Made by a program: the position numbers and the translations under genes
DNA from: a virus
Strand: one strand, 5' to 3'
Virus record (IMG/VR): IMGVR_UViG_3300044692_000046
Coordinates: 1 to 64,000 of that record
Length of the DNA stretch: 64,000 nucleotides
The notes under the pieces: generated by a model
Databases searched by the model: none
Told to the model about the DNA's origin: nothing
What the model saw: the letters and a program-made list of their open reading frames with translations, nothing else
Shown here: in pieces, positions 1 through 64,000 of the stretch
Layout: each line of letters begins with the position of its first letter
Position numbering within the stretch: position 1 is the stretch's first letter

Positions 1-753
1 GGTACCGCGGCCCAGCGCCTCATCGGCGGGGATGCGGATGCGTTCCTTGCGGGCGATGTCGCGGACGGTCTGCGTGAGGATGCCGACCTTCTCGCTGATC
101 TGCGCCGAGGAGTAGCCGCGCTCGGCCAACTCCTGGATCTGCTCGCGTCGCCGTTCCGCACCGCCAGGGCTCCGATCGAACTCGGCCATCGCCTTGGCGT
201 CTCTCTTGTCGCGAACTTTGCGGACGACGTTGGCGCGAGACAGATTCCGCTCGGCCTTGCCCTCGGTGATGGCTTCCTCAAACTCGCCGTCGGAGATGCC
301 ATCGGTCATGTGGTAGATGCCCGCGCCGTTGCCCGACAACTCGTCCGAGGAGACGAAGTCCGACGGTGCCGGCTTGCGCCCCATCAACTCGGTTTCATCG
401 TGTTGTTGCTTGGCCCGGCCGATGCGCCCGGCGTAGCTGGCCATCTCGGATCGCGTCGCCACGGTGCCGGCCTCCTGGCCGCGGCGGATCGCCACCCCGA
501 TTCCGCGCTCGGCCCGCCGCACGACCTCAGCCGCTGCGAGTTCCGCGTCCTTGCCGATCTGCTTCTGTGCCGTGTACACGCGGATCGCCTCGGACTGCGA
601 CTTGAGTTCAACAAGCTTGTCGATCTCGCCGTGCTCAAGAGCCTCGGCAAGCCACGATTTCGCCCGAGTGCACGCGTCGATCACGAACTGGCCGGGGTCG
701 GCGGCCCGCTCCACCACGGAGGTGTCGGAGGCGATGAGCGCGAGCTCGGTCAT
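1..753 (-). CDS. Hypothetical early phage protein with HTH near the truncated end (3' partial)
   Basis: Manually translated MTELALIASDTSVVERAADPGQF...LAERGYSSAQISEKVGILTQTVRDIAR; open to window edge; ATGA overlap with upstream gene. Confidence 0.75.
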   Translation of the reverse strand, partial: MTELALIASDTSVVERAADPGQFVIDACTRAKSWLAEALEHGEIDKLVELKSQSEAIRVYTAQKQIGKDAELAAAEVVRRAERGIGVAIRRGQEAGTVATRSEMASYAGRIGRAKQQHDETELMGRKPAPSDFVSSDELSGNGAGIYHMTDGISDGEFEEAITEGKAERNLSRANVVRKVRDKRDAKAMAEFDRSPGGAERRREQIQELAERGYSSAQISEKVGILTQTVRDIARKERIRIPADEALGRGT

Positions 754-980
754 GACTCGCTCCCGAAGGCTGCGTCCAGCGCGTCTCCGAAGGCGTCGCC
801 CGTGCTGGCCTTCGCCGGCTCGCGCCGTACGTCGACCGGGATCTCGGAAGCACCGAACGCGTCGTCCAGCGGGTCCGAGTCGGCGACACCCAGCACCGAG
901 AGCGGGTCGTGCTTGGAAGTGGAGCCCAACTGGACCTCGCGGCCGGCGGGCTGGGCGGGGGCGTGGATACGGGTGGTCAC
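750..980 (-). CDS. Hypothetical protein
   Basis: GTG start overlapping previous stop (GTGA), ATGA overlap downstream. Confidence 0.55.
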   Translation of the reverse strand: MTTRIHAPAQPAGREVQLGSTSKHDPLSVLGVADSDPLDDAFGASEIPVDVRREPAKASTGDAFGDALDAAFGSES

Positions 981-1258
981 GAGGCCCTCCGAGATGTCTT
1001 CCTGGCGGCGGCCTTCTCGGCGCGAGACTGTGCGGATCGGCGGGCGAGCCCCTGCATGTAGGCGCGGCGCAGCTGCGCGGCCCGCACTGCCCGGACTTCC
1101 GGCGTGAGTTCGCTGTTCGGGTCGACCTCGCGCTCGAACTTCGCCATGAAGGCATCGGTGCCGGGGGCGGTCGCGGCGGCGCGGTCGAGTTCCTTGGCCC
1201 ATCGCGTGTTCGACGCGATCTGGCAGATGCGGCTGCGGTCGGACTGCTGGCCGCTCAT
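977..1258 (-). CDS. Hypothetical phage protein
   Basis: Coupled to cro by 4-bp overlap; KFEREVDP...RAYMQGLA type small actinophage early protein. Confidence 0.7.
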   Translation of the reverse strand: MSGQQSDRSRICQIASNTRWAKELDRAAATAPGTDAFMAKFEREVDPNSELTPEVRAVRAAQLRRAYMQGLARRSAQSRAEKAAARKTSRRAS

Positions 1259-1563
1259 GCCGCGCCGTCCTGGTCCTCGTCGGCGGCCTCATCCTCGGCG
1301 GCCTGGACGGCGTCCTGGATGCGGGCGATCAGCTCCGGGTCGTGGTTCTGCAGCATCGTCACCGGGCACTGCATGGCCTCGGCGAACTTGGCCAAAACGG
1401 TGGGGGTGGCGCTGCGGGTACCGGACTCGATCTCGGACATGTGGCCGGCGGAGATCCCCGCGAACTTCGCAAGCTGGCCCTGGCTCCAGAGGCTGTGCTG
1501 CCGCGCCCATTTGAGGGCTTCGGGGCTGTGCCCGAGGGTGCGAACTGCTCGCTCTCGCTCCAT
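1255..1563 (-). CDS. Cro-like XRE-family HTH regulator
   Basis: LKWARQHSLWSQGQLAKFAGISAGHMSEIESG XRE motif; divergent from repressor; first gene of early operon. Confidence 0.85.
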   Translation of the reverse strand: MERERAVRTLGHSPEALKWARQHSLWSQGQLAKFAGISAGHMSEIESGTRSATPTVLAKFAEAMQCPVTMLQNHDPELIARIQDAVQAAEDEAADEDQDGAA

Positions 1564-1740
1564 GCGAAGAACCTAATGCGAAGTCGCGCGAACCGTCAAT
1601 GGTTCGCGCGAACTTCGTCCGTTCGGACGATGCAGGATGCTCGAACTGCTGTACGAATCTGTGCGCATTACATGCCCTGAGTCCCAATTTCCGCGAACCT
1701 GTGGCACCATGAGCCGTGACTTCGCACGCCTTCGCATGAC
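1564..1740. promoter_or_regulatory. Lysis/lysogeny switch: leftward promoter (TTGACG 1599-1594, TAGGTT 1575-1570, leaderless cro) with operator-like repeats
   Basis: Inverted repeat CGCGCGAACC/GGTTCGCGCG (1585-1610) straddles the -35; ATGCGAAG twice and CTTCGCA twice. Confidence 0.6.
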
Positions 1741-1758
1741 CTTGGGGAGACGCGAGCC

Positions 1759-2382
1759 ATGCCCGCACCTGCCAGCACGCCCGAGCCTGAGCTCACCGAG
1801 CTCGGCCGCTACCTCGAAGACGCCCGAGAAACAGCCGGCCTCTCGAAGCGGGCAGCCGCTGGCCGGGCAGGCATCAGCGAAGGACGCTGGCGCCAGATCA
1901 CCCGCGGCTTCCAGCCCGCCGGCGAACATCAGATCCCCGCCAACCCCAAGAAGGACACCGTGGCGCGCATGGCCCGTGCCGTACGCGCCAACGTCCTCGT
2001 TGCCCAGCGACTCGCAGGCTTCGAGGTACCCGACCCCGACCCCGACGTCACGCCAGACGGGAAGTTCGGCAAGTGGTTGGTGGAGAAGCGTCAGATGGCC
2101 GGCTTCGGCACGAGCGCCGACCTGGCCGAGGCCGCGAACCTCGGCGCCGACGAGATCCGCGACTGGGAGGAGGGTCGCGCCCGGCCGGAGATCTGGCAGA
2201 TCACCGCGCTGGCCCGGGTGCTGGACGTCTCAGAGTTCGAGGCCCTGGCGATGGGTGACTACCTTCCTCCGGAGATCGCTGAGACCCTGACATGGATGAC
2301 GGACCCAGCTACACCCCCAGAGAGAGTGGCAGAGGTGCAGCGGTACCTGCGCTTCATGCGCTCCGAGGGCGCGACCGGCTGA
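1759..2382 (+). CDS. Immunity repressor with two tandem XRE HTH domains
   Basis: LGRYLEDARETAGLSKRAAAGRAGISEGRWRQI and FGKWLVEKRQMAGFGTSADLAEAANLGADEIRDWEEG; divergent from cro. Confidence 0.8.
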   Translation: MPAPASTPEPELTELGRYLEDARETAGLSKRAAAGRAGISEGRWRQITRGFQPAGEHQIPANPKKDTVARMARAVRANVLVAQRLAGFEVPDPDPDVTPDGKFGKWLVEKRQMAGFGTSADLAEAANLGADEIRDWEEGRARPEIWQITALARVLDVSEFEALAMGDYLPPEIAETLTWMTDPATPPERVAEVQRYLRFMRSEGATG

Positions 2383-2624
2383 CCACCCGGACTGATCGAT
2401 GATCGATACTGACTGCTAGGCGTAGTCATTCGTTCGGGGGATAACCAATCACCGTGCGTCATTTGCCCTGCCTATACCGGTAATTGATCTACCTGAACGG
2501 ATGAGTGCGGTAACACACCGCCTACCGCTACTCTGGCTCACGTCTCGATGACGCCCAGGTGCCTGAGAGAGAGGGGTGGACGTCGGGAGGCAACTCTGCA
2601 AGGCACTCACCGGGGAGGGCCGAG

Positions 2625-3113
2625 TTGTCGGAACCCAGCAACACCAACCCATCAACCCTTGAGCGCAGCGCCCCGGTGATCCTGGGCTGCGGCGCTCTCC
2701 TATGGATCGTGTTCGGCGTGGCGACAGCCGTCACCGTGGCCGACCACGACAATGCGGTGCCACTCAGCCTGGAGATGATGCTGATCGCCTTCGGCAGCAC
2801 CGGCGTTCTCGGCGGACTGCTGCTGTACGGGGTCCGCATCGTCACGGCCAGGGTGCAGGTGGTCAAGGACAACCAGGTTCAGCTCGGCGCGAGGGTGGCG
2901 GCTAACACCACCGCCCTGCACGGCGCCACGGACGCGCTGGATGTCCTACAGAGCAAGGTTGACTCCAGCGCAGGCGCCACCGCAGGCATGGAGCAGGCCG
3001 TCACCGAGCTCGGCAAGTCGTACACCACCACGTTGCATCGCATCGCCGCCAGCAGAATCAACGGCGCGCATCTCGTCGCGGTCGGCGGGCAATCCGGCCG
3101 CGGCGACGGGTAA
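2625..3113 (+). CDS. Membrane protein (2 TM plus coiled coil)
   Basis: Two hydrophobic segments; GGGGAGG RBS before TTG 2625 (track start 2559). Confidence 0.6.
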   Translation: MSEPSNTNPSTLERSAPVILGCGALLWIVFGVATAVTVADHDNAVPLSLEMMLIAFGSTGVLGGLLLYGVRIVTARVQVVKDNQVQLGARVAANTTALHGATDALDVLQSKVDSSAGATAGMEQAVTELGKSYTTTLHRIAASRINGAHLVAVGGQSGRGDG

Positions 3114-3139
3114 CCATCCCCGCTCTCGGCGAGCAGGCA

Positions 3140-3172
3140 GCCCCTACAACCCCGGACCCCGGTTGTGGGGGC
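3140..3172. terminator. Hairpin between convergent genes
   Basis: GCCCCTACAACC...GGTTGTGGGGGC stem. Confidence 0.5.
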
Positions 3173-3188
3173 CGAACTGCATCCAGCG

Positions 3189-4178
3189 CTAAATCCGATC
3201 CCCCAGGTTGAGTTTTCGGTGCGCTTCCCGAGCCCGCTCGGCGGCCACGGAAGCACCGTACCGGCGCACCACCGGCGAGCCCTTCGCCCACCCTCCCTGA
3301 TTCTCCAGGTCCTCCTCCGATATGCCGGCGGCCTTGGCGTGGTGTGCCCAGGTGTGCCGCAGTCGGTGCGGCTGGATCTTCGGGATTCCGGCCTGCTCGC
3401 ACCGGCGCTCCAGCATTATCCCCACCGCGCCGCCGGTCATCCGCCACTCGACCGTTGGCACCGGTCCGGATCGATCAACCCGGGACCGGACCGACAGGAA
3501 CAGCGCCTTGCTCGCGGCGCCCGGGTGCTTGCGCCGGGCCCGCAGGTAGCGCGACAGCGCCAGCGTCGCCTTCGTGCCGGAGATCGCCACGAGCCGCGGC
3601 TTGCGGCCCTTCCCGAGGATGTAGATGTCACTGCGGTTGATGTCGACGCCAGCGGTGTCCGCGCGGACCAACTCCTCGCGCCGCACCCCGGTCGCATCCA
3701 TCAGCCGGATGATCGCTTCGTCGCGGAGGTCCACGAACGTGCGGTTGCTGCAGGTGGCCAGCAGCGCGGCGAGCGCGTCGTCGTAGACGATGGGCTTCGG
3801 CGGCGACGACACGACTGGTATGGGAATCCGATCGGTAGGAAGGATCTGCCCCACCCCGGATCCCGGTTCGTCGCGAAGCCATCGCCAGAACGATTTGAGG
3901 GCCATGAGGCGCCGGTAGCGGGTGCCGGAGCTGCGGCCGATGTCCTTGAGCCAAGCCAGGAAGCCTTCGATGTGTCTGCGCTCCACAAGGGACGGTTCGG
4001 TCACTTTGGAGTCGCCGACCTCGGGATCGTGGAGGTAGTCGAGGAATTGGCGGATGTCGATGAGGTAGGCGACGTGGGTGCCTTGGGACTGGGTACGGTC
4101 GTCGTGCTGGAGGTGGAAGTACCAATCGCGGACCCAGTCGTCCCAGTCGTCGCCGTGCTCGGGGAGGATGACGCGCAC
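3189..4178 (-). CDS. int: Tyrosine recombinase/integrase
   Basis: Catalytic motifs ATGVRREEL, GKGRKPR, HRLRH, GW, RRY; probable GTG start 4178 preceded by TAACCT -10 (leaderless). Confidence 0.92.
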   Translation of the reverse strand: MRVILPEHGDDWDDWVRDWYFHLQHDDRTQSQGTHVAYLIDIRQFLDYLHDPEVGDSKVTEPSLVERRHIEGFLAWLKDIGRSSGTRYRRLMALKSFWRWLRDEPGSGVGQILPTDRIPIPVVSSPPKPIVYDDALAALLATCSNRTFVDLRDEAIIRLMDATGVRREELVRADTAGVDINRSDIYILGKGRKPRLVAISGTKATLALSRYLRARRKHPGAASKALFLSVRSRVDRSGPVPTVEWRMTGGAVGIMLERRCEQAGIPKIQPHRLRHTWAHHAKAAGISEEDLENQGGWAKGSPVVRRYGASVAAERAREAHRKLNLGDRI

Positions 4179-4650
4179 GTGTTCGAGGTTATCGGCACAT
4201 GGAGCGGCGTGCATAGTCCACGATCGGACGACGTGACCGTCTGTGCGGTTGTTGTTGCAGGTGAGCCGCCATATGCGAGACTCAGGTGCAGAGCGCTGCG
4301 ACCCGCGAGAACACCCAGTTCTCCGGCACCTGAGCGGCATCCATCGGGGTCATTCGAGCGTGCGGCGCCAAGCGCCGTTCGGCCAGTTATCGGCACACTA
4401 GTGGATCTCGTTCCGGGGGCCATTTGGCCGGTGCGCTACCGGGGTCTGGGGCAGCACACTCTGGGGAGGCGCCCCTCGACTGGTGCCTTGAGAGAGGAAC
4501 AGCCGAGGGGCGCCCCATTGGATCAACGGAGGCAACTTGCAGCGGTAACGGTCTTGACTGCAAGAATACTTACGGTGATCGATGTCCGGTTGGGACCCGC
4601 TCAGTCTACCCGACTGTGATCACGATCTGTGGCCACAGCCTCTGACCTAG
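4179..4650. other. Probable attP region
   Basis: Non-coding gap next to int with a 12-bp direct repeat GTTATCGGCACA (4188, 4386) and two long hairpins; core not identifiable. Confidence 0.4.
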
Positions 4651-4652
4651 CC

Positions 4653-5048
4653 TCAGAACTCCAGGCGTGTCCACCCCGGGTACGCCGTCTCGGTCCCGTC
4701 CACCGAAACGACGGTCACCGGCACCCCCTCCCCCAGGTCCCACCGGTCCCGTTCGGCCGGGGTGGGCATCCGGGAGTGCACCTCCACCACCGGCCGTACC
4801 CGCACCGGATCGACCTGGGGCTGTTCGCGGACGTAGGCGCCGGACCCTTTGCGTGTCGCCACCAGCCCATCCTGACGCAGGACAGCCAGTGCGTCACGGA
4901 TCGTGTCCCGGCTGACTTCGAAGTCGTGGGCCAGCGTGAACTCGGCCGGCAGCCGCGCGCCCGGTGCCAGTTCGCCGGACAGGATCTGCGCCCGGAGCTG
5001 CTCGGCCACACGCCGGTAGACGGGAAGCTCGGGGCCGCGGTCGGTCAC
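4653..5048 (-). CDS. GntR-family winged-HTH regulator
   Basis: YRRVAEQLRAQILSGELAPGARLPAEFTLAHDFEVSRDTIRDAL...RKGSGAYV. Confidence 0.88.
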   Translation of the reverse strand: MTDRGPELPVYRRVAEQLRAQILSGELAPGARLPAEFTLAHDFEVSRDTIRDALAVLRQDGLVATRKGSGAYVREQPQVDPVRVRPVVEVHSRMPTPAERDRWDLGEGVPVTVVSVDGTETAYPGWTRLEF

Positions 5049-5127
5049 GCATGAACGCTACGAAGCGGACAGGAGGGGATGTTCTGCGGCTACAGATCAG
5101 CGGATCGTGGTCCTACACTCGACTCTC

Positions 5128-5310
5128 ATGAGACGCAAGCACCGCGACACCCGCCCCGAGGGCTACTACGTCGACTCCGGCACCTACCCAGCCATGCCGA
5201 AGTCCCGGACGCTGACCACCGACCAGATCTTCGACGTGCTGGGCCGCATCACCCCGCAGGTGCACGCCGCGACCATGCACCAGTTCTCGCAGATCAAGCC
5301 CGGCGAGTAG
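5128..5310 (+). CDS. Small hypothetical protein
   Basis: TACACT -10 just upstream of ATG; divergent from GntR. Confidence 0.5.
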   Translation: MRRKHRDTRPEGYYVDSGTYPAMPKSRTLTTDQIFDVLGRITPQVHAATMHQFSQIKPGE

Positions 5311-5365
5311 CCGCCTCCCCGACTCGGACCCCGCCGCATCGACGTGCCCGGCGGGGTCCGCAATG

Positions 5366-6133
5366 TCAACTCACCATCGTCAGGCCACGGCGGGCCAGCC
5401 ACTCCTCCAGCTGACCATGCTCGGCGAGCTGGTCGACGTAGCGGCCAGGCCAGTCGATCGGCTTGCGCTTGTCCTTGCGGAACGCGTCGTAGTAGGCCCA
5501 CGCGGGGTGGACTCCGACCGGGCTCCACCGTCGGCCGTCGGTCTCCAACTGCTCGCCGACGATCGAGCGGAACAGGTGCACGTCCTCCTCGCGCCAGTCC
5601 ACGAACTCCTCCGAGCCGGTGTCAGGTTCGTTGTCCGAGGCTTCGAGGTGATCTTCATTCGTGTTCGCGCCGCCGGAGGGAGCGAAGCGACCGGAGGCGG
5701 GACACTCTAGTTCATCTTCGTTATCGGTTCTTCTTCTCGGTTCTTCTAAAGAAGTGCCTTTACCGCCGGATGGTTCACCGTCGGTGGCTGAGGGACTTAT
5801 GGTGCGACCTGCGGAAACGTCGGAGCCGGGTTCGCGGCGGACGTCGTAGACCTCCTGGACCCACACGAAGCGCCCATCTCGGTCACGGACTCGGCGGCGC
5901 ACGAGGTAGCCGGCGCGTTCCAGCTCGGCGAGAGTTGTACGGATTGCCTTGATGCCTTCGTTGGAGTTGCGGGACGCCGCGATGCGGTCGGCGCTGATCG
6001 CCCAGTCGTCCGGCCGCGACAGCAGTTCGACAAGCAGCCCGGTGGCTCGGTACGACAGCCGGGCGTCGCGGGCAACGTCGTTGCGGAGGATCTGGAAGTC
6101 CCGCTGGGGCTTCGGCGCCCGCTTGATCACCAC
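5366..6133 (-). CDS. HTH replication-initiator-like protein
   Basis: FQILRNDVARDARLSYRATGLLVELLSRPDDW...LAELERAGYL N-terminus typical of phage/plasmid initiators; AT-richer internal tract about 5700-5800. Confidence 0.7.
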   Translation of the reverse strand: MVIKRAPKPQRDFQILRNDVARDARLSYRATGLLVELLSRPDDWAISADRIAASRNSNEGIKAIRTTLAELERAGYLVRRRVRDRDGRFVWVQEVYDVRREPGSDVSAGRTISPSATDGEPSGGKGTSLEEPRRRTDNEDELECPASGRFAPSGGANTNEDHLEASDNEPDTGSEEFVDWREEDVHLFRSIVGEQLETDGRRWSPVGVHPAWAYYDAFRKDKRKPIDWPGRYVDQLAEHGQLEEWLARRGLTMVS

Positions 6134-6213
6134 CGCGCCACCGCCGGACGGCGGGTCGCTGAGTTGGTGTACCTGGTGCCCACAGTGGGCGCAGATGGCT
6201 TACCCTTGCGCAC
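6127..6213 (-). CDS. Putative 28-aa leader peptide coupled to rep
   Basis: GGAAGGA RBS, GTG 6213, stop overlaps rep GTG (GTGA). Confidence 0.35.
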   Translation of the reverse strand: MRKGKPSAPTVGTRYTNSATRRPAVARW

Positions 6214-6317
6214 AGGGATCGTCCTTCCGGTGAGGCGGATGGAGGTTCCGAGGCCGGCCACGGGTGCTCCAACACCCGGGTCGGCCGACCTGTCTATTCA
6301 GGTATGTCGATCAATCA

Positions 6318-6333
6318 TCGCACAGGTGTTCGA
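6318..6333 (-). promoter_or_regulatory. LexA (SOS) box-like site upstream of rep
   Basis: TCGAAC-ACCT-GTGCGA, one mismatch to actinobacterial TCGAAC-N4-GTTCGA. Confidence 0.55.
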
Positions 6334-6346
6334 CGGAACCGCGCCG

Positions 6347-6697
6347 TCATGGCCGGAAACCGGTTGGGAACGGATCGTCGGCGATGTATGTCTCGTTGGC
6401 GTGCTGAAGACCGGTCCAGATCTGATGCAGTGCCGAGCCTTCACCGTTGCGGTCGGCGATCACCCGCCAGACCGCCGGAATGTCCCATGCGACACCGCTG
6501 TCTTCGAACTCCTCATCCACGGCGACCCCCATCTCGGCGAGTGCCTCGATTGCCGATCTGGTTGCCCACCAGAGTTTGCTCTCGACGTAGTGACGCGAGT
6601 CGGTGCCTGCCGAGATGATCCGGGCCATGCCGTCCAGGGCATCACTCAGATGCCGCCCGATCCGTTCGTTACGATCTTGGTCTGGTGACTCAGTCAT
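6347..6697 (-). CDS. Hypothetical protein
   Basis: ORF MTESPDQDRNERIGRHL..., globular composition. Confidence 0.55.
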   Translation of the reverse strand: MTESPDQDRNERIGRHLSDALDGMARIISAGTDSRHYVESKLWWATRSAIEALAEMGVAVDEEFEDSGVAWDIPAVWRVIADRNGEGSALHQIWTGLQHANETYIADDPFPTGFRP

Positions 6698-6807
6698 GGC
6701 CGTAAGCGTAGGCGACCCTGAGGGGCATTGAGCCGGTCTCGTCGGCGAGCCTTCCGGTACCGTGGATCGCGCATCCACGAAGCGCTGCCACCCTGAGGAG
6801 ACCTACG

Positions 6808-7098
6808 ATGGCCGTCCAGCGCTACCGCCTCCGGATCTTCCGCGACGGGTCGAAGGCCAAGGTGCTCCGCGAGGGCGAGAAGGTGCACGAGACCACCGAC
6901 TACCTCGACCCGTCCTCCGACAGCCGACTGCGGGATCTGCTGGTGGCTCTCGCCGAGGAGTCCCACAAGGTCGACCCGTTCGGCACGTTCAAGCTGGAGA
7001 AGTGGCGGCTGGACGTCTACCCCGAGCATCCCGGGCACATGAAGCGGGTAGCTCGGGTGACGATCGACTCGGCCGGCAGGACTGTCGTCGAACGATAG
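6808..7098 (+). CDS. Hypothetical protein
   Basis: GAGGAG RBS, GC3-biased codons. Confidence 0.7.
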   Translation: MAVQRYRLRIFRDGSKAKVLREGEKVHETTDYLDPSSDSRLRDLLVALAEESHKVDPFGTFKLEKWRLDVYPEHPGHMKRVARVTIDSAGRTVVER

Positions 7099-7131
7099 AC
7101 ACGCCCGCCATCTGGGTTAGATGATCGACGC

Positions 7132-8145
7132 ATGCGGCTCCTGGTCCTCGGCGGTACCCGCTTCGTCGGGCGCGCGATCGCCGGCGCCGCCGTCGGGCGG
7201 GGCTGGCAGGTTACGACCTTCAACCGCGGCCAGGCCGGGCCCGACGTTCGTGGAGTCCAGCCGCTGCGCGGTGACCGAACCGACCAGGACGATCTTCGAC
7301 GGCTTGCTTCTGCGGGCCGTTGGGACGCGGTGGTCGACACCTCCGGCTACGTCCCGGTGAACACCCTGCAGGTCGCTCGAAGCCTCCAGGCGGTCGCAGG
7401 TCAGTACGTGTTCATGTCCACGGTGAGTGCCTACCGGGGATGGCCGATCGAGCCGTTGTCGGAGGCATCTCGGGTGCTGCTCTGCCCTCCCGACGCTGAG
7501 GCCGGCTTCGGTGAGGACACGGAGGATGGCCCCACCCGCTACGGCTATCAGAAGGCCGGCTGTGAGGCGGCCGTCGCGGAGATTTTCGGCCCCGACCGGT
7601 CTGTGATGCTGCGACCCGGCGTGGTGCTCGGGCCGGGCGAGTACGTGGGCCGCCTGCCCTGGTGGTTACACCGCGTGGCGACTGGAGGGCGACTACTCGC
7701 GCCCGGCTACCCGGCACGCACCATCCAGCCTGTCGATGTGCGGGACCTCGCCGACTTCACTGTGCGCACCGTCGAGGACCAGCTCACGGGGGCGTTCAAT
7801 GTGACCGCCCCGATTGGCCGCGAAACGTTCGGTGGGCTGCTGGAGGCATGTGTGCAGGCGACCGGTTCGCACCCCGACGTTGTATGGGTCCCAGACGATG
7901 TGCTGCTGATGCGCGGGGTTCGGCAGTGGTCTGAGATTCCGTTGTGGCGGACGTTTCCCGGCGTGTGGCATGTCGAGTCGACCAGGGCGCAGTCAGCTGG
8001 TCTTCGATGCCGGTCGCTCGCGGACACGGCCCGAGACACCTGGGCGTGGATGCGCGATGGCCAAGTGCACCTCGACGCGGAACGCTCCGGCGAGATCGGG
8101 CTCAGCCCAGAGCGAGAGCAAGCGATCCTAGCGGACGTGGCCTAG
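7132..8145 (+). CDS. NAD-dependent epimerase/dehydratase (atypical SDR)
   Basis: LVLGGTRFVG Rossmann motif, FNRG, DAVVDTSGY, YGYQK (YxxxK). Confidence 0.9.
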   Translation: MRLLVLGGTRFVGRAIAGAAVGRGWQVTTFNRGQAGPDVRGVQPLRGDRTDQDDLRRLASAGRWDAVVDTSGYVPVNTLQVARSLQAVAGQYVFMSTVSAYRGWPIEPLSEASRVLLCPPDAEAGFGEDTEDGPTRYGYQKAGCEAAVAEIFGPDRSVMLRPGVVLGPGEYVGRLPWWLHRVATGGRLLAPGYPARTIQPVDVRDLADFTVRTVEDQLTGAFNVTAPIGRETFGGLLEACVQATGSHPDVVWVPDDVLLMRGVRQWSEIPLWRTFPGVWHVESTRAQSAGLRCRSLADTARDTWAWMRDGQVHLDAERSGEIGLSPEREQAILADVA

Positions 8146-9392
8146 CGAAGCGCGGTCGCCTCGGTCAGCCACTCCCCCACCTGGCCCGCCAGTTCGGCGG
8201 CCTGATCGTCGGTCCGCCATCGAGGGCCAGCCAGCACTTGCCGGACCCGCTCCATGCGTCCGGCGAGCGACACGTTGCGCAGCGGCATCGGTAGGTCCAA
8301 CACGGGACGAAGCGCGTCGGCCCCTCCGTCGCGGTTACCGCTGATCAGTCGCGCTGCGGCGAGATCGATGCGTGCTCCGTTGACCTGGGAGAACGGCTGC
8401 CGCGCGCCTGGCGCTGCGGTCAGCTCGTCGAGGGCCTGCTGTGCGTGCGTCTCCGCTTCGCTGCCGCCGCCCAGGTCGAGCCACGCAGCGGCGGCGCACG
8501 CTTCGGCGCGGGCCTGCCCGAACGCGAACTCGCCGCCCGTTTCCTCGCTGAGCGCGTCCCGATTCAGGTTGCTGTCCTCGCGGTCGGCAACCGCGCTCAC
8601 GAGGTCCTGAGTCACACCGGAGGCGTCGCCGAGGAGCGCGTGGGAACGGGCGGCGATGTAGCGAAGCCGGAACCGCGGCGCGCCGGCCGGGGCAAGTCGG
8701 AGGCCCTTCTCGTAGTAGGTGAGGGCAAGATCGGGTTCGTCGCGCCAGTTGGCGAGGGTGGCGCGCAATCCCAGCGTCCACGCCTGCAGCGACTGGTGCC
8801 CGGCGATACCGGCGTAGGAGGCGGCCGACTGGGCTAGTCGGGCGGACGCGTCCCAGCGGCGCAGGTCGAACGCTGTGCTGGCCATCAGCGCGGTGGCCTG
8901 GCCGATGATGACGTACAGGTCGGAGAGCAGGCCCGGTCGGCGGGTGTGATCCACCAACTCTCGGGCATTGCCGCGGATCTTGCGCGCCGCGGTGAAGACG
9001 TCGACCGCAGGGCGGCTGTGCACCCGTGCCAGAGCCTGCGTCTCCGACCACAGGTCCGCCACCGACGTCGGGTCGAGTTCGGTCGCGAGGATCATGTCGT
9101 CCGCGTCGGCCTCGTCGGCGGCTGCAAGCACGGCGTCTTCCTGCGTGTCCCAGCGTCCGGGCATGGCGCGCAGGTCAACGAAGCGGCGGCGAGCTTCCTC
9201 GCCGGCCTCCGATAGTGCCTGGGTGAGAGTGCGCTGCGCGTTGGCCGGCAGGATCTCTTCCCGCCAGCGCCGCCATGCGGCAACGGTGCGGACCGACATC
9301 TTGATCCGGTCGGCGAACCGTTCGTTTGTCAAGCCGGTCGCTTCTTGCAGCGCGCACAGGTCGTGGCGGGTCCATCGGATCACGTCGCTCAT
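8142..9392 (-). CDS. XRE-HTH regulator with long TPR-like helical domain
   Basis: ATG 9392 with GGAG RBS; LQEATGLTNERFADRIKMSVRTVAAW HTH followed by Ala/Leu-rich helical repeats. Confidence 0.8.
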   Translation of the reverse strand: MSDVIRWTRHDLCALQEATGLTNERFADRIKMSVRTVAAWRRWREEILPANAQRTLTQALSEAGEEARRRFVDLRAMPGRWDTQEDAVLAAADEADADDMILATELDPTSVADLWSETQALARVHSRPAVDVFTAARKIRGNARELVDHTRRPGLLSDLYVIIGQATALMASTAFDLRRWDASARLAQSAASYAGIAGHQSLQAWTLGLRATLANWRDEPDLALTYYEKGLRLAPAGAPRFRLRYIAARSHALLGDASGVTQDLVSAVADREDSNLNRDALSEETGGEFAFGQARAEACAAAAWLDLGGGSEAETHAQQALDELTAAPGARQPFSQVNGARIDLAAARLISGNRDGGADALRPVLDLPMPLRNVSLAGRMERVRQVLAGPRWRTDDQAAELAGQVGEWLTEATALR

Positions 9393-9410
9393 TGCGTGAC
9401 TCCTAGCGAA

Positions 9411-9449
9411 GCTGCACTTACATGCATCGTCCTGCACTGCTACTGCATG
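9411..9449. promoter_or_regulatory. Helically phased TGCA repeats upstream of XRE-TPR gene
   Basis: TGCA at 9413, 9423, 9433, 9444. Confidence 0.45.
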
Positions 9450-9600
9450 GTCTAGGCCGCCGGCGCCCGAGACTATGGACAGGTACCGATGTGCCGGCTG
9501 TGACGGTTGTGGCGGTGAATACCGATGGAGTTGATGACCCCGGCTGAGCTTGCGGCAATCCGCGAGCGCCTCGCCTGGCTGGAGGCGGACATCGACAGCC

Positions 9601-9957
9601 TCACTCAGCGCGTGGATGACCTGGCCGGTCTCGCTCAAGCTCAGCGACCCGTCGATCGAGAGTCCGCACTCGTTCGCTGAGCTGGTCAACCTTATCGATG
9701 ATCTCCTGATACGGGCCGGAGGCTGTCGCACTCTCTCCCGGTGCACCGATGACCTTAGTTCCCTTGCCCTGGTGTCGGTCGACGACCCGCTCCAGTTCCA
9801 GTTCGCTGAGCGCCATCCTGATCACGGTGACGGAGGAGTCGTAGCGACGCTGCAACTCCACCATGGGCGGCAGCCACTCTCCCACCGGGAACTCGCCGCG
9901 GGCGATACGTCGGCGCAGGTCGGCGGCCACCTTCTTGTAGGCGGGTTCCACAGGCAT
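9601..9957 (-). CDS. GntR-family repressor (KorSA/TraR-like) with C-terminal coiled coil
   Basis: YKKVAADLRRRIARGEFPVGEWLP...HQGKGT; divergent from the transfer operon as in actinomycete conjugative elements. Confidence 0.85.
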   Translation of the reverse strand: MPVEPAYKKVAADLRRRIARGEFPVGEWLPPMVELQRRYDSSVTVIRMALSELELERVVDRHQGKGTKVIGAPGESATASGPYQEIIDKVDQLSERVRTLDRRVAELERDRPGHPRAE

Positions 9958-10038
9958 TGAACGTCCTCACTTTGAACACTGTGCCTACATAGTGCCGTAG
10001 GTGTGACCTGCGGCAAAGCATGTGACTGGCATGAAGCC

Positions 10039-10072
10039 TTGACGGATTGTGCCTCACAGTGCACTATGAGGC
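10039..10072 (+). promoter_or_regulatory. Transfer-operon promoter (TTGACG-17-CACTAT) overlapped by palindromic operator
   Basis: GCCTCACAGTGCACTATGAGGC 10051-10072; related copy GTGCCTACATAGTGC at 9981. Confidence 0.65.
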
Positions 10073-10100
10073 TGTTGTGTTCGTGGAGACAGGAGGGGCC

Positions 10101-10418
10101 GTGGGGAGCATCGCGCCGGTCGTGTCGGGTGAGACGCCTGACCAGCACGCCACGGGCCCGAACTACTGCACCGTCAAGGCACTCCAGACCGAACTCGGCG
10201 GTCCCGACTGCATCTCCCGGATGACCATCTACCGGCTCATCAGGGACGGCGAACTCGACGCGATTCAGGTCAGCCCGCAGAAGATCCTCATCCTGCGCAG
10301 CTCGATCACCGCATGGCTGGAGCGTTCCCGCGTCTCCACCGAGACCAGCGCGACCCCGACTCCCGGCATCCTCCCGCCGGAGTCGGGGTCGCGCTCTGCT
10401 GGCGAGGAAGTCGCCTGA
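10101..10418 (+). CDS. Excisionase-like HTH DNA-binding protein
   Basis: ISRMTIYRLIRDGELDAIQV...ILRSSITAWL; AGGAGG RBS. Confidence 0.8.
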   Translation: MGSIAPVVSGETPDQHATGPNYCTVKALQTELGGPDCISRMTIYRLIRDGELDAIQVSPQKILILRSSITAWLERSRVSTETSATPTPGILPPESGSRSAGEEVA

Positions 10419-10419
10419 G

Positions 10420-10611
10420 ATGTCCGCCCACGTGATGCGCCGCCGCGAGCACCCGCCAGTCACGCCCTCAGGCGAGCTGGTCCCGGATGCACTGCTCGGC
10501 GCGCTGCGGTTGGCGGAGACAGTGGTCGGCCACCGGCTGACCGGAGAAACGAACGACCCGGCCGACGCTGGCACGTCGAACCGGGCCCCTGAGTCCCTGG
10601 AGGTCTCGTGA
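10420..10611 (+). CDS. Hypothetical protein
   Basis: Tightly packed in operon. Confidence 0.45.
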   Translation: MSAHVMRRREHPPVTPSGELVPDALLGALRLAETVVGHRLTGETNDPADAGTSNRAPESLEVS

Positions 10612-10883
10612 TGCACGCTACCGCAACCCTCGACCGCGACGCCAACCGAGCCGACCGGATCCGGCACGAGCTGGACCTCAAGACGCCGAGCCTGGCCAAG
10701 ACCGGCCTGGTCACCGCCGCGGAGCTGGACGAGGCGGCGGGCAGCGTCGGAGCCGACCTGTTCCTGCGGATCCTGACCGCCGCGAACCTCGGCGGCCTGG
10801 TCGACGGGGCGCGGGCGGAGGCGCGGGAGCGCGGCGACCGGACCTCGACCTACCTCGACCGGCTGGCGCACCTGACCGGCTGA
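10608..10883 (+). CDS. Hypothetical protein
   Basis: GGAGG RBS, GC3 bias. Confidence 0.65.
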   Translation: MMHATATLDRDANRADRIRHELDLKTPSLAKTGLVTAAELDEAAGSVGADLFLRILTAANLGGLVDGARAEARERGDRTSTYLDRLAHLTG

Positions 10884-10975
10884 CCCACAGACCGCCTGCG
10901 GGGCGGGGCGCCCCCACCAACGCTCCGCCCCGCAGGCACTCCACACGAACCGATCTTGAAAGCGGGATATCTGCA

Positions 10976-11221
10976 ATGTCTGGCTTGGTCAATGGCTTCA
11001 GCAAGACCGACACGACCGTCAACGCCGCCCTGGAGTGGATCGAGGGCGATCTCCGGGAGGCGCTGGTGACGGCGGTGGGTCGCATCAACTCGGCGCTGGA
11101 GGCGCCGTCCAACGACAACGAGGTTCTGCACTCGCACGCGGCGGACATCCACAGCCTGATCTCCACCATCGACCGGAACAAGCGGCGCCGCGCCGAGATC
11201 GCCCGAGGCGAGGACTTCTAG
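10976..11221 (+). CDS. Hypothetical helical protein
   Basis: ORF after intergenic hairpin, GC3 bias. Confidence 0.6.
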   Translation: MSGLVNGFSKTDTTVNAALEWIEGDLREALVTAVGRINSALEAPSNDNEVLHSHAADIHSLISTIDRNKRRRAEIARGEDF

Positions 11222-11279
11222 ACCAGCTCCATCGGCTGACTGACCCGACCATCCACGAGACCTGGGGAGACGGAGAACC

Positions 11280-12584
11280 GTGGACCTGCTACTCGACCCG
11301 ACCGCCCGGCGCTGGGCTGCGCTCATCGGCGCCTCCGCGGTGCTGCTCGTGGGCGTGTTCCTGCTGGTCTGGCTCGCGGGTTCCCGCTACGGCAAGCGCA
11401 AGGCCGCCGGCACCACCAAGGACGACACCAGCCGGGCTCGCACCAAGGACCGGCTGCTGTTCGCTGCGGCGCTCCTCGCGGGTCTGACCGTCTACGCCGG
11501 TTTCGCCGTCGGCTCCTACCAGGGTCTGACCGGGTTCGCCCGAGACTTCATCCACTGGTCGGACTGGCGGCAGAACATCGTGCCCGTCACCCTCGACGGC
11601 GGCACCGCCGCGTTCGGCTTCCTGGCGTTCCGGTCGGTCCAGCTGAAGAAGTCGGCGCTGCTGTGCTACATCGTGGTGCTCGGCTCGACCGGCGCGTCCG
11701 CGGTCTTCAACTTCACCGAAGGCGCCGAACATGCCTGGCAGGCCGGCGCGTTCCTCGCCTACCTGGCCTGGGCGGGCATGGCCATGGGCCATGTGTTCCT
11801 GGAGCAGTTCAAGAAGTTCGCCGGGCTCGGCCGGTACGTCAAGTACGGCGTCCGCTGGCTGACCTCCCCCCACTCGACGGCCTGCGCCGCGCTGGCGTGG
11901 GTGAACTACCCGCCCGAGGACGGCACCGAGGCGACCGTCCGGAACGGCCTGGCGCACCTCTCCGCGGTCCGTGCCCGCAAGCACTCCGAGGCTACGGGCC
12001 GGCGGGCCGCGCGTGCCATGACAGGTGGCATCACCCTGCGGCCGTGGGCGCGCCTCACCGCCGTTGCGGAGACCCTCGCGACGGTTACCGCCGAGCTCTC
12101 CGATAGCCGCGCGGAGAGGGCCTCCGAGAGCGCCCGGAGAGCCGAGGCGGAGACCCGCGTGGAGACCTTGGAGGCGAACCTCGCGGAGATGGCGGAGACC
12201 GTCCGAGCCCTCCGATCGGAGATGACCTCCGGAGACCCCTCCGGAGAGGGGGCGGAGAACCCTGCGGAGACCCCCCTCCGGCTGAGGCGGAGCACCAGCA
12301 AGAGGACCCTGGAGAGGCCCCTCCGAGCGGTGCCCTCCGGCGCCACGGTCTCCGACGAAGAGGCTGTTCAGCGGCTCCTCCGGGCGGAGGTCTCCGACGA
12401 CGACAAGCAGCCCGGCTACGCCTGGTCGAAGAACAAGGCGGTGCAGGTCTCCGGCGTGGGCTGGGGCCGCATCAACGACATCCTCCGGCTGCTCGCGGAG
12501 ACCCGCGCCAGCGGCCGGTCAGCGAACCCCTCCGGAGGGGACCGGAGCACCGGCTCCGACGACTCTGAGGAGCGTGCCGGATGA
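11280..12584 (+). CDS. DUF2637/Spd-like membrane spreading protein
   Basis: Multiple TMs with SYQGLTGFA...VPVTLDG motif, coiled coil, C-terminal HTH-like segment. Confidence 0.7.
   Translation: MDLLLDPTARRWAALIGASAVLLVGVFLLVWLAGSRYGKRKAAGTTKDDTSRARTKDRLLFAAALLAGLTVYAGFAVGSYQGLTGFARDFIHWSDWRQNIVPVTLDGGTAAFGFLAFRSVQLKKSALLCYIVVLGSTGASAVFNFTEGAEHAWQAGAFLAYLAWAGMAMGHVFLEQFKKFAGLGRYVKYGVRWLTSPHSTACAALAWVNYPPEDGTEATVRNGLAHLSAVRARKHSEATGRRAARAMTGGITLRPWARLTAVAETLATVTAELSDSRAERASESARRAEAETRVETLEANLAEMAETVRALRSEMTSGDPSGEGAENPAETPLRLRRSTSKRTLERPLRAVPSGATVSDEEAVQRLLRAEVSDDDKQPGYAWSKNKAVQVSGVGWGRINDILRLLAETRASGRSANPSGGDRSTGSDDSEERAG
12060..12560. repeat. Dense CGGAGA(CCC) repeat tract, candidate clt/TraB recognition sequences
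   Basis: At least 12 CGGAGA (5 as CGGAGACCC) plus many inverted CTCCG copies in 500 bp. Confidence 0.6.
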
Positions 12585-12844
12585 GCCCCCGGAAGAACCG
12601 CCAGACCGACCGGCAGCGCGCGCACGAGGAGCGTGCCACCGCGTTCTGGGCGGCGAAGCTCAACGCCGCTCGAACGCCTGATGATCGCGCCCGAGTGATC
12701 TTCGATGAGACGCGCGCCCGGATCGACAACCACCGGGTGGCCGAGGTTCGTGACCGGGCGTGGCTGGCACTGGAGAAGCACGCCTGCGCCGGGCGTGAGC
12801 TTGTGACGCGGATCCTCACCGAGAGGCTCGGTGACACCGCGTGA
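12581..12844 (+). CDS. Hypothetical protein
   Basis: ATGA overlap, GAGGAG RBS. Confidence 0.65.
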   Translation: MSPRKNRQTDRQRAHEERATAFWAAKLNAARTPDDRARVIFDETRARIDNHRVAEVRDRAWLALEKHACAGRELVTRILTERLGDTA

Positions 12845-12983
12845 AGTTGACTGCCAACTTGACAGGGCCTGTTGACAGCCCGATCGCGGATCCACGCGAT
12901 CACAGACGCGCGCTGGCGCGCGCGCGAGTCCCGATTGTACCCATCCATCACGCACAGCGACCACAGAAGGGAGGCGAGAAGCC

Positions 12984-13430
12984 ATGGAAGGACTGATCAC
13001 CCAGTGGGGGGTGCCGGCTGGTGTCGGCGTCATCTGCCTGATCGCAGCGGTCCTGCTGTTCACGCTCGGCAAGAAGCAGTGGCCGTGGCTGATCCTCGTG
13101 CTGATCATCGGAGCGTCCGACGCGCTCATGTCGACCCCCGTCGGAACCTACATCCACTCGGCCGTGACCTGGGCCAACACTGAGACCGGGTCCCTGATCG
13201 GGAGGTTCACGGGCGTGGTGGTCGGCGGGCTCGTGTCGATCACTGTCCTCGGCATCTTGATCATCAAGGTGATCAGGAAGGAGCGGGACAACTGGACCTA
13301 CACGGCCGGGGCACTCGCTCCGCCGTCTGTGGTGCTGATCCCGGGAGTGATTGGGACGGTGCTGACGTTCGCCATCACCCTGCCGATGTGGTTGGTGTCG
13401 CAGGTCGTCAGCCTGGCGCTGGGGTGGTGA
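12984..13430 (+). CDS. Multi-pass membrane protein of transfer region
   Basis: Several hydrophobic helices; GGAGG RBS. Confidence 0.75.
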   Translation: MEGLITQWGVPAGVGVICLIAAVLLFTLGKKQWPWLILVLIIGASDALMSTPVGTYIHSAVTWANTETGSLIGRFTGVVVGGLVSITVLGILIIKVIRKERDNWTYTAGALAPPSVVLIPGVIGTVLTFAITLPMWLVSQVVSLALGW

Positions 13431-13436
13431 GCTGAC

Positions 13437-14411
13437 ATGCCGATCCTGTTGATCGCGGTGCTCGTCGCCGGTGCGTGGTGGACGAAGAACACGCTGGAAG
13501 AGGTGCCGTTCGCGATGCGCGGCAAGACCTCCCCGCGGCGCCAGCTCAAGATGGAGCGCTTCAAGGCCAAGGCCGGCAACTCGGAGCGCCGCTACGGCTT
13601 CGCCCGCTACGTCGCCGACCTGTGGGCGTCGTGCTGGAAGGAGGCACTCCAGGCGCGGATGAACACCACCGACCACCGGGTGAACGCCCGCACCCAGAAG
13701 GCCATCCGCAAGCACGAGCGCCGCATCGACCGCCGGGACCGCAGGTGGGCCCGTCGTGACGATCGGCGCCAGCAGCGTCAGGTCCGCCGCGCCGAACGTC
13801 GGCTACCGCCCCCGGCCCCCGAGGAGCCTCGCGAGCCGTGCGCCGGGTGCGGCAAGTCGGGTCACGACCTGCCCTACTGCGAGAAGCCCGCCGACTCCAC
13901 CCCAGCCGACAGCGGGCCCGACGAGATGTCCGACCGCAAGTGCGGCTGGTGTGGAGGACCCGCCCACTCGTCCGCCGACTGCCCCGTCTACACGGGCAAG
14001 TCCGAACCGCAACCGAAGGAGAACACCGTGTCCGCATCCCCCGAGACCAGCACCGTCAGCAGCCTGCGGGCCGCCATGGAGGCGAAGGTGACCGAGGCGA
14101 CCGCCGAGCTGGAGGACGCCCGCGCCAACGCGAACCGCGCCGCCGGGGAGCTGGCCCGCGCCGACCAGATGGTGGCGAGCCTGCGTTCCCAGAAGGTGCC
14201 GGAGCAGACCGTCGCGCGCGTCCAGCAGCTGCAGGAGAACGCCGCCGCCGCGAAGAAGACCGCCGACGCGCGGGCCGCGCTCGCCGACTCGGACGTGGCG
14301 CTCGCGAAGGCCGCGCTGGCCGACGTGGCCGCGCACGAGCACGTCCAGGACGCCAGCACTGCGGCCGGCGGTGTCGCCAATGCGAGCTTCTACGAGCAGA
14401 GCAACAGCTGA
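13437..14411 (+). CDS. TraA-like protein with N-terminal TM, two CCHC zinc knuckles and C-terminal coiled coil
   Basis: Directly upstream of traB; CX2CX4HX4C twice; in-frame GTG 14028 with AAGGAG RBS; ends SFYEQSNS. Confidence 0.65.
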   Translation: MPILLIAVLVAGAWWTKNTLEEVPFAMRGKTSPRRQLKMERFKAKAGNSERRYGFARYVADLWASCWKEALQARMNTTDHRVNARTQKAIRKHERRIDRRDRRWARRDDRRQQRQVRRAERRLPPPAPEEPREPCAGCGKSGHDLPYCEKPADSTPADSGPDEMSDRKCGWCGGPAHSSADCPVYTGKSEPQPKENTVSASPETSTVSSLRAAMEAKVTEATAELEDARANANRAAGELARADQMVASLRSQKVPEQTVARVQQLQENAAAAKKTADARAALADSDVALAKAALADVAAHEHVQDASTAAGGVANASFYEQSNS

Positions 14412-14471
14412 CCCGGCGGGCGGTGCGGCCCACCACGAGCCGCACCGCCCCCAGAACGAAGGGATGAGATC

Positions 14472-16496
14472 GTGAGCCGCACCGCAACGCCAGCCCCACC
14501 GAGGCTCCCGTTCGGTGGCGGGCGACGCGTCAACAAGGCCGTGGACCGTATGGTCCGCGACAACCCGAACCTGCTGCGACAGGTCCGGTTGACCCGAGGC
14601 CAGCGATTCCGCCGCTGGCTCGGGCGCAGCGCATGGAAGGCTACCCACAAGTCCGCCCGGCACGGCTGGAAGAAGCGTCGCACCCTGGCCCCGTCGTACG
14701 TGGGGTTCGCGGTGATCCTGCTCGGCGAACTCGCCCACGTGTTGCCCACCGGCTGGCTGACCGCCGCGTGGCTGGGCTTGCCCGCCGCCGCGATTTGCTG
14801 GTGGTGGGTGGGTGGCACGGCATGGAAGCTCACCCGCAAGAAGCGGGCCCGCAAGACCCACCGCGGCTGGTGGCTTGCCGGGATCGGCGTGGCGTGGGCG
14901 CTGTTTCTGCTGGTGGCGCTGCTCAGCTGGGCGCCGCCGATGCCGTTCCCGGTCATCGTGGCAACCACCACGTTCCAGGTGCGGTGGCTGTGGCACCGCC
15001 GAGTCCGGCCGACCGCGGCGAAGAAGAACGACCCAGACGTGGCCACCTGGAAGGCGATCGACGGGTTCGCGAAGACCAGCATCGAGTTCACCGACCTACC
15101 GGCCGACCGCGGCCGGTCCGCGCTGGCCGACCTGTCCGACTCCAACCTCACCGCCGACGACGTGGTGGCGAAGCTCAAGGCGATCACGAAGGCGTACCGC
15201 AAGACGGCCGGCGCGGTGGTCGTGGAGCGCACCCCCGAGGAGTACGAGCACCTGGTCAAAGTCATGATCCTCAAGCGCAACCCCACGCAGGAGATCACCG
15301 AGTACGACGAGTCGTGGGTGCAGTTGGAGGACGGCTGCACGCCGTTCAGCACCTACCCGGACGCGGCGCGAGCGTGGCTGCGCATCTGGGAGCCCCGCTC
15401 GGGCTGCGTGCACGAGCTGTTCTCCGGCGACCCGCGCACCGGTAAGTCCCGGGGCATGGTCACCGCGATGACCCAGTCGGTGATGACCGGCCTGGTGTTC
15501 CCGATCGTCGGCGACCCGCAGCAGGGCCAGTCGATGCCCGGCTGGGCCGGCGCCGACGGCAAGGCGCCTATCACCGCCCTGGACGTCGAGTCGATCCACG
15601 ACGTGCTGCGCGCCCTGCGCACCGCCATGTACCGCCGGTCGAACTACTTGTCGAAGCGGCTGTGGACCGACGAGGACAACGACACGCACCGCGGCATGGA
15701 CTTCTTCGACCCGACCGTCGTCCCGGAACTGCCGATCCTGGAGATGACGATCGACGAGGCGCACCGGCTGCTGGAGTTCGACCACATCGCCGACCTGGTG
15801 GAGGAGATCGCGCTGATGGCCGGCAAGACCGGCATCCGGCTGCGGCTGGCCACCCAGTACCCGTCGATGGACAACCTCGGCAACCGGATGACGATCCGCA
15901 ACTCGCTGATCGGTGGGAACACGATCGCGTACCGCATCTCCACGGCCGTCGCGCAGGGCATGATCCTGCCGGCGTGGCTTCCGGGCCCGCACACCATCCC
16001 AAAGCGTCTCCCGTCCGGTGAGCACACGAAGGGGATGCTGGTGCTGGACTCGTCGGCGCCGAACTCGTCGCGGGGGACGTTCTCGCGCACGGTGTGGACG
16101 CGGCGGGAGCACCACTGGGCGGGGATCGCTGCGAAGCGCATCCCGAAGCTGCACGATCTGGATATGGAGGTGTTCGGCTCGGACTTCTCCGCCTGGCGGC
16201 AGAAGACACAGCTGGCGGTGGCGGCCCAGCCGTCGCAGACCGGCAGCGAGAACGGCGTGCAGGACCCGTCGGCGCCACTGGACGACCGGATTGCCGCCTA
16301 CCTGGCCACCGTGGACACCGGACGGACCGGCGTCATCGCCGACCACGTCGGTAAGGACATGGCGACCGTGAGCAAGACCCTCGCTCGAATGGAAGGCAAG
16401 CGGCGGGTCGACCTGATCGAGCGGGGTGTCTGGGCGCTCGTTCGTAGCGAATCCGATGAGCAGAACCACGCGACCGAGACAGCAGGTGCCGCATGA
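14472..16496 (+). CDS. traB: TraB-type FtsK/SpoIIIE conjugative DNA translocase
   Basis: N-terminal TMs, Walker A GDPRTGKS, Walker B MTIDEAH, LATQ motif, C-terminal winged helix. Confidence 0.85.
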   Translation: MSRTATPAPPRLPFGGGRRVNKAVDRMVRDNPNLLRQVRLTRGQRFRRWLGRSAWKATHKSARHGWKKRRTLAPSYVGFAVILLGELAHVLPTGWLTAAWLGLPAAAICWWWVGGTAWKLTRKKRARKTHRGWWLAGIGVAWALFLLVALLSWAPPMPFPVIVATTTFQVRWLWHRRVRPTAAKKNDPDVATWKAIDGFAKTSIEFTDLPADRGRSALADLSDSNLTADDVVAKLKAITKAYRKTAGAVVVERTPEEYEHLVKVMILKRNPTQEITEYDESWVQLEDGCTPFSTYPDAARAWLRIWEPRSGCVHELFSGDPRTGKSRGMVTAMTQSVMTGLVFPIVGDPQQGQSMPGWAGADGKAPITALDVESIHDVLRALRTAMYRRSNYLSKRLWTDEDNDTHRGMDFFDPTVVPELPILEMTIDEAHRLLEFDHIADLVEEIALMAGKTGIRLRLATQYPSMDNLGNRMTIRNSLIGGNTIAYRISTAVAQGMILPAWLPGPHTIPKRLPSGEHTKGMLVLDSSAPNSSRGTFSRTVWTRREHHWAGIAAKRIPKLHDLDMEVFGSDFSAWRQKTQLAVAAQPSQTGSENGVQDPSAPLDDRIAAYLATVDTGRTGVIADHVGKDMATVSKTLARMEGKRRVDLIERGVWALVRSESDEQNHATETAGAA

Positions 16497-16855
16497 CCGA
16501 CCACACGCTTCCCCGCCCGGCCGTCCTGCCGGAGGTCATCGCGCCTGGTGGCGCCACGGTGGCCCGCCGCGCCGCCGCCCCGCCCGCGCCGCGCGTCATC
16601 GACGTCCAGCCCACCAGCGTTCAGCAGGTGCGTCCCCGCAGCCGCAAGCGGCTCGCTCTGGCGATAGCCGCACCGTCCACGCTCGCCCTGCTGGCAAGCT
16701 CCGGCTGGGTCCTGGCCCGCGTCGACGCCGCCGTCCACCTGTTCATGTGGGTCGGCATCGTCGCGGCCGGGGCAGTCGTGGTGGCGCTGCTGATCCTGGC
16801 CGCGCTGTCGCGCCGCAAGTGCCCCGGCCTGCACTGCGCCGGCTGCAAGGACTGA
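16493..16855 (+). CDS. Spd-like 2-TM protein with C-terminal CPGLHCAGC motif
   Basis: ATGA overlap with traB; Pro-rich N-terminus, two TMs. Confidence 0.65.
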   Translation: MTDHTLPRPAVLPEVIAPGGATVARRAAAPPAPRVIDVQPTSVQQVRPRSRKRLALAIAAPSTLALLASSGWVLARVDAAVHLFMWVGIVAAGAVVVALLILAALSRRKCPGLHCAGCKD

Positions 16856-16860
16856 CCGCC

Positions 16861-17475
16861 ATGATGGCCCCGACCCATATGGCCGCCTCTGCTGCGGGCG
16901 CTTTGGGTGTGCTGGCCCTCGCCGCGCACGAGGGCGTCCACCTGACCATCTGGCACGCTGCGATCGGCGTAGGGGTGGCCACTGTCTCGGCCCTGATCCC
17001 GGACGCGGATCACCCGTCGTCGCGGATCTCCCGCGCCGCCGGCATCGCCACGATCGGCCTGTCGCACCTCGTGCGGTTCGTCTCGGCGCGGGTGTACGAC
17101 GTGACCCGCACCGAACGGGACCGGCCGCGCGGCGGCAAGCACCGCGGCCTGACCCACACTCCGATCGGCGCGGTCACCTTCGGGCTGTTCGTCGCGGGCG
17201 CGCTGCTACTGGCCGGGCAGTGGTGGACGCCGGCCGCCGCCTGGGCGTGGCTCGGCGCGCCGGTCGGGTTCGGCTGCCTGGCGCACATCGCCGCGGACTT
17301 CTTGACCCGCGAAGGGGTGCCGCTGCTGTGGCCGTTGAAGGTCAGCGGCAAACGCTGGCGCCGCTTCCACGTTCCGCTGGTGGCGATCAGCACCGACCAC
17401 TTCGCGGAGCGCTTCCTGTACCTGCCGGCGTTCGTGTTCGCTGCCGGCTGGTGCGCTTACCTCACCCTCACCTGA
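16861..17475 (+). CDS. Membrane metal-dependent hydrolase (YdjM-like)
   Basis: PTH, LIPDADHP, HRGLTH, HIAADFLT..GVPLLWP motifs. Confidence 0.85.
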   Translation: MMAPTHMAASAAGALGVLALAAHEGVHLTIWHAAIGVGVATVSALIPDADHPSSRISRAAGIATIGLSHLVRFVSARVYDVTRTERDRPRGGKHRGLTHTPIGAVTFGLFVAGALLLAGQWWTPAAAWAWLGAPVGFGCLAHIAADFLTREGVPLLWPLKVSGKRWRRFHVPLVAISTDHFAERFLYLPAFVFAAGWCAYLTLT

Positions 17476-17490
17476 ACAGGAGACCCCAGC

Positions 17491-17640
17491 ATGACCGACA
17501 CCACCACCTACCCCCTGTCCACCGCAACCTCAGCAGCGCTGCACTCGCAGGCGACCGGCCCGGCACACCTGACCGAAGACATCGTCGTGGCCCTGATGCA
17601 GGAAGGGGCGATCGGCGGCCCGACCCGCGGACGAACATGA
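17491..17640 (+). CDS. Small hypothetical protein
   Basis: AGGAG RBS; ATGA overlap. Confidence 0.45.
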   Translation: MTDTTTYPLSTATSAALHSQATGPAHLTEDIVVALMQEGAIGGPTRGRT

Positions 17641-17801
17641 ACATGCCGGCGTTCCCCACGGTCCTCGACGCCATCCGCGAGGTCGTGGAGGCGTCCGTTG
17701 ACGCGCACGGGCTGCCCTGTACGTCAACCCGGCAGCACGCGGCGAAGCTTGCTGTCGAGGCGCTCCGTGAGGCCGGGCCGCTGATCGAGGGTGCGGCATG
17801 A
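17637..17801 (+). CDS. Small hypothetical protein
   Basis: 4-bp overlaps both sides. Confidence 0.5.
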   Translation: MNMPAFPTVLDAIREVVEASVDAHGLPCTSTRQHAAKLAVEALREAGPLIEGAA

Positions 17802-18292
17802 ACGCCACGCTCACCTGGATCGAGACCGACCCCGGGCAGATCTGGCGCAGCCTCGACGGCCGGTACGCCATCATGGCCGTCACGCTCCCCGAGAACCCGC
17901 CTCACGTCGAATACCACGTCCGCAAGGTGGATCCGAACATGGCCGCCGCCTATCCGACCCGCGGCACGCTAGGTGTGCTGCTGGAGTCCACGCCATGGCT
18001 GTGGAACGACGAGAACAGTGTCCACTCGGCGCAGGCGATCGCGGAACGGGACGCTTGGAGCGACGCTCACTGGCGCAGCCGCAACGTCACCGAGGACTAC
18101 CCCGCCGAGGCAGTGAAGCCGTTCTACTGGCCCATCTCCAACGGCTGCATCAAGGGCGGCTTGGTCGTGGAGCGCGTGGACGGTCGGCTTGTCGCCCGAG
18201 TCGTTGGCATGGGTCGCCACGATGACGAGTACGAGCCTGGGACGTACGCCGAGATCGACCTGACCGAGTTGGTCGCGGGGGACGCGTCGTGA
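17798..18292 (+). CDS. Hypothetical protein
   Basis: Coupled ORF, GC3 bias. Confidence 0.7.
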   Translation: MNATLTWIETDPGQIWRSLDGRYAIMAVTLPENPPHVEYHVRKVDPNMAAAYPTRGTLGVLLESTPWLWNDENSVHSAQAIAERDAWSDAHWRSRNVTEDYPAEAVKPFYWPISNGCIKGGLVVERVDGRLVARVVGMGRHDDEYEPGTYAEIDLTELVAGDAS

Positions 18293-18432
18293 ACGCCACC
18301 TACGAGGAGCAGGAAGAGTTCCTGTGGCAGAGCCTCGTTGACTACCCGTGTGAGTGTGGCGCCGAGCCGGAGGAGCACACGATCGCGGAAGACGAGCGCG
18401 GCCGAGCCCACGTCTACTGCCCGACGCGTTGA
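18289..18432 (+). CDS. Small Cys/His protein
   Basis: MNATYEEQEEFLWQSLVDYPCECG...HVYC; GTGA overlap. Confidence 0.5.
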   Translation: MNATYEEQEEFLWQSLVDYPCECGAEPEEHTIAEDERGRAHVYCPTR

Positions 18433-18518
18433 CGGTGCTGGTGGCTGGTGTGGGATTCCGCCCCTCGGCATCTCACACCAGCACGCCAGGACCGCCAAGG
18501 CAGGCGGCCAGGAAGGGC

Positions 18519-18686
18519 ATGATGAGGTACAGCGACGTGACGGCGGAGCAGGCGGAGACCTGGCGTGACGAGGCGCTGGTCGACGCGGAGGCGGCGCGGC
18601 TGCGCGGCGAACCGGAGAAGGCCGTCGAGTTCGAGCGCCGCGCCGACCTGTGGGCCGACGGGGCAGTGAAGGCGACGGCATCGTGA
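18519..18686 (+). CDS. Small hypothetical protein
   Basis: GGAAGG RBS. Confidence 0.55.
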   Translation: MMRYSDVTAEQAETWRDEALVDAEAARLRGEPEKAVEFERRADLWADGAVKATAS

Positions 18687-18916
18687 GCACCGAGGACGAC
18701 GCCAACGAGGCGATCCGGGGCGTGATGGACCGGCTCAACCGCATCACCGACGCGGGGGACGCCTACGACAAGCAGATCGAACCGCAGTACCGGAAGCTCG
18801 ACGATGCCCGCACACACCGCTGGCGTCTGGACTACGACAAGGCCGTCAGGGTGGCGGGCGAGGTCGGCGCGGAGATCGAGGCGCTGGAGCGTGACCTGTT
18901 CGGGGCGACGCGGTGA
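18683..18916 (+). CDS. Hypothetical coiled-coil protein
   Basis: GTGA overlaps. Confidence 0.6.
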   Translation: MSTEDDANEAIRGVMDRLNRITDAGDAYDKQIEPQYRKLDDARTHRWRLDYDKAVRVAGEVGAEIEALERDLFGATR

Positions 18917-19113
18917 GCGCCTACGACAGCGATCCCCGGGTCACGAGGGTCAGCGACGACCGCTACGACCTGCCCTCACCCGAGGGTTGGCATGTGGACA
19001 TCCACCCCAGCGGCTCCGCCTTCGTGTGGGCCGACGACTACGGCACCGCGAACGGAACCTGGTACGACACGGCGGATCAGGCGATCTGCTCGGTGATCGG
19101 GGCGCCGCAGTGA
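18913..19113 (+). CDS. Hypothetical protein (MSAY...DPRV type)
   Basis: GTGA overlaps. Confidence 0.6.
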   Translation: MSAYDSDPRVTRVSDDRYDLPSPEGWHVDIHPSGSAFVWADDYGTANGTWYDTADQAICSVIGAPQ

Positions 19114-19328
19114 GCGCCTACGCCGATGTGCTGGCTGACCCGCGTGTGGCCCAGTGCAGCGACGTCGAGTTCTGGGTGTCCATGCCCGACGGCGTGTGGA
19201 AGGTGCGGTCGGAGAACTGGAGCTGGCGCGCCCACCCGCCGGCGTCCAGTGGTCGTACGGGCTACTGTCTGGCGTCGCTGGAAGCCGTCATCAACGACGT
19301 GTTGACGTGGCCGGAGGGTCCTCGGTAG
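19110..19328 (+). CDS. Hypothetical protein (MSAY...DPRV type)
   Basis: Same 13-nt start GTGAGCGCCTACG as preceding gene. Confidence 0.6.
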   Translation: MSAYADVLADPRVAQCSDVEFWVSMPDGVWKVRSENWSWRAHPPASSGRTGYCLASLEAVINDVLTWPEGPR

Positions 19329-19382
19329 ACGACGCTGCCCAGCCGGTGACAGGACACGGCTGGGCAGCAAGGAAGCGGGCGG

Positions 19383-19595
19383 CTACTCGGTTTTGGCGGG
19401 TGGCCGCTTCGGCATCTTGGCGCCAGGCTTGCGGAGCCACCATTCGAGGAACTGGCTTACGAGGTCGCCCATGCTGGTCTTCGGGGGCAGGGCGTCGTGA
19501 ACCTCGTCCAACACGTCCTTGTCCACGCGGATCGACGTGCTCAGCTTGGGGCCGCCTTCGCGCGGGGGCCGGCCGCGACCTCGATGCTCCGTCAT
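19383..19595 (-). CDS. Ribbon-helix-helix-like regulator
   Basis: RGRPP...STSIRVDKDVLDEV...MGDLVSQFLEWW; divergent from small-gene array. Confidence 0.65.
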   Translation of the reverse strand: MTEHRGRGRPPREGGPKLSTSIRVDKDVLDEVHDALPPKTSMGDLVSQFLEWWLRKPGAKMPKRPPAKTE

Positions 19596-19694
19596 GCGGT
19601 TAAAGGTACCACAACTAATCTTCGGATAGCCCTTGCGATCATGGATAGAGGCGAGCAATAATTGGGGTACATCAAAGAGAGATCGGAGCAGGTC

Positions 19695-19922
19695 ATGAGC
19701 ACCGACTACCACATCGTCACCCCAGCGCAGAAGGTTGGCGACAGGGTCCGTTGGAACAACATCGTCTTCGATCCCGACCTGGAGTACTTCAAGACCGGCG
19801 AGCCGGCCACCGGCGTGATCACGCAGATCCTCGACAGCTTCACCGTGGCCGTCCGGCCGGACAGCGACTCGGGGTACGTCGACGACATCGAGCTCGACGC
19901 GGACGCCGTCGAGCCCGCCTGA
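19695..19922 (+). CDS. Small beta-barrel (SH3/KOW-like) protein
   Basis: KVGDRVRW...GVITQI...VAVRPD. Confidence 0.65.
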   Translation: MSTDYHIVTPAQKVGDRVRWNNIVFDPDLEYFKTGEPATGVITQILDSFTVAVRPDSDSGYVDDIELDADAVEPA

Positions 19923-20001
19923 CCGCCCCTACTCGTCCCGGCACCGGAGACCTCCAGGACTGGCGCCGGGACCCCGAACCGAGAAGCGAGGGAACGAACC
20001 G

Positions 20002-20313
20002 ATGAGCAAGCAGACTCTCCCCGAGTGGCAGGCCCAGCAGTTGGAGAACTGCACTGAGAAGATCGCCAAGAGCCTGACCGACCTTGCTGAGCGGATCAAG
20101 CAGCAGGGTTCCGAGTTCTCGTGGCTGGCGGTCGGCAAGGCGCACCAGACCCGTACCGCCACGAAGATCGCGGCGGACATCGTGAACAGCTTCACTCAGG
20201 ACACCGGCCAGATCGGCGCGAGGCTGTGGACGCTGATCACCGACGCGGGCGAGCTGGACGCGGAGATGCAGCGGAACGGCACGCAGTCGCCCGACGCCGC
20301 GACCCGCCCCTGA
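20002..20313 (+). CDS. Hypothetical protein
   Basis: RBS, GC3 bias. Confidence 0.65.
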   Translation: MSKQTLPEWQAQQLENCTEKIAKSLTDLAERIKQQGSEFSWLAVGKAHQTRTATKIAADIVNSFTQDTGQIGARLWTLITDAGELDAEMQRNGTQSPDAATRP

Positions 20314-20380
20314 TCGTCCCGGTGTTCGGGTACCCCCGTTGCCCGACACCGGGGCCTACAACCCGAAGGAGAACAGGAAG

Positions 20381-20581
20381 ATGAGCGACATCCAGCCGGG
20401 CCAGATCTTCAACCACTACGACGGCCTCGGCGCCTGCACGCGCTCCGTGCTGATCGTTGATGTCACCGACGGGCGTGCCCGTTGCACCGTGGTCTCGGAC
20501 CGCGACGACCGCATGGTCAACGTGGAGCTGACGATCAGCGTTGGGCGGCTCTCTCAGTTCGACTGGTGCCAGGTGGCGTAG
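20381..20581 (+). CDS. Hypothetical protein
   Basis: AAGGAG RBS; IQPGQIF SH3-like start. Confidence 0.6.
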   Translation: MSDIQPGQIFNHYDGLGACTRSVLIVDVTDGRARCTVVSDRDDRMVNVELTISVGRLSQFDWCQVA

Positions 20582-20676
20582 CGCTCTCCGCCTGCCGGAC
20601 ACCGATGTTGGGTGTACGCCGCGAACGCACCGGCAGGTACCACTAGATCGAGACGACAACCGGAGAGGACAGCACG

Positions 20677-20904
20677 ATGCAGTACTACGCGAGCGAGAAG
20701 GACGCGCAGGCCATGGACGAGCTGGTCCGGCTGGCGCAGCAGATCGAGGGTCGGGCGGTGGGGGCGCGGGCCTGCGCCCACGAGGCCGCAGTGCTGCCGC
20801 CGGGGACCGCCCGCGACTCCGCTCAGGCCGACTACGACAGCCACCTGACCTGGGTGCGCAAGCTGGTCGAGGATCTGCACGCCGCCGCCAAGAACCTGCC
20901 GTAG
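20677..20904 (+). CDS. Hypothetical protein
   Basis: GAGGA RBS. Confidence 0.6.
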   Translation: MQYYASEKDAQAMDELVRLAQQIEGRAVGARACAHEAAVLPPGTARDSAQADYDSHLTWVRKLVEDLHAAAKNLP

Positions 20905-20934
20905 CGAGACGAGACGAGCGAAGGGAACGAGACG

Positions 20935-21231
20935 ATGGATCTGAAGCCGACTGCGAACCGCCTCGCGCTGCTGCGCGCCGCCGCCGAGGAGAAGTCCAGG
21001 GTGTACCGCTGCCGCGACTTCGACTCCGGCGAGGTGGTGGCCTACCTGGAGCGCCCCGACCAGGGCGAGTTGATGGTGACGGCGCGGGTGGACGAGCAGG
21101 TGAAGGCGGGCTGGCTGCGGTCGGGCGCACCGACTGGGCCGAGCTGGTATGCCCGGCGGCCGATGCTGGTGACCGATGCTGGTCGCGCGGTGTTAGCCGC
21201 CACCGAGCCCATCTCCGAGAGCAGCGAGTGA
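20935..21231 (+). CDS. Hypothetical winged-helix-like protein
   Basis: KAGWL...VTDAGRAVL pattern. Confidence 0.6.
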   Translation: MDLKPTANRLALLRAAAEEKSRVYRCRDFDSGEVVAYLERPDQGELMVTARVDEQVKAGWLRSGAPTGPSWYARRPMLVTDAGRAVLAATEPISESSE

Positions 21232-21234
21232 GGG

Positions 21235-21483
21235 GTGGACGTGATGGCCAGTACCGCGACGCAGCAGATGCCCGAGGAGGACTACCAGCGGCTCCTCGTC
21301 GCCGCCCGGAACCTCGGGAAGACCGACCCGGACCTCGACGGCCGTGGCATGTTCGTGGCGCTCGGCCTGCTGCCGGACGACCACACCGGCGGGTTCCTGG
21401 TGCACGTGGTCGAGCAGGTGGGCAGCGGCAAGCGGGCGTTCGCGATCCGGCGGGCGTTCCTGAGCGAGACGGGGTGGGTCTGA
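21235..21483 (+). CDS. Hypothetical protein
   Basis: Packed operon ORF. Confidence 0.55.
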   Translation: MDVMASTATQQMPEEDYQRLLVAARNLGKTDPDLDGRGMFVALGLLPDDHTGGFLVHVVEQVGSGKRAFAIRRAFLSETGWV

Positions 21484-21629
21484 TGGCCAGCAACCCGAAG
21501 ACCGCGGACCGCCGGTACCGCACCTCCGCTGAGCACCGCGCGGTGCACGTGGAGCTGTCGGGTGCCCGGTTCGGCAAGGAGCCCCGGGACGTGTTCCGGC
21601 GCGACGCACCTACCAGGGTGTTCGCGTGA
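21483..21629 (+). CDS. Small basic protein
   Basis: TGATG overlap. Confidence 0.45.
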   Translation: MASNPKTADRRYRTSAEHRAVHVELSGARFGKEPRDVFRRDAPTRVFA

Positions 21630-21661
21630 ACGAGCAGAGCAGGTAGAGGAGAGCAGGAGAG

Positions 21662-21961
21662 ATGAGCGAGCAGAACCGGGTACCGTGGTCGGACGCGATG
21701 GCCCGCGCCATCGACGATTCGGTCGCTCTTCCGGAGGTCCGAGAGCGGCTGCGGCTGGCCCGCAAGGATGCCGCCCAGGGAGCGGGCGGCCTGGACGACC
21801 TGTACGCCGGGGCGATCGACATCCTCAACCGGTGGGAGGAGGCGCACTCGATCCGCGCCACCGAGCCGTGGCGGGCCGACATCATCCTCAACGACTACCG
21901 GCCGGTCCGCCCGTACGCCGTGAATCTGGGGTCCTGGATTCAGGCAGCCGAGGAGGGCTGA
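21662..21961 (+). CDS. Hypothetical protein
   Basis: AGGAG RBS. Confidence 0.65.
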   Translation: MSEQNRVPWSDAMARAIDDSVALPEVRERLRLARKDAAQGAGGLDDLYAGAIDILNRWEEAHSIRATEPWRADIILNDYRPVRPYAVNLGSWIQAAEEG

Positions 21962-21962
21962 G

Positions 21963-22214
21963 GTGGCTTCTCTGACTCCCGCCCAGCGGCGTGTACTGGA
22001 AGCCGCCCGCGATGGCCGACTCGGCTACATGCAGATCGGCAACGACTACTACCTGACCGATCCCGACAGCGACGAGCTGCACAGCGTGAGCCCGGTCGCC
22101 CGCCGCCAGTTCGCAGCCGGGCTGATCGAACGCGTCGAGTACCACATGCACGGGCGGTTCGTCATGGGCCTGACCCCCGCTGGCCGTTCCGAGTTGGGCA
22201 TCGAGGAGGACTGA
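21963..22214 (+). CDS. Hypothetical winged-helix-like protein
   Basis: LTPAQRRVL...AGLIE...LTPAGR. Confidence 0.65.
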   Translation: MASLTPAQRRVLEAARDGRLGYMQIGNDYYLTDPDSDELHSVSPVARRQFAAGLIERVEYHMHGRFVMGLTPAGRSELGIEED

Positions 22215-22217
22215 GAG

Positions 22218-22529
22218 ATGACCTGGCGTACCCCGGCAGCGCTCGCCCATCTGATGGACACCCGAGACGAGATCCTGAACGCTCTGCTGCTGGCCATGGT
22301 GGAGCGACCCGACCGGCAGGAGACCACTCCGAGCGGCGAGCTGGGCTGGGTGGTGTTCGAGCGGGAGACCTTGCGAGACGCCGTGAACAAGCACCGCACC
22401 GGGAGCCGAGGGCCGGTCACCTTGACGGACATCGAGGCGCTGGAGTCGCAGGCGGCCGGGCACGTGGACTACGCGGAGAAACTGGCCTACTCCTGCGCCC
22501 GACTGGCGCTCGGATACGAGGAGGACTGA
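22218..22529 (+). CDS. Hypothetical protein
   Basis: GAGGAGG RBS; AAGHVDYAEKLA. Confidence 0.7.
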   Translation: MTWRTPAALAHLMDTRDEILNALLLAMVERPDRQETTPSGELGWVVFERETLRDAVNKHRTGSRGPVTLTDIEALESQAAGHVDYAEKLAYSCARLALGYEED

Positions 22530-22532
22530 CCG

Positions 22533-22754
22533 ATGGCTTCGACCCGTATCCCCCGCTCCGAGGTGCTGTGGCGCGGGCTTCCGGGCGGCAACGTTAGGCA
22601 CGCCGTTGTCGCCGCCGAGCCGCCGAACCTGCGTACGTTGTGCCCGCCGATCGCCTACGCGCCACGCGGCTGGTGGACGGACTTCCGCACCGACCCGGAG
22701 TGCGCCGCTTGCGCCCGCCGTGTCGAGCCCGCACCGAACACCAAGGAAGGCTGA
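22533..22754 (+). CDS. HC3-type zinc-finger protein
   Basis: VRH...TLC...CAAC; paralogue at 26451. Confidence 0.6.
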   Translation: MASTRIPRSEVLWRGLPGGNVRHAVVAAEPPNLRTLCPPIAYAPRGWWTDFRTDPECAACARRVEPAPNTKEG

Positions 22755-22757
22755 ACG

Positions 22758-22997
22758 ATGAGCGACTGGATGCGTCTCGCCGGCAAGAACCGGACCAACT
22801 GGCAGAAGGTTGGCTCGGGCATGGTGGCGCACGTCACCCGCATCGATACCGGCTCGTCTTGGGAAGTGGTGGTCATGAACCCGACGACCGGCGATGTGAT
22901 CGTGCGAGCCGATGGTGTCGCACGGAACGGTGAAGCCGCGAAGCGCGAAGCCGACGCATGGATAAACCGATACCTCACTGACGAGTGGGAGAACTGA
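22758..22997 (+). CDS. Hypothetical protein
   Basis: RBS in previous gene end. Confidence 0.65.
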   Translation: MSDWMRLAGKNRTNWQKVGSGMVAHVTRIDTGSSWEVVVMNPTTGDVIVRADGVARNGEAAKREADAWINRYLTDEWEN

Positions 22998-22998
22998 G

Positions 22999-23253
22999 AT
23001 GGCAACGATCGACCAATCGTCGTGCCCGAAGTGCGGCGCCGGACCGGGCACGCTCACCCTGTCGAAGGGGATGCAGGCGCTGCCGATCGGCACGTGGTCG
23101 CTGGCCGGCGTGCAGTTGAAGACGTCCGCGATTGAGGTGCCGGTGGTGGACTGCTCGGCGTGCGGTCTGCACGTGGTCGGCTCGTACGACCCGGATGGGC
23201 GGCACGTCACGTTCCCGAACCCCGACGAGCCCGCACTGAACGAGGAGAACTGA
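22999..23253 (+). CDS. Zinc-ribbon protein
   Basis: CPKC...CSAC. Confidence 0.65.
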   Translation: MATIDQSSCPKCGAGPGTLTLSKGMQALPIGTWSLAGVQLKTSAIEVPVVDCSACGLHVVGSYDPDGRHVTFPNPDEPALNEEN

Positions 23254-23256
23254 GCG

Positions 23257-23511
23257 ATGGCAACGATCGAGCGTCCACTACCTGTCGGCACCCCCGTGCA
23301 CCACAGCAACCAGATCTGGTCCGCTGCCGCCCACGTCGCCACCGGCGTCATCGAGGCCGTAAAGGGTCCCTACTACGACGGCTCTTTCGAGTACCAGGTA
23401 CTCACCGGCGAGGACTTCGGCCGCCGCCCCGGCCCGGACAACCCGCAGACCCGCACCACCTGGTGGTCGTCGCTGGCCACCATCCCCGTCGGGGAGGACC
23501 GCGATGTCTGA
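23257..23511 (+). CDS. Hypothetical protein
   Basis: GAGGAG RBS; LPVGTPV SH3-like start. Confidence 0.65.
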   Translation: MATIERPLPVGTPVHHSNQIWSAAAHVATGVIEAVKGPYYDGSFEYQVLTGEDFGRRPGPDNPQTRTTWWSSLATIPVGEDRDV

Positions 23512-23785
23512 CCTTTCTCCCGCCACGCGAGCCGCCGCGGACGCCCTCCAGCGCCACGCCTCCCGCAACGGCTACCCGCTGATCGGTGACGCTGAGGCGC
23601 TCGCCTGCGCGGCGATGCTGGCCGCCGGGCCGATCGTGGAGGCCGAACTGGCGGAGAAGATCGCGCTGGCTATCGAGGAGCGTTGCAAGGACATGCGGCA
23701 CGCCTGGTCCACCGGCTCGGGTGCCTACGTGTGCATGGTCTGCGCATCGCACGCCACTCTCGCCCGCCAGCACGCCACCACCTGA
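23504..23785 (+). CDS. Hypothetical protein
   Basis: GGAGG RBS; CMVC. Confidence 0.55.
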   Translation: MSDLSPATRAAADALQRHASRNGYPLIGDAEALACAAMLAAGPIVEAELAEKIALAIEERCKDMRHAWSTGSGAYVCMVCASHATLARQHATT

Positions 23786-23818
23786 CCCAACCAACAACCC
23801 GAGGGGGGATCGAGCACC

Positions 23819-24196
23819 ATGGCAGGGCAGTACGCCACCAGCACGAAAGTCGGCTCCGACCGCAGCATCGCGGAGATCGAGCGGACCCTGATGCGCTACG
23901 GCGCCCGTGGCTTCATGTACGGCCGGGACGAGGATCGGGGCGCGGCGGTGATCGCGTTCAAGGCCAACGACCGGCAGGTGCGGTTCGTGCTGCCGCTGCC
24001 CGACATCCGCCGAGTCGGCCCGGAGGGCATCCTGCCGAACGGCGGCGCGGTGTACTCGCTGTGCGAACCGGACTGGTGGACGCACGGCTGGGATATCCCC
24101 GGCCTACACCCGTCCGTCGAGGAGAACAAGCGGCAGGGCGACCAGCTCTGCCGAGCCTGCGTCTCCGCCTTCGACGCCGCGGTGAGCCGTTCCTGA
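23819..24196 (+). CDS. Conserved-looking phage protein N-terminus with unrelated C-terminus (possible chimera)
   Basis: YATSTKV..RSIAEIERTLMRYGA..F...VRFVLPLP then abrupt change. Confidence 0.55.
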   Translation: MAGQYATSTKVGSDRSIAEIERTLMRYGARGFMYGRDEDRGAAVIAFKANDRQVRFVLPLPDIRRVGPEGILPNGGAVYSLCEPDWWTHGWDIPGLHPSVEENKRQGDQLCRACVSAFDAAVSRS

Positions 24197-24277
24197 AGCT
24201 TCCGGGTCGGCTCGTGGACGCAATCCAGGGCCGGGCCGGTGGCTGCCAGATCGGCGCCAGGAAGGACAGAGACCGAG

Positions 24278-24748
24278 ATGAGCGAGACGAACACGGTGCC
24301 GGCGAACAGGGTGCTGCTGGCGGTGCTGGAGAACAAGCCAGCGGACGGCGTGCTGGCCGTGGCCCGGCTGATGCGCGAGCGGGCGGAGGCGGCCACGCAG
24401 GGCACCTGGGGGCTGGGGTTCGGCACGGACATCGTGTCGGGCATCACCCGGACCGGCCGGGCGTCGTACAGCTGCGACCACCACGTGGCGCGGGTGGTCG
24501 AGGATGACGACCGCTTCTCCGGGGACAACGTTCACAACGAGGCGGATTCCGAGGACGACGCCGTGCACATCGCCACCATGGCCAACCCGGCGGTGGCGCT
24601 GGCACTGGCCGACTGGCTGGAGGGCTCAGCGAACCAGATCCGCCACCTCGGGCCGGCGGCCGTATCGCAGCTCCACGACAGGTACGGGCCGGGCGCGGCG
24701 GTCGCGGTGGCCCGCGCCTACCTGACGGCCGACGTCGAGGAGGACTGA
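24278..24748 (+). CDS. Ead/Ea22-like protein
   Basis: AEAATQGTW...DAVHIATMANPAVALALADWL. Confidence 0.6.
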   Translation: MSETNTVPANRVLLAVLENKPADGVLAVARLMRERAEAATQGTWGLGFGTDIVSGITRTGRASYSCDHHVARVVEDDDRFSGDNVHNEADSEDDAVHIATMANPAVALALADWLEGSANQIRHLGPAAVSQLHDRYGPGAAVAVARAYLTADVEED

Positions 24749-24749
24749 G

Positions 24750-25001
24750 ATGAGCGACAACCGACCGAACCTCGCGGACACGGTGCCCGAGCCGGAGGAC
24801 GGCACCGTGCTGGTGCTCGAAAACGACTTCCGGGAGTTCACGCCGATCATCCGCGACGACGAAGCCGCATCCGACGCTGGCTACGACCCGAAGGCGCGCT
24901 GGTTCATCGCCACGGACAACCCGGAGGAGGCGGAGACGTGGAGGGAGATCGTGATGGGTTCGATCCGACTCCACTCGCTCACGGAGATCGCTAAGGTGTG
25001 A
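24750..25001 (+). CDS. Hypothetical protein
   Basis: GAGGAGG RBS. Confidence 0.65.
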   Translation: MSDNRPNLADTVPEPEDGTVLVLENDFREFTPIIRDDEAASDAGYDPKARWFIATDNPEEAETWREIVMGSIRLHSLTEIAKV

Positions 25002-25004
25002 CCC

Positions 25005-25244
25005 GTGCTGACCGAACTGATCCCCGACGAGCTGCGCGACCCGCAGCGACTGTTCACGCTGGGCGAGTTCTGCGACCTGAACCGGCCGCCGTGCCCGACC
25101 TGCGGGAAGCCTGTCGAGTACACGCCGAGGCGCCCGGTTGGCTTGCCGGACACGGAGGTGGCTCGGCAGCAGCGGGTGGTGGCGGTTGGCTGTGCCGTGT
25201 GCAAGGTGCACGAGCCGTTTCCGTGGCAGGAACAGCCTGCCTGA
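25005..25244 (+). CDS. Zinc-ribbon protein
   Basis: CPTC...CAVC. Confidence 0.55.
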   Translation: MLTELIPDELRDPQRLFTLGEFCDLNRPPCPTCGKPVEYTPRRPVGLPDTEVARQQRVVAVGCAVCKVHEPFPWQEQPA

Positions 25245-25260
25245 GCCTGGACACGATGAT

Positions 25261-25294
25261 GCGCCCCCGCCTCCAATCTGGAGGACGGGGGCGC
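25261..25294. terminator. Hairpin between convergent genes
   Basis: GCGCCCCCG-CCTCCA/TGGAGG-CGGGGGCGC. Confidence 0.6.
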
Positions 25295-25295
25295 T

Positions 25296-25526
25296 CTACT
25301 GTCTCCGCTCTACCCACTCCGCGGCGGCGATCGGGTCGATGGTCTGGACCGTCTCGGTGGCCCGGCCTCCCCGGATGATGGCGGCGTGCCAGCGGCGGGA
25401 GGCCCGCTCCTGCGGTAGCTCGGTGACCCGCCCACGCCAGTCGGCGCCGTCGCGCTGGTAGATGGCGGTGCGGCCCTCGATGGTCCAGCCGGGGCGGGTG
25501 GCGAGGGTGGACAGGTTATGGGGCAT
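25296..25526 (-). CDS. Hypothetical protein
   Basis: MPHNLSTLATRPGW...; divergent from kinase operon. Confidence 0.5.
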   Translation of the reverse strand: MPHNLSTLATRPGWTIEGRTAIYQRDGADWRGRVTELPQERASRRWHAAIIRGGRATETVQTIDPIAAAEWVERRQ

Positions 25527-25585
25527 GGGGACATCGCAGCACGCTCGAGGCGCATTCACAGCCCGAACGCCCGGACTGTCGACGG

Positions 25586-25616
25586 CTCTACAGGTTGAGG
25601 TGTAGAGTGGTCTACA
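25586..25616 (+). promoter_or_regulatory. Operator/promoter of kinase operon
   Basis: Palindrome TGTAGA-N4-TCTACA (25601-25616) overlapping TAGAGT -10 and ATG; third half-site TCTACA 25587. Confidence 0.55.
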
Positions 25617-26062
25617 TGAGGACAACGGCTCGAGCCATCGGCAGCCAGCAGCGCGCAGCCCTAGCCGCCGAGTACCACCACGACGCGGCCGGCGCGCAGG
25701 AGTACGACAGCCTCGAGTACCTCGCCGCCGGCTCCCAGCGCACCGTCTACCTCGACCACCACGCCGGCATCGTCTACAAGCTCGGCGACGACTCCGCGAA
25801 CCGCCGCGAGGTGCGCGTCCTCGCCGAGCTGCGCGCTCGAGGTGTCACCCACGCCCCCGAGGCGACCCTGTACGAGGTCACGCTGACCGACCAGTGGGGC
25901 GACACGATGACCTGCACCGTCGTGGCCATGCCCTACCTGCCCGACGACGGATCGATGCCCCGGCCCTACCCGCTGCTCGAGGGTGCAGCCGACCTCAACC
26001 CGTACGGCAACGTCCACGCCCACGGCGGCCAACTCTGGCTGATCGACGCAGGCGGACTGTGA
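25616..26062 (+). CDS. Minimal protein-kinase-like-fold protein (148 aa)
   Basis: YLAAGSQRTVY, IVYK, NRRE, VAMPYL, ADLNPYGNV, LWLIDAG in canonical order. Confidence 0.7.
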   Translation: MRTTARAIGSQQRAALAAEYHHDAAGAQEYDSLEYLAAGSQRTVYLDHHAGIVYKLGDDSANRREVRVLAELRARGVTHAPEATLYEVTLTDQWGDTMTCTVVAMPYLPDDGSMPRPYPLLEGAADLNPYGNVHAHGGQLWLIDAGGL

Positions 26063-26070
26063 GGAGACCG

Positions 26071-26436
26071 ATGACCACCATCACCCAGCGGCACGAGATC
26101 GAGGCGTGGCTCGGCGACGACCACGACCTCACCGACGAGCAGGTCACAGAACTTGTCCGGCAGGCCGAGGACATCAGCGAACGCTACCCAGACCACTCGG
26201 ACTACGACGTGCGGGAAGCCGCGCTGATCGCCGCTTGCCGTGTCCTGTCCGGCGACGACCCAGTGGCGGAGCTGAGCGGCGCGCTGACTCGAGCGCGGCT
26301 CGCCGAGATGCGCGCACTGGCGGGGCTGCGACAGGCTGCGGTGATGGCCGTGGCTGCTGGCGAGTCCGAGGCTGGCTTCGCCCGGCGGGCCGGCATCGAC
26401 CGGATGGCCGTGCGCAACTGGCTCGGCAAGCGCTAA
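26071..26436 (+). CDS. Protein with C-terminal HTH
   Basis: GESEAGFARRAGIDRMAVRNWLGK; GAGGAG RBS. Confidence 0.75.
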   Translation: MTTITQRHEIEAWLGDDHDLTDEQVTELVRQAEDISERYPDHSDYDVREAALIAACRVLSGDDPVAELSGALTRARLAEMRALAGLRQAAVMAVAAGESEAGFARRAGIDRMAVRNWLGKR

Positions 26437-26450
26437 GGAAAGGAACTACC

Positions 26451-26666
26451 ATGCCCGGCCCGAAGTACCCGCTCTCCGTCGCCCTCCCGGGTGGCCGGGT
26501 GAGGCACACCGCCAAGCTCGTTCAGGACGGTCCAGCCGTGGTGACGCTGTGCGGGAAGCGCGGCACGCCGACCGGCGACGGCGCCCATCTCGGCTGGTGC
26601 GCGGCATGCGCGCGCAGGCCCAACCCGCAGGACCAGAGAAGTTGTGGCTGGCCACAGACACAGTGA
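26451..26666 (+). CDS. HC3-type zinc-finger protein
   Basis: LPGGRVRH...TLCG...CAACARR. Confidence 0.6.
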   Translation: MPGPKYPLSVALPGGRVRHTAKLVQDGPAVVTLCGKRGTPTGDGAHLGWCAACARRPNPQDQRSCGWPQTQ

Positions 26667-26667
26667 G

Positions 26668-26718
26668 GCGCCGCGCACCCGTCCTGCCGGAGGGAGGCAG
26701 GAATCGGGTGCGCGGCGC
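26668..26718. terminator. Long hairpin separating accessory arm from late operon
   Basis: 14-bp stem GCGCCGCGCACCCG/CGGGTGCGCGGCGC plus inner stem. Confidence 0.65.
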
Positions 26719-26846
26719 ACTCATCGGGGGCGGGAGGGAAAGTCAGCCGGCCGGTCGAAGCGAACCGTCACAGGTTGCCGGTAGCGTTGCGAGTCCGGTC
26801 TCGCCGCCGGCAGGGGGGTTGCTCGGGGGTGGGGCGGCGAGACCGG

Positions 26847-27023
26847 TCAAGCCGTCTCGTGCAGCTCCCGCCCGTCGAGGCTGTGGTGCACCAGCAGCCA
26901 GCCCATCGACCCGTCGTCGCGCGGCACCGGCTCGACGCGCGGCCCGCACACGCAGCCGTCGCCGCACGTGTCGTGCTCGATCAGGTCGCCCAGCGGCACC
27001 ACATGCACGGCGTCCGCGCTCAT
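26847..27023 (-). CDS. Small His/Cys actinophage protein
   Basis: HVVPLGDLIEH...CVCGP...HHSLDGRE. Confidence 0.7.
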   Translation of the reverse strand: MSADAVHVVPLGDLIEHDTCGDGCVCGPRVEPVPRDDGSMGWLLVHHSLDGRELHETA

Positions 27024-27184
27024 CGCAGCAGCCCCAGCGCATTCGCCTCCGGCAGCACCACCAGCGCCAGCACCAGACACGCCGCTGCCAGCCACTCCGG
27101 GCGGCCCTTCCCCGGCCAGCCCACGCCCGCCGCGAGGAACAGCAGCAGCGCGGCAAGGCCGAGCAGCAGTTGGGCACCCAGCAT
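27020..27184 (-). CDS. Small 2-TM membrane protein
   Basis: Two hydrophobic helices. Confidence 0.55.
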   Translation of the reverse strand: MLGAQLLLGLAALLLFLAAGVGWPGKGRPEWLAAACLVLALVVLPEANALGLLR

Positions 27185-27186
27185 GG

Positions 27187-27618
27187 CTACACCGACCCGT
27201 ACTGCTCGCCGGGGCCGTCCCACATCGCCTCGACCACCTCGCGGGTTCGGTGCTCATCGCACAGCGCCGCACCGAACCACATCGGCGTGATCTCCGCGAA
27301 CCCCTTTGTCGGGGCGTCACACACACCCTCACCGACAGGGGCGCGGCAGCCTGACCAGTTGCCGAGTGTCCCGTCCAGCCGCAGCCGCTCGTCCAGCAGC
27401 CGCTGCCGCATGTGCGCGGTCGCCTCCTCGCGGGTGGCGTGCCCGATCCGGTCCCACGCAGGGGAGGCGTCACGCTGCTCGCCTGGCGTCTGGAGCATCT
27501 CCCGCCACGCCTCCGAGCAGCACTCGGCGTACCGGCCGCCCGTCTCACTGCCCCCGGCGTAGATCCAGCGTCCGGCGGCCGGGCCACGCTCGATCTGCTG
27601 GGCCATGTGCACCTGCAT
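27187..27618 (-). CDS. Hypothetical Cys-containing protein
   Basis: TGATG overlap, GC3 bias. Confidence 0.6.
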   Translation of the reverse strand: MQVHMAQQIERGPAAGRWIYAGGSETGGRYAECCSEAWREMLQTPGEQRDASPAWDRIGHATREEATAHMRQRLLDERLRLDGTLGNWSGCRAPVGEGVCDAPTKGFAEITPMWFGAALCDEHRTREVVEAMWDGPGEQYGSV

Positions 27619-27821
27619 CAGCACGTCACCACGGTCATCTGGAGCTGGCCGTGGACCGGGCAGGGCGGCGGCGGGATGATGGCGTGCCAGATCGTCGGGC
27701 AGGTGCACCGCGCGGCGTGGCCCCGGCACATGCGCCGGACCGGCTGGCCGTCCGGACCCCACGTGTAGTTGCAGGCGCACGGCGCCCCGACATGCGCGTG
27801 CTTGAGCGTCCTGATGTCCAT
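27618..27821 (-). CDS. Small Cys-rich protein
   Basis: GGAGG RBS; CTC...PCPVH. Confidence 0.5.
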   Translation of the reverse strand: MDIRTLKHAHVGAPCACNYTWGPDGQPVRRMCRGHAARCTCPTIWHAIIPPPPCPVHGQLQMTVVTC

Positions 27822-28099
27822 CAGACCTCCTCGAACAGCAGCGGAAACCTGTCCCGTCTCAGCGCAGACCACTCCCCGTCCGGCCCGTACACCAGCCACC
27901 AGCCCGGAGGCACCTGCACCAGGCCCTCCGCGCCGCTGACCCAGATCGAGCCGTCATTCACCAGCGGCACCTGCCGGGACCGGTCCGTGATCCAGTCGCA
28001 GAGGTCGGCGGCGTTGTCCCCCTCGAACAGCGCCGCCTCCACCTCCAGCGGGATGCGGCGGAACCTGCGGGCGACCGTCACGCCGAACGGGTCAGCCAC
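27821..28099 (-). CDS. Hypothetical phage protein
   Basis: FRRIPLEVEA...PGWWLV...F..LFEEV pattern. Confidence 0.6.
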   Translation of the reverse strand: MADPFGVTVARRFRRIPLEVEAALFEGDNAADLCDWITDRSRQVPLVNDGSIWVSGAEGLVQVPPGWWLVYGPDGEWSALRRDRFPLLFEEV

Positions 28100-28338
28100 G
28101 TCACCTCGGCGACCCCACCCGTGGTCACCGACGGGTAGCCGACGTGCATGTTCAGCGTCTGGCCTCGCGCCGCGGTCAGGCCCTTCGCCCGCAGGAACGC
28201 CGACAGGGTCATGCCGGCCCGGTTCGCCGCGTCCCGCAGCTCGGCCGCCTCGTCGGCGCTGAGCCGTACCGAGATGACCGAGTCGAGTCGGCGGGGCTGG
28301 ATCGGGCCGATGACCTCCCAGTCGTCGTTGTCGTCCAT
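28078..28338 (-). CDS. RHH (CopG/MobC-like) DNA-binding protein
   Basis: VISVRLSADEAAELRDAANRAGMTLSAFLR. Confidence 0.7.
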   Translation of the reverse strand: MDDNDDWEVIGPIQPRRLDSVISVRLSADEAAELRDAANRAGMTLSAFLRAKGLTAARGQTLNMHVGYPSVTTGGVAEVTWLTRSA

Positions 28339-28343
28339 CGCGA

Positions 28344-28700
28344 TCACTTTCCGGCGCTGGCTCGGACCGCGAGCATCGGGGACACCTGCGAGCGGGTCAG
28401 CAGCGACAGGAACGCCACCACCAGCGCGTCCACGCCGCCGATGAGCTCCGGGGAGGCGTGGTAGCCCCAGCCCGCAGCGAGCGCCGCCAGGGCGCCGACG
28501 AGGGTGGTGAACACGGCCGGCGCGATCGGCCGGGTGAACACGGCCTGCACCGCCCCCAGCACCGCGTTCAGCGCCGCGACGATGAGCCCGACGATCGCCG
28601 GGGTGAGGCTGTGGAAGCCGAGGGTCGCGAGCACACCGAGGCCGGCGCTGGCGAACCCGATCACGAGGGCCGGCTCGCGGCCCAGCAGCCAAGACTTCAC
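28344..28700 (-). CDS. Holin-like membrane protein
   Basis: GREPAL N-terminus, multiple TMs, RSQVSP C-terminus; in lysis cluster. Confidence 0.75.
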   Translation of the reverse strand: MKSWLLGREPALVIGFASAGLGVLATLGFHSLTPAIVGLIVAALNAVLGAVQAVFTRPIAPAVFTTLVGALAALAAGWGYHASPELIGGVDALVVAFLSLLTRSQVSPMLAVRASAGK

Positions 28701-28763
28701 GTTCGTACCCTTTCCGGGTGTTTAACCGTCCACCCGGGCGGGCGACGGAACTTGAGACACTCA

Positions 28764-28778
28764 CGCACACGTGTTCGA
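28764..28778. promoter_or_regulatory. LexA (SOS) box-like site
   Basis: CGCAC-ACGT-GTTCGA, 10 nt before ATG 28788. Confidence 0.55.
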
Positions 28779-28787
28779 ATCGGGCAC

Positions 28788-29054
28788 ATGGCGGAGGTGA
28801 TCGAGCACAAGATCGTGGAACGCTGGTGGAACGGCAGCTTCGGCGACCTGCACCGGCAGCGCCTCCGCCTGCATCGGCACGTCACCGACGACGGAGCCGA
28901 GCACTGGGCTGTTGAGCTCGACAGCACCGGCGAACATCTGGCCTACCCGTGCGACAACGAGCAGCAGGCCCACGACACCATCGCGCGGCTATGTCAGGAG
29001 CGGCCCGGCGACTGGCGGCGAGTCGATGCGGCGGCGCGAGGCGAACAGGACTGA
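28788..29054 (+). CDS. Hypothetical moron gene, antisense within lysis cluster
   Basis: MAEVIEHKIVERWWNG...; own SOS-like promoter. Confidence 0.65.
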   Translation: MAEVIEHKIVERWWNGSFGDLHRQRLRLHRHVTDDGAEHWAVELDSTGEHLAYPCDNEQQAHDTIARLCQERPGDWRRVDAAARGEQD

Positions 29055-29058
29055 GCGG

Positions 29059-29859
29059 TCAGTTCGACCTGCGCGAGTTGCTGGTGCTGCTGGTCTTCTC
29101 GCACACCACCGCCGAGATTGTGCCAGCGTCCAACGTCAGCCACGTGTGCGCCTGCGCCGTGGTGCCGTCCGGGCAGACAGGCAGTGGATGCGCCTCGAAC
29201 CACTGCTCCACCGCCGTGGCGATCTGCTCCGCCGTGGGTGGGTCACCCTGATCGCCCTTGTCGCCCTTCGGGCCGGCCGGGCCCGTTGGGCCTGCGGGAC
29301 CCGTCGGACCTGTTGAGCCAGCCGCCGGCGGGTGCTGCGTGTACACCGCCAACACCGCGTCATACACCTGCTGCGGGGTCGGTGCGATCGCTGTCGGCGC
29401 GTGCTGCGCCAGCCAGTTGTCCACGTCCGCCATCAGCGTCGCCGGATCAGGCTGCACGTGCAGCCACTCCGGATGCTGCTGGATCGCCGCGACCACCGCC
29501 GACAGCACCTGCTCCGTGGTCGGCCCTGGGCCCTGCGGACCGGATGGGCCCGGCTCGGGCGTCACGGTCGGCTGGGCCGGGTTCGCCCGGATCTCCGACG
29601 GCGGCTTCGCCACACACTGCTGGCCGAGCTTGCGGGTCTGCGAGCACTGCGCCGACACCGCCACCGACAGCCCGTGCACTTGGTCCTGCGTGTGCGCCAA
29701 CGTCACCGACAGGATCGCCAACGCCACCACCACGACCAGCGACAGCGGCAACAGCACCCACACCATCCGGTTGATGAACCGCTGCCGGTGCCGCTCCGCC
29801 GTCTGCTGAGGCCGGACCGGCTCCGCCTCGGCTACCGTCTCGGCTGGCTGGCCGCTCAC
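29059..29859 (-). CDS. Membrane-anchored collagen-repeat protein of lysis cassette
   Basis: One TM, Cys pairs, GPT-GPA-GPK-GDK repeats; GTGA overlap. Confidence 0.7.
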   Translation of the reverse strand: MSGQPAETVAEAEPVRPQQTAERHRQRFINRMVWVLLPLSLVVVVALAILSVTLAHTQDQVHGLSVAVSAQCSQTRKLGQQCVAKPPSEIRANPAQPTVTPEPGPSGPQGPGPTTEQVLSAVVAAIQQHPEWLHVQPDPATLMADVDNWLAQHAPTAIAPTPQQVYDAVLAVYTQHPPAAGSTGPTGPAGPTGPAGPKGDKGDQGDPPTAEQIATAVEQWFEAHPLPVCPDGTTAQAHTWLTLDAGTISAVVCEKTSSTSNSRRSN

Positions 29860-30221
29860 TTGTTCACCACCACCGTGATGATCGGAGCGATGATCGACGC
29901 CAGGATCGCGCCCACGAACCCCAGGATCCCGATCCACTTGGTGCGCCTCCACTCGCCTTGGTTGCGCTCCCTGTCGGCGGCCTGGGCGTCGCGTTCACGC
30001 TCCCGCTTGCGCTGATCCTCCACCCGCGCCTGCTCCAGCGCCGCGACCCGCCGCTCGAACTCGGCCTTGAGAGCGGCGACCTCGGCGCGCAACCGCTCGT
30101 GCTTCTCCATGTACAACTCGCGCGGCAGCATCCTGCCAAGCGACTCGTTCACGGTCTCGAAGTCGTCGTGCATGTCCGCGCGGAGTTGCGCGATCTCGCG
30201 GGCTACCGCGTCATCCGCCAC
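29856..30221 (-). CDS. Coiled-coil plus C-terminal TM lysis-associated protein
   Basis: Follows endolysin; WIGILGFVGAILASIIAP TM. Confidence 0.7.
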   Translation of the reverse strand: MADDAVAREIAQLRADMHDDFETVNESLGRMLPRELYMEKHERLRAEVAALKAEFERRVAALEQARVEDQRKRERERDAQAADRERNQGEWRRTKWIGILGFVGAILASIIAPIITVVVNK

Positions 30222-30300
30222 GGGCTAGCCCCGTTCTGTCGCAGGGTCATGTCCTCTCTGCGGCGGGCACCCGGCCCCACTCCGGGATGCCGCCCCGTCG

Positions 30301-31245
30301 TCAGGCCGCCGGCGTTCCCTGCCGGGCCATCAGCTGCTGGTAGAAGCTGTAGGTGATGAACCCGCCCTCGCTGATGCCGGCCTGCTTGAGGCCGTCGAGG
30401 TTGTCGGACAGGCTCTTGTCGCCGTTCGTCTTGGCCTGGGCCGGCGGGATGTGCACCAGCTCGCCGTTGCCGGTGAGCAGGAACCAGCCGGGCCAGGGCG
30501 TGCCCGCCGGCACCGTGTTGCGGTCGACCTGGACGATGACCATGTCGGTGTCCTCCGTTGCGTTGCTGGGAGTGGGGGTCGGCGGGGTGACCGCCGGGGT
30601 GAAGTAGCTGGTGAGCTCCGCCAGGGAGCCCTCGAAGGCGTTCGCGTCGACGCGCTGGCCGGCGACGAGCGCGCCGTCAGTGAACTGCCACAGCCGCGGC
30701 TTGAGGCCGCCGTAGCTGGCCCAGCCGGCGCCGGACGCGCCCGGGTACATCGCCGCCGCGTAGCCGCCCGCGCCGACATAGTTGCTGGACACCAGCTCCA
30801 GTCCGGCGGCAGCCAGCGGAGCGAGGCTCGGGGAGCCCATCGCCTGCCACACCCAGTGCGGCAGGTACTCCAGGCCCACCAGCTTGCCGCGCTGGCGCAT
30901 CGCCTTCGCGAACGCGAGCGCATCCGACAGCGACGGGATCGGGGCACCGGAACCGTCCGGCTCGTGGTCGATCATCACGCTGGCCACGTTCCCCAGCGCC
31001 GACGCGCACACGTCCGCCTGGTGCTGGATCGACACCTCGTACGAGGGGTACAGGAAGTGGTAGCCGCCGAACAGGCCGCCCACCGCTTTCGCCTGCGCGC
31101 GGAAGTTCGGGAACGCGCTGTCGGCCGAGCCGCCGTTGTAGCCCGTCGAACACCGGGCCATCACCGCCGAGAAGCCCTCCCGGTACACCTGCGCCAGGTC
31201 GAGGCCACCCTGGTAGAACGCGATGTCGATCGTGAACAGGGTCAT
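30301..31245 (-). CDS. Endolysin, GH25 muramidase-like
   Basis: IDIAFYQ, GGYHF, MIDHE (DxE), WQFT, VDANAF. Confidence 0.88.
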   Translation of the reverse strand: MTLFTIDIAFYQGGLDLAQVYREGFSAVMARCSTGYNGGSADSAFPNFRAQAKAVGGLFGGYHFLYPSYEVSIQHQADVCASALGNVASVMIDHEPDGSGAPIPSLSDALAFAKAMRQRGKLVGLEYLPHWVWQAMGSPSLAPLAAAGLELVSSNYVGAGGYAAAMYPGASGAGWASYGGLKPRLWQFTDGALVAGQRVDANAFEGSLAELTSYFTPAVTPPTPTPSNATEDTDMVIVQVDRNTVPAGTPWPGWFLLTGNGELVHIPPAQAKTNGDKSLSDNLDGLKQAGISEGGFITYSFYQQLMARQGTPAA

Positions 31246-31742
31246 GCCGAGCCCTCCTCGCCGGGAGTGAACTCCCACTCGTCCTTGGCCAGCCGGTCCA
31301 ACTTCCACACCGGGTACGTGATCGAGTGGATGCCCCGCGCCGCCGCACGATGGTGGATGTCGCAGAGGATCATCAAGCCACCCTCGGACTCTGCCGCGTT
31401 GAGGAAGTCCTCCTGCGAGTGGACGTCCAACTGCGGGAAGTCCGCCGCGACCTTCCGCCAGTCGATCTCGTTGAGACCCGCGAACTCCGCGATATCGTGA
31501 TGAGCTTCCAGTTGCTTCGCCCCGTGGCAGCGGTGCCCTGCCGGCAGCCCGGAGTGGATCTGGTCGATGGTCGCGCCGCCGATCCAGCAGCCCACTTTCA
31601 GCACGTGGATCAGGTGGTGCTGCGCCTGGTGGAAGACGCGGTAGTGCGGGTCGGACTCTCGTGGCCCGTGCGGCGGGTAGGCGGCCAGCTCGTGCAGGGT
31701 GCGCCGCTCGTAGTGCGCCGGCGGCGGCTGTTCATCGGCCAT
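31242..31742 (-). CDS. HNH-like His/Cys protein
   Basis: CWI...LEAHH...LCDIHH...GIH. Confidence 0.5.
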   Translation of the reverse strand: MADEQPPPAHYERRTLHELAAYPPHGPRESDPHYRVFHQAQHHLIHVLKVGCWIGGATIDQIHSGLPAGHRCHGAKQLEAHHDIAEFAGLNEIDWRKVAADFPQLDVHSQEDFLNAAESEGGLMILCDIHHRAAARGIHSITYPVWKLDRLAKDEWEFTPGEEGSA

Positions 31743-32047
31743 CAGGACACCGCGCCGGTCACCGGGTCCACCGTGTACATCACCTGGTCGTTGGTCATGC
31801 CGAACCGGCTCAGTGCGATCTGCGGCGCGCTGTCTGCCGGGGCGTACTGGTGGTAGGCGGCTACCACCGCCGTGATGAACGCCTTCGCATTCGCGTCCGT
31901 CCAGTCCGCGATGGCGCCCTGAACCGGCTGGTTCCACGGCCCATTGAACGTGTTGCCGAGGCACACCAGCACCTGGTTGCCGCCGGGGCTGCCGTCGTAG
32001 ATGGAGAGCTGGTAGGACACCTCGGTGCTTGTGAAGTCCTGGCTCAA
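31742..32047 (-). CDS. Hypothetical virion-associated protein
   Basis: Position after tail genes, GC3 bias. Confidence 0.6.
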   Translation of the reverse strand: MSQDFTSTEVSYQLSIYDGSPGGNQVLVCLGNTFNGPWNQPVQGAIADWTDANAKAFITAVVAAYHQYAPADSAPQIALSRFGMTNDQVMYTVDPVTGAVS

Positions 32048-32058
32048 GGCACTGCCTC

Positions 32059-32589
32059 TCAGGTGTGGACCCAGCGGGTCGTCATGAATGCCTGCACCAC
32101 GCCCGTTGCGGAGCCGGTGGAGATGGAGCCGCCGTTGTCCTGCAGGGCCTGCAGCTCGACGTAGTCACCGACGTTGAGGAACACAGTGCGGCCGAGCCCG
32201 AAGCCGGTGGCCGACGTGCCGGCGACCATCGTGGACTGACCGCCGTTGATCTGGGTGCCGTTGATGGCCCAGATGGACAGACGGCGGCCAGTCGCTGTGC
32301 CGGCAACGAGCGTCCAGCCGCCTTCGATCTCGTACCAGCCGGCTGTCTGGCTCGTGTAGCGGCTGGTGTTGCTGACGGTCGAGTGACCGTTGTCGGAGTC
32401 AATGTCCTCGGTGTCGTAGAGCAGGGCGGTGGCCGCGCTGGGGCCCAGCGACTGCGCAACCGTCTGCCGGAGACAGCACAGGGGCGGCGCCGACAGGTAC
32501 GCGAACGCGCTCACCGTGTTGTTGTTGATGTTGCTGGCGGTCGCTACCTCGCCGGTGGCGAACGTGTGCATGGTCGGGATCGTGGCCAC
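32059..32589 (-). CDS. Minor tail/receptor-binding protein, copy 2
   Basis: HTFATGEV...NNNTVSAF...SRYTSQTAGWY...FLNVGDYVE beta-sandwich. Confidence 0.75.
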   Translation of the reverse strand: MATIPTMHTFATGEVATASNINNNTVSAFAYLSAPPLCCLRQTVAQSLGPSAATALLYDTEDIDSDNGHSTVSNTSRYTSQTAGWYEIEGGWTLVAGTATGRRLSIWAINGTQINGGQSTMVAGTSATGFGLGRTVFLNVGDYVELQALQDNGGSISTGSATGVVQAFMTTRWVHT

Positions 32590-32622
32590 GCCCACCCCCG
32601 GATCGGTTGCTGCGGACGGGGG

Positions 32623-33159
32623 TCAGGTGTGTATCCAGCCGATGTTGAACGTCGGGAAGCAGTCGCCGCCGGAGGCCAGCGCGTTGAGCGTGATCGTGCC
32701 GGAGGTGGCCTGGATGCCGACCTCCACGTAGTCGCCCACGTTGAGGAAGCGGGTCGCCACAGCTGTCGGCGCGCAGGCGATGCTGGACGATACGTAGCCG
32801 CCGGTTTTGCCCGCCAGGAAGCTGGTGCTGCCGTTGGTTTTGAACGCCATCTGCACAACCACCGCCGACGCGCTCGACGACAGGCACTGCATGGAGGCCG
32901 TCAGGTCATACCATCCGGCCGTCTGCGCCGTGTACCGAGACGTGTTGGTGACGGTACTGTGGCCGCCGTCGCTGTCCTCGTCCTCCGTGTCGAACAAGAC
33001 GCTCGCCCATCCGGACAGGGAGGTCTGGAGCACCGTCTGCCGCAGCACCGCCAGCGGTGGGGCGCTGGAGAAGGCGAACGCGGAGACCGTGTTGTTGTTC
33101 AGGTTGCTGGGCGTCACCACTTCGCCGGCGGTGAAGGTGTGCATGCTGGGGATGATCAC
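32623..33159 (-). CDS. Minor tail/receptor-binding protein, copy 1
   Basis: Clear paralogue of 32059-32589. Confidence 0.75.
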   Translation of the reverse strand: MIIPSMHTFTAGEVVTPSNLNNNTVSAFAFSSAPPLAVLRQTVLQTSLSGWASVLFDTEDEDSDGGHSTVTNTSRYTAQTAGWYDLTASMQCLSSSASAVVVQMAFKTNGSTSFLAGKTGGYVSSSIACAPTAVATRFLNVGDYVEVGIQATSGTITLNALASGGDCFPTFNIGWIHT

Positions 33160-33174
33160 GCGGCCATCCCCCGA

Positions 33175-33639
33175 TCACCTGCTGATGCGCCACTCGTGGA
33201 AGCGGCGCGGGATCTCGGCCAGATGCTCGTGGTTGACCTGCGGCGCGTCCCAGTCGTGGGGCAGCCAGCCGACCGAGCCGCGGCACCGGGCCTCACGGCA
33301 GGAGATCGGCGGCTTGATGTGGTAGGTGTTGCCCTGCTCGTCGTGCCACACCGTGTCCAGCCAGACTCGCGGCCACGGGTCCGGCAGGAGTCGCAGCGGC
33401 TGGCCGGAGATGTTGTCCAGGTACCAGACGTTCGCGTCGGGCGTCCCGTCGTCGTTCAGGAACGGGTGCCCCTGAACTGCCGTGACGACCGCCTCGACGA
33501 GGTCTCCGAACTGCTGAGCCCGGTACCAGACGATGTCCCCGACCTCGGGGATCGGTGTCGGTCGCGGCCGGGCGTGCACCGACAGCGTGATCTCCTCGCG
33601 GGTCAGGGGCACGGAGCGAAGGTCAGGGTCGTAGTCCAC
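33175..33639 (-). CDS. Hypothetical protein
   Basis: GAGGGGG RBS; between tail genes. Confidence 0.65.
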   Translation of the reverse strand: MDYDPDLRSVPLTREEITLSVHARPRPTPIPEVGDIVWYRAQQFGDLVEAVVTAVQGHPFLNDDGTPDANVWYLDNISGQPLRLLPDPWPRVWLDTVWHDEQGNTYHIKPPISCREARCRGSVGWLPHDWDAPQVNHEHLAEIPRRFHEWRISR

Positions 33640-33648
33640 GCCACCCCC

Positions 33649-36156
33649 TCAAAAGGCGCACACGGCGGAGACATCGAGCTGGCCGAACACCGGGTCCCCG
33701 ACGATCCACACCTGCTGCCGGTCCACCGGGGATGCCTGGATGCCGACGGTCCACTGCCCGGCAGAGAAGTCGATGCTGTGGTCGAGCTTCTCCAGGAAGA
33801 AGTCGTGCGACATGGTGAACACCGGGTTGCGGCGCTTGACCGTGATCCTCTGGTTGAGCTCCATCCCCAGCACCGTCGCGAACGCCCCGTACGGGTTGGA
33901 GCCAGCGTCGATCGTCAAGGCGCCGAGCCGCTCGACCGGTGTCTTGTACCGCCACAGCAGGTAGTTCGCGTGGTCGATGGTCTCGGAGTCGTACGCGATC
34001 CCGATGGTCTGCGTCAACTGTCGGTCGAAGTTCGCCAGGATCGAGGTCGGGTCGGTGACGTGCTGGACGATCCCGCCGGATCGGGTGACTTCGACATCGT
34101 TGTACACCTGCGTCGGGTCCAGCGAGTAGTTGATGTCGTCCAGGTACGGGACCTCAAGCTCGCCGAACGTCCACTGCGAGGTGGTGGCCAGGAAGCGGCT
34201 GTTGCGGCCCTTGAACCGCAGCGTGCCGCCCGCGTCGACGAAGAGGAAGCCCTGCTCGCTGATCGCCACGTCGTTCATCACGTCGAGAGCGAAGTTGCCG
34301 TTCTGGGCCAGCGAGAACCCCATCGTCGACGACCCCACATCAGCGAAGCTGGGGATCGTGTAGTAGATGTTCGCCAACCGCGTCACCCGCGTGCCGCTCG
34401 ACTCGCCCCAGAACCCACCGCCAGCCGTGTTGAGCGTGCTGATCTGGCTTGAGGACAGCACCGAGTTCCACAGGGCGACATGTGCGATCTCGCCGTCGAA
34501 CATCTGAGTCACGCGGCCGGTGTCGTTCTCCCCACCCACCATCACCGACGTGGCGTTCGACGGGAGCATGCCACCCAGCGAGCTGGTGGTCACAGTCGTC
34601 GAGGCCGCCGACGTGCCGTCGATCCAGACCGTGACCGTCGTGTTCGTCGAGTTCTGCGACACCGTGGACACGATGTGGTGCCAGTTGCCGTCGTTGATCT
34701 TCTTGGTGGTGATCGCCTGCACATAGCCAGCGGACGCGCCACCACCCACCGCATAGCCAACCTCCGCGACGATCGTCGCGTCGCCCTGCATGAACATACC
34801 GATCGGCAGGGTGGTGTTGTTGCCGGTAACCTCCCCGACGAGCGCAATGTCGCCGGCGACGTTCGGTGCGACGCCGACCGCGTCACAGTGCACCCAGGCG
34901 GCCAAGGTCGCGCCCCACGCTGAGCCCGGCGTAGCAGGAACGGCGACGATGCCGGTTGTCTTGTTCGCCGACCGGCCGGCCCCGATCGCGGTGCCGTTGC
35001 TGGAAGTCGCCTGGTCGGGGAAGAACTGGGCAGCCACCCCGCCGGGGTCTCCGGTGATGGCCGACGATTGACCAGCGGAGACCCCGCTGCCCGCACCGTA
35101 CTTCGACACCATCAGGCCGAGGCTCGGGCCGTTGTTGCCGCTGGCCTCGGCGAAACTGGAAGCGCCCTGAGGCTCCCAGAGAGGCCAGTAGTAGGCCGGC
35201 TGGTAGGACAGGATCTGGTTCGCGACCTCGCCATGGACTGCTTGCTGGCTCAACACCGCCAGGGAGTCCACGCACGTGATCTCCGCCATCCCGTAGGTGC
35301 CCTGGAAATCCCACCGGGACGGCCACCGCTCGACGTAGCCCGTGAACACCGAGTACAGCACCGGCCCGCTCGTCGACCAGGTGGTGGCGGTGGCTCCGCT
35401 CTCCTGCTGGATGGCGTCCACGTACACGGTGCCCGTGTTGGCCGGGCTGGGCGCGTACACCCACAGGTTGATGCGGGGCTGCGTCGCCGTCCACGTGACC
35501 GTGATGCGCGTCCAGGCTCCCGTGGTGCTCGTGCCCGCACCGGTGGCCGCGAACGACGCGGGCGGGTCAACGAGGCTAGTGTCGATACCGAGCTGCACCG
35601 TGTACGCGGCGGTCAGCCACACGTAGGCGCTGAACGTGTACTGCTGGCCGGGGGTAACGGTCAGCTTCCAGCGCATCCCCTGCAGGCCGCCGCCGGACGA
35701 CACCGGCCACGAGACGCTCTGCGTGCCCTGGAACGCCTGCGCAGTGGACACCGTGGGGGGCGAGGTCAGGAACCAGTTGATATCCCCCGCCGGCAAGCCA
35801 CCAACAGCCGCCGCCTCGAATCCCGGGTCCATCTTGGTCAGCATGTTCGGCCCGCCCGCCGCAGTGTTCGTCGGCGGCCACAGCGCCTGCGTGATGATGC
35901 GGCGGTAGGGCACCACGTTCGGGTAATAGGCGGAGGCGGTGTTAGCCGGGTTGAACGCCTCGTTCGAGTCCAGCAGTACCATGTTCGCGGTGCCGGCCTG
36001 GATCGTGTCCAGCTCGTACTGCCGGCCCCGCGTGGTGCTGAGGCTCTGCACCTGACTGGAGATGTCCGTCCACACCGGCGTCACGTTGCTCGCTGGGCCA
36101 GCGTTGAACGCCACCTGCGTGGTGAGGATCGGCCAGTTCGGGTTGGGAGAGGTCAT
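33649..36156 (-). CDS. Tail-tip/baseplate-hub protein with CBM-like and LamG-like domains, copy 2
   Basis: WTDISS...RGRQYELDTIQAG; PGQQYTFSAYV; INDGNWHHIV...GEIAHVALWN. Confidence 0.85.
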   Translation of the reverse strand: MTSPNPNWPILTTQVAFNAGPASNVTPVWTDISSQVQSLSTTRGRQYELDTIQAGTANMVLLDSNEAFNPANTASAYYPNVVPYRRIITQALWPPTNTAAGGPNMLTKMDPGFEAAAVGGLPAGDINWFLTSPPTVSTAQAFQGTQSVSWPVSSGGGLQGMRWKLTVTPGQQYTFSAYVWLTAAYTVQLGIDTSLVDPPASFAATGAGTSTTGAWTRITVTWTATQPRINLWVYAPSPANTGTVYVDAIQQESGATATTWSTSGPVLYSVFTGYVERWPSRWDFQGTYGMAEITCVDSLAVLSQQAVHGEVANQILSYQPAYYWPLWEPQGASSFAEASGNNGPSLGLMVSKYGAGSGVSAGQSSAITGDPGGVAAQFFPDQATSSNGTAIGAGRSANKTTGIVAVPATPGSAWGATLAAWVHCDAVGVAPNVAGDIALVGEVTGNNTTLPIGMFMQGDATIVAEVGYAVGGGASAGYVQAITTKKINDGNWHHIVSTVSQNSTNTTVTVWIDGTSAASTTVTTSSLGGMLPSNATSVMVGGENDTGRVTQMFDGEIAHVALWNSVLSSSQISTLNTAGGGFWGESSGTRVTRLANIYYTIPSFADVGSSTMGFSLAQNGNFALDVMNDVAISEQGFLFVDAGGTLRFKGRNSRFLATTSQWTFGELEVPYLDDINYSLDPTQVYNDVEVTRSGGIVQHVTDPTSILANFDRQLTQTIGIAYDSETIDHANYLLWRYKTPVERLGALTIDAGSNPYGAFATVLGMELNQRITVKRRNPVFTMSHDFFLEKLDHSIDFSAGQWTVGIQASPVDRQQVWIVGDPVFGQLDVSAVCAF

Positions 36157-36174
36157 GCTCGACCTCCCCCGTGC

Positions 36175-39100
36175 TCACCAGCCCAGCTTGGTTGTGCTGC
36201 CGAGCACCCCGAACACAGGATCGTTGAGTAGCCACGCCTGTTGCAGGTCGGCGGGGCTGGCCTGGACCGACAGATCCCATTCGCCGGCCGCGAAGTTGAC
36301 GCTCACGTCGAGCTTCTCGATGAAGTAGTCGTCGATGTCGGTGAACGCCGAGGTGCGGCGCTTCACCGTCGCCCGGTCGTTGAGCTCCATGCCGAGCACC
36401 ACCGACCACGCGGTCGGCTTGCCGCCTGCGGAGATGGTCAGCGTGTCCAGTCGGCGCAGCGGCTGCTTGTACCGCGACAAGAGATAGTTCGCGTGGTCTA
36501 CCGTCTCGCTGTCCGAGGCCGTGTTGACCTCGGCGGTGAGCTGCCGGTCCCCGTAGGCCAGCATGCTCGGTCCGTCCGTCACGTGGCAGACGGTGCCGCC
36601 GTAGAAGTTGTCCGACGAGTTGATGCCCGACTGGAAGTTCAGGTACGAGGACGCGTACGCGGGCAGCGCCTGCCCACCCACCCGGCTGATCGTGATGTCG
36701 TTGTAGACCTGCGTGGGGTCCTCCGAGAACGCCACATCCGCCTCGTACGGCGTCTCCTGCTCCCCCAGCGTCCACTTCGGTGTGGCGGTCTGGAACCGGG
36801 CGGTGCGCGCCTTGAAGGTGACCGTGCCCGCCTTGTCGGCGTACAGCAGCCCACCCTCGCCCAGCACTACACCGTTCAGGGCGTCCAGGGCGTAGTTGGC
36901 GCGCTGCACCGGGGACACGTCCTGCACCGACTGGCCGGCGTCCACCGCCGTCGTGCCGGTGAACACGTAGCCCAACCAGCGGCTCACCCGCGCCCCGGAC
37001 TTCTCGGTGAAGAACGTATACGGCCCCCAGCCGATCTGCCCGGCGGAGTAGATGTTGCCGATCGCGCCCGACGGCAGCGCCGAGTTCCACAGGCTGACGT
37101 GTGCGACCTGACCGTTCCAGGTCTGCCCGGTCAGGCCGAGCGTGGACTGCCCGCCGACCTGCACGATGCTCGCCCCGGCCGGAAGCTGACCGCCCAGACT
37201 CGCTGTGGAGGCTGTGGCGGAGGCATTCTGTGTGTTGTCGACCTGCAGCGAGACCGTGGTGTTGCCGGCCGGGTCCTGGATGACCTGCGCGACGAACATG
37301 CGCATCTTGCCGTCGGCGTCGTTCGTGCCGGTCTCCATCGCGGTGAGCGTCTGACCGCCCGGCCCTTCGTAGGTGACGAAGGCGTTGCCGTAGTTGGTGG
37401 TGAATGCGGACGCCGCGGGCCCGGCCTCGACCTGCATGCCGTCGATGTAGACGGTGCTGTTGTTGGCGGGCGCCGAGGAGTAGACCCACATGTTCTGCGA
37501 CGTGCCGTTCGCGGTGAAGCTAACGGTCATCGTGACCCAGGTGTTCACCGAGGTCATGCCCGACGAGTTCGCCAGCCACGACGCCGGCGGGATACCCGAG
37601 TCGGCCGCCGCGCCCAGCAGCATCGTGTTCGCGGCGGTCTGCCGCACGCCGCACGAGAACGTGTACTGCTGACCGGAGGTCAGCCCGAACGCCGTGATGA
37701 GCACACCCTGCAGCCCGGAACCCGCGCCGATGGGGAACTGTGCGGAGTTCGCGCCGTACAGGTGCTGCGTGTTGGTGACCGTCATCGCGCCGATCAGCAG
37801 CGACCCAAGGTAGGTGGGTGTCGCCCCGGAGGACTGCCCCTCGAAGCTGGGGTCCTGCTGCCACAGCACGTTCGTTCCGGTCACGCCGATCGTGAGGGGC
37901 TGCGCCTGGTTGGAGCCCTGCGGGGGACACACCAGCGTGGCCAGGGTCTGCGTGGTGCCTTTGCGGCTGTCCGTGGGCAGGTTGGCGCCCGCCCACACGA
38001 TCAGCGTCGCCGACCAGGAGACGGCCGGGTTCGCCGGGATCGCCTGGATGCCCGTCGAGCCGCTGGTGCCGACAGGACCGGCGTTGAGGATCTGGCAGTC
38101 CATCTGCGAGGCGTTGGTGTTGTTGCCGGGGGCGAACGTGACCCGCACCCCGCCGTTGTCCCCCGGGATCGGCAGAGCCGAGTCGCCCGCCACCAAGCCA
38201 TTGCCGGCGCCGAACGGGCCGGTGTACACGCTCAGCGGCGGCTGCCCGGCAAGGGTGGTGTTGGCGAACGCCTGGCTTCCCTGCGGCTCCCACAGGGGCC
38301 AGTAGTAGGTGGGGGCCAGTGCCTCGATCTGGTTGGACAGCTCCGAGTCGAGGGTGGCCTGCGACAGCACACCCAGTGCGTCGACGGCGGTGATCTGACA
38401 GATGCCGTAGGTGCCCTGATGATTCCAGGTCGACGGCCAGCGCTCCACGAACCCGGCGAAGATCGGGTAGATGACGGGGCCGATGCTCGACCAGGTGGAC
38501 GCCGAGGAGCCGGTCTCCATCTGGATCGCGTCCAGCCACATCGACCCCGACAGGGACGGCGCCGTGGACCCCACGTACACCTGATGCGCTGTCGATGTCG
38601 CGGTGAACGTCACCGACAGGCGCGTCCACGTGGTCGTGGCGGTGGTGTTCGTGCCGCCAGCGCCGCCGTTGATGAAGATAGCCGTCGTGTTGCCGGCGGT
38701 CTGGTAGACGTAGGCGGAGATAGTGTATTGCTCGCCCGGCACGCACAGCAGGTTCCAGCCGGTGACCTGCTCCCCCGAGCCGCCCGTCACTGTCCATGCC
38801 AGCGACTTGGTGCCCTGGAATGCCTGCGCCGACGAGACGTTCGGGGTGGTGGCGAACGTGACAATCCACGACGGGACCGCGGTGTACGACTCGAACGACG
38901 GGTCATACGGGCCAGGCGCCACCGCCGAGGAGTTCAGCAGGTTCGGGCCACCGGCCGCAGTGTTACCGGGTGGCCACATCGCGGCCAAGGCCAGCCGCCG
39001 GTACGGCACCACGTTCGGGTAGAACGGACTGGCGGTGTTGGCCGGGTTGAGCTGCTCGTCGGAGTCTCTCAGAGTCGCCGTGAACTCGCCGGCCTGCACC

Positions 39101-39258
39101 TGATCCAACTCGTACTGCCGGCCGCGCGAGACGGTGAAGTCCAGCAGCCGGTCGGTCAGGTCCGTCCAGGTCGGCGTGCCCGCGGCCGGGTCATTCGGGT
39201 TGATGTTGAATGCGACCTTGCACCACAGCAGCGGCCAGTTCGGGTTCGGGGAAGACAT
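36175..39258 (-). CDS. Tail-tip/baseplate-hub protein with two CBM-like and a LamG-like domain, copy 1
   Basis: Directly after tape measure; full-length paralogue of 33649-36156 with an extra CBM-like insert. Confidence 0.85.
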   Translation of the reverse strand: MSSPNPNWPLLWCKVAFNINPNDPAAGTPTWTDLTDRLLDFTVSRGRQYELDQVQAGEFTATLRDSDEQLNPANTASPFYPNVVPYRRLALAAMWPPGNTAAGGPNLLNSSAVAPGPYDPSFESYTAVPSWIVTFATTPNVSSAQAFQGTKSLAWTVTGGSGEQVTGWNLLCVPGEQYTISAYVYQTAGNTTAIFINGGAGGTNTTATTTWTRLSVTFTATSTAHQVYVGSTAPSLSGSMWLDAIQMETGSSASTWSSIGPVIYPIFAGFVERWPSTWNHQGTYGICQITAVDALGVLSQATLDSELSNQIEALAPTYYWPLWEPQGSQAFANTTLAGQPPLSVYTGPFGAGNGLVAGDSALPIPGDNGGVRVTFAPGNNTNASQMDCQILNAGPVGTSGSTGIQAIPANPAVSWSATLIVWAGANLPTDSRKGTTQTLATLVCPPQGSNQAQPLTIGVTGTNVLWQQDPSFEGQSSGATPTYLGSLLIGAMTVTNTQHLYGANSAQFPIGAGSGLQGVLITAFGLTSGQQYTFSCGVRQTAANTMLLGAAADSGIPPASWLANSSGMTSVNTWVTMTVSFTANGTSQNMWVYSSAPANNSTVYIDGMQVEAGPAASAFTTNYGNAFVTYEGPGGQTLTAMETGTNDADGKMRMFVAQVIQDPAGNTTVSLQVDNTQNASATASTASLGGQLPAGASIVQVGGQSTLGLTGQTWNGQVAHVSLWNSALPSGAIGNIYSAGQIGWGPYTFFTEKSGARVSRWLGYVFTGTTAVDAGQSVQDVSPVQRANYALDALNGVVLGEGGLLYADKAGTVTFKARTARFQTATPKWTLGEQETPYEADVAFSEDPTQVYNDITISRVGGQALPAYASSYLNFQSGINSSDNFYGGTVCHVTDGPSMLAYGDRQLTAEVNTASDSETVDHANYLLSRYKQPLRRLDTLTISAGGKPTAWSVVLGMELNDRATVKRRTSAFTDIDDYFIEKLDVSVNFAAGEWDLSVQASPADLQQAWLLNDPVFGVLGSTTKLGW

Positions 39259-39276
39259 CCAGCCCTCCCCGAACCG

Positions 39277-42200
39277 CTACGACAGCATGGTCCCCGACTT
39301 GGCGGAGTTACGCCGCTTGTGCTGCTGCACTAGGGCCGCCAGGTTCGGGTACACCGCCTTAGCGAAGGTCTTGCCGTCAAGGTCGAAGTACAGCGTCACC
39401 GGCCCCGAGTTCGCGCCGGACGTTGCCGCGCTGTTCGCGCCGACCGCCAGCGACGCCGTGTTCACCGCCAGCGTCCCAGTCTGCGTGCCGATACCGACTG
39501 GGCCAGCCGCGCCGGCCGCCGCCACCTGGAGCGTGGGGCTGCCGAACCCAGCCATCGCCGTGTTGGCGAGCGCCTTGGCCTGGTCGGACACGGTCCCACT
39601 CATCGACTTGAGGCCGTTCACGAGACCCTGCGCGATGTTCTGACCAAACGAGTGGAACACCTTCGACGGACTGGAGATGCCGAGGGCTTTCATGAACCCG
39701 CTACCGATGGAGCCCGCGAAGTCCTTGACCCACTTCACCACCGTGTCGGCCATCGCCTTCAAGCCGTTCAACAGCCCGGTGATGATGTTCTTCCCGAAGT
39801 TCACCGCATCAGAGACCAACTGGTTCCAGAGCTTGGAGATCTGCCCCGGCAGCCCGCTCACCACCGACACGACCTTGCCAGGCAAGGAGGTGAAGAAACT
39901 GACCACGTCGTTCCACAGCTTCTTGACCTCTGCGATCGCGCCGTTGTACAGGTCGGTGAAGAACTTCGCGATCTTGCCTGGCATCGACGACACCCACGTG
40001 ATGGCCTTGTTCAGGCCAGCCACGAACGTGCTGTACAGGTCGTCCCAGGTCTTCGACACCCAACTCGTCACGCCGTTGTAGGTGTCGACCGCGAACTTCT
40101 CGATCTTCCCTGGCAGGGAGGTCACCCAGTTGATGACCTTCGTGCCACCCTGAACAAAGAAGTTGTACACGTCCGACCAGGTCTGCTTGACCAGCCGCAC
40201 GACCTCATGCCAGTTGTCGACGAAGAACTTCTCAATCCTCGCCGGCAACGACTTCACGAAGTTGACAACCTTCGTGGCGCCCTGCACCCAGATCCGGTAG
40301 CCCTCATCCCACAGGTGGGTGATCGCATTCCAGATCTTGACAGGCATCTCAATGAACTGCTTGACGATCCACCCGAGCGCGTAGCCGATCGCGAATCCCA
40401 GCTTCTTGAGCCCGGCGTCGAAGATCTTCGGAAGCTGCTCGATCCCCTTGAGGACGTTGCCCGGCAGCGCCTTCACGAAGCCGATGAACTTGTCGAACGC
40501 GGCGCCCGCCTTCTTCGGCAACCCCTCGACCCACTTGATGGCCGCCGAGATCGCTCCGCCGATGGCGTGCACGGCGTCCCAGAAGATCGCCTTGATGTCC
40601 TTCCACAAGGCGGAGAAGAACTTGCTGACCTGCTTCCAGTGGGTGACCAGCAAGATCACGATCGCTATCAGGGCGGCGATCGCCAAGATGATCAAGCCGA
40701 CGGGGTTGGCGTCCATCGCGATGTTCAAGATCCACTGGGCGACGGCCGCTGCCTTCTCCGCGATCGCAGAGGCGACCACGGCGACCTTCTCAGCCACCCA
40801 CGCGGCGGCGGTCTTCACTGCCTGGGCCGCCTGCAATACCAGCGACTTGGTGACGCTGCCGATGGCCATCGCAGCCTGCTTTGCCCCGGAGGCGATCGTG
40901 CTGAACAGGGAGCCGAGCTTGTTGGCGACGGTGGCCTCCTTGACCACCTTTTCGTTCTCGACCACCGCGTCCGAGACGCCCTTGAAGCCCTTGATGAGAC
41001 TGGAGGTGGTGGACACCGCTGACTTGCCGATATCCACCATGCCCTTGACGAACGACATGGTGGTCTTGCCGGCCCATGTCACCACCGCGATCGACAGCAC
41101 CCCGGCGATCACGCCCGCCAGCACCTTGAGGGTGCCGGTGTTCTTCTCCGCCCATTTCATGGCGTCGATCAGCGGCGGGATCAGCTTCGTGCCGAGCTGG
41201 ATGCCAGCCTTCTCCGCTACCTCACGCAACTGGGCGAGCTGGAAGTTGAAGGTCTTCTGCACCTCGGCGAAGCCGGAGACGCTCTTGTTGCCCTTGTTGT
41301 AGGCGTTGATCGTGTTGTTGACGTTGTGCTCCATGCCAACAAATCCGTCGGAGCCCAGTTGCAGGGCGAGCTGGAGGCCGTTGGCGCCGCCCAGCATGTT
41401 CTTGAGTTCCTGCTGGTAGGTCTTGGCCTGCGGGGTGCCGTTCTTCAGTTCCTGTGAAAAGCCCTTGGCCTTGTTGTTCATGGCCACGAACTGCTGCACC
41501 AGTGCCGCCTGGTCGGCCGGCAGACCCTTCAGTTCCAGCCGGTAGTCCGCGAGCGTGATCTTTCCGTCGGCGTAGGACTGCGCGACCTGCTTCGCCGCGT
41601 TCGGCAGCTTCGACAGGGCGACCTGGGCGTCCTGCGCTGCAGCGGCGGATTGGTTGAACGCGTTCAGCAGGACCAGGCCGCTCGGCCCCATGTGCTGCAG
41701 CACAGCCCGTGATAGGTCGAGGACCGTGCCCGACAGGCCCTTCTGCCCAAGCTGCTGGGACACATCGGTAGCGCTGATCCCCAGTTGCGCCATCGTGTTC
41801 ACGGCGACGTTCGACGGCGCTTCCAGCGACCGGATCGTGAACGCCATCTGCTGGGTGGCTTCCTGCGCCGACACACCGTGATCGGTCAAGGTGGCCAGCA
41901 CGCCGGTCATGTCGCCGAGCTTGATGCCCGCCGAGGCCGCCAGCGCCTGCACAGTGGACAGGCTCGACGCGAAGTCCTGGAAGGTGGTCTTACCCTCGGA
42001 CACGGCCGCGATGTACGTGTTCACCACACGGGTCGAGTCGCTGGCCTTGAGGTTGTAGTCCCGCAACGCGGTCGTCACCGCGTCCGCGACCACTGACAGG
42101 TCGGCGTTCTCGGACTTGGCGCCCTTCGCCGCCGCGGTCAGCACCGTCAGCCCCTGCGCGCCGTGGAAGCCCGCCGACTCGATGGTGTACAGGCCCTGCG

Positions 42201-42525
42201 CGAGCTGCTTGGTGGACGTGCCGGTAGCCACGGCGATGTCCAGCACGCCCTTGGACACCTGCGCCAGCGCCTTCGTGGACTCGCCGGCGCTGGTGACCAG
42301 TCGAGTCATGTTGGCCTGGAAGTCGCCGGCCATCTTGACGCTGACGACCGCGACTCCGGCTGCTGCGGCGACTGTCGCTCCGCCCAGCTTCGACAGGGCC
42401 CCGCTGACGCCGCCCATCTTCGAGATGAAGGACTCGCCGGTCTTGCTGGCGTCGTTGAAACCCTTCGTCAGCGGGTCGGAGACGGTGCGCAGGGTGATGA
42501 ACAGGTCCGCGATCTCGGAGGCCAC
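39277..42525 (-). CDS. Tape measure protein
   Basis: 1082 aa, Ala/Gly-rich, TP901-like core, ANPVGLII, Trp/Phe periodic repeats. Confidence 0.92.
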   Translation of the reverse strand: MASEIADLFITLRTVSDPLTKGFNDASKTGESFISKMGGVSGALSKLGGATVAAAAGVAVVSVKMAGDFQANMTRLVTSAGESTKALAQVSKGVLDIAVATGTSTKQLAQGLYTIESAGFHGAQGLTVLTAAAKGAKSENADLSVVADAVTTALRDYNLKASDSTRVVNTYIAAVSEGKTTFQDFASSLSTVQALAASAGIKLGDMTGVLATLTDHGVSAQEATQQMAFTIRSLEAPSNVAVNTMAQLGISATDVSQQLGQKGLSGTVLDLSRAVLQHMGPSGLVLLNAFNQSAAAAQDAQVALSKLPNAAKQVAQSYADGKITLADYRLELKGLPADQAALVQQFVAMNNKAKGFSQELKNGTPQAKTYQQELKNMLGGANGLQLALQLGSDGFVGMEHNVNNTINAYNKGNKSVSGFAEVQKTFNFQLAQLREVAEKAGIQLGTKLIPPLIDAMKWAEKNTGTLKVLAGVIAGVLSIAVVTWAGKTTMSFVKGMVDIGKSAVSTTSSLIKGFKGVSDAVVENEKVVKEATVANKLGSLFSTIASGAKQAAMAIGSVTKSLVLQAAQAVKTAAAWVAEKVAVVASAIAEKAAAVAQWILNIAMDANPVGLIILAIAALIAIVILLVTHWKQVSKFFSALWKDIKAIFWDAVHAIGGAISAAIKWVEGLPKKAGAAFDKFIGFVKALPGNVLKGIEQLPKIFDAGLKKLGFAIGYALGWIVKQFIEMPVKIWNAITHLWDEGYRIWVQGATKVVNFVKSLPARIEKFFVDNWHEVVRLVKQTWSDVYNFFVQGGTKVINWVTSLPGKIEKFAVDTYNGVTSWVSKTWDDLYSTFVAGLNKAITWVSSMPGKIAKFFTDLYNGAIAEVKKLWNDVVSFFTSLPGKVVSVVSGLPGQISKLWNQLVSDAVNFGKNIITGLLNGLKAMADTVVKWVKDFAGSIGSGFMKALGISSPSKVFHSFGQNIAQGLVNGLKSMSGTVSDQAKALANTAMAGFGSPTLQVAAAGAAGPVGIGTQTGTLAVNTASLAVGANSAATSGANSGPVTLYFDLDGKTFAKAVYPNLAALVQQHKRRNSAKSGTMLS

Positions 42526-42574
42526 AACAACCTCCCCGATCCGGCGTCAGGGGTCGGGAAGGTCGCGTGCGGTG

Positions 42575-43039
42575 TCAGGCGAAGCGGGCCCAGGCCTCGC
42601 CGTACATCGCCTTGTAGATCTGCGGTGCCGCGATCGTGCCCACGAACAGGCCCGCAGGTCTCAGGAACGGGAACTTGGCGCCGTTGCGCAGACCCTTCGC
42701 CTCCAGGTACCAGCCGACCAGCGACGCGTTCGTCTTGCTGTACGGGGCGCGCCTGCCGACAGCCGTGCCTATCAGGCACTCCCAGCCAGTGGGGATACGC
42801 TTCACGATCGACCGGTCGAGTGACGCCCGCAGCGTTCCCGAGATCATCGCCGGTCCGTTCCCCGGGTGCGCCGGTGTGGGCGTGCCCCGGGCGTGCCGAC
42901 CGTTGCCGGCGTTGATGCGGGCCTGCTTCACGATGGCGTTCGCGACCGGCTCCAGTGCTGCGCGGGAGCGGCGGCCCGACTCTGCGGCCACCTTCGAGAA
43001 CACCATCTCCAGCACGCCAGGGCGTAGTTCGGTGGCCAC
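42575..43039 (-). CDS. HK97 gp10-like tail completion protein
   Basis: PAMISGTLRASL...YLE...FPFLRPA. Confidence 0.6.
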   Translation of the reverse strand: MATELRPGVLEMVFSKVAAESGRRSRAALEPVANAIVKQARINAGNGRHARGTPTPAHPGNGPAMISGTLRASLDRSIVKRIPTGWECLIGTAVGRRAPYSKTNASLVGWYLEAKGLRNGAKFPFLRPAGLFVGTIAAPQIYKAMYGEAWARFA

Positions 43040-43043
43040 GGCC

Positions 43044-43290
43044 TCACCCCTTGCTGGCCTTCTTTACTGCGGAGTCCTCGGCCTGACGGCGGGCCAGCAG
43101 CATGTCCCAGCAGTACTGCACCACGTAGACCGGAGTCTGGCGCAGCTCCCAGAACGTCCAGCCCATCTCCCGCATCAGTTCGAAGTCGCGCAACTCATCC
43201 GGTGGCGGCCCGGACGACCACGTGCCCTCGTAGATGGACTCGGCGGGCCAGAGCACATCGTTGAGGTACGGGGAGTCCGGGCCTAGCTGG
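43044..43290 (-). CDS. Tail assembly chaperone, frameshift extension (T part)
   Basis: -1 frame overlapping end of chaperone G; MGWTFWELRQTP motif. Confidence 0.6.
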
Positions 43291-43636
43291 GGTTCACGAC
43301 GTCCGTGATCGCCTTGATCATCGCCTGCTGGATCTCCATGGGCAGCTTCCGCACGCTCGCTGGGGTCGCCGGCAGCGGCAGGGGGCGCTGGTCGTCGGAG
43401 TCGTCGGTGGCGTCGTACACGTGCCACGCCTTGACCAGCGGCGCGAGGATCCCGTACGACGCTTCCGTCATCTGGGTGACGTCGGGCTCCCCATTAGCGC
43501 CCGTCGGCACGTCGCTGGCGGTCAGTTCGTCTAGCGGCACCAGTCGGGGGTTCTTCATGACGACGTGCACGAGGTCGCCCGGCTCCGACAGCTCCTCGAA
43601 GTTGAGGGTGATCACCCGGTTGGCGTATCCGGCCAC
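43283..43636 (-). CDS. Tail assembly chaperone (G part)
   Basis: AAGGAG RBS; between tail tube and TMP; LVKAW...LPATP. Confidence 0.75.
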   Translation of the reverse strand: MAGYANRVITLNFEELSEPGDLVHVVMKNPRLVPLDELTASDVPTGANGEPDVTQMTEASYGILAPLVKAWHVYDATDDSDDQRPLPLPATPASVRKLPMEIQQAMIKAITDVVNPS

Positions 43637-43681
43637 GGTTGTTCTCCTTGCGGTGAGGGACTGAGTGATGGACGCCAACCG

Positions 43682-44854
43682 TCAGTAACTGGTCGACTGG
43701 AAGTTGTTCAGCGTCGCCTGAACCGCGCCGCCGTCAGTGCTGTTGTAGATGCCGGAGATGGAGTAGTCGGCCTGGACGTAGCCCTGGCCGAGATCGCGCT
43801 TGCCCTTGTACCAGCCGGACTTGCTCATCGTGAACGACAGCTTGTTGCCGCCGAACGCGATCGGCTGGGCCAACGACGCCACGAGCGGCTGCTGCGACCA
43901 CTGCGCGAACAGGTTCAGATCGAGCTGGTTCTCGAAGATGGCCTTGAAAGTTCCATCGCAATCCAACGTCCCGGCGAAGATCTCGCGCGGGATCTGCACG
44001 CCGTTACTGGTGTGCAGAGCTTCCACGGCCCGCTTGATGGTCAGGTCGAGGGTCAGGCCGCGGGTGGAGGCGGTGCCGGCCTGAGTCTGCGTCCACTCCC
44101 AGCCCAGCATCGGCTGATCCTGCGTGTAGGTCTCCGACACGGTGGTCTGCACCGCGCCGGGGAACGCGGTCAGGTCAGCGGTGAGGCTGACGCCCGCCTT
44201 CGGGTCGATCTTGACCTGGAGCTGGCTCATCTTCGCCCCGACGTACCCGAGGTACTGGAGGGTGTCGTAGACGGTCAGCGAGTAGGTGGGCCAGGTCTGG
44301 CCCGGCGACTGCTTGAACAGGTGCGTGGACTGGCTGATCACCGTGCACGTCGGCGCGGTGTGCGCGTACTGGAGCGTGGTCCCGCCGTTCGGGTTCGACG
44401 TGCTGGTCAGCGGGATCGTGTACGGGCCGGCACCCGACGGGGACCCGGTGACCGCGTACTCGGTGTTCGCACCGCCCGTGTCCTGAATCTGAATCGTGGA
44501 ACCGGCGGTGATGGACGCAGTGGTCTGGATGGAGTTCGCGCCAGCCGTCGACGACGTGGACAGGGTGGTGGACACGCCGGCGGTCACCGTGTCAGGGCCG
44601 ATGATGCCGCGCAGCCAGTGCCCGGTCAGCAGCGGGTAGGCGAGCACGTCGATCGACCAGGTGGCCTGCTGCACACCCGGGTACAACCCTTGCAATGTCG
44701 TGTCGTTGCCCCGGATGCTCTCGTCCTTGATGCTCTCCGTGACGTCTTCGAAGTCGCCCTTCGTGAAGGGGACAGCGATCACGGGGCTCTGGTAGGTGTT
44801 CGGCGTCGTCTCCTTGGCGATGCCGAGGGTGGACAGGTGGGAGAGCTGAGTCAC
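43682..44854 (-). CDS. Major tail (tube) protein with internal beta-rich insert
   Basis: LGIAKETT N-terminus, TYSLT, tube-like C-terminus; synteny. Confidence 0.8.
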   Translation of the reverse strand: MTQLSHLSTLGIAKETTPNTYQSPVIAVPFTKGDFEDVTESIKDESIRGNDTTLQGLYPGVQQATWSIDVLAYPLLTGHWLRGIIGPDTVTAGVSTTLSTSSTAGANSIQTTASITAGSTIQIQDTGGANTEYAVTGSPSGAGPYTIPLTSTSNPNGGTTLQYAHTAPTCTVISQSTHLFKQSPGQTWPTYSLTVYDTLQYLGYVGAKMSQLQVKIDPKAGVSLTADLTAFPGAVQTTVSETYTQDQPMLGWEWTQTQAGTASTRGLTLDLTIKRAVEALHTSNGVQIPREIFAGTLDCDGTFKAIFENQLDLNLFAQWSQQPLVASLAQPIAFGGNKLSFTMSKSGWYKGKRDLGQGYVQADYSISGIYNSTDGGAVQATLNNFQSTSY

Positions 44855-45123
44855 GGCGCCGGCTCCTCATCGGTCGCGGCCGACGCGCGGCCAGGCTTGC
44901 GGGGTGGCTTGCTGGGGCCCGCGCCCGTCCCCGGTCCCTCGGCGGAGTCAGGCGCGGGCGGCTCGGGGGTGGGGTTGTCGGCGGGTTCGAACCCGGCGAT
45001 CGGGACCGGCCAGTCGACCTCGCCGCCCGGCGGCACCTCCACCGCGGCGAACACCTCGCCGGTGTCGGGGTCCCGGGTCTCCATCAGGTCGACCGGCCAC
45101 GGGTTGGGGTTGCGTTGCCGCAC
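44851..45123 (-). CDS. Hypothetical structural-region protein
   Basis: GGAGG RBS; GTGA overlap with tail tube. Confidence 0.6.
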   Translation of the reverse strand: MRQRNPNPWPVDLMETRDPDTGEVFAAVEVPPGGEVDWPVPIAGFEPADNPTPEPPAPDSAEGPGTGAGPSKPPRKPGRASAATDEEPAP

Positions 45124-45200
45124 GGCGTCCTCCAAGGCATGCCGAAGAACCCGCCGTGGCGGGCAAGGGGGGTTAGCGGGGTGGGTGAGGGACGCTGCGG

Positions 45201-45719
45201 TCAGGTGACGATCTCGGGGTCGTCCGCGCTGTAGGTGACGCTCGCGGTGAGGATCCCGGCCGGAATGTCCACCTCTGGGTCGCCGTATTGGACGTCGATC
45301 TCCGCCCGGCCGTCCGCCTCGGCGACCGACAAGAACCGACCGCCGTGAGTGTGGTCGTCGCGAAACGCTCGGATCCGCAGCAGCAGATCCTCGACCGCGT
45401 TGTCCAACGCCTGCTGTTCCTGCTCGGCGATGTCAACCGCCTGTGTCGTGGAGCCGATCTTCCAGTACAGCTTCAGTCGGAAGTCGTGCGAGTTGCGGAC
45501 CCGCTGCATCGCCACGCGGTGGCTCTGGAGCCGTGCCCTGGTGACGTAGATGCGGTTGACGGTGGTCTTCGAGGTGCGCGGCACGTACGCCTGCACCACA
45601 TCCCACAGGCCACCCTGCGCCACGACAAGCGCCGGCAGCGTCTGCCCCGTCGTGCCCGATGTGATGGCTGCTCCGGACAGCCAGTCCGCTTCACGCTGCA
45701 CCGCGTCCGCAGAGCTCAC
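45201..45719 (-). CDS. Tail terminator-like protein
   Basis: Synteny; DDHTHGG motif. Confidence 0.6.
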   Translation of the reverse strand: MSSADAVQREADWLSGAAITSGTTGQTLPALVVAQGGLWDVVQAYVPRTSKTTVNRIYVTRARLQSHRVAMQRVRNSHDFRLKLYWKIGSTTQAVDIAEQEQQALDNAVEDLLLRIRAFRDDHTHGGRFLSVAEADGRAEIDVQYGDPEVDIPAGILTASVTYSADDPEIVT

Positions 45720-46231
45720 TTCGCCGCCCTCCCCCGAACCACAGGACGGTGATGGCGGTGCCCGAGCACCTGCTCGCGGTGCCGCCGATGCCGGTTGCGG
45801 TGCTGGTCGATCGTCCGGTGGCGCGTGTCCAGCTTCGCCACCGCCGAGCGCACCGCGGCCTTCCGGCCGTGATGACGCGAGGCTGTTGGATGCTTGGCCT
45901 TCGCGTGTCGGGCCACCGCCGCGCGGTGCTGGATTGACCCGGACCGGTGCCGGCCCTTCAACGCCTTCGAGATCTTCGCCTTCGTGGCCGCCGACAGCTT
46001 GTGCCCGACGTGATGCCTACCGCGCAACGCCGCCGAGATCTTCGCCTTGGTCGCGGCGCTTAGCCGGTGGCCTTTGTGGTGCCGGCCGCGCAGAGCCTTC
46101 GAAATCTTCGCGCGGGCCGCCGCCGACATCGGATGGCCCTTGTGGGGGCGCTTCTTGCCCTTCATCCGCGCGGACATCTTCGCCCGCGCCACCGCGGACA
46201 GGTGGTAGCCCTTGCGGTGCTTCCACGCCAC
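45716..46231 (-). CDS. Highly basic protein with four NUMOD3-like repeats
   Basis: HKGH(R/P/K)(L/M)SAA(T/A)(K/R)AKISxALxGRH repeats, about 22-aa period. Confidence 0.7.
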   Translation of the reverse strand: MAWKHRKGYHLSAVARAKMSARMKGKKRPHKGHPMSAAARAKISKALRGRHHKGHRLSAATKAKISAALRGRHHVGHKLSAATKAKISKALKGRHRSGSIQHRAAVARHAKAKHPTASRHHGRKAAVRSAVAKLDTRHRTIDQHRNRHRRHREQVLGHRHHRPVVRGRAAK

Positions 46232-46234
46232 GGC

Positions 46235-46894
46235 TCAGCCCCGCGCGTAGTCGGCGAGCATCCCGATCGCCTCTTCCCGCAGCAGGTCCGGGTCGTGCTG
46301 GCTGGAGCCGGGCTCCAGCTCCCGCACAGCGATCGCGCCCGCCATGAACTTCGCGGCCTGCGCCAGGTCCCACGGGATCGTGGAGTAGCCGCCCGAGTAG
46401 GTGCAGACGATGGTGGTGCCGGGCGGCACGAAGGTTCCGAGCTGAAACCGGACATGCCCCGTGTCGGGCTCGTACTGGATCTGGCTGGTCACCACGTCTT
46501 GGTCGCCGGAGAACGACCGGCGCAGCAGGATCGAGGTGATGCTGCCACTCCACAGTTCTGGGTAGCGGGGAGGGAACTCCCGCACCCAGAAGTGCCGGAC
46601 CAGCAGCGTCGAGCCCAGCGACATGGCCCGCGAGAACCCGAGTTGTGAGGTGGGGTCCAGCGGCACGTACGCGTCGAGGGCGTCTTCCACGTCGAGGGCG
46701 TCGGCGCGCTGCGTCTCGACCACGTTGGTGAACGGGGCGAGCCGCCGGTCACACACCGACTCGCAGGCCCGGGTCGCCGCGTACAGCAGGTCGTTCTGCG
46801 GCTGGCCGTTGGCGTAGGTGCGGAACAGGTCCGCCAACGGCCCCTCCGTGAGCTGTGCCCACGTGCACAGCGGCGTCGGCGCGTCAGCGGGCAT
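46235..46894 (-). CDS. Head-to-tail adaptor
   Basis: ATRACESVCDR...YSGGYSTIPWDLAQA...LADY. Confidence 0.75.
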   Translation of the reverse strand: MPADAPTPLCTWAQLTEGPLADLFRTYANGQPQNDLLYAATRACESVCDRRLAPFTNVVETQRADALDVEDALDAYVPLDPTSQLGFSRAMSLGSTLLVRHFWVREFPPRYPELWSGSITSILLRRSFSGDQDVVTSQIQYEPDTGHVRFQLGTFVPPGTTIVCTYSGGYSTIPWDLAQAAKFMAGAIAVRELEPGSSQHDPDLLREEAIGMLADYARG

Positions 46895-46897
46895 CAG

Positions 46898-47170
46898 CTA
46901 CTCCTCGACAGCGGTGCGCCGTCGGTAGGCGCGCTTCGCCGGCTTCTCCTCGGCCTGCTCGCCATCCTCGGCGTGCGTCTCCGGCTCCTGCGCCTTGCCC
47001 TTCGCCGCCTTCGGGGGCTCGTCCACCTCCGAGAACCCGCCGCCCGGGATGTCCAGCAGCGATTCGCCCAGGTCGTCGGGCACCTCGATCACGTCCCCGT
47101 TGTTCTTCCACTCGAAGACCTGCCCGCCGCGGTAGCCGCAGGAGCCCGCCTTCGCCTTCCGGATCCACAT
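46898..47170 (-). CDS. Small protein following capsid gene
   Basis: GDVIEVPDD plus charged tail; RBS. Confidence 0.65.
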   Translation of the reverse strand: MWIRKAKAGSCGYRGGQVFEWKNNGDVIEVPDDLGESLLDIPGGGFSEVDEPPKAAKGKAQEPETHAEDGEQAEEKPAKRAYRRRTAVEE

Positions 47171-47253
47171 GGGTCCGTGCACCTCTTCCTCATGGGTAGG
47201 TGGGCAGGATCCGGCCCGGCCGCGCTCTTCCACACGGCCGAGCCGGACCTGGC

Positions 47254-48663
47254 TCAGATGGAGCTCACGATGCCGTGGCCCCGGCCCACGTACTTCGGAC
47301 CCCGCAGAGCGAGGGCCGTGTCCGTGACCAGCGCGAACGGCAGGGTGTCGGGGCTGGTGACAGTCGGCGCCAGCGGGATCACCTGCATGTCCCGGGTGTA
47401 CGGGCGGACCATGAAGTTCGGGTCCCGCGGGATCAGGTAGATGTCCTCGACCGGGTTCGCCGAGCCGTTCAGGCGGGCGAACATGTTGCCGAGCACGCCG
47501 CCCGCGCCGACGCCCTGGTAGGCGGCGGCCTGCGCGGTGCCGGTGTTGCCGGAGGAGTTGGTCAGCAGCGCCGCGCCGGTGTCGATGATCGACGTGGTGG
47601 CGGTGCCGGTGGTGTCGAACGCGTCGACCACGCCCACGAACACCGGCGTGCCAGCCGCGCCCGTCGACCGGTACACCTTGTACAGGATCGGGGTGAGGCC
47701 GTCAGGGAAGTTCGTCGGCGTCGAGAACGACAGGGTGACGGTGCTGGTCGAGCCGGTGGTGGTCTGGGTGACCTCCGCGCTGGCCAGCGTCTCACCGAAC
47801 CGGGCCACGACCGCCGACACCGAGTACCGGTAGGTCGCCGCCGCCAGCGTGCCGCCCGTGGTGGCGGTCGCCGTCGACACGGTGCTCATCGCCGTGGACC
47901 GGGGGCTCAGGAACGACGACTTCACCAGCGGGATGTCGCGGTAGGACGGCACGTTCAGACCGGCGGCGATCTCGACGGTCGGCGCCATGAACCGCTGCTG
48001 GTTGGTCAGCAGCTGCCCGACGCTGGACACCATGCGCGGCGACATCACGAACATCCAGTCCGAGCCGATCGGCTGGCCGGCGTTGGTCTCCACCAGGTCG
48101 ATGATCTCGTCGAGGTTCTTCAGGGCGAGGGTGCCGCCACCCGACGCCGACGCGTACTCGATCGCGTTGACGTAGGCGTTGGAGCCGGTGCCCTGGGAGA
48201 AGTTCGCGGCCAGGTAGTCTAGGCCGGAGCAGATCGGGTAGGCGCCGGCGCTGGTGGCGCCGTCGTTGCCCCACACGAACGCGTTCTCCACCGACCACAG
48301 CATCGACTGGACAGTGCCGTCGACTTCGAGCTGCCGCAGATCGCCCACCAGGTCGCGGGTGACGGTCTGCGCGAAGCCGGTCACCGACCCGACGGCCTGG
48401 AACAGCCTGATGTTGTAGACGGCCTGCTCGTAGGTGGAGTTGCCGATCGGGCGGGCGCCGCCGTCGACCACGCCGCCGGCGTCGGGCCGGTTCACCCGGC
48501 GGTTGAAGAAGTACTGGGTGGAGCCCCACTGCTTGCTGGGCAGCGCGCGCAGCAGAGGCGCGTAGCGGCGCTGGTACTCCAGCAGGAGCGGGTCGATCTG
48601 CTTCTGGATCAGGGGGGTAACTGACGCCGCAGCGGTCAGAGCCTCCTGGAGTTCGGTGGGCAC
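47254..48663 (-). CDS. Major capsid protein with internal Ig/Fn3-like domain
   Basis: Synteny after protease/scaffold; TYRYSVSAV...GET...TVTLSF...YKVYR insert. Confidence 0.85.
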   Translation of the reverse strand: MPTELQEALTAAASVTPLIQKQIDPLLLEYQRRYAPLLRALPSKQWGSTQYFFNRRVNRPDAGGVVDGGARPIGNSTYEQAVYNIRLFQAVGSVTGFAQTVTRDLVGDLRQLEVDGTVQSMLWSVENAFVWGNDGATSAGAYPICSGLDYLAANFSQGTGSNAYVNAIEYASASGGGTLALKNLDEIIDLVETNAGQPIGSDWMFVMSPRMVSSVGQLLTNQQRFMAPTVEIAAGLNVPSYRDIPLVKSSFLSPRSTAMSTVSTATATTGGTLAAATYRYSVSAVVARFGETLASAEVTQTTTGSTSTVTLSFSTPTNFPDGLTPILYKVYRSTGAAGTPVFVGVVDAFDTTGTATTSIIDTGAALLTNSSGNTGTAQAAAYQGVGAGGVLGNMFARLNGSANPVEDIYLIPRDPNFMVRPYTRDMQVIPLAPTVTSPDTLPFALVTDTALALRGPKYVGRGHGIVSSI

Positions 48664-48772
48664 GAGAGGGTTCTCCTCACAATTCAGGCCCGCACGAGGC
48701 GGGCCTGCGAGTGGTCAGGGCATGACGAAGGCCCCGCGTCGGGCGGGGCCTTGGGGTGGCGCTGGACGGGGG

Positions 48773-50581
48773 CTACTGCTGGTCGGACGGTGCCACCGGG
48801 ATCGGCGCCTGCTGGCCGATGCCCAGGTTCGCCCAGACGTCGCTGCGGTTCTTCCACAGCTCCTCGGGGGTCGGCTCCTTGCTGTCCGCCGACTCGGTGG
48901 TGCGGTAGCCGCGGCGCGGCGGCAGGCCGAAGTCTCGGCGCAGCTCGTCGCGCAGGTCGTCCTTGATCCCGCTCATCGCGTCCTTGACCGCCTCACGGGC
49001 CGTGGTGGCCACCTCCTGGGCCAGGTTCACCGTCTCGCTGGCGTCCGCCTTCGTGGTGCTCTCGGCGGTGATCGCCTGCTCCGTGGTGTCGCTGGCGCCG
49101 GGGGCCGGCGCGGTCTCGGTGCTGGTGGCGCTGGTGTCGGCGGCGGGGGCCGCCGGCTTGCCGACCGCGGCGAGCAGCTGCTGGAACTGGTCCGGGGTGA
49201 AGGTCACCACGGGCGTGTTCGCGGTGGGCTGCTCGGCCGGCTGGTCGGTGGTCTCGGAGGTGGCGACCGCCTCGGCGGCCTTGTCGGACTCGCTCACGGC
49301 GGTCTCCTCGGGGGTCGTTTCGGTCGTGGTGGTCTCCTCCGCCTGCGCGGGCGGGGAAGTCTCGGTGGCGGGCTGGGCGGCGGGCATGGTGGCCTCGGCC
49401 GTCTTCTGGTCGGCGCGCAGCTTCGCGGCGACCGCCTCGGCGATCTGGTCCACGGTCGGCGCCGCCGACTCCATGTCGTTGTCGTTGGGCGCCTCGCCCA
49501 TGTCGCCGTCGGTGTCCGCCCCGGGTGCGCCCGGCACGTCGATGTCGGCGTCCATGTCCGGGTCCATCGCCTTCAGCGCCTGGCACGCCGCGTCCATCGC
49601 CGCCTTCGCGATGACCTCCAGCTCGCCGGACTCGATGCCGTCGTAGGCGTAGATGGAGATGTGGATCGGGCCGTTGTTCGCGCTGATCGAGAAGCCGGCG
49701 CGGCCGTCGTCGTAGCAGCACTCCTGCACCGGCTCGAACGTGGATTCGGCGGCGAGGGTCCGCGCGGCGGGGTCGGTCATGGTGGCGGTCTCCTTGCTCA
49801 CCTGGACGCCGAAACCCTTCAGCGCCTTCACGATGCGGGCCTTGATGCGCTTGAGCTGTGTGGAGGTGTAGAGCTTGGCGTTGTCGGCCTGGTTGATGTA
49901 GGACCAGGCGGCCTTCGCCCGGGACTTGGTGTCCAGTGGGTAGCGCTTCTGCTTGTCCTTCTGGTAGCCCGGGTCGGCGTATGTGACGTTGCCGTAGGGC
50001 TTCTTGTTTGCCTCATCGGCAGTCACGTCGACCTCCTCGACGACCAGGGCGACGGTGGCGTCCACGGCTTCACTGATCAGTACCCGCGACTCCGCAGCCT
50101 CGGAAGCGGTCAGGTTCACGCTGTCCAGCCGCGAGGCTGGAACCCCCGGGAAGTGGGTGAAGTCCAGGGCGTTGATCTCCAGGTCGTCGCCGGTCTCGAC
50201 CGGCTCCCCGTCGTGGTCGACCTGGCGGGTCGGGCCGAGCCACCAGCCGTAGATGGAGGTGTTGCGTAGCGGCCCCGACGTCTTCTTGTCACCGAGCAGC
50301 GCGGCGATGTCCTTGCCGGCCTGCGACGAGTACAGCTGCGCCTCGTACTTCGCCGAGCCGTCACCGACCTGCTTGATCGCGGTGATGTGCCCGACGATGC
50401 GGGTCGAGTCGTCTCCGGCGCCGTGGTGGGAACGCATCACCACCGGCTCAGCGTCAGCATCCGCGAGCCGGGCCCGCATCCGCTCCACGGCCTTGCCGAT
50501 GATCTCCTTGGTGTACAGGCGCCCGTTGCGGGACACACCCGGGGCGAGCATCGTGCCGGAGATGGTGCCAAGAACCCCCAT
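48773..50581 (-). CDS. Prohead protease/scaffold fusion
   Basis: PGVSRNGRLYTKE, SH, TSIYG, ALDFTHFPGV; YADPGY..KRYPLDT..AAWSYIN domain; acidic scaffold tail. Confidence 0.8.
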   Translation of the reverse strand: MGVLGTISGTMLAPGVSRNGRLYTKEIIGKAVERMRARLADADAEPVVMRSHHGAGDDSTRIVGHITAIKQVGDGSAKYEAQLYSSQAGKDIAALLGDKKTSGPLRNTSIYGWWLGPTRQVDHDGEPVETGDDLEINALDFTHFPGVPASRLDSVNLTASEAAESRVLISEAVDATVALVVEEVDVTADEANKKPYGNVTYADPGYQKDKQKRYPLDTKSRAKAAWSYINQADNAKLYTSTQLKRIKARIVKALKGFGVQVSKETATMTDPAARTLAAESTFEPVQECCYDDGRAGFSISANNGPIHISIYAYDGIESGELEVIAKAAMDAACQALKAMDPDMDADIDVPGAPGADTDGDMGEAPNDNDMESAAPTVDQIAEAVAAKLRADQKTAEATMPAAQPATETSPPAQAEETTTTETTPEETAVSESDKAAEAVATSETTDQPAEQPTANTPVVTFTPDQFQQLLAAVGKPAAPAADTSATSTETAPAPGASDTTEQAITAESTTKADASETVNLAQEVATTAREAVKDAMSGIKDDLRDELRRDFGLPPRRGYRTTESADSKEPTPEELWKNRSDVWANLGIGQQAPIPVAPSDQQ

Positions 50582-50584
50582 CGG

Positions 50585-51037
50585 TCAGCCCACCTGCCGG
50601 GCCACGATCGTCGCGCTGTAGACCGCTGACGCGCCGCCCGCGCCGATGGCCTTCACCGCGAGGGTGTCCGATGCGGCGGCCGACACAACCAGCACCGTGG
50701 GCTGCGGGAACGCGTTCGCGGTCGCCGGCATCAGGATCGGGTTGAGCACGTCGACGGCGTTCTGCACCAGCTTCACGTTGTTGGCGTCGCCGGCCGCGAC
50801 AGTGCCGGACAGGAACACCGAGACCGTGACCTCCCACATGCCGGCGGTCGGGATCGTCACGTTCCCCGCGACCGTTGCCCCCGCGGCGGGCGCTGTGGCG
50901 GTGCCGGACTTCTGCTGGGTGGCGTGCGAGTCGCGGGTCAGCGGCACGGGTGTGCCCGTGAACACCGGCAGCGAGCCGCCGACTGCGAGGGAGTTGCCGG
51001 TGTCGTCGACCAGCGTGACGACCGGGTTGTGAGGCAT
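50585..51037 (-). CDS. Hypothetical beta-rich virion protein
   Basis: GGAGG RBS; Thr/Ala/Val-rich. Confidence 0.65.
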   Translation of the reverse strand: MPHNPVVTLVDDTGNSLAVGGSLPVFTGTPVPLTRDSHATQQKSGTATAPAAGATVAGNVTIPTAGMWEVTVSVFLSGTVAAGDANNVKLVQNAVDVLNPILMPATANAFPQPTVLVVSAAASDTLAVKAIGAGGASAVYSATIVARQVG

Positions 51038-51045
51038 CGGTCCTC

Positions 51046-51969
51046 CTAGGCTGGGGCGAGGATGCAGCGGCAGCTGGGGTGCAGGGGCGGGCTGGGGGCG
51101 TTGAGGGGCGTGTACGGGGAGTTCGCCTCAGCGTCGTCGCAGGCCGGGCACACACGCGTGTCGCCCGCGGTGAGGAAGTTGACGGCCTGCACACCAGAAG
51201 CGAGGTAGCGGGCGGCCATGCCCGCCAGGTAGGCGGCGGAGATCGCGGTGTCGAGGTCCACGTGCAGGGAGCGTGGGTCGTCGAGGGTGTCGGACAGGTC
51301 CCCGTCGAGGCCGTCGTCGCCCGGCTCGTAGCCGTCGGCCGTCAACTCCCACGCCACCCGGTCGGAGGTGTGGTCGAGGATCCCGAACAGCAGCTGCTGA
51401 GCGGCGGCGTTCGCCTGATCGTCGTCGAGCCGGGGCACGTCCCCGCCGTCGAGACTCGCCGGGTCCACACCGGCCTGCTGGGCGACCAGTGCGAGCCCGG
51501 CGTCCCAGCCGTGCTGCTGCGCCGACCGCAGACCGGCCGCGACCACGGCCACCAGCGAGGCCCAGCCGGAGCGGCGGGCCAGCAGCATCAGTGCCGCGAG
51601 GATCGCCGCCGTGGCCTGCTGCTGGCGGCGCTGCCGGTCGTCGTCCGCCTCACCCAACCCGAGCAGCGTGCGCAGATGCTCGGCCAGAGCCGTGGTGTCG
51701 AGGTCGGCGAGCAGGTCCCGCCACGCCGTGCTGACGTCCGCGTCGACCTGCCGGTGGAGGGTTTCCCGTTTGGCGTAGATGTCCGCCCAGGTGCCTTCCA
51801 GCTCGCCCAGCTTGAGGGTGACCTCCAGGACATCCGGCTGGTCGGCGTGCTCGACTGCGAACTCGACCGCGGCGAGACAGCCGGCCTTGACCCGTTCGGT
51901 CATCGGACCGCCCGACGACGCCCAGCCCTGGGCGAACGCGGTGCGGGCGTACGGGACGATCGGGTGCAC
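51046..51969 (-). CDS. MuF-like head morphogenesis protein
   Basis: GDTRVCPAC...PPLHPSCRC C-terminus after portal. Confidence 0.8.
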   Translation of the reverse strand: MHPIVPYARTAFAQGWASSGGPMTERVKAGCLAAVEFAVEHADQPDVLEVTLKLGELEGTWADIYAKRETLHRQVDADVSTAWRDLLADLDTTALAEHLRTLLGLGEADDDRQRRQQQATAAILAALMLLARRSGWASLVAVVAAGLRSAQQHGWDAGLALVAQQAGVDPASLDGGDVPRLDDDQANAAAQQLLFGILDHTSDRVAWELTADGYEPGDDGLDGDLSDTLDDPRSLHVDLDTAISAAYLAGMAARYLASGVQAVNFLTAGDTRVCPACDDAEANSPYTPLNAPSPPLHPSCRCILAPA

Positions 51970-52060
51970 CGCCCACCCCCGAAGCGTCAGCCGATTTGCT
52001 TGGAGATGAGCGGCAGCACATCCTGCGCGCGGGTTGGATGGCCGGGGTTCGTAGCACCGT

Positions 52061-53674
52061 TCATGACGCCTCCTTCGCCGGGTCAGGAAGCTCCCTCAGC
52101 GCCTGCCGGCGCCTCGCCCGGTACGTGTGCTGCCACGACTCGGACAGGCGGCGAGCGTCGCGCTGGTAGGCGTCCTCGCGGGGTGCTTTGCCCTGCGCGG
52201 CGTCGTCCGGACCGCCCGGCCGGTTATCGGGGGACTCGTCGTCCGAGGGCGGGTTGTCCTGCCCGGCGAATGGCTTCAGCACGTCCGGCACCGGGGCCGG
52301 CTCGGGCTTCTCCACGCTGATCGGCTCGCCCTGTTTCGGCTCGCTCGGCTCCAGCGCTGAGCCTTTCAGCTTGGCCGCCACGCCTGCCTTCGACATGGCC
52401 TCCATGTCCGACCACAGCACCAGGTTCTGCCGGTCCACCAGCACCGCCGCGTCACCGCCGTCGACTGGCGGTTCGCCGATCTCGTCGCGGTAGCGGTTCA
52501 GGACGTACGAGCCGTTGCGGAGCCGCATGTCGCGGATCTCCTCGACCACCTTCGAGTCCCGGTAGTCGATCTCGTTGAACTCCAGGTGCCAGTCGGTGAT
52601 CCCGAAGCCGACCTGCAGCAGGATGTAGTTCAGCTTCTCCAGCACGAGCGACTGCACCGGCAGGACCGTGTTCACCCGGAACGTCTTGTCCTGGCCTTCT
52701 GCCGTACCGCCGCCGAGGTTGCCGGACTCGATGATGCCCAGCTTCGCAGGCGGCACCCCGAAACAGGCGATGATCTCGTCCCGCAGCTGCTTCGACGCGG
52801 CCAGGTAGTCGGTGACCTTCCGCGGGTCCAGCACCGACACGGCGCCGTTCTTGGTGGTGATGACCGGCGTACCCACGGCCTTCGGGCCGAGGTTGAACAC
52901 CCGGTACTTCTCCCGCCACTGCTGCACCTCGGGATCCTGGTAGGAGCCCAGGTCCACGTGCAGGCGCGGCGGGTCACCCTGCCGGAAGTTCTCCTTGATC
53001 GTCGCCTCGGTGAACAGCCACGCCGTCACCGGCAACAGCGCCTTCTGCGCTGGCGACACCCCGTACACGCCGCCCCGGGGGGCGTCGAGTGAGATGTGGA
53101 TGACCTGCTCGGGCTTGAACTCGGCCTTACGCACCCCGTCCACGGCTTGCACGTAGCCGGACACCTCGCCGTGCTGGTCGGTGACCGCCGTCATCGTCGT
53201 CGCGTCCAGGGTGTACAGCGCGACCGGCTCACCCAGCAGCCACACCACCTCGATGAACGCGTCCCCGAACAGCTTCAGGTCCGTGACCGTGTTGCGCAGC
53301 AGCTGGACCATGTCCTCACGCGGGTTGACGAACTTCATCAGCCGCGTCAGCCGCTGCACCACCGGAGGCTGCGGCGGCACCTTCCCTTCGGGAACGTCGT
53401 TGTCGTACACCACCTGCACGCCGCCGGCCGTCACCGTCCGGGCGATCAGATCGATCGGCGCCGACACCCACGGGCACGTCAGATACGCCTGGTGCAGCTG
53501 GGTGAGGATCTGCAGCCGCTCCTGCGACTCCGCGACCTGCGCTGTCGGGGAGGAAGCGCTGAGACTGACTCCGTACTCGAACCCGACCCGCTTCACCTGC
53601 GCCGCGCTCGGCTGCTCCGCCGGGGCGGCGAGCTTCTCCGACAGCCAGCGTCGCGCCCGCTCTACAGCGCCCAC
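52061..53674 (-). CDS. Portal protein
   Basis: LFGDAFIE, VIHI, YGVSP, IIACFGVPPAKLG, NRYRDEIGEPPVDGGD. Confidence 0.92.
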   Translation of the reverse strand: MGAVERARRWLSEKLAAPAEQPSAAQVKRVGFEYGVSLSASSPTAQVAESQERLQILTQLHQAYLTCPWVSAPIDLIARTVTAGGVQVVYDNDVPEGKVPPQPPVVQRLTRLMKFVNPREDMVQLLRNTVTDLKLFGDAFIEVVWLLGEPVALYTLDATTMTAVTDQHGEVSGYVQAVDGVRKAEFKPEQVIHISLDAPRGGVYGVSPAQKALLPVTAWLFTEATIKENFRQGDPPRLHVDLGSYQDPEVQQWREKYRVFNLGPKAVGTPVITTKNGAVSVLDPRKVTDYLAASKQLRDEIIACFGVPPAKLGIIESGNLGGGTAEGQDKTFRVNTVLPVQSLVLEKLNYILLQVGFGITDWHLEFNEIDYRDSKVVEEIRDMRLRNGSYVLNRYRDEIGEPPVDGGDAAVLVDRQNLVLWSDMEAMSKAGVAAKLKGSALEPSEPKQGEPISVEKPEPAPVPDVLKPFAGQDNPPSDDESPDNRPGGPDDAAQGKAPREDAYQRDARRLSESWQHTYRARRRQALRELPDPAKEAS

Positions 53675-55197
53675 GGGTCACCCCCGTTCAGCACTGGGAA
53701 GCCGCCGATGGAGGGCACAGGCGCATGAATCGCGTGCGGGTTGGTGGCCTGCGGATCGAGGGTGGTAGTCGACACCTCCCCGTCCTCCGGGAAGTGGAAC
53801 CGCGACTCGGTGCCCAGGTTCGTCAGCAGGTAGCGCAGCGCGTCTGGGGCGTGGTCCTCGGAGTTCGTGTCCGCGTCCTCCGGGTTACCGGTTGTCGCGT
53901 GCGGTAGCGCCGCCAGCGTCCGGATCAGATTCGAGCAGGTGCGGAACACGTGCAGCTTCGGGCACTTCTCCCAGCCCTGCGCCCGGTGATGCGGACACGC
54001 CGGCGCCTCAGCCAGGTAGGAGTGGATGCGCTGCCAGCCGATCACCCGCGACCCCGGGCCCTTACCGGCGGCAGTCAGCGGCACACCCTCGTCGGCGTAG
54101 ACCTCCGCGATGGGTTTCGCGTCGCCTCTAGTTGCCCACATGGCGTCGTCGGCGAACCGGCCCGCGATGCTCTCCCCGTCAGCCTCGGCCGCGAGGATTC
54201 GCTTCGCCTGCTCCGACTCGCCCACCTGCACGTCGTACAGCTCGCGGTACACCCAGACGCGGCCGTCCTCGTCGACAGCACCCCACAGCACCGCCCACGG
54301 CTTCGAGAAACCCCAGTCCAGGCCGTTGTAGCGGCGCCACGAGCCGGCCAGCGGGATCGGGTTGAGGGTGTGCCGGTCGTAGCGCCACTCCCCGAACACC
54401 TGACCCGCGAACTGGTCCCAGTCGCCGTCACGCATCGCCGCCCGGCGCTGCGGATCCGGGATCGAGTCCAGCCGCTTGAAGTACCCGTCGTCCAGGTGCG
54501 GATTGTCGGTGGCCTTCGCCTGGATGAACCGCACCGACAGGCCGTTGTCGTCGGTAACGACCTGCTTGCCGTGGTCGGTGGCGTCGATGTAGCGCAGCTT
54601 CACCTGCCCGTGCGACGGGCCGCCCGGGTTGCAGGTGGAGCGCACCCCGATCACCGGCACCGTGCCGTCGGAGCGGATCCGCTCGAACCGCAGAATGTCG
54701 ATCACGCCCGGCGGCATCAGCGTCGCCTCATCCACCAGCAGCAGCTGATACTGGCCGCCCTGCCGGCGAGACGCGTCCGTCACCGACTCCAGGTACCGGA
54801 ACCGGATCAGCGACCCGTTCGGGAACCGCAGCTCCCGCTCCGTGCCGTTCCAGCGCGCACCCAACGCCTCCGCGTAGCCGAACTTCCCCAACGTCGGGAA
54901 GATCGACTCGTTGAGTTCGTCGTAGGTCCGGCGCACCAGCAGCACCCGCATCTGCGGGAAGCGGGCCGCCGCCCTGATGCCCTCGGCTACGATCGCGACG
55001 CTTTTACCGCCGCCGGCCGCGCCGCCGTACAGCACGTCGAACTCGGTCGCGGCATGAAACTCGGCCTGCCGCTCCGACGGGGCGTAGCCGATCTCGGCGA
55101 ACACATCGACTGCGGCGAGGCGGTCCTGGTCCCGCCGCTGCTTCTCCAACTGCAACCTACGAAGCCGCTCCAGGCGTTCCAGCTTCAGAGCGGCCAA
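53662..55197 (-). CDS. terL: Terminase large subunit
   Basis: YGGAAGGGKS, LLVDEA, TCNPGG, DNPHL, GLDWG, DHAPDALRY; start approximate. Confidence 0.93.
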   Translation of the reverse strand: MAALKLERLERLRRLQLEKQRRDQDRLAAVDVFAEIGYAPSERQAEFHAATEFDVLYGGAAGGGKSVAIVAEGIRAAARFPQMRVLLVRRTYDELNESIFPTLGKFGYAEALGARWNGTERELRFPNGSLIRFRYLESVTDASRRQGGQYQLLLVDEATLMPPGVIDILRFERIRSDGTVPVIGVRSTCNPGGPSHGQVKLRYIDATDHGKQVVTDDNGLSVRFIQAKATDNPHLDDGYFKRLDSIPDPQRRAAMRDGDWDQFAGQVFGEWRYDRHTLNPIPLAGSWRRYNGLDWGFSKPWAVLWGAVDEDGRVWVYRELYDVQVGESEQAKRILAAEADGESIAGRFADDAMWATRGDAKPIAEVYADEGVPLTAAGKGPGSRVIGWQRIHSYLAEAPACPHHRAQGWEKCPKLHVFRTCSNLIRTLAALPHATTGNPEDADTNSEDHAPDALRYLLTNLGTESRFHFPEDGEVSTTTLDPQATNPHAIHAPVPSIGGFPVLNGGDPWAL

Positions 55198-55690
55198 GCT
55201 CTGCGGAGAGTCGGCTGATCTCGGCGTCGATCGCGTCAAGGCTCAACACCTCAACCTTCGACGGCGCGTCCAGCCCCAGCAGCTTCGCCCGCCGCTCCTG
55301 GATCTTCAGCAGCCGGTCGATGGCGTTGAGGACCGGCGCGTCGTCCTCCAGCGGCACCCCGTCGTCGCTCTTAACGACCCGGCCCTGCGACACGTGAATG
55401 TGGGTGCGTTCCAGCACCTTCAGCGCCTCGCGGGTCAGCCGGTCCAACTGGGCGAGCTGGATCTGCCGGACCTCCTCGGCCGGCTCCCGGACCGTGTCCG
55501 CCAGGGCCCGCTGCACGGCCTTGCGAGCCGCCGACCGGTTGGCGAAGTTGAGTTGGTCTGCGATGTGCTGGTAGCTTGCCCCGCAGGCCCGAAGCTGTGC
55601 TGCCTCAGCATCCCGCCGCGCCGTATCGGCTGTTCGGGTGTACCGGCCGTTGTGTCCTCGGCCTGGGGTGTCCTTGGTTGTGGTGGCCAT
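55157..55690 (-). CDS. terS: Terminase small subunit
   Basis: LRACGASYQHIADQL HTH; AIDRLLKIQERRAKLLGLDAP. Confidence 0.85.
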   Translation of the reverse strand: MATTTKDTPGRGHNGRYTRTADTARRDAEAAQLRACGASYQHIADQLNFANRSAARKAVQRALADTVREPAEEVRQIQLAQLDRLTREALKVLERTHIHVSQGRVVKSDDGVPLEDDAPVLNAIDRLLKIQERRAKLLGLDAPSKVEVLSLDAIDAEISRLSAELGRSEAGTPGAAS

Positions 55691-55864
55691 CCGACACCAC
55701 CGATTCTCACTCTGCGTCGATCTTTTCGGGATCGGGGTGGTCTCAGCCCGGGAATCCGGAGCACTCGGCGCTACGGTCGGTGATCTGCGGCGCCGTTCGG
55801 ATGTCCGCTGCCTCAGCCGTTCGCCCCATGTCGTACCGAACCGGGCAGGTCGTACGGTGCGGCC

Positions 55865-56257
55865 ATGCTTCCTCGCCGTGCCGCGCTAGCGGCTGCCTCA
55901 GCCCTGCTCATCCTGCCCGCAGCGTGTAGCTCCGTATCCCAGGGCTACAAGCAGGGCTCGTCCACCAAGAAGTCCACTGGCGGGACGGTGCTCACGTTGC
56001 AGGCGTCCGCCGACAAGGGCGTCACCTTCGACGTGAACTGGTTCCCCGGGAGCGGGAAGGCGCAGGTCAAGAACTCGCTGACCGGCTCGTGGTCAACCAG
56101 CGTCACCACCGACAAGCCGGCGGCCGTCAACATGGGGGTGCAGGCCGAGTCCGGCAGCGGGAACGTCACCTGCAAGATCCTGAAAGGGTCGAAGGTGATG
56201 GTCGAGCAGACGAAGCCCGGTTCCGATGGGGCGAACTGCGCCTACCCGGCCAGCTAG
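55865..56257 (+). CDS. Lipoprotein (MmpS-like C-terminus), antisense moron
   Basis: Signal peptide with lipobox LPAAC; VTCKI...NC Cys pair; TACGGT -10 before ATG. Confidence 0.75.
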   Translation: MLPRRAALAAASALLILPAACSSVSQGYKQGSSTKKSTGGTVLTLQASADKGVTFDVNWFPGSGKAQVKNSLTGSWSTSVTTDKPAAVNMGVQAESGSGNVTCKILKGSKVMVEQTKPGSDGANCAYPAS

Positions 56258-56316
56258 CCGCAGGTCAGCCGCCCGGCTGATAGATGGGCGTTGATCTGTC
56301 GGAGCACACTGGGAGC

Positions 56317-56448
56317 GTGAATCCGTGGATGCAGCTCGCCCTCGTGGTGGTCGCGTTCGTCGTCATCGGGGGCATGTGCTTCGGGGCGGGGATGGCTACT
56401 GCCGAGGCGCTCGCTCAGCGTGCCGGCCGTCGGCAGTCTCGCCCGTAA
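56317..56448 (+). CDS. Small single-TM protein
   Basis: MNPWMQLALVVVAFVVIGGMCFGAG; CACACT -10 6 nt upstream. Confidence 0.4.
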   Translation: MNPWMQLALVVVAFVVIGGMCFGAGMATAEALAQRAGRRQSRP

Positions 56449-56632
56449 CCTCCACGTGCAGTGCCTCGACCTTGCCGTGCAGGTCGTCGACGTGCCCGTA
56501 CAGCCGCTCCAGCTTCTTGCCGATGCGCCAGTGGTGCACCAGGATGCCGGCGCCGAACGCCAGCGCCGAGGCTTCGAGGTTGGGGTAGACGGCCAGCCAG
56601 TTCGTCCACGCCCAGTGCAGGAGGCCGTTCAT
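56396..56632 (-). CDS. Small membrane protein
   Basis: TM plus short coiled coil; ATGA overlap. Confidence 0.55.
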   Translation of the reverse strand: MNGLLHWAWTNWLAVYPNLEASALAFGAGILVHHWRIGKKLERLYGHVDDLHGKVEALHVEVTGETADGRHAERAPRQ

Positions 56633-56736
56633 TGCTGGCCCTTCCTCGCGCCAGCCGCAGCGCCGATCAGTGTCTTCATCGCCTCAGCGCCGCGCTGTGC
56701 GGCCTCCGCGATCAGGTGCCAGTCGTTCTCGGTCAC
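56629..56736 (-). CDS. Small hypothetical protein
   Basis: 4-bp overlaps both sides. Confidence 0.4.
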   Translation of the reverse strand: MTENDWHLIAEAAQRGAEAMKTLIGAAAGARKGQQ

Positions 56737-56972
56737 GCCGGCGCCCCCTGTCCGTTGTCGCCCGGCATGACGTGTCGGGCGAACTCTGCCGCGTCGATGT
56801 GGAGTTCGACCGGCAGGTCCGGGACCATCCGCAGTTCGGTGCCGCCGTCGGTGACGCGGGTGTAGCGCCTCGTCGGGATGCCGTAGTGCTGCATCCACAT
56901 CCAGGCGGGCATCGAGGTTGAGGAGGCCAGCCGCAGCAGGATCTGCCACAGGAGCGCGCGCGGGTGCTGCAT
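56733..56972 (-). CDS. Hypothetical protein
   Basis: GGAGG RBS. Confidence 0.55.
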   Translation of the reverse strand: MQHPRALLWQILLRLASSTSMPAWMWMQHYGIPTRRYTRVTDGGTELRMVPDLPVELHIDAAEFARHVMPGDNGQGAPA

Positions 56973-56981
56973 GGCAGCCTC

Positions 56982-57173
56982 CTAGCTCAGGGCGCTGAGG
57001 ATGCCGTCGTACGGCTCGGTCAGCTCCGGGCAGATGTGCTCAGTGACCGAGCCTGTGTCTACCTGCACGAACACCCGGCCGGACCGGTCCGAGGTGGGCG
57101 TTGCGGTCACGGTGAGCGGCTCACCGCAGACCGGGCAGGTCGTGTTGTATTCGAAGGTGCCTGCGCTCGCCAT
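56982..57173 (-). CDS. Zinc-ribbon protein
   Basis: CPVC...HIC; GGAGG RBS. Confidence 0.6.
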   Translation of the reverse strand: MASAGTFEYNTTCPVCGEPLTVTATPTSDRSGRVFVQVDTGSVTEHICPELTEPYDGILSALS

Positions 57174-57183
57174 GAGGGCCTCC

Positions 57184-57540
57184 TCAGTCCCAGGGCAGCT
57201 TGCCGGTGCGCTCCTTGTGCGCCCCGATCGCCGCGAGCAGGTCCGTGATGAGTTCCTGCCGCTCGGCGCGCTTCGCCTCGGCCGCGGCCTGCTGCTCGGC
57301 CTCGGCCTGGAGCCGGGCCGTCTCGACCTGCTGGCGGATCTCCTCGTCCAACTCCGGGGTGCACCCGGTCCACTGCGTCAGCGTCCCGTCCGCGTTCCGG
57401 CCGACGTGCGGCACCCGGTTGCCTTCCTCGTCCGGGTGCTCAGGTCGGATGCACACGGCGCCGCCGGAGTGGTGCTCGCAGGAGTGCCCGCACACCTCCG
57501 CCTGCCCGGCCTCGGCCAGCGCCACCTCATCAGCGATCAC
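57184..57540 (-). CDS. Hypothetical Cys/His protein with coiled coil
   Basis: CGH..C...C...H...H. Confidence 0.55.
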   Translation of the reverse strand: MIADEVALAEAGQAEVCGHSCEHHSGGAVCIRPEHPDEEGNRVPHVGRNADGTLTQWTGCTPELDEEIRQQVETARLQAEAEQQAAAEAKRAERQELITDLLAAIGAHKERTGKLPWD

Positions 57541-57563
57541 GTCGTGAAAGGTTCGCTGCCGCC

Positions 57564-57740
57564 TCAGTCCGACCGGGGCTTGTACCGGATCGGGGTGTTG
57601 ATGCTCCGCGGCATCGGCCCGTGTCGCTGGCGGGCGAGCTGTCGGCGCTGCTGCCGGTTCAGGTCCCGGTACCGGATGTCCCACTCCTGGCGCGGGGACT
57701 CCTGGTTCAGGTCCGTTCGGGTGCACTTGCGCTCCTCCAC
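57564..57740 (-). CDS. Small basic protein
   Basis: LNRQQRR motif; packed after peptidase. Confidence 0.4.
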   Translation of the reverse strand: MEERKCTRTDLNQESPRQEWDIRYRDLNRQQRRQLARQRHGPMPRSINTPIRYKPRSD

Positions 57741-57743
57741 AAC

Positions 57744-58511
57744 TCAGTCCAGCGCGTCCAGGTCGGCCAGCAGTTGCCGGAGGTCGAGGCCCTGGGGGTC
57801 GTGGCCGGTCTTGTCGAGGAAGTCCGAGGTCACTACCGCGTAGCACTCTTCGAAGTAGGTGTCGAGGAACCGGCCAGTCATGGCTTGGAGAGCGCCCCAC
57901 GTCACCGTGTAGTAGTTCGCCGGGTCGTAGCCGAGGATCGGCACCGCGTGCGCGCCGATGATCGGGGAACCGTCCACCACGTGCCAGTGGTCGCCGACCG
58001 CGAACTGATCCTCAGCGGACTGCGGTACGTTGAAGCCCGCGTACACGCCGCCGAACGTGGCGATGGCCTGCTTGAGTTGCCGGTGGTTGTGCGGGTCGAT
58101 CCGCAGGAACGCCACGATCTTGTGTCCGGCGATGCCGTGCCGTCGCCAGTACTTGAGTACGTCGAGCTCGTTCGCGCCGCGGTCGGTCGGGTTGGTGCCG
58201 TCCGGGCGGGTCTGCGACGGGTCGTAGCCGGTGATCGCCTCGTAGGTACGCTGCACGTCCTCGTCGGTGACCGAGACCTCGCGGCCGAGAGCGTACTGCG
58301 TCCACGCCTCGATCATGTGGGCCAGCGCCGCGATCGTGCAGTCCCCGATCCGATCGTTCAGAAAAACGGGCCATTCGGTCACATCGCCGTACCAGTTCGC
58401 CCGCAGCGGCGGAGCGACCAGCCGCGCCTTCTGATAGGTGGCGTAGTTCAGGGTCCGCTCGTCATGCCGGACGGGGAGCCGGCCGTAGCAGTGCTGGACG
58501 TGACGGGACAC
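57744..58511 (-). CDS. Papain-like cysteine peptidase
   Basis: NDRIGDCTIA (Cys), GAHAVPILGYD (His), VTWG. Confidence 0.75.
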   Translation of the reverse strand: MSRHVQHCYGRLPVRHDERTLNYATYQKARLVAPPLRANWYGDVTEWPVFLNDRIGDCTIAALAHMIEAWTQYALGREVSVTDEDVQRTYEAITGYDPSQTRPDGTNPTDRGANELDVLKYWRRHGIAGHKIVAFLRIDPHNHRQLKQAIATFGGVYAGFNVPQSAEDQFAVGDHWHVVDGSPIIGAHAVPILGYDPANYYTVTWGALQAMTGRFLDTYFEECYAVVTSDFLDKTGHDPQGLDLRQLLADLDALD

Positions 58512-58551
58512 GGAGGCTCCTCGATGGCGTTGTCAGGGATGTTTGTGCAGG

Positions 58552-58761
58552 TCAGCCGTTCTCGTCGGTGGCGAGAACCTGCTGGACGTAGGCGTCGAAG
58601 AACTCGCGGGTCACGGGGTGGCCGCACGGTTCGAGCCAGTACGTCATCGGCTGCGGCTCGTCGCGCTCGTACTGCCGGCCGCCCTGGGAGTGCAGCGTGG
58701 ACGCTTCGCCGCCGCAGTCGGGGCAGGTCAGCGGCGTCAGGTAGGGCAGAGTGAGGCTCAC
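58552..58761 (-). CDS. Zinc-ribbon protein
   Basis: CPDC...PCGH. Confidence 0.55.
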   Translation of the reverse strand: MSLTLPYLTPLTCPDCGGEASTLHSQGGRQYERDEPQPMTYWLEPCGHPVTREFFDAYVQQVLATDENG

Positions 58762-59264
58762 GTCAGCGGCCCCGTCCACACCTCGACGCCGGGCCGGCTG
58801 GCGAGGTCGGCTGGGGTCACCTCGTCGGCGTTCGCCCGGCCGCACATCCAGTCCAGCCCCGCCGCCGCACCAGCCACGGCACAGAGCTGACTACAGATGG
58901 TCACGTGCTCCTTGCCGAGGAGCTTGAACAGCCACCGCCAGTGCCAGCCCAGCGCGTTCAGGCCCAGCGCCCCGAGGTCGAGGTACGAGTACGGCTCGTT
59001 GACGGCCTTCACGGCGGTGTCGACCACCGTGCGGCGCTGCTGGTCGGTCATAATCTCGCCCGTGTTGAACGCGAGCGGCTTGCCGGCGTACTCCGACAGC
59101 CACTCGACCCGCACGCCGCGGGCTGCGGCCTCCACCACCTGGCCGTTGTCCCCGACGATGAACGCGTGGTCGTAGGGGCTGTGGGTGGCCTTGCGGATCA
59201 GCCACGACAGCAGGCCGCCGGAGTTGACGACGCCGTATCGGCCGGGCTGTATGGCACTGGGCAT
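58758..59264 (-). CDS. Permuted papain-like NlpC/P60 (YiiX/YebB-like) enzyme
   Basis: SPYDHAFI (His), VVEA, PY, ICSQL (Cys), TPADL. Confidence 0.8.
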   Translation of the reverse strand: MPSAIQPGRYGVVNSGGLLSWLIRKATHSPYDHAFIVGDNGQVVEAAARGVRVEWLSEYAGKPLAFNTGEIMTDQQRRTVVDTAVKAVNEPYSYLDLGALGLNALGWHWRWLFKLLGKEHVTICSQLCAVAGAAAGLDWMCGRANADEVTPADLASRPGVEVWTGPLT

Positions 59265-59422
59265 GCGGGCGCACCCCTCCCAGGTGAAGGGTCCTTCGGA
59301 GTGGAGGAACGTGCGGCGAACGTCAGGCAGCGGTCCGTTCACGGCCGCCTCCGGGGGTACGCCGGCCGGGCGCAGCGTGAGGGGAGAGGAAGGTGCTGCG
59401 CCCGGACCGACGCGGGTAGACG

Positions 59423-59514
59423 GCTGGCCACCGGGCAGGCACCCGTAGGTGCGGCGACAACCCGATAGAGGGGTCAGGCTCACGGTCGTCTCCACCGTGG
59501 ACGCAGTGGCCAGC
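59423..59514 (-). ncRNA. Candidate structured RNA (four-way junction) in late leader
   Basis: Closing stem GCTGGCCAC/GTGGCCAGC with three internal hairpins, one with a cUACGg tetraloop. Confidence 0.35.
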
Positions 59515-59533
59515 ACGAGGTGGAGGGGTGGGC

Positions 59534-59580
59534 ACGAAGAAGCCCGCCGCGGCCGTGTGGGTGGCGTGTGCGACGGGCTC
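59534..59580 (-). terminator. Terminator-like hairpin just downstream of late promoter
   Basis: AGCCCGTCGC...GCGGCGGGCT followed by TCTT. Confidence 0.5.
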
Positions 59581-59611
59581 TCAGAACAGACTATGAAGCA
59601 GCCTTATGCGA

Positions 59612-59881
59612 TCACGTTAAGGTGCTGGTCAGAGCGTTGTCAACTCGCCGCGTCTCGCGTGTCGCCGCGCGGCGGTCGCGCTCGCACATCAAGATCTCCG
59701 CTTCGATCACGTACGTCCCGGTTCGATTCGTCCACGAGCGGACCCCGTGGACCCTGATCCACTGACGGATCGTTGCGGGCTTCCGGCCGGTACGCTCGGC
59801 CACCTGCTCCAGGGACATCAGGGTGCACCCAGGGCAGGAGTTCGGCCGGCGACAGGAGCAGGTGCGGTCCATTGCCGGCAC
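59612..59881 (-). CDS. HTH DNA-binding protein (possible late regulator)
   Basis: MSLEQVAERTGRKPATIRQW; last early gene. Confidence 0.7.
   Translation of the reverse strand: MPAMDRTCSCRRPNSCPGCTLMSLEQVAERTGRKPATIRQWIRVHGVRSWTNRTGTYVIEAEILMCERDRRAATRETRRVDNALTSTLT
59614..59643 (-). promoter_or_regulatory. Putative late promoter TTGACA-18-TAACGT
   Basis: Consensus hexamers in the last codons of the HTH gene, ahead of the non-coding late leader. Confidence 0.6.
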
Positions 59882-60208
59882 CTACCTGTTCCTCGGCAGT
59901 GCGCCGGGCGGCTGCGCCTGACCCGCTACGAGCCGGCCGCACGTTGGGACGACTCCGTCCGCCATCCGCGTCGACAGGATGTGGGTGCCCGGCCCGAACA
60001 TCTGCCTGATCTGATCCCGCTCCGATCGCGGCGGGCAGGCGTGCGAGCGGCTCAGGACGTGTACCTCGTCCAGGTCGGCCACGTAGTAGTTCCTGCCGCA
60101 CACGTCGTGGGTGAGCTTCACGAACGGCGGGCTGTCCTCGATGCTGGCCAGAGACCAGCCGGAGAGGCGCCGGCGGCCGGTCAGCCACGCCCACAATCTG
60201 CGCATCAC
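59882..60208 (-). CDS. Hypothetical protein
   Basis: GTGA overlap. Confidence 0.5.
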   Translation of the reverse strand: MMRRLWAWLTGRRRLSGWSLASIEDSPPFVKLTHDVCGRNYYVADLDEVHVLSRSHACPPRSERDQIRQMFGPGTHILSTRMADGVVPTCGRLVAGQAQPPGALPRNR

Positions 60209-60798
60209 GCGATCGCCTCGAACCTGTCGAGCCTTACCGGAGTACCGCAGTTGGAGCACGGGATCGGCGGGGTAGCGAACCACACCCGCCAGAACGGCAG
60301 GCTGGCCTGCTGCACGATGTGCTTGTGCTCGTCGCACAGCAGCATCGGCGCCCACAGTGGTCCCTCACCTTGAGGGCGTCCCGTAGTCCACGGGGTCGCC
60401 TCCTCGGGGAACTCGATGGTCTTGTCGATCAGCGCGCCGACAGGCTCGTCCGGCGGCTCCTCGAACTGCTCGGGCCGGTAGTACACGCTCAGTTCCAGCC
60501 GCCCGTCCGCTACCAGGCCGTCCGTGCCGTCCTGCTTGTGGAACACCTCGCCGCCGATGCGGATCTCGGGGTGCTGCTCCCAGCCGAAACCCATCGCCTC
60601 GAACGCGAGGATCACCGTCTGCGCCGAGTCGAACATCGCCGCCCGCACCTCCGCTGGTGTTGTCGGGTTGCCGCGCGGCTTGAGCTGGAAGACGAACTCG
60701 CAGGTGGTCGGGTATCCGCGCAGGCTGACCTTGTGGGTCACGTTCCAGCCCGCGATCTCGTCCGCAACGATGGCGATGATCTCGTCAGGGAAGCTCAC
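60205..60798 (-). CDS. Hypothetical protein with C-terminal Cys motifs
   Basis: GAGG RBS; LCDEH...CSNC. Confidence 0.6.
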   Translation of the reverse strand: MSFPDEIIAIVADEIAGWNVTHKVSLRGYPTTCEFVFQLKPRGNPTTPAEVRAAMFDSAQTVILAFEAMGFGWEQHPEIRIGGEVFHKQDGTDGLVADGRLELSVYYRPEQFEEPPDEPVGALIDKTIEFPEEATPWTTGRPQGEGPLWAPMLLCDEHKHIVQQASLPFWRVWFATPPIPCSNCGTPVRLDRFEAIA

Positions 60799-61192
60799 AG
60801 CGCCATTCCTCTCGGTACCCGGGGTGGTTGGAGTACGCCTCGGCACGCACCTTGATCACGTCTTCCAGCGCAGCGATCCGCGCGTACTCGCCGCCATTCC
60901 AGAGCGTCCGCTCTCCGACTTCCAGCGAGGCCCTGTAGAGGTCGAGGAGCTTCCGGTCGGCGGCCACCTGCGCCAGCACGGAGGCCGGGTCGTTCGCGGC
61001 GATGTGCGCGGCCTGCTCGTCGGTCGGGTGGCATTCGTCGTGCGCCACGTCGGTGCCGTCGGCGTCGATGATGCGGTTGCCGTCGTGGCCACCGGTGTGC
61101 CAGCGGCCCTCCGGGGTGTCGCCGCCGACGTCCTGCGCCAGCCGCTCCCGCTCGTCCAGCACGCCGCGCCACCACGTCACCAGGTCATCCAT
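60785..61192 (-). CDS. DUF6221-like actinophage protein
   Basis: AAHIAANDPASVLAQVAADRKLL...YSNHPGYREEW. Confidence 0.75.
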   Translation of the reverse strand: MDDLVTWWRGVLDERERLAQDVGGDTPEGRWHTGGHDGNRIIDADGTDVAHDECHPTDEQAAHIAANDPASVLAQVAADRKLLDLYRASLEVGERTLWNGGEYARIAALEDVIKVRAEAYSNHPGYREEWRCELP

Positions 61193-61824
61193 CACGGCGA
61201 CACCATTGTCGAATGCGTCCACCGGTACACCCAGAACGTCACGTCGTCCTCCAGTTCCGCTCGCTCGTACGAGTAGTACGACATCACTTCGCCGTCACGA
61301 GGGTCTTTCGTGATTCGGGCATATTGGTGCCCCGGAGACGGGCTGATCGTGCCGGTGTCTGCGTACGACTCGGGCGTCTCTCCATGGTGGGGACCGCCGT
61401 CGAGACGCATCACAATCCGGCGAACCGCCGAGCAGTCCACGTGCGTAGACGCATGGTTCCGGTAGGCGTCCCACGCCTCCTGGTCGGTGTCCTGGGCTTC
61501 GCCTTGCCAGGGCTCGTCGTGGAACGCTGGGGCGTCACACCGCCACATCCACCGACCAGCCTTTTGGTAGACGCCGATGCCGACAGGGCCGACGACGTGC
61601 TTCTTCTTCTCGATGGCAACCGTCAGCCGGTCCCGCAGCAGTACCGCCGCGTCCGGCCTGAGCCTCACCTCGAACACGTCGCCGCCGTGACCATCGGAGT
61701 AGCCGCACAGCCGGATCTCGTCCGTCCAGGACGCCGCCGTTGCCACGTCGAGGATCGTGTCGTTGGGCTGATCGTGCTCCGCGAGCACCTCGCGGCCGTC
61801 GTGGATGCTGCCCCAGATGCTCAC
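61192..61824 (-). CDS. Hypothetical protein
   Basis: MSIWGS...DVATA; overlaps both neighbours. Confidence 0.65.
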   Translation of the reverse strand: MSIWGSIHDGREVLAEHDQPNDTILDVATAASWTDEIRLCGYSDGHGGDVFEVRLRPDAAVLLRDRLTVAIEKKKHVVGPVGIGVYQKAGRWMWRCDAPAFHDEPWQGEAQDTDQEAWDAYRNHASTHVDCSAVRRIVMRLDGGPHHGETPESYADTGTISPSPGHQYARITKDPRDGEVMSYYSYERAELEDDVTFWVYRWTHSTMVSP

Positions 61825-62270
61825 CGCTTCCCGCCTTCCAGTCGGTCCATCTCGATCCAGGAGTCGTCGGCCGGGGCGGGCTGCGGCTTCCAGGACGGAT
61901 CGGCGGTACGTCCCGGCTGCTCGGTGTGCCCGCGCGACGGATCGTGCATGAAGGCTGCCAGCACGTCGGGCGGGATGGGCGGCATCGGCCGGCGCATGGA
62001 CTCCTCGATCAGCCGCTGCCGTTCCGCGATCCGCGCCATCGCCGCCTCCTCATCCGGGGAGCCGTACATCGCCACCGTCAGCACGTACCGGCGGTCCTCG
62101 TCCGGCACGCCCCGATCCTGCATCGCCATGTCCGCGAGGCTCAGCGTGCGACGCAGCCAGCCGACATGCGCGTTGTACGTCGGGTCCTTGAGGAACGCTT
62201 CGTCGGCTCGGGACATGCGGTCCAGGTAGTTGCCGATCAACTCGTCCACGAGGTCGCTCTCGCCTCTCAC
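61821..62270 (-). CDS. Hypothetical protein
   Basis: GTGA overlap, AGGAGG RBS. Confidence 0.6.
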   Translation of the reverse strand: MRGESDLVDELIGNYLDRMSRADEAFLKDPTYNAHVGWLRRTLSLADMAMQDRGVPDEDRRYVLTVAMYGSPDEEAAMARIAERQRLIEESMRRPMPPIPPDVLAAFMHDPSRGHTEQPGRTADPSWKPQPAPADDSWIEMDRLEGGKR

Positions 62271-63106
62271 GCCGCCCCTCCTGCCTGCTCCGCTTCCATC
62301 GCCGCCAACTCGGCCTCCACCCGCTCGTCGAACTCCCCAGGACGTGGCTCCCTGCGCCCCGGCACGCGCCGTGGGCCCACCAGTGCGTGGCAGAACGAGC
62401 ACTCCTCCCACGCCGACAGCGGGAACCGCTTCAACGTCAGCAGGTCGCATTTCGGGCACGGCACCGGCAGCGCCTTGGCCGACATGCCCGTGACGCGGCG
62501 CATCAGCGCCAGATGCTCCCGCAGCTCCTCGCAGAAGTCCCCGAACGCCTCATCGTGGTCCGCCGCCCAGTCCACCCGCGCCCGCAGCCAGCCGGCCAGC
62601 CGGTCCGGGGTCGGCACCGGCAGCCGCTCCGGCAGCATGTCGGCGCGCGCCTCCTGCCAGTACCTCGCCCACTGATCCAGCCACCGCAGCGTCGGAATCT
62701 CCCCGGTCTGATCGTTCGCGGGCACCAGCTCCGGGGAGCCGTCCGCGGCGCGCACCAGGTGCCGTTCCCACGTCACCACCTGCCGGGAGCCGCCCTCCAC
62801 GTCCACTGTCACGACTCGCCGCTGTGTCACGATGTGCGGCACCAGCCCGTCAGACACGCCGTCCCGTAGCCGGTGGGAGTGGATCGACGGGACGGGCAGC
62901 ATCAGGTCCAGGGCGTGCAGGTTCAGCCGGCCTGTCGAGGTCAGCACCTCATCCGGCAGGTGGTGCGTCCACAGGTCCACCAGTTCGTCCAGCGCGGTCC
63001 GCGGCCACTGCCGGCACCACCAGCAGATGTCGCCCTCGCCGGGTTTCGGGTCGCGGCGGAAGCACAGGACGCAGGAGCCTTCCGGCTGCACGGTCTCCTC
63101 GGTCAT
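62267..63106 (-). CDS. Zinc-finger protein typical of distal early region of actinophages
   Basis: CVLC..CWWC N-terminal and CPKC..CSFC C-terminal; LAGWLRARVDWA. Confidence 0.75.
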   Translation of the reverse strand: MTEETVQPEGSCVLCFRRDPKPGEGDICWWCRQWPRTALDELVDLWTHHLPDEVLTSTGRLNLHALDLMLPVPSIHSHRLRDGVSDGLVPHIVTQRRVVTVDVEGGSRQVVTWERHLVRAADGSPELVPANDQTGEIPTLRWLDQWARYWQEARADMLPERLPVPTPDRLAGWLRARVDWAADHDEAFGDFCEELREHLALMRRVTGMSAKALPVPCPKCDLLTLKRFPLSAWEECSFCHALVGPRRVPGRREPRPGEFDERVEAELAAMEAEQAGGAA

Positions 63107-63993
63107 CGCCGCGACCCCCTGAGTTCGTAGGGTCGGCCGGCGCCGACGATGGAGTCGATGGATCTCCACGTCGGGACCGGCTCGTTGTCGTAGGGCTCGA
63201 ACAGGACAGCCACGCTCCTGAGTGGCTGGCGCGTTCGCTCGGCCAGCCGGGCGACCACCGCCGCCTCTAGTGCCCCGTGCTTCTCGTGCTCCAGCGGCGG
63301 GCGGTACTGACGCTCCCAGCCCGCCTCGTGCGCCATCGAAGGCGCGGGCGGTAGAGGTGGCGGCTCGTACGTCGAGACGGTGTAGGACGGCGGCGGCCAC
63401 TCCTCTAGCGAGTACGCCTCTTGGCCCACCGTCAGCGAGGTCCCATCAATCTGGGAGCCTCCGATGATTTCCCGCAGGAAGTTGCCGGCGTAGGCGCCAA
63501 AACCCGATGGGTAGGGCGTGAGCTCCACGGGGCACGTCGCTCCGCTGGTGCGGACCGCGGAACCGTGGTGTCCGCCGCCGGCTATGTTGTCCAACTCGGC
63601 ACGCGGGACAGCTCGTTCCCCCGACCCATCGTCCATCAGGAGCGTGCCCTCACGGCGACAGAACGCGCATGCGCACGCGAGGTCCACGGTGAGCGTGACG
63701 GTGCCCGCATCTCTTCCAGGTTGGAATCCGGCCTCGGCCACGACCTCTTCAATCGGTCGCCACAGGCCAGAAGGCGTCGGCGTTGATTTCGGCGCCCACC
63801 GCATCGAGTCGCCACGCGTGTAGCCCGACATGTCGCTGTCCAGCGGGAAGAGTTGCCGTGCTCCTACCTGCTCGGCCGTCCATCCGCGCTGGCACGCTGG
63901 CGAACAGAACCAGCCCGACTCGCCATCTGCGGGCAACGGCTCGCCGCAGTGCGCACACCGCTCCTCGACTGCGCTGTCGATGGCGTCCAGCAC
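63103..63993 (-). CDS. Hypothetical protein with N-terminal zinc finger (may extend beyond window)
   Basis: CAHCG...FCSPACQ. Confidence 0.6.
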   Translation of the reverse strand: MLDAIDSAVEERCAHCGEPLPADGESGWFCSPACQRGWTAEQVGARQLFPLDSDMSGYTRGDSMRWAPKSTPTPSGLWRPIEEVVAEAGFQPGRDAGTVTLTVDLACACAFCRREGTLLMDDGSGERAVPRAELDNIAGGGHHGSAVRTSGATCPVELTPYPSGFGAYAGNFLREIIGGSQIDGTSLTVGQEAYSLEEWPPPSYTVSTYEPPPLPPAPSMAHEAGWERQYRPPLEHEKHGALEAAVVARLAERTRQPLRSVAVLFEPYDNEPVPTWRSIDSIVGAGRPYELRGSRR

Positions 63994-64000
63994 GCTGTCC

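Follow-up and report, generated by a model that had tools for sequence, protein, structure and literature searches.

A probable TraB-like DNA-transfer module in the closed genome of a temperate siphophage, probably from a mycelial actinomycete

The window (the whole stretch of DNA that was analyzed, positions 1 to 64,000 of the IMG/VR record IMGVR_UViG_3300044692_000046) probably represents two thirds of one closed temperate siphophage genome of about 95 kb, whose host would be a mycelial high-GC soil actinomycete, and whose accessory region, flanked by the integrase/immunity genes and the end of the late (lysis) operon, harbours a DNA-transfer module of the plasmid/AICE type. The module pairs a GntR repressor with an operon read in the opposite direction, which encodes an Xis-like HTH protein, four membrane proteins, a 324-aa partner, and a TraB-like pump. 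If this is true, the phage would have a capsid-free route besides infection and could spread between hyphae without virus particles. An earlier note on this DNA had described a tailed temperate phage with its own TraB-type conjugation operon; the observation was confirmed with corrections, and the interpretation, an integrating phage whose excised circle also moves by conjugation, was partly supported.

Circularity, which the earlier note had named as a check, was borne out by contig ends that overlap by 127 bp and give a circle of about 95,021 bp. The record is classed in IMG/VR under direct terminal repeats, its completeness was 100% (CheckV), and 95 kb is a normal size for the lineage, in which complete relatives ranged from 86 to 103 kb. 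The data supported one closed circular phage genome rather than two tandem elements. No att-like or direct repeats beyond chance were found inside the circle or around the block at 3.1-17.5 kb, in agreement with the earlier report of no visible boundary repeats; for the circle and the block flanks the longest direct repeat was 13 bp, while the null reached 17 bp. A search for attP found none, so integration is putative as well. No ParA or ParB was found in the element, and nothing therefore points to a stable plasmid state.

Besides a complete set of head, tail, and lysis genes, the circle carries RecT/YqaJ early genes, a cI-like repressor, and an integrase. The region of virion and lysis genes, at 30.3-55.7 kb, was confirmed. 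Its minus-strand genes encode a GH25 endolysin (30301-31308; Pfam 4.5e-8), a tape measure protein (39277-42525; Pfam PhageMin_Tail 7.4e-28), a major capsid protein (47254-48663; Pfam SU10_MCP 3.4e-5; 45-51% identity to relatives), a portal protein (52061-53674; Pfam Phage_portal 1.5e-24), and the large terminase, TerL (53662-55239; Pfam Terminase_6N/Terminase_3). TerL was 61% identical to that of pAmyja1 and 56-73% identical to those at 64 IMG/VR loci.

A candidate cI-like repressor with two HTH domains was located at 1759-2382 on the plus strand (Pfam HTH_31 2e-15, HTH_3 2.6e-7); it adjoins the leftward early operon and showed a weak NCBIfam match to a phage RstR-type repressor. Beside this immunity region lies Int1, a tyrosine integrase of 383 aa (3189-4340, minus strand; Pfam Phage_integrase 1.8e-20 plus a SAM-like N-domain), which is the phage integrase seen before. 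The absence of a second integrase was correctly reported for the window, but the circle carries, outside the window at 65769-67478, a second, more Xer-like tyrosine recombinase, Int2, together with endonuclease VII. Int2 was 41% identical to a plasmid recombinase, and this similarity and the endonuclease VII pairing fit a putative multimer resolvase. The first GntR-family regulator (4653-5048, minus strand, 131 aa; Pfam GntR 2.2e-20) was 39% identical to pZL12.80, and in relatives G060 and G052 its homologs were found about 2 kb from a TraB-like gene, with a GntR gene divergent from it. Adjoining Int1, and near the DNA-transfer module, is a gene for a replication-initiator-like protein with an N-terminal wHTH (5366-6133, minus strand; Pfam HTH_36 8e-5; PHROGs replication initiation/DnaD-like, E 1e-17 to 1e-19), which over a 65-aa stretch was 37% identical to a pAmyja1 protein encoded close to the GntR module of that plasmid. 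It does not belong to the RepSA, RepAM, or Prim-Pol types; the statement that no RepSA-type Rep is present stands as to type, but this replication-initiator-like gene has to be added.

The second GntR regulator (9601-9957, minus strand, 118 aa; Pfam GntR PF00392, 1e-15), in a TraR/KorA-like position, diverged from a plus-strand operon of high-GC3 ORFs at 10047-17475, as first described. The divergent control region of about 140 bp (9958-10100), read from the sequence, contained operator-like sites of the form GTGCCT-N4-6-GTGC at 9981 and 10050, and a third was present at 10168 on the minus strand. A search for this motif gave two matches in the window, both in the control region, against 0.68 expected. 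A palindrome at 10051-10072, obtained by an inverted-repeat search, overlaps TTGACG, a -35-like hexamer, and an AGGAGG ribosome-binding site is followed by an in-frame GTG at 10101, which is likely the true start of the first operon gene (ORF 10047-10418, plus strand). Its product matched Pfam HTH_17 (1.3e-7) and PHROG_66, "excisionase and transcriptional regulator" (E = 4.4e-4), and may be Xis-like or a regulator; the Xis-like reading of the earlier note agrees with these matches, but the assignment is weak. With this weak assignment and no attP found, the proposal of one shared integrase/excisionase was not upheld.

The gene at 14472-16496 (plus strand) encodes a TraB-like dsDNA translocase of 674 aa, with N-terminal transmembrane (TM) helices that would anchor it in the membrane, an FtsK-fold motor, and a C-terminal winged helix, and it is flanked by four membrane proteins. 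The motifs Walker A GDPRTGKS, Walker B IDEA, and ATQYPS were present. The family profile matched FtsK structures in the PDB (E = 2.7e-9), and PHROG FtsK/SpoIIIE-like was matched at 1.6e-6, but Pfam FtsK_SpoIIIE PF01580 gave no match even at E <= 10, and NCBIfam likewise gave none. In the AF2 model the core pLDDT was 80-90, with the winged helix at residues 600-660, and Foldseek matched the model to the FtsK motor (E = 4e-13) and the TcpA coupling protein (1e-12). Comparison with pZL12.71c by hhalign gave a probability of 92% (E = 5e-7), a remote homology at about 19% identity. As judged from motifs and model, the protein has the architecture of plasmid TraB, which is an FtsK-like hexamer anchored in the membrane that pumps dsDNA and recognizes DNA through its C-terminal domain (PMC4447253), and the FtsK-type TraB gene of the earlier note was retained.

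The remaining operon genes, all on the plus strand, were also analyzed. Three small ORFs of 63, 91, and 81 aa (10420-11221; GC3 0.84-0.95) had no Pfam match and no family. The 434-aa protein (11280-12584), in an SpdB2/DUF2637-like position, has a multi-TM N-terminal half, with at least three TM segments, and a coiled-coil C-terminal half with coiled-coil matches. Its earlier description as DUF2637-like was weakly sustained by tblastn against a DUF2637 protein on a Streptomyces plasmid (E = 5e-4), but not by Pfam, which gave no DUF2637 match; its positional analogs in PhiNon1 and pAmyja1 are annotated or scored as DUF2637. An 87-aa ORF (12581-12844; GC3 0.83) has a 92-aa positional analog in a cassette on a M. 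zamorensis plasmid, which also holds the closest cultured TraB homolog. A 148-aa protein with four predicted TM segments (12984-13430) is a Spd-like, conserved partner upstream of TraB; in 8 IMG/VR loci a homolog is placed about 1.5 kb ahead of the TraB gene, and further homologs are present in locus L001 (36% identity) and the M. zamorensis plasmid (28%). The 324-aa protein of the cassette (13437-14411), called TraA-like before, had no Pfam, NCBIfam, or PHROG match; it was 36% identical over 89 aa in L001, and its positional counterparts measure 364 aa and 396 aa. Downstream of TraB, a 120-aa protein with two predicted TM segments (16493-16855) has a 116-aa positional analog in the M. zamorensis plasmid, where the order 148-aa, 324-aa, TraB, 120-aa is mirrored beside ParA and ParB. 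The last gene (16861-17475), previously called Spd-like, was reassigned to a YdjM-family membrane metal-hydrolase (Pfam YdjM 5.4e-23; PHROG hydrolase 3.3e-23), and no Spd family match was found in the cassette.

In Streptomyces plasmids, a GntR repressor and the transfer gene form a kil-kor pair, the clt locus is made of 8-bp repeats, and small membrane Spd proteins act as partners (PMC4447253). The best clt candidate in this phage is a cluster at 12067-12503, inside the operon, with six exact copies of CGGAGACC, three inverted ones (GGTCTCCG), and further one-mismatch copies. No other 8-mer cluster on the 95-kb circle was as dense, and the copies are spread over several reading frames; among synonymous shuffles, 8 of 2000 reached six copies and 7% gave at least five. 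However, the cluster lies within a coiled-coil coding region in which GCG-GAG-ACC encodes a recurring tripeptide, AET, which counts against clt. By analogy with the plasmids, we infer the following steps. In the lysogen, GntR would bind the palindromic sites of the control region and keep the toxic pump silent, as in plasmid kil-kor pairs. Upon derepression, the TraB winged helix would bind circular phage DNA at a repeat array, for which the cluster at 12.07-12.5 kb is the best candidate, the membrane hexamer would pump dsDNA into a neighbouring hypha, and the small membrane proteins would carry DNA across cross-walls.

TraB-profile relatives were present in 36 IMG/VR records, 18 of which had a PF04860 portal, and some were complete with terminal repeats. 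A TraB-like gene was retained in 8 of 29 TerL-related IMG/VR records, and Embleya and Dactylosporangium isolates carried a TraB-like gene and TerL on the same contig. In a quick tree, phage TraB-like genes took several separate positions, and that of this phage fell beside a copy from a plasmid and one from an unrelated phage, apart from its TerL relatives, which indicates that the cassette was acquired horizontally; it could be recent cargo.

Phages with a TraB cassette are already known from pZL12 and PhiNon1, and analogous modules occupied the same position in PhiNon1, pAmyja1, pZL12, and G001. The rarity suggested earlier was therefore overstated: the combination is recurrent, and pZL12 offers an experimental precedent in the account given in PMC3583192. 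Phage ZL12/pZL12 (GQ919031.1; Zhong et al. [quoted passage not shown] In contrast to this phage, with its integrase beside the immunity region and no ParA/ParB found, pZL12 is kept as a plasmid and its relative pSLE1 has ParA and ParB; the virion genes are unrelated except for a weak TerS-like match. PhiNon1 of Nonomuraea gerenzanensis (NZ_LT559120.1) has been published as a plasmid-phage; it uses a tRNA-Val attB for integration and is also present in circular form, at about 17 copies (PMC5431353, which makes no mention of TraB or transfer). Its DUF2637 protein, small genes, and 150-aa, 396-aa, and 654-aa TraB-like proteins converge on lysis/tail genes in the same layout, with 29.5% identity for TraB and 27-39% for tail-tip genes, but it measures 59 kb as against 95 kb, and its attB is known. 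The closest cultured relative of the phage is pAmyja1 (NZ_CP008954.1), a 92.5-kb circular plasmid of Amycolatopsis japonica DSM 44213 that had no mention in the literature searched. Its whole virion module is syntenic (35-61% identity), and close to the lysin lie a DUF2637-like gene of 417 aa and a gene for a 737-aa P-loop protein (with Walker A, IIDEA, and LATQ motifs), from which a GntR gene diverges; however, the 737-aa protein has no significant similarity to the TraB of this phage, and the single recombinase is of the Int2 type. The TraB-TraR(GntR)-clt-Spd regions of pSVH1, pSN22, and pIJ101 (PMC4447253) share the FtsK-like membrane pump, GntR, and small membrane proteins, but in this case a phage carries the module, PF01580 does not recognize the protein, and clt is a candidate only.

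It is possible, though doubtful, that the pump serves the phage inside one mycelium and not in transfer between individuals; it might take prophage or replicating phage DNA through hyphal cross-walls or into spores, in place of a partition system, or might act to exclude incoming DNA. The lack of ParA/ParB would fit this, as would the mycelial genera that are hosts of the TerL lineage, the proposal that actinophage SpdB2 homologs aid phage DNA spreading (PMC4447253), and the position of the TraB-like gene just upstream of packaging genes in many relatives. However, the closest cultured homolog lies in a plasmid cassette, and the kil-kor-type placement of GntR matches that of transfer genes. 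Since spread and transfer of plasmids share the same TraB, this is a sub-case of the transfer reading more than an exclusive rival.

It is unlikely that the block at 3.1-17.5 kb represents an autonomous AICE, inserted in the phage and hitch-hiking in its capsid while Int2 acts as the phage recombinase. The block, with Int1, the Rep-like gene, two GntR genes, the Xis-like gene, and the TraB cassette, has the gene set and the size, about 14 kb, of AICEs such as pSAM2, SLP1, and pMEA300 (PMC2440964, PMC3218068), which hold an integrase, a replication gene, GntR, and a TraB-type gene; a second tyrosine recombinase exists on the circle, and the tree position of TraB away from the TerL relatives would also fit. 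However, no flanking direct repeats or tRNA-like core were found around the block, and its composition was indistinguishable from the rest of the virion-encoding circle (tetranucleotide distance within 1 SD; codon usage r = 0.96 against early genes). Int1 is beside the cI-like gene, where a phage integrase is expected, Int2 fits a multimer resolvase better, and the Rep falls into none of the classes RepSA, RepAM, and Prim-Pol. Moreover, the analogous modules of PhiNon1, pAmyja1, pZL12, and G001 share the position, and no integrase is adjacent to TraB in relatives. A plasmid or AICE misjoined to a phage from the same metagenome is very improbable, for although the source is a short-read metagenome assembly, the circle closes cleanly, its composition is homogeneous, there are no repeats where a false join could form, and closed replicons of cultured strains (pZL12, PhiNon1, pAmyja1) have the same architecture.

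Two further genes in the block correct the earlier statement that no host genes are present. A NAD-dependent epimerase/dehydratase, a host-like cargo gene, was found at 7132-8145 on the plus strand (Pfam PF01370 5.9e-11). The other, at 8142-9746 on the minus strand, is an NsdA-like TPR regulator, also cargo, whose start is in doubt, since its long ORF runs into the GntR gene; it matched NCBIfam NF053720 (1.1e-20, just under the cut-off) and a PHROG transcriptional regulator (1.2e-8).

The 95,148-bp record, whose first 64 kb form the window, ends in an exact copy of its first 127 bases and therefore closes into an assembly of about 95,021 bp; its IMG/VR class is 'direct terminal repeats' and the CheckV completeness estimate was 100%. 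The GC content was 63-72% all along, and GC3-based gene calling gave about 140 genes. The full virion gene set of a phage-plasmid (TerL, portal, MCP, TMP, tail and lysin genes) was present as a complete late module at 30.3-55.7 kb on the minus strand, which encodes a GH25 lysin, LamG/CBM tail-tip proteins, the tape measure, capsid, portal and large terminase. The phage early region lies beyond the window (67-95 kb, minus strand) and encodes RecT, a YqaJ exonuclease, a DnaC/IstB-like loader and two DNA methylases, together with WhiB, DUF5131, an HNH protein and a ParB/DndB-like protein. A cI-like gene with two HTH (1759-2382) adjoins the tyrosine integrase gene Int1 (3189-4340, minus strand); integrase, repressor and virion module stand within one genome, as in an integrating temperate tailed phage. 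Strong GC-rich hairpins flank Int1, one (3141-3172) between a convergent 184-aa ORF and the 3' end of int and the other (4468-4514) between the first GntR gene (4653-5048) and the start of int; Int1 therefore looks like a transcription unit of its own.

The GntR gene with a divergent TraB operon described in the earlier note was confirmed with corrections. The GntR gene (9601-9957, minus strand; Pfam 1e-15) diverges from an operon at 10047-17475 on the plus strand, and the control region of about 140 bp between them contains operator-like GTGCCT-N4-6-GTGC sites, one of which is a 22-bp palindrome overlapping a TTGACG -35-like hexamer. The first gene probably starts at an in-frame GTG (10101), which follows a strong AGGAGG ribosome-binding site. 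The first four genes encode an HTH_17 (excisionase-type) protein and three small ORFs. These are followed by a 434-aa protein with at least three transmembrane segments and a coiled coil, an 87-aa ORF, a 148-aa protein with four transmembrane segments, a 324-aa protein without family match, the 674-aa TraB-like protein, a 120-aa protein with two transmembrane segments and a YdjM-family membrane hydrolase. Both the gene arrangement and the operator-like palindromes were those of a TraB-type system with divergent GntR (TraR/KorA), and the layout suggests kil-kor repression. Two genes of host-like cargo lie at 7132-9746, between the integrase and the tra operon. One encodes an NAD-dependent epimerase and the other a TPR regulator of the NsdA family; in Streptomyces, sporulation and antibiotic production are under negative control by NsdA. 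The plus-strand array of small genes after the tra operon (17.8-26.7 kb) contains an Ead/Ea22-like phage early protein (24239-24748) and for this reason looks phage-type rather than Spd-type; no transmembrane helices were predicted in those of its ORFs that were checked.

The identity of the 674-aa protein, encoded at 14472-16496, was analyzed by profile, motif and structure comparison. Pfam and NCBIfam gave no match. Pfam FtsK_SpoIIIE (PF01580), the match to which is the criterion applied in AICE surveys, did not reach E<=0.01, and a six-frame search of the circle with the cut-off relaxed to E<=10 was negative too. The PHROG FtsK/SpoIIIE-like family matched at only 1.6e-6. The alignment showed that the motifs GDPRTGKS (Walker A), IDEA (Walker B) and ATQYPS are common to six homologs, as in the FtsK/SpoIIIE-fold P-loop motor of TraB with its Walker A, Walker B and (A)TQxPS motifs, and the family profile matched FtsK motor structures in the PDB with E=2.7e-9. 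The core of the AlphaFold model had a pLDDT of 80-90, and Foldseek ranked the FtsK motor (4e-13) and TcpA, a conjugative coupling protein (1e-12), above EccC and HerA. Hydrophobic helices at about 73-175 form an N-terminal membrane anchor. At the C-terminus, model residues 603-656 are arranged as H-E-H-H-E-E (pLDDT about 80), the order of a winged helix, and weak profile matches to winged-helix domains were obtained as well. The predicted N-terminal helices, FtsK-fold motor and C-terminal winged helix together are the full TraB architecture. No match at 1e-5 was found by tblastn of the protein against 50,697 phage records, and a search of genome contigs with it as single query found none either. 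Among cultured strains, the best homolog, at 31% across 90% of the protein, is carried by a 203-kb Micromonospora zamorensis plasmid, where a cassette of 92, 151, 364, 682 and 116 aa, near ParA and ParB, mirrors the 87, 148, 324, 674 and 120 aa of the phage. A 344-bp stretch at 21723-22066 showed 81% DNA identity to the same plasmid (NZ_CP107937.1, at 77.7 kb). Since this plasmid also bears the TraB cassette closest among cultured strains, the match hints at a host range or gene pool in common (Micromonosporaceae); near-DNA searches of phages and plasmids gave no useful match. ARAGORN called a tRNA-Pro(GGG) at 15944-16032 (minus strand), antisense within the traB coding sequence, but Rfam detected no tRNA anywhere in the window and the call is probably a false positive.

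The alternative that the stretch of about 3.1-17.5 kb, from Int1 through the tra operon, is a separate AICE was weighed against a single element. Its gene set is AICE-like, with Int1, a replication-initiator-like protein (5366-6133), two GntR genes, a Xis-like gene and TraB. The clustering of Int and Tra is that of an AICE, but the only Rep is HTH_36/phage-initiator-like; among the Rep types sought for an AICE (RepSA, RepAM and Prim-Pol), Prim-Pol gave no match. An AICE is a discrete element whose ends are marked by att repeats, in most cases at a tRNA gene, and such bounds were not found here. No direct repeats beyond chance were detected over the circle or around the block, a tRNA-like attP core was not found, and an Rfam E-value scan detected nothing tRNA-like in 1-10.1 kb. 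BLAST of Int1 with its flanks against 401 actinomycete genomes (including the unpublished G082 and G099, on neither of which any claim is based) returned nothing beyond the integrase catalytic-motif region and some short GC-rich matches. A recurrent stretch at 3063-3130 did not lie at tRNA genes in six host loci. The block was no outlier in composition or codon usage. The tests named in the earlier note thus mostly favor one element, by the lack of att repeats and the uniform composition, while the AICE-like gene set and a second recombinase count on the other side. The interpretation given there, an integrating phage that also moves by conjugation, was supported in part; the repeat and composition tests favor the single element.

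The absence of a second integrase, also stated there, did not hold for the circle, where a second tyrosine recombinase gene (Int2) was found outside the window at 65769-66854. It belongs to a plus-strand island (65769-67478) within minus-strand operons, which encodes this Xer-like recombinase and an endonuclease VII. Int2 is more Xer-like than Int1 (XerD model, 169 bits) and shares 41% identity with a recombinase of the M. zamorensis plasmid. To judge from these sequence comparisons, the island is probably a multimer-resolution cassette, and we read Int1 as the phage integrase and Int2 as a multimer resolvase. As to the replication and partition functions of a phage-plasmid, a replication-initiator-like gene and the Xer-like resolvase were present in the circle, and neither ParA (AAA_31) nor ParB_N was found. 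A 55-bp direct repeat with 84% identity (80441-80495 and 80633-80687) occupies a gene-poor gap directly upstream of the DnaC/IstB-like loader gene and could represent origin iterons or a repeat-domain gene.

TraB relatives were found in 36 IMG/VR records of diverse lineages. Half of these records (18/36) also encode a PF04860 portal, and five of the 18 are complete with terminal repeats. The closest relative (38% identity) is that of another tailed temperate phage, G001, in which the 148-aa and 324-aa partners are conserved and the HK97 capsid is unrelated to that of this phage. Both genomes have the same topology, in which the integrase is followed by the tra operon and the latter converges on the late operon. 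In a quick maximum-likelihood tree (IQ-TREE), in which several rows are on long branches, this TraB grouped with that of G001 and the plasmid copy, and the copies of TerL relatives fell in at least three separate positions, which, with the caveat of the long branches, indicates repeated exchange of the cassette.

Known elements were compared as well. In pZL12 (GQ919031.1), the GntR gene pZL12.80 diverges from an operon that lies beside late genes and has as its last members the genes for a membrane protein, for 72c and for the FtsK-like 71c; the alignment probability of 71c with the TraB family profile was 92%, and 71c was reached by profile comparison only. PhiNon1, a Nonomuraea gerenzanensis element reported to integrate at a tRNA-Val gene and to persist as a circle (PMC5431353), is among the carriers of homologs of the TraB-like protein and has the same cassette in the same position. 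Thoma et al. described a TraB-TraR kil-kor pair, 8-bp clt repeats and SpdB2 homologs in actinophages (PMC4447253).

The phage has 64 TerL relatives in IMG/VR, and since the complete ones measure 86-103 kb, 95 kb is the normal size of the lineage. The TraB profile matched in 8 of the 29 larger TerL-related records, including the complete G052 and G060. In these two, the TraB-like gene has a divergent GntR homolog and is separated from the terminase genes by about 5 kb, a position different from that in this phage. The integrases of TerL relatives were distant from TraB or absent. The lineage was found in named genomes of Streptomyces, Kitasatospora, Embleya, Catenulispora, Amycolatopsis and Dactylosporangium, either as stand-alone contigs of 93-96 kb or within large contigs; in Embleya and Dactylosporangium the TraB-like gene and TerL are on one contig. 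The closest cultured relative is the Amycolatopsis japonica plasmid pAmyja1 (TerL 61%), whose entire virion module is syntenic and in which a GntR / DUF2637-like / P-loop module adjoins the lysin. Its 737-aa P-loop protein was not retained as a TraB homolog, because the similarity was not significant and the motif spacing alone agreed.

By analogy with the plasmids, the phage cassette would most likely work in the plasmid manner. GntR would repress expression of the TraB operon, and the winged helix of TraB would recognise a repeat array (clt), for which the CGGAGACC array is a candidate. TraB would then pump circular double-stranded phage DNA into neighbouring hyphae, and the membrane partners would bring about spread. 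The CGGAGACC array (12067-12503) is the densest 8-mer cluster of the circle, with six exact and three inverted copies in several frames. Six copies were reached in 8 of 2000 synonymous shuffles (p about 0.004), and the clustering is partly explained by the AET codons of the AET-rich coiled coil; the array is the best clt candidate, only partly beyond the coiled-coil expectation. We propose, as a reading somewhat short of probable, that the cassette is functional and that an integrating temperate siphophage without partition system moves between hyphae as naked double-stranded DNA, by TraB transfer and spread, besides infection; 'conjugative temperate phages' would then be a widespread polyphyletic class in mycelial Actinomycetota, arisen from repeated swaps in which plasmids and phages exchanged TraB cassettes. 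A working pump would give the phage two transmission routes, and its host range and spread would no longer be set by virion receptors alone. The prophage could then enter neighbours that lack the receptor or resist the phage and, like TraB plasmids, could mobilise chromosomal DNA. A phage with a TraB cassette belongs to an already known kind, and the interest comes mostly from the commonness and exchangeability of the cassette among temperate actinophages. We consider the comparative result the more useful part, namely that temperate actinophages of several unrelated lineages commonly carry a TraB-like cassette. With cultured carriers available as well (PhiNon1, pAmyja1 and the strains Embleya sp. 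NPDC005971 and Dactylosporangium sp. CA-139066), the idea, shown first for pZL12, becomes testable in integrating phages.

Although pAmyja1 (NZ_CP008954.1) carries a full virion module, its annotation is that of a plain plasmid, typed 'non-mobilizable'. The same TerL lineage was found on stand-alone contigs of Amycolatopsis kentuckyensis (93.6 kb) and Catenulispora pinisilvae (95.8 kb), and these two contigs and pAmyja1 are probably unrecognised phage-plasmids.

Follow-up and report, generated by a model that had tools for sequence, protein, structure and literature searches.

Paired tail-tip hub genes and paired knob genes in an uncultivated soil phage of actinobacteria

Layout of the tail-tip module

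We analysed a window of 64,000 nucleotides from the 95-kb genome of an uncultivated soil phage of actinobacteria. On the minus strand of this window, the genes run in the order tape measure, hub 1, hub 2, a gene for a 154-aa protein, knob 1, and knob 2. The tape measure protein (39277..42525; 1082 amino acids) was recognized by the Pfam model PhageMin_Tail (E = 7e-28) and by many PHROG tape-measure families (best E = 8e-64). It is followed after an 18-nt gap by hub 1 (36175..39258; 1027 amino acids), and another gap of 18 nt separates hub 1 from hub 2 (33649..36156; 835 amino acids). Next comes the single-copy gene for the 154-aa protein (33175..33639), ahead of the knobs. This protein had no match in Pfam or PHROG and no useful match in the Atlas; in the closest relatives with a single hub (L006, L007, L009, and L010), homologues occupy the equivalent position. 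Knob 1 (32623..33159; 178 amino acids) is the more diverged of the two knobs. Knob 2 (32059..32595; 176-178 amino acids) probably starts at a GTG at 32589, as an earlier annotation of this DNA, made without database searches, had also chosen.

That first-pass annotation described both hub genes and both knob genes as intact open reading frames with ribosome-binding sites. We agree: all four frames are intact, and each is preceded by a G-rich ribosome-binding site. We found no minus-strand terminator inside the module.

Downstream of the hubs, there are only the 154-aa gene, the knobs, and lysis genes. We considered whether the phage might be a myovirus, given the best structural matches of the hub and the missing distal tail protein (see below), but the absence of wedge genes from this region led us to reject this. 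Farther along, after the endolysin, 29059-29952 encodes a 297-aa protein with a transmembrane segment and a short collagen-like run. We considered it as a fiber, but given the transmembrane segment and the shortness of the collagen-like run, a place in the lysis cassette is more likely.

Domains of the hubs and knobs

The two large proteins are full-length paralogues that share their termini and internal blocks, as had been noted at first pass. Residues 1-426 of hub 1 align with residues 1-425 of hub 2 (46% identity, E = 9e-116), residues 649-1019 align with residues 489-827 (46% identity, E = 2e-92), and all of the quoted sequence blocks are present. The proposal that these proteins are tail hubs also held up. 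They are gp27-like, and the gp27/gp44 hub fold covers the whole core; hub 1 also matches phrog_5313 (E = 3e-59). (A sequence search of solved structures matched the LamG and CBM parts and did not match the hub core.) Hub 2 aligns from end to end with other hubs by fold and has no extra domain resembling a distal tail protein (Dit). Nor did the Dit profile (Sipho_tail, PF05709) match anything in the 95-kb genome at E values up to 1.

The gp27-like core of each hub is interrupted by lectin-like inserts. In hub 2, these are one carbohydrate-binding module (CBM, at about residues 96-264) and one LamG domain (about residues 346-580). Hub 1 has a CBM-like insert at about residues 96-258 (38485..38973, minus strand), which shares 48% identity with the hub 2 CBM, and a LamG-like insert with a second CBM nested inside it (about residues 451-625; 37384..37908, minus strand). 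The nested domain, which is absent from hub 2, is real: residues 454-622 of hub 1, which split the LamG-like region in two, match the CBM of hub 2 (38% identity, E = 3e-25). Its closest relatives come from six other long-form hubs, each with a CBM nested at this site. CBM_4_9 (PF02018; cut-off 25.9 bits) scores 37.6 bits in hub 1 across two stretches, with the best stretch of the first insert at residues 145-229. In hub 2, it scores 22.3 bits, which is under the cut-off, and the family profile matches the CBMs of xylanases (E = 5e-4). Laminin_G_3 (PF13385) scores 56.9 bits in hub 2, which is above the gathering cut-off, and the region has the LamG jellyroll fold. The inserts had been described as diverged. 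They are, with 40-47% identity between the hubs, but only modestly more so than the hub core (51-57%).

The two small proteins are paralogues as well (46% identity, E = 7e-45). They had been proposed to be of the receptor-binding type, and their fold bears this out: the knob has the ten-strand gC1q/TNF-type jellyroll and matches knob and receptor-binding domains of phages. Knob 2 consists of a short N-terminal extension, one helix, and the C1q/TNF-like jellyroll. Knob 1 aligns with the family throughout, and its identity to the one knob found in each of the closest relatives is 37-42%. C1q/TNF-like domains are known from the central-spike knob of phi812, the short-fiber binding domain of cyanophage A-1(L), the receptor-binding domain of TM4 gp23, and BclA. 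Those are C-terminal heads of long fibers or spikes, whereas the knob in our phage is a free-standing protein of 178 amino acids with an N-terminal extension of 35 residues.

Rarity, retention, and recombination

As expected at first pass, phages of this family have as a rule one hub gene, placed after the tape measure gene, and double hubs are not the norm: none of about 150 related loci examined has two hubs. Single-hub relatives are carried by Streptomyces, Amycolatopsis, and Dactylosporangium. Most of the loci with neighboring open reading frames listed run directly from the tape measure gene to the hub, in the same order as here. The family has no cultured member. (Hub 2 had no tblastn match in cultured phage genomes, and the major capsid protein matched only Leptospira phages, at 27% identity.)

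A pair of long and short hubs does recur on three other contigs (92605, 36997, and 20936 bp), although the two hubs were paired through equal contig size only. (The sister contigs are of 92605, 36997, 20936, 19077, 21996, and 37579 bp.) Hub-1-type and hub-2-type orthologues each form one starred clade (SH-aLRT 94 and 99, respectively) with the same three phages. Hub orthologues in other phages are 78-83% and 43-55% identical, and the hub 1 orthologue P0009 is 83% identical. At least two further lineages of phages appear to have kept the pair.

Neither copy is decaying. Hub 1 keeps 91 of 97 family-conserved positions and hub 2 keeps 88 of 97, which is about 91-94% and is as many as in single-copy relatives; this argues against the neutral decay of one copy, which the first-pass annotation had raised as a concern. 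The two hubs also have three derived substitutions in common. Consistent differences between the hub-1 and hub-2 lineages are confined to 1-6% of the columns in each domain (5-6% in the core and 1% in the first CBM), as would fit two proteins with the same structural role. The dN/dS ratio of the paralogues (pS = 0.51, pN = 0.37) is uninformative because synonymous sites are near saturation at the genome's GC3 of 92%.

It had also been suggested that the conserved blocks permit domain swapping. The history of the family lends this indirect support: hubs with a nested CBM do not cluster in the tree of hub cores, and this conflict between the core and nested-CBM histories indicates that recombination probably occurred within the hub family. 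For this phage, the suggestion fares less well, as DNA identity between its two hub genes is only 55-69%, which makes them poor substrates for homologous recombination today. Among contigs aligned to the region, we found no hub hybrids and only chance joints of 20-25 nt with unrelated contigs, although rare variants are invisible to contigs. Finally, there is no sign of the switching systems whose absence had been noted before: we found no reverse transcriptase such as that of a diversity-generating retroelement, or DGR (no match to RVT_1), no resolvase-type invertase above the cut-off, and no inverted repeats flanking the module. A sub-threshold match to Resolvase (13.5 bits) lies at 55373-55639, far from the module.

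Possible roles of a second hub

The tail of a siphophage starts on its hub, and a virion normally has exactly one kind of hub. Our leading explanation, to which we give about an even chance of being right, is that the doubled hub would widen the binding repertoire of the tail tip through alternative or mixed trimers. Both large genes would encode working hubs of the gp27, Tal, or baseplate-hub kind, and both small genes would encode trimeric C1q-like knobs, the putative receptor-binding parts of the tip. Old tandem duplications within the phage lineage would account for the doubling, which would have been kept since. The five genes that follow the tape measure gene would be transcribed as a single late unit, and both hubs would be made together; the gaps of 18 nt, the ribosome-binding site of each gene, and the lack of an internal terminator are signals of such co-expression. 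We infer that both hubs are present in virions. The trimer would show lectin-like modules, CBM and LamG, to which the long copy adds a second CBM. The two versions could form separate homotrimers on different virions or could mix within a trimer, and the tail tip could then hold a wider set of cell-wall glycans with no need for DNA inversion or a DGR. This presumes that the two hubs differ in binding specificity. But the inserts are barely more diverged than the core, so divergence is not focused where a change in specificity would be expected.

A broader version of this explanation seems to us possible but rather unlikely. Here the lineage would constitutively build two kinds of tail tip, or tips of mixed subunits, from a single late operon by doubling its hub, as host-range bet-hedging without DNA rearrangement. 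Over evolution, co-resident paralogues would exchange hub cores and lectin inserts, as the discordance of the nested-CBM history with the core tree suggests.

Instead of alternative hubs, every virion might contain both, in different and non-redundant positions. For example, hub 1 might be an adaptor ring under the tail tube, in the place that a distal tail protein takes in other siphophages, and hub 2 might close the tip below. In tail modules, gene order usually mirrors the order of assembly, and hub 1 adjoins the tape measure gene. The lack of a recognizable distal tail protein would also fit, as would the whole extra domain that the long form always has and the slightly higher frequency of fixed differences in the core than in the first CBM. 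But single-hub relatives also run from the tape measure gene to the hub, which leaves no empty position to fill, and the two copies keep the same family-conserved positions. Also, to our knowledge, gp27-like trimers do not have a tube-like lower face, and we know of no structural precedent for stacking two of them. Overall, we think that two stacked hubs are unlikely.

Less likely still, only one copy might be used in virions, with the other being redundant, in the process of being lost, or active outside the tail. In line with this, no RNA run was found to contain this DNA. But both reading frames are intact with ribosome-binding sites, both keep most of the family-conserved positions, and both have orthologues in other phages; such retention at such divergence would not be expected of a neutral copy. 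Finally, because the source is a soil metagenome, an assembler might have joined the hub genes of two co-occurring phages. We find this hardly credible. A second assembler produced a 48,029-bp contig that covers 31000-43000 with zero differences and an even depth of about 22x, which argues that the tandem pair is not a misassembly (although it was probably built from the same reads). Furthermore, the low DNA identity of the two genes and the recurrence of the long-plus-short pair on contigs of three other sizes both speak against an artefact.

Alternative or mixed hubs would have an outcome that is familiar from other phages. Mu (by inversion of its G segment), the Bordetella phage with a DGR, dual-fiber T5-like phages, and dual-tailspike phages all obtain more than one binding specificity per genome. 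They do so by duplicating or varying fibers or spikes or by rearranging DNA, whereas here it is the central hub that is doubled. The described hubs, such as the tail-associated lysin or baseplate hub proteins of siphophages (T5 pb3 and the BHP of mycobacteriophage Douge) and gp27 or Mu gp44 in contractile systems, are each encoded by one gene and sit under a hexameric distal tail protein. In contrast, our phage has two full-length paralogues, no recognizable distal tail protein, and two or three lectin-like jellyrolls inserted in the hub core. The VgrG paralogues of type VI secretion are another point of comparison, but they belong to a contractile secretion machine of bacteria rather than to a phage tail tip, and they vary in effector domains rather than in carbohydrate-binding modules. 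Mixed trimers of our hubs are hypothetical.

With two diverged hubs kept in one lineage, the question arises how a trimeric initiator of tail assembly picks its subunits. The lineage is also a natural case for asking whether lectin-decorated hubs set the host range of actinophages, whose receptors are, as far as we know, poorly characterized. In practical terms, phages against mycobacterial and Streptomyces-like hosts are of interest. If nothing beyond the ordinary reading is true, then this is a tidy duplication of receptor-binding genes in an uncultivated phage family.

As for how the knobs relate to the hubs, a complex prediction for hub 2 with knob residues 1-45 scored 0.01, which we read as no answer in either direction. 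Some relatives have one hub and three knob genes. This argues against a simple pairing of one hub with one knob, and it implies that extra knobs do not require extra hubs.

Two hub genes in one late module

The doubled hub is real, and it is rare: both copies are intact in several lineages of a siphophage family that otherwise has a single hub. The window takes in the first 64 kb of an IMG/VR record, a 95,148-bp genome with direct terminal repeats, rated complete, with a G+C content of about 68%, from a soil metagenome assembly. The late module of this genome lies on the minus strand. It starts with what is, from its position alone, probably a terminase gene and continues through genes for the major capsid protein (47254-48663), a 390-aa tail protein (43682-44854), and the tape measure protein (39277-42525). 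Then come the long hub paralogue (hub 1, 36175-39258), the short one (hub 2, 33649-36156), a 154-aa protein (33175-33639), and two small C1q/TNF-like paralogues, knob 1 (32623-33159) and knob 2 (32059-32595; probable start 32589). An open reading frame with a weak HNH-endonuclease PHROG match (31242-31964; E = 2.4e-5) separates knob 2 from the GH25-type endolysin gene (30301-31308); its true start is probably internal, giving a product of about 166 aa. We found no recognisable family for the 154-aa protein, which has homologues at the equivalent position in the closest relatives.

The gaps between the tape measure gene and hub 1 and between the two hubs are each 18 nt, and we found no terminator-like sites on the minus strand within 32000-39300. 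Both hubs and the tape measure gene almost certainly share a transcript. As the first-pass annotation had noted, all four hub and knob genes have ribosome-binding sites; these are G-rich.

The proposed paralogy also holds. The first ~425 and the last 340-370 residues of the hubs are 46% identical (E = 9e-116 and 2e-92), every shared block quoted earlier is present in both, and the knobs are 46% identical to each other. (Structures were predicted for hub 2 and knob 2, and their respective paralogues were assigned by homology.) The second CBM reported in hub 1 is an extra domain of ~175 residues (451-625), nested between two LamG-like halves and 38% identical to the CBM of hub 2. Synonymous sites are saturated between the paralogues, so dN/dS is uninformative.

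How rare and how old the doubling is

The hub family has 266 confirmed matches in IMG/VR alone and also occurs in prophages of Streptomyces, Amycolatopsis, Dactylosporangium, and other actinomycetes; we did not find it among cultured phages. Using the conserved N- and C-terminal hub core as the query, we examined 80 IMG/VR loci with flanks of up to 10 kb, and all 80 had a single hub. Neither did we find a second hub in ~90 additional metagenomic and reference-genome loci, which partly overlap the IMG/VR set. One hub is thus the norm in this family, as the first-pass annotation stated for siphoviruses.

A typical relative has the tape measure gene, a hub, and one knob of ~178 aa. Several related loci have a single hub with two or three knobs (L030, L034/L094, L071/L176, L132/133, L135, and L172), so knob duplication is recurrent in the family, while hub duplication is not. 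Three tandem C1q-like knobs lie beside a single hub at L030:12836-14510, L034:12838-14466, L071:12953-15353, L132:12601-14181, L172:12864-14510, and L176:12962-15353; Streptomyces prophages are among the loci with such arrays.

The nearest hub relatives in a large protein database include both long forms (with the nested CBM) and short forms (without it). Some form long/short pairs on contigs of equal size: P0009 and P0007 (92,605 bp), P0326 and P0324 (20,936 bp), and P0011 and P0008 (36,997 bp). In a tree of the hub core (431 columns), hub 1 (P0001) groups with P0009 and P0011, and hub 2 (P0002) groups with P0007 and P0008, as separate clades (SH-aLRT 94 and 99). This implies that the duplication is older than the split of these phages. 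Three derived substitutions, at sites that are conserved elsewhere, are common to all six proteins. Neither hub is decaying: hub 1 retains 91 of 97 family-conserved positions and hub 2 retains 88 of 97, numbers that fall within the spread seen in single-copy relatives. Few differences have become fixed between the hub 1 and hub 2 lineages (1-6% of columns per domain); what durably sets them apart is the nested CBM.

Mosaic evolution of the hub gene

The nested CBM of hub 1 is closest to CBMs at the identical site in six other long forms, which points to one origin for this architecture. Yet the hub-core alignment strongly rejects the seven long forms as a clade (log-likelihood difference 131; p-AU = 1e-13), for a group that was named post hoc from the tree. 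One short form clusters with two long forms, and P0010, P0013, P0014, and P0016 are interleaved with P0012, P0015, and P0017, long and short forms together. Core and insert histories therefore differ, which points either to gene conversion among hubs sharing a genome or to exchange from one phage to another. The suggestion that the conserved blocks permit domain swapping fits this family history, but not the present genome: the two hub genes are only 55-69% identical in nucleotides, and their longest near-exact stretch is ~31 nt at 90%, so ongoing homologous exchange between them is unlikely.

Possible uses of two hubs

Both look fully competent as hubs, and single-hub relatives show that one suffices for a tail of this kind. 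These two points favour interchangeable hubs, which would form alternative homotrimers or mixed trimers, each type displaying a different set of lectin-like modules, with the knobs contributing further binding heads. We give this reading an even chance. We found no reverse transcriptase, invertase above the cut-off, or flanking inverted repeats, in agreement with the first-pass annotation; with no switching device, any variety of tips would be constitutive. Duplication of receptor-binding genes is known from other cases; here it involves the hub itself.

The tandem hubs are very unlikely to be an assembly artefact, since a second assembler yielded a 48-kb contig that spans 31000-43000 with zero differences. 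That one hub is silent or redundant also seems improbable, as this fits poorly with retention across lineages. Somewhat less doubtful, though still unlikely, is that the hubs are stacked and have distinct roles. A distal tail protein is not recognisable in this phage (PF05709 matches nothing in the 95-kb genome), as stacking might lead one to expect, but single-hub relatives likewise have no recognisable one. Here (36175-42525) and in most relatives (loci L006-L085), the tape measure and hub genes are immediate neighbours. In this family, the hub may take up the tail tube with no classical Dit involved, or a Dit may be present but unrecognised.

The tail tip of this family is modular: in a 106-kb relative, the tape measure gene is separated from the hub by a gene for a 1089-aa protein (L018:6387-9656) that combines a polysaccharide-deacetylase-like region with minor-tail repeats. 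The lineage of our phage has no relative among the cultured phages of the collection searched; the only cultured-phage matches of its major capsid protein are Leptospira phages LE3 and LE4 (27% identity). Amid the head-tail connector genes is a 171-aa protein (45716-46231, minus strand) in which Pfam finds three NUMOD3 motifs (E = 6e-16). A 297-aa protein 3' of the endolysin gene (29059-29952, minus strand) contains a single transmembrane segment as well as a short collagen-like stretch of Gly-X-Y. The matches to tail-fibre PHROGs stem solely from that repeat, and a membrane protein of the lysis cassette is the likelier assignment.
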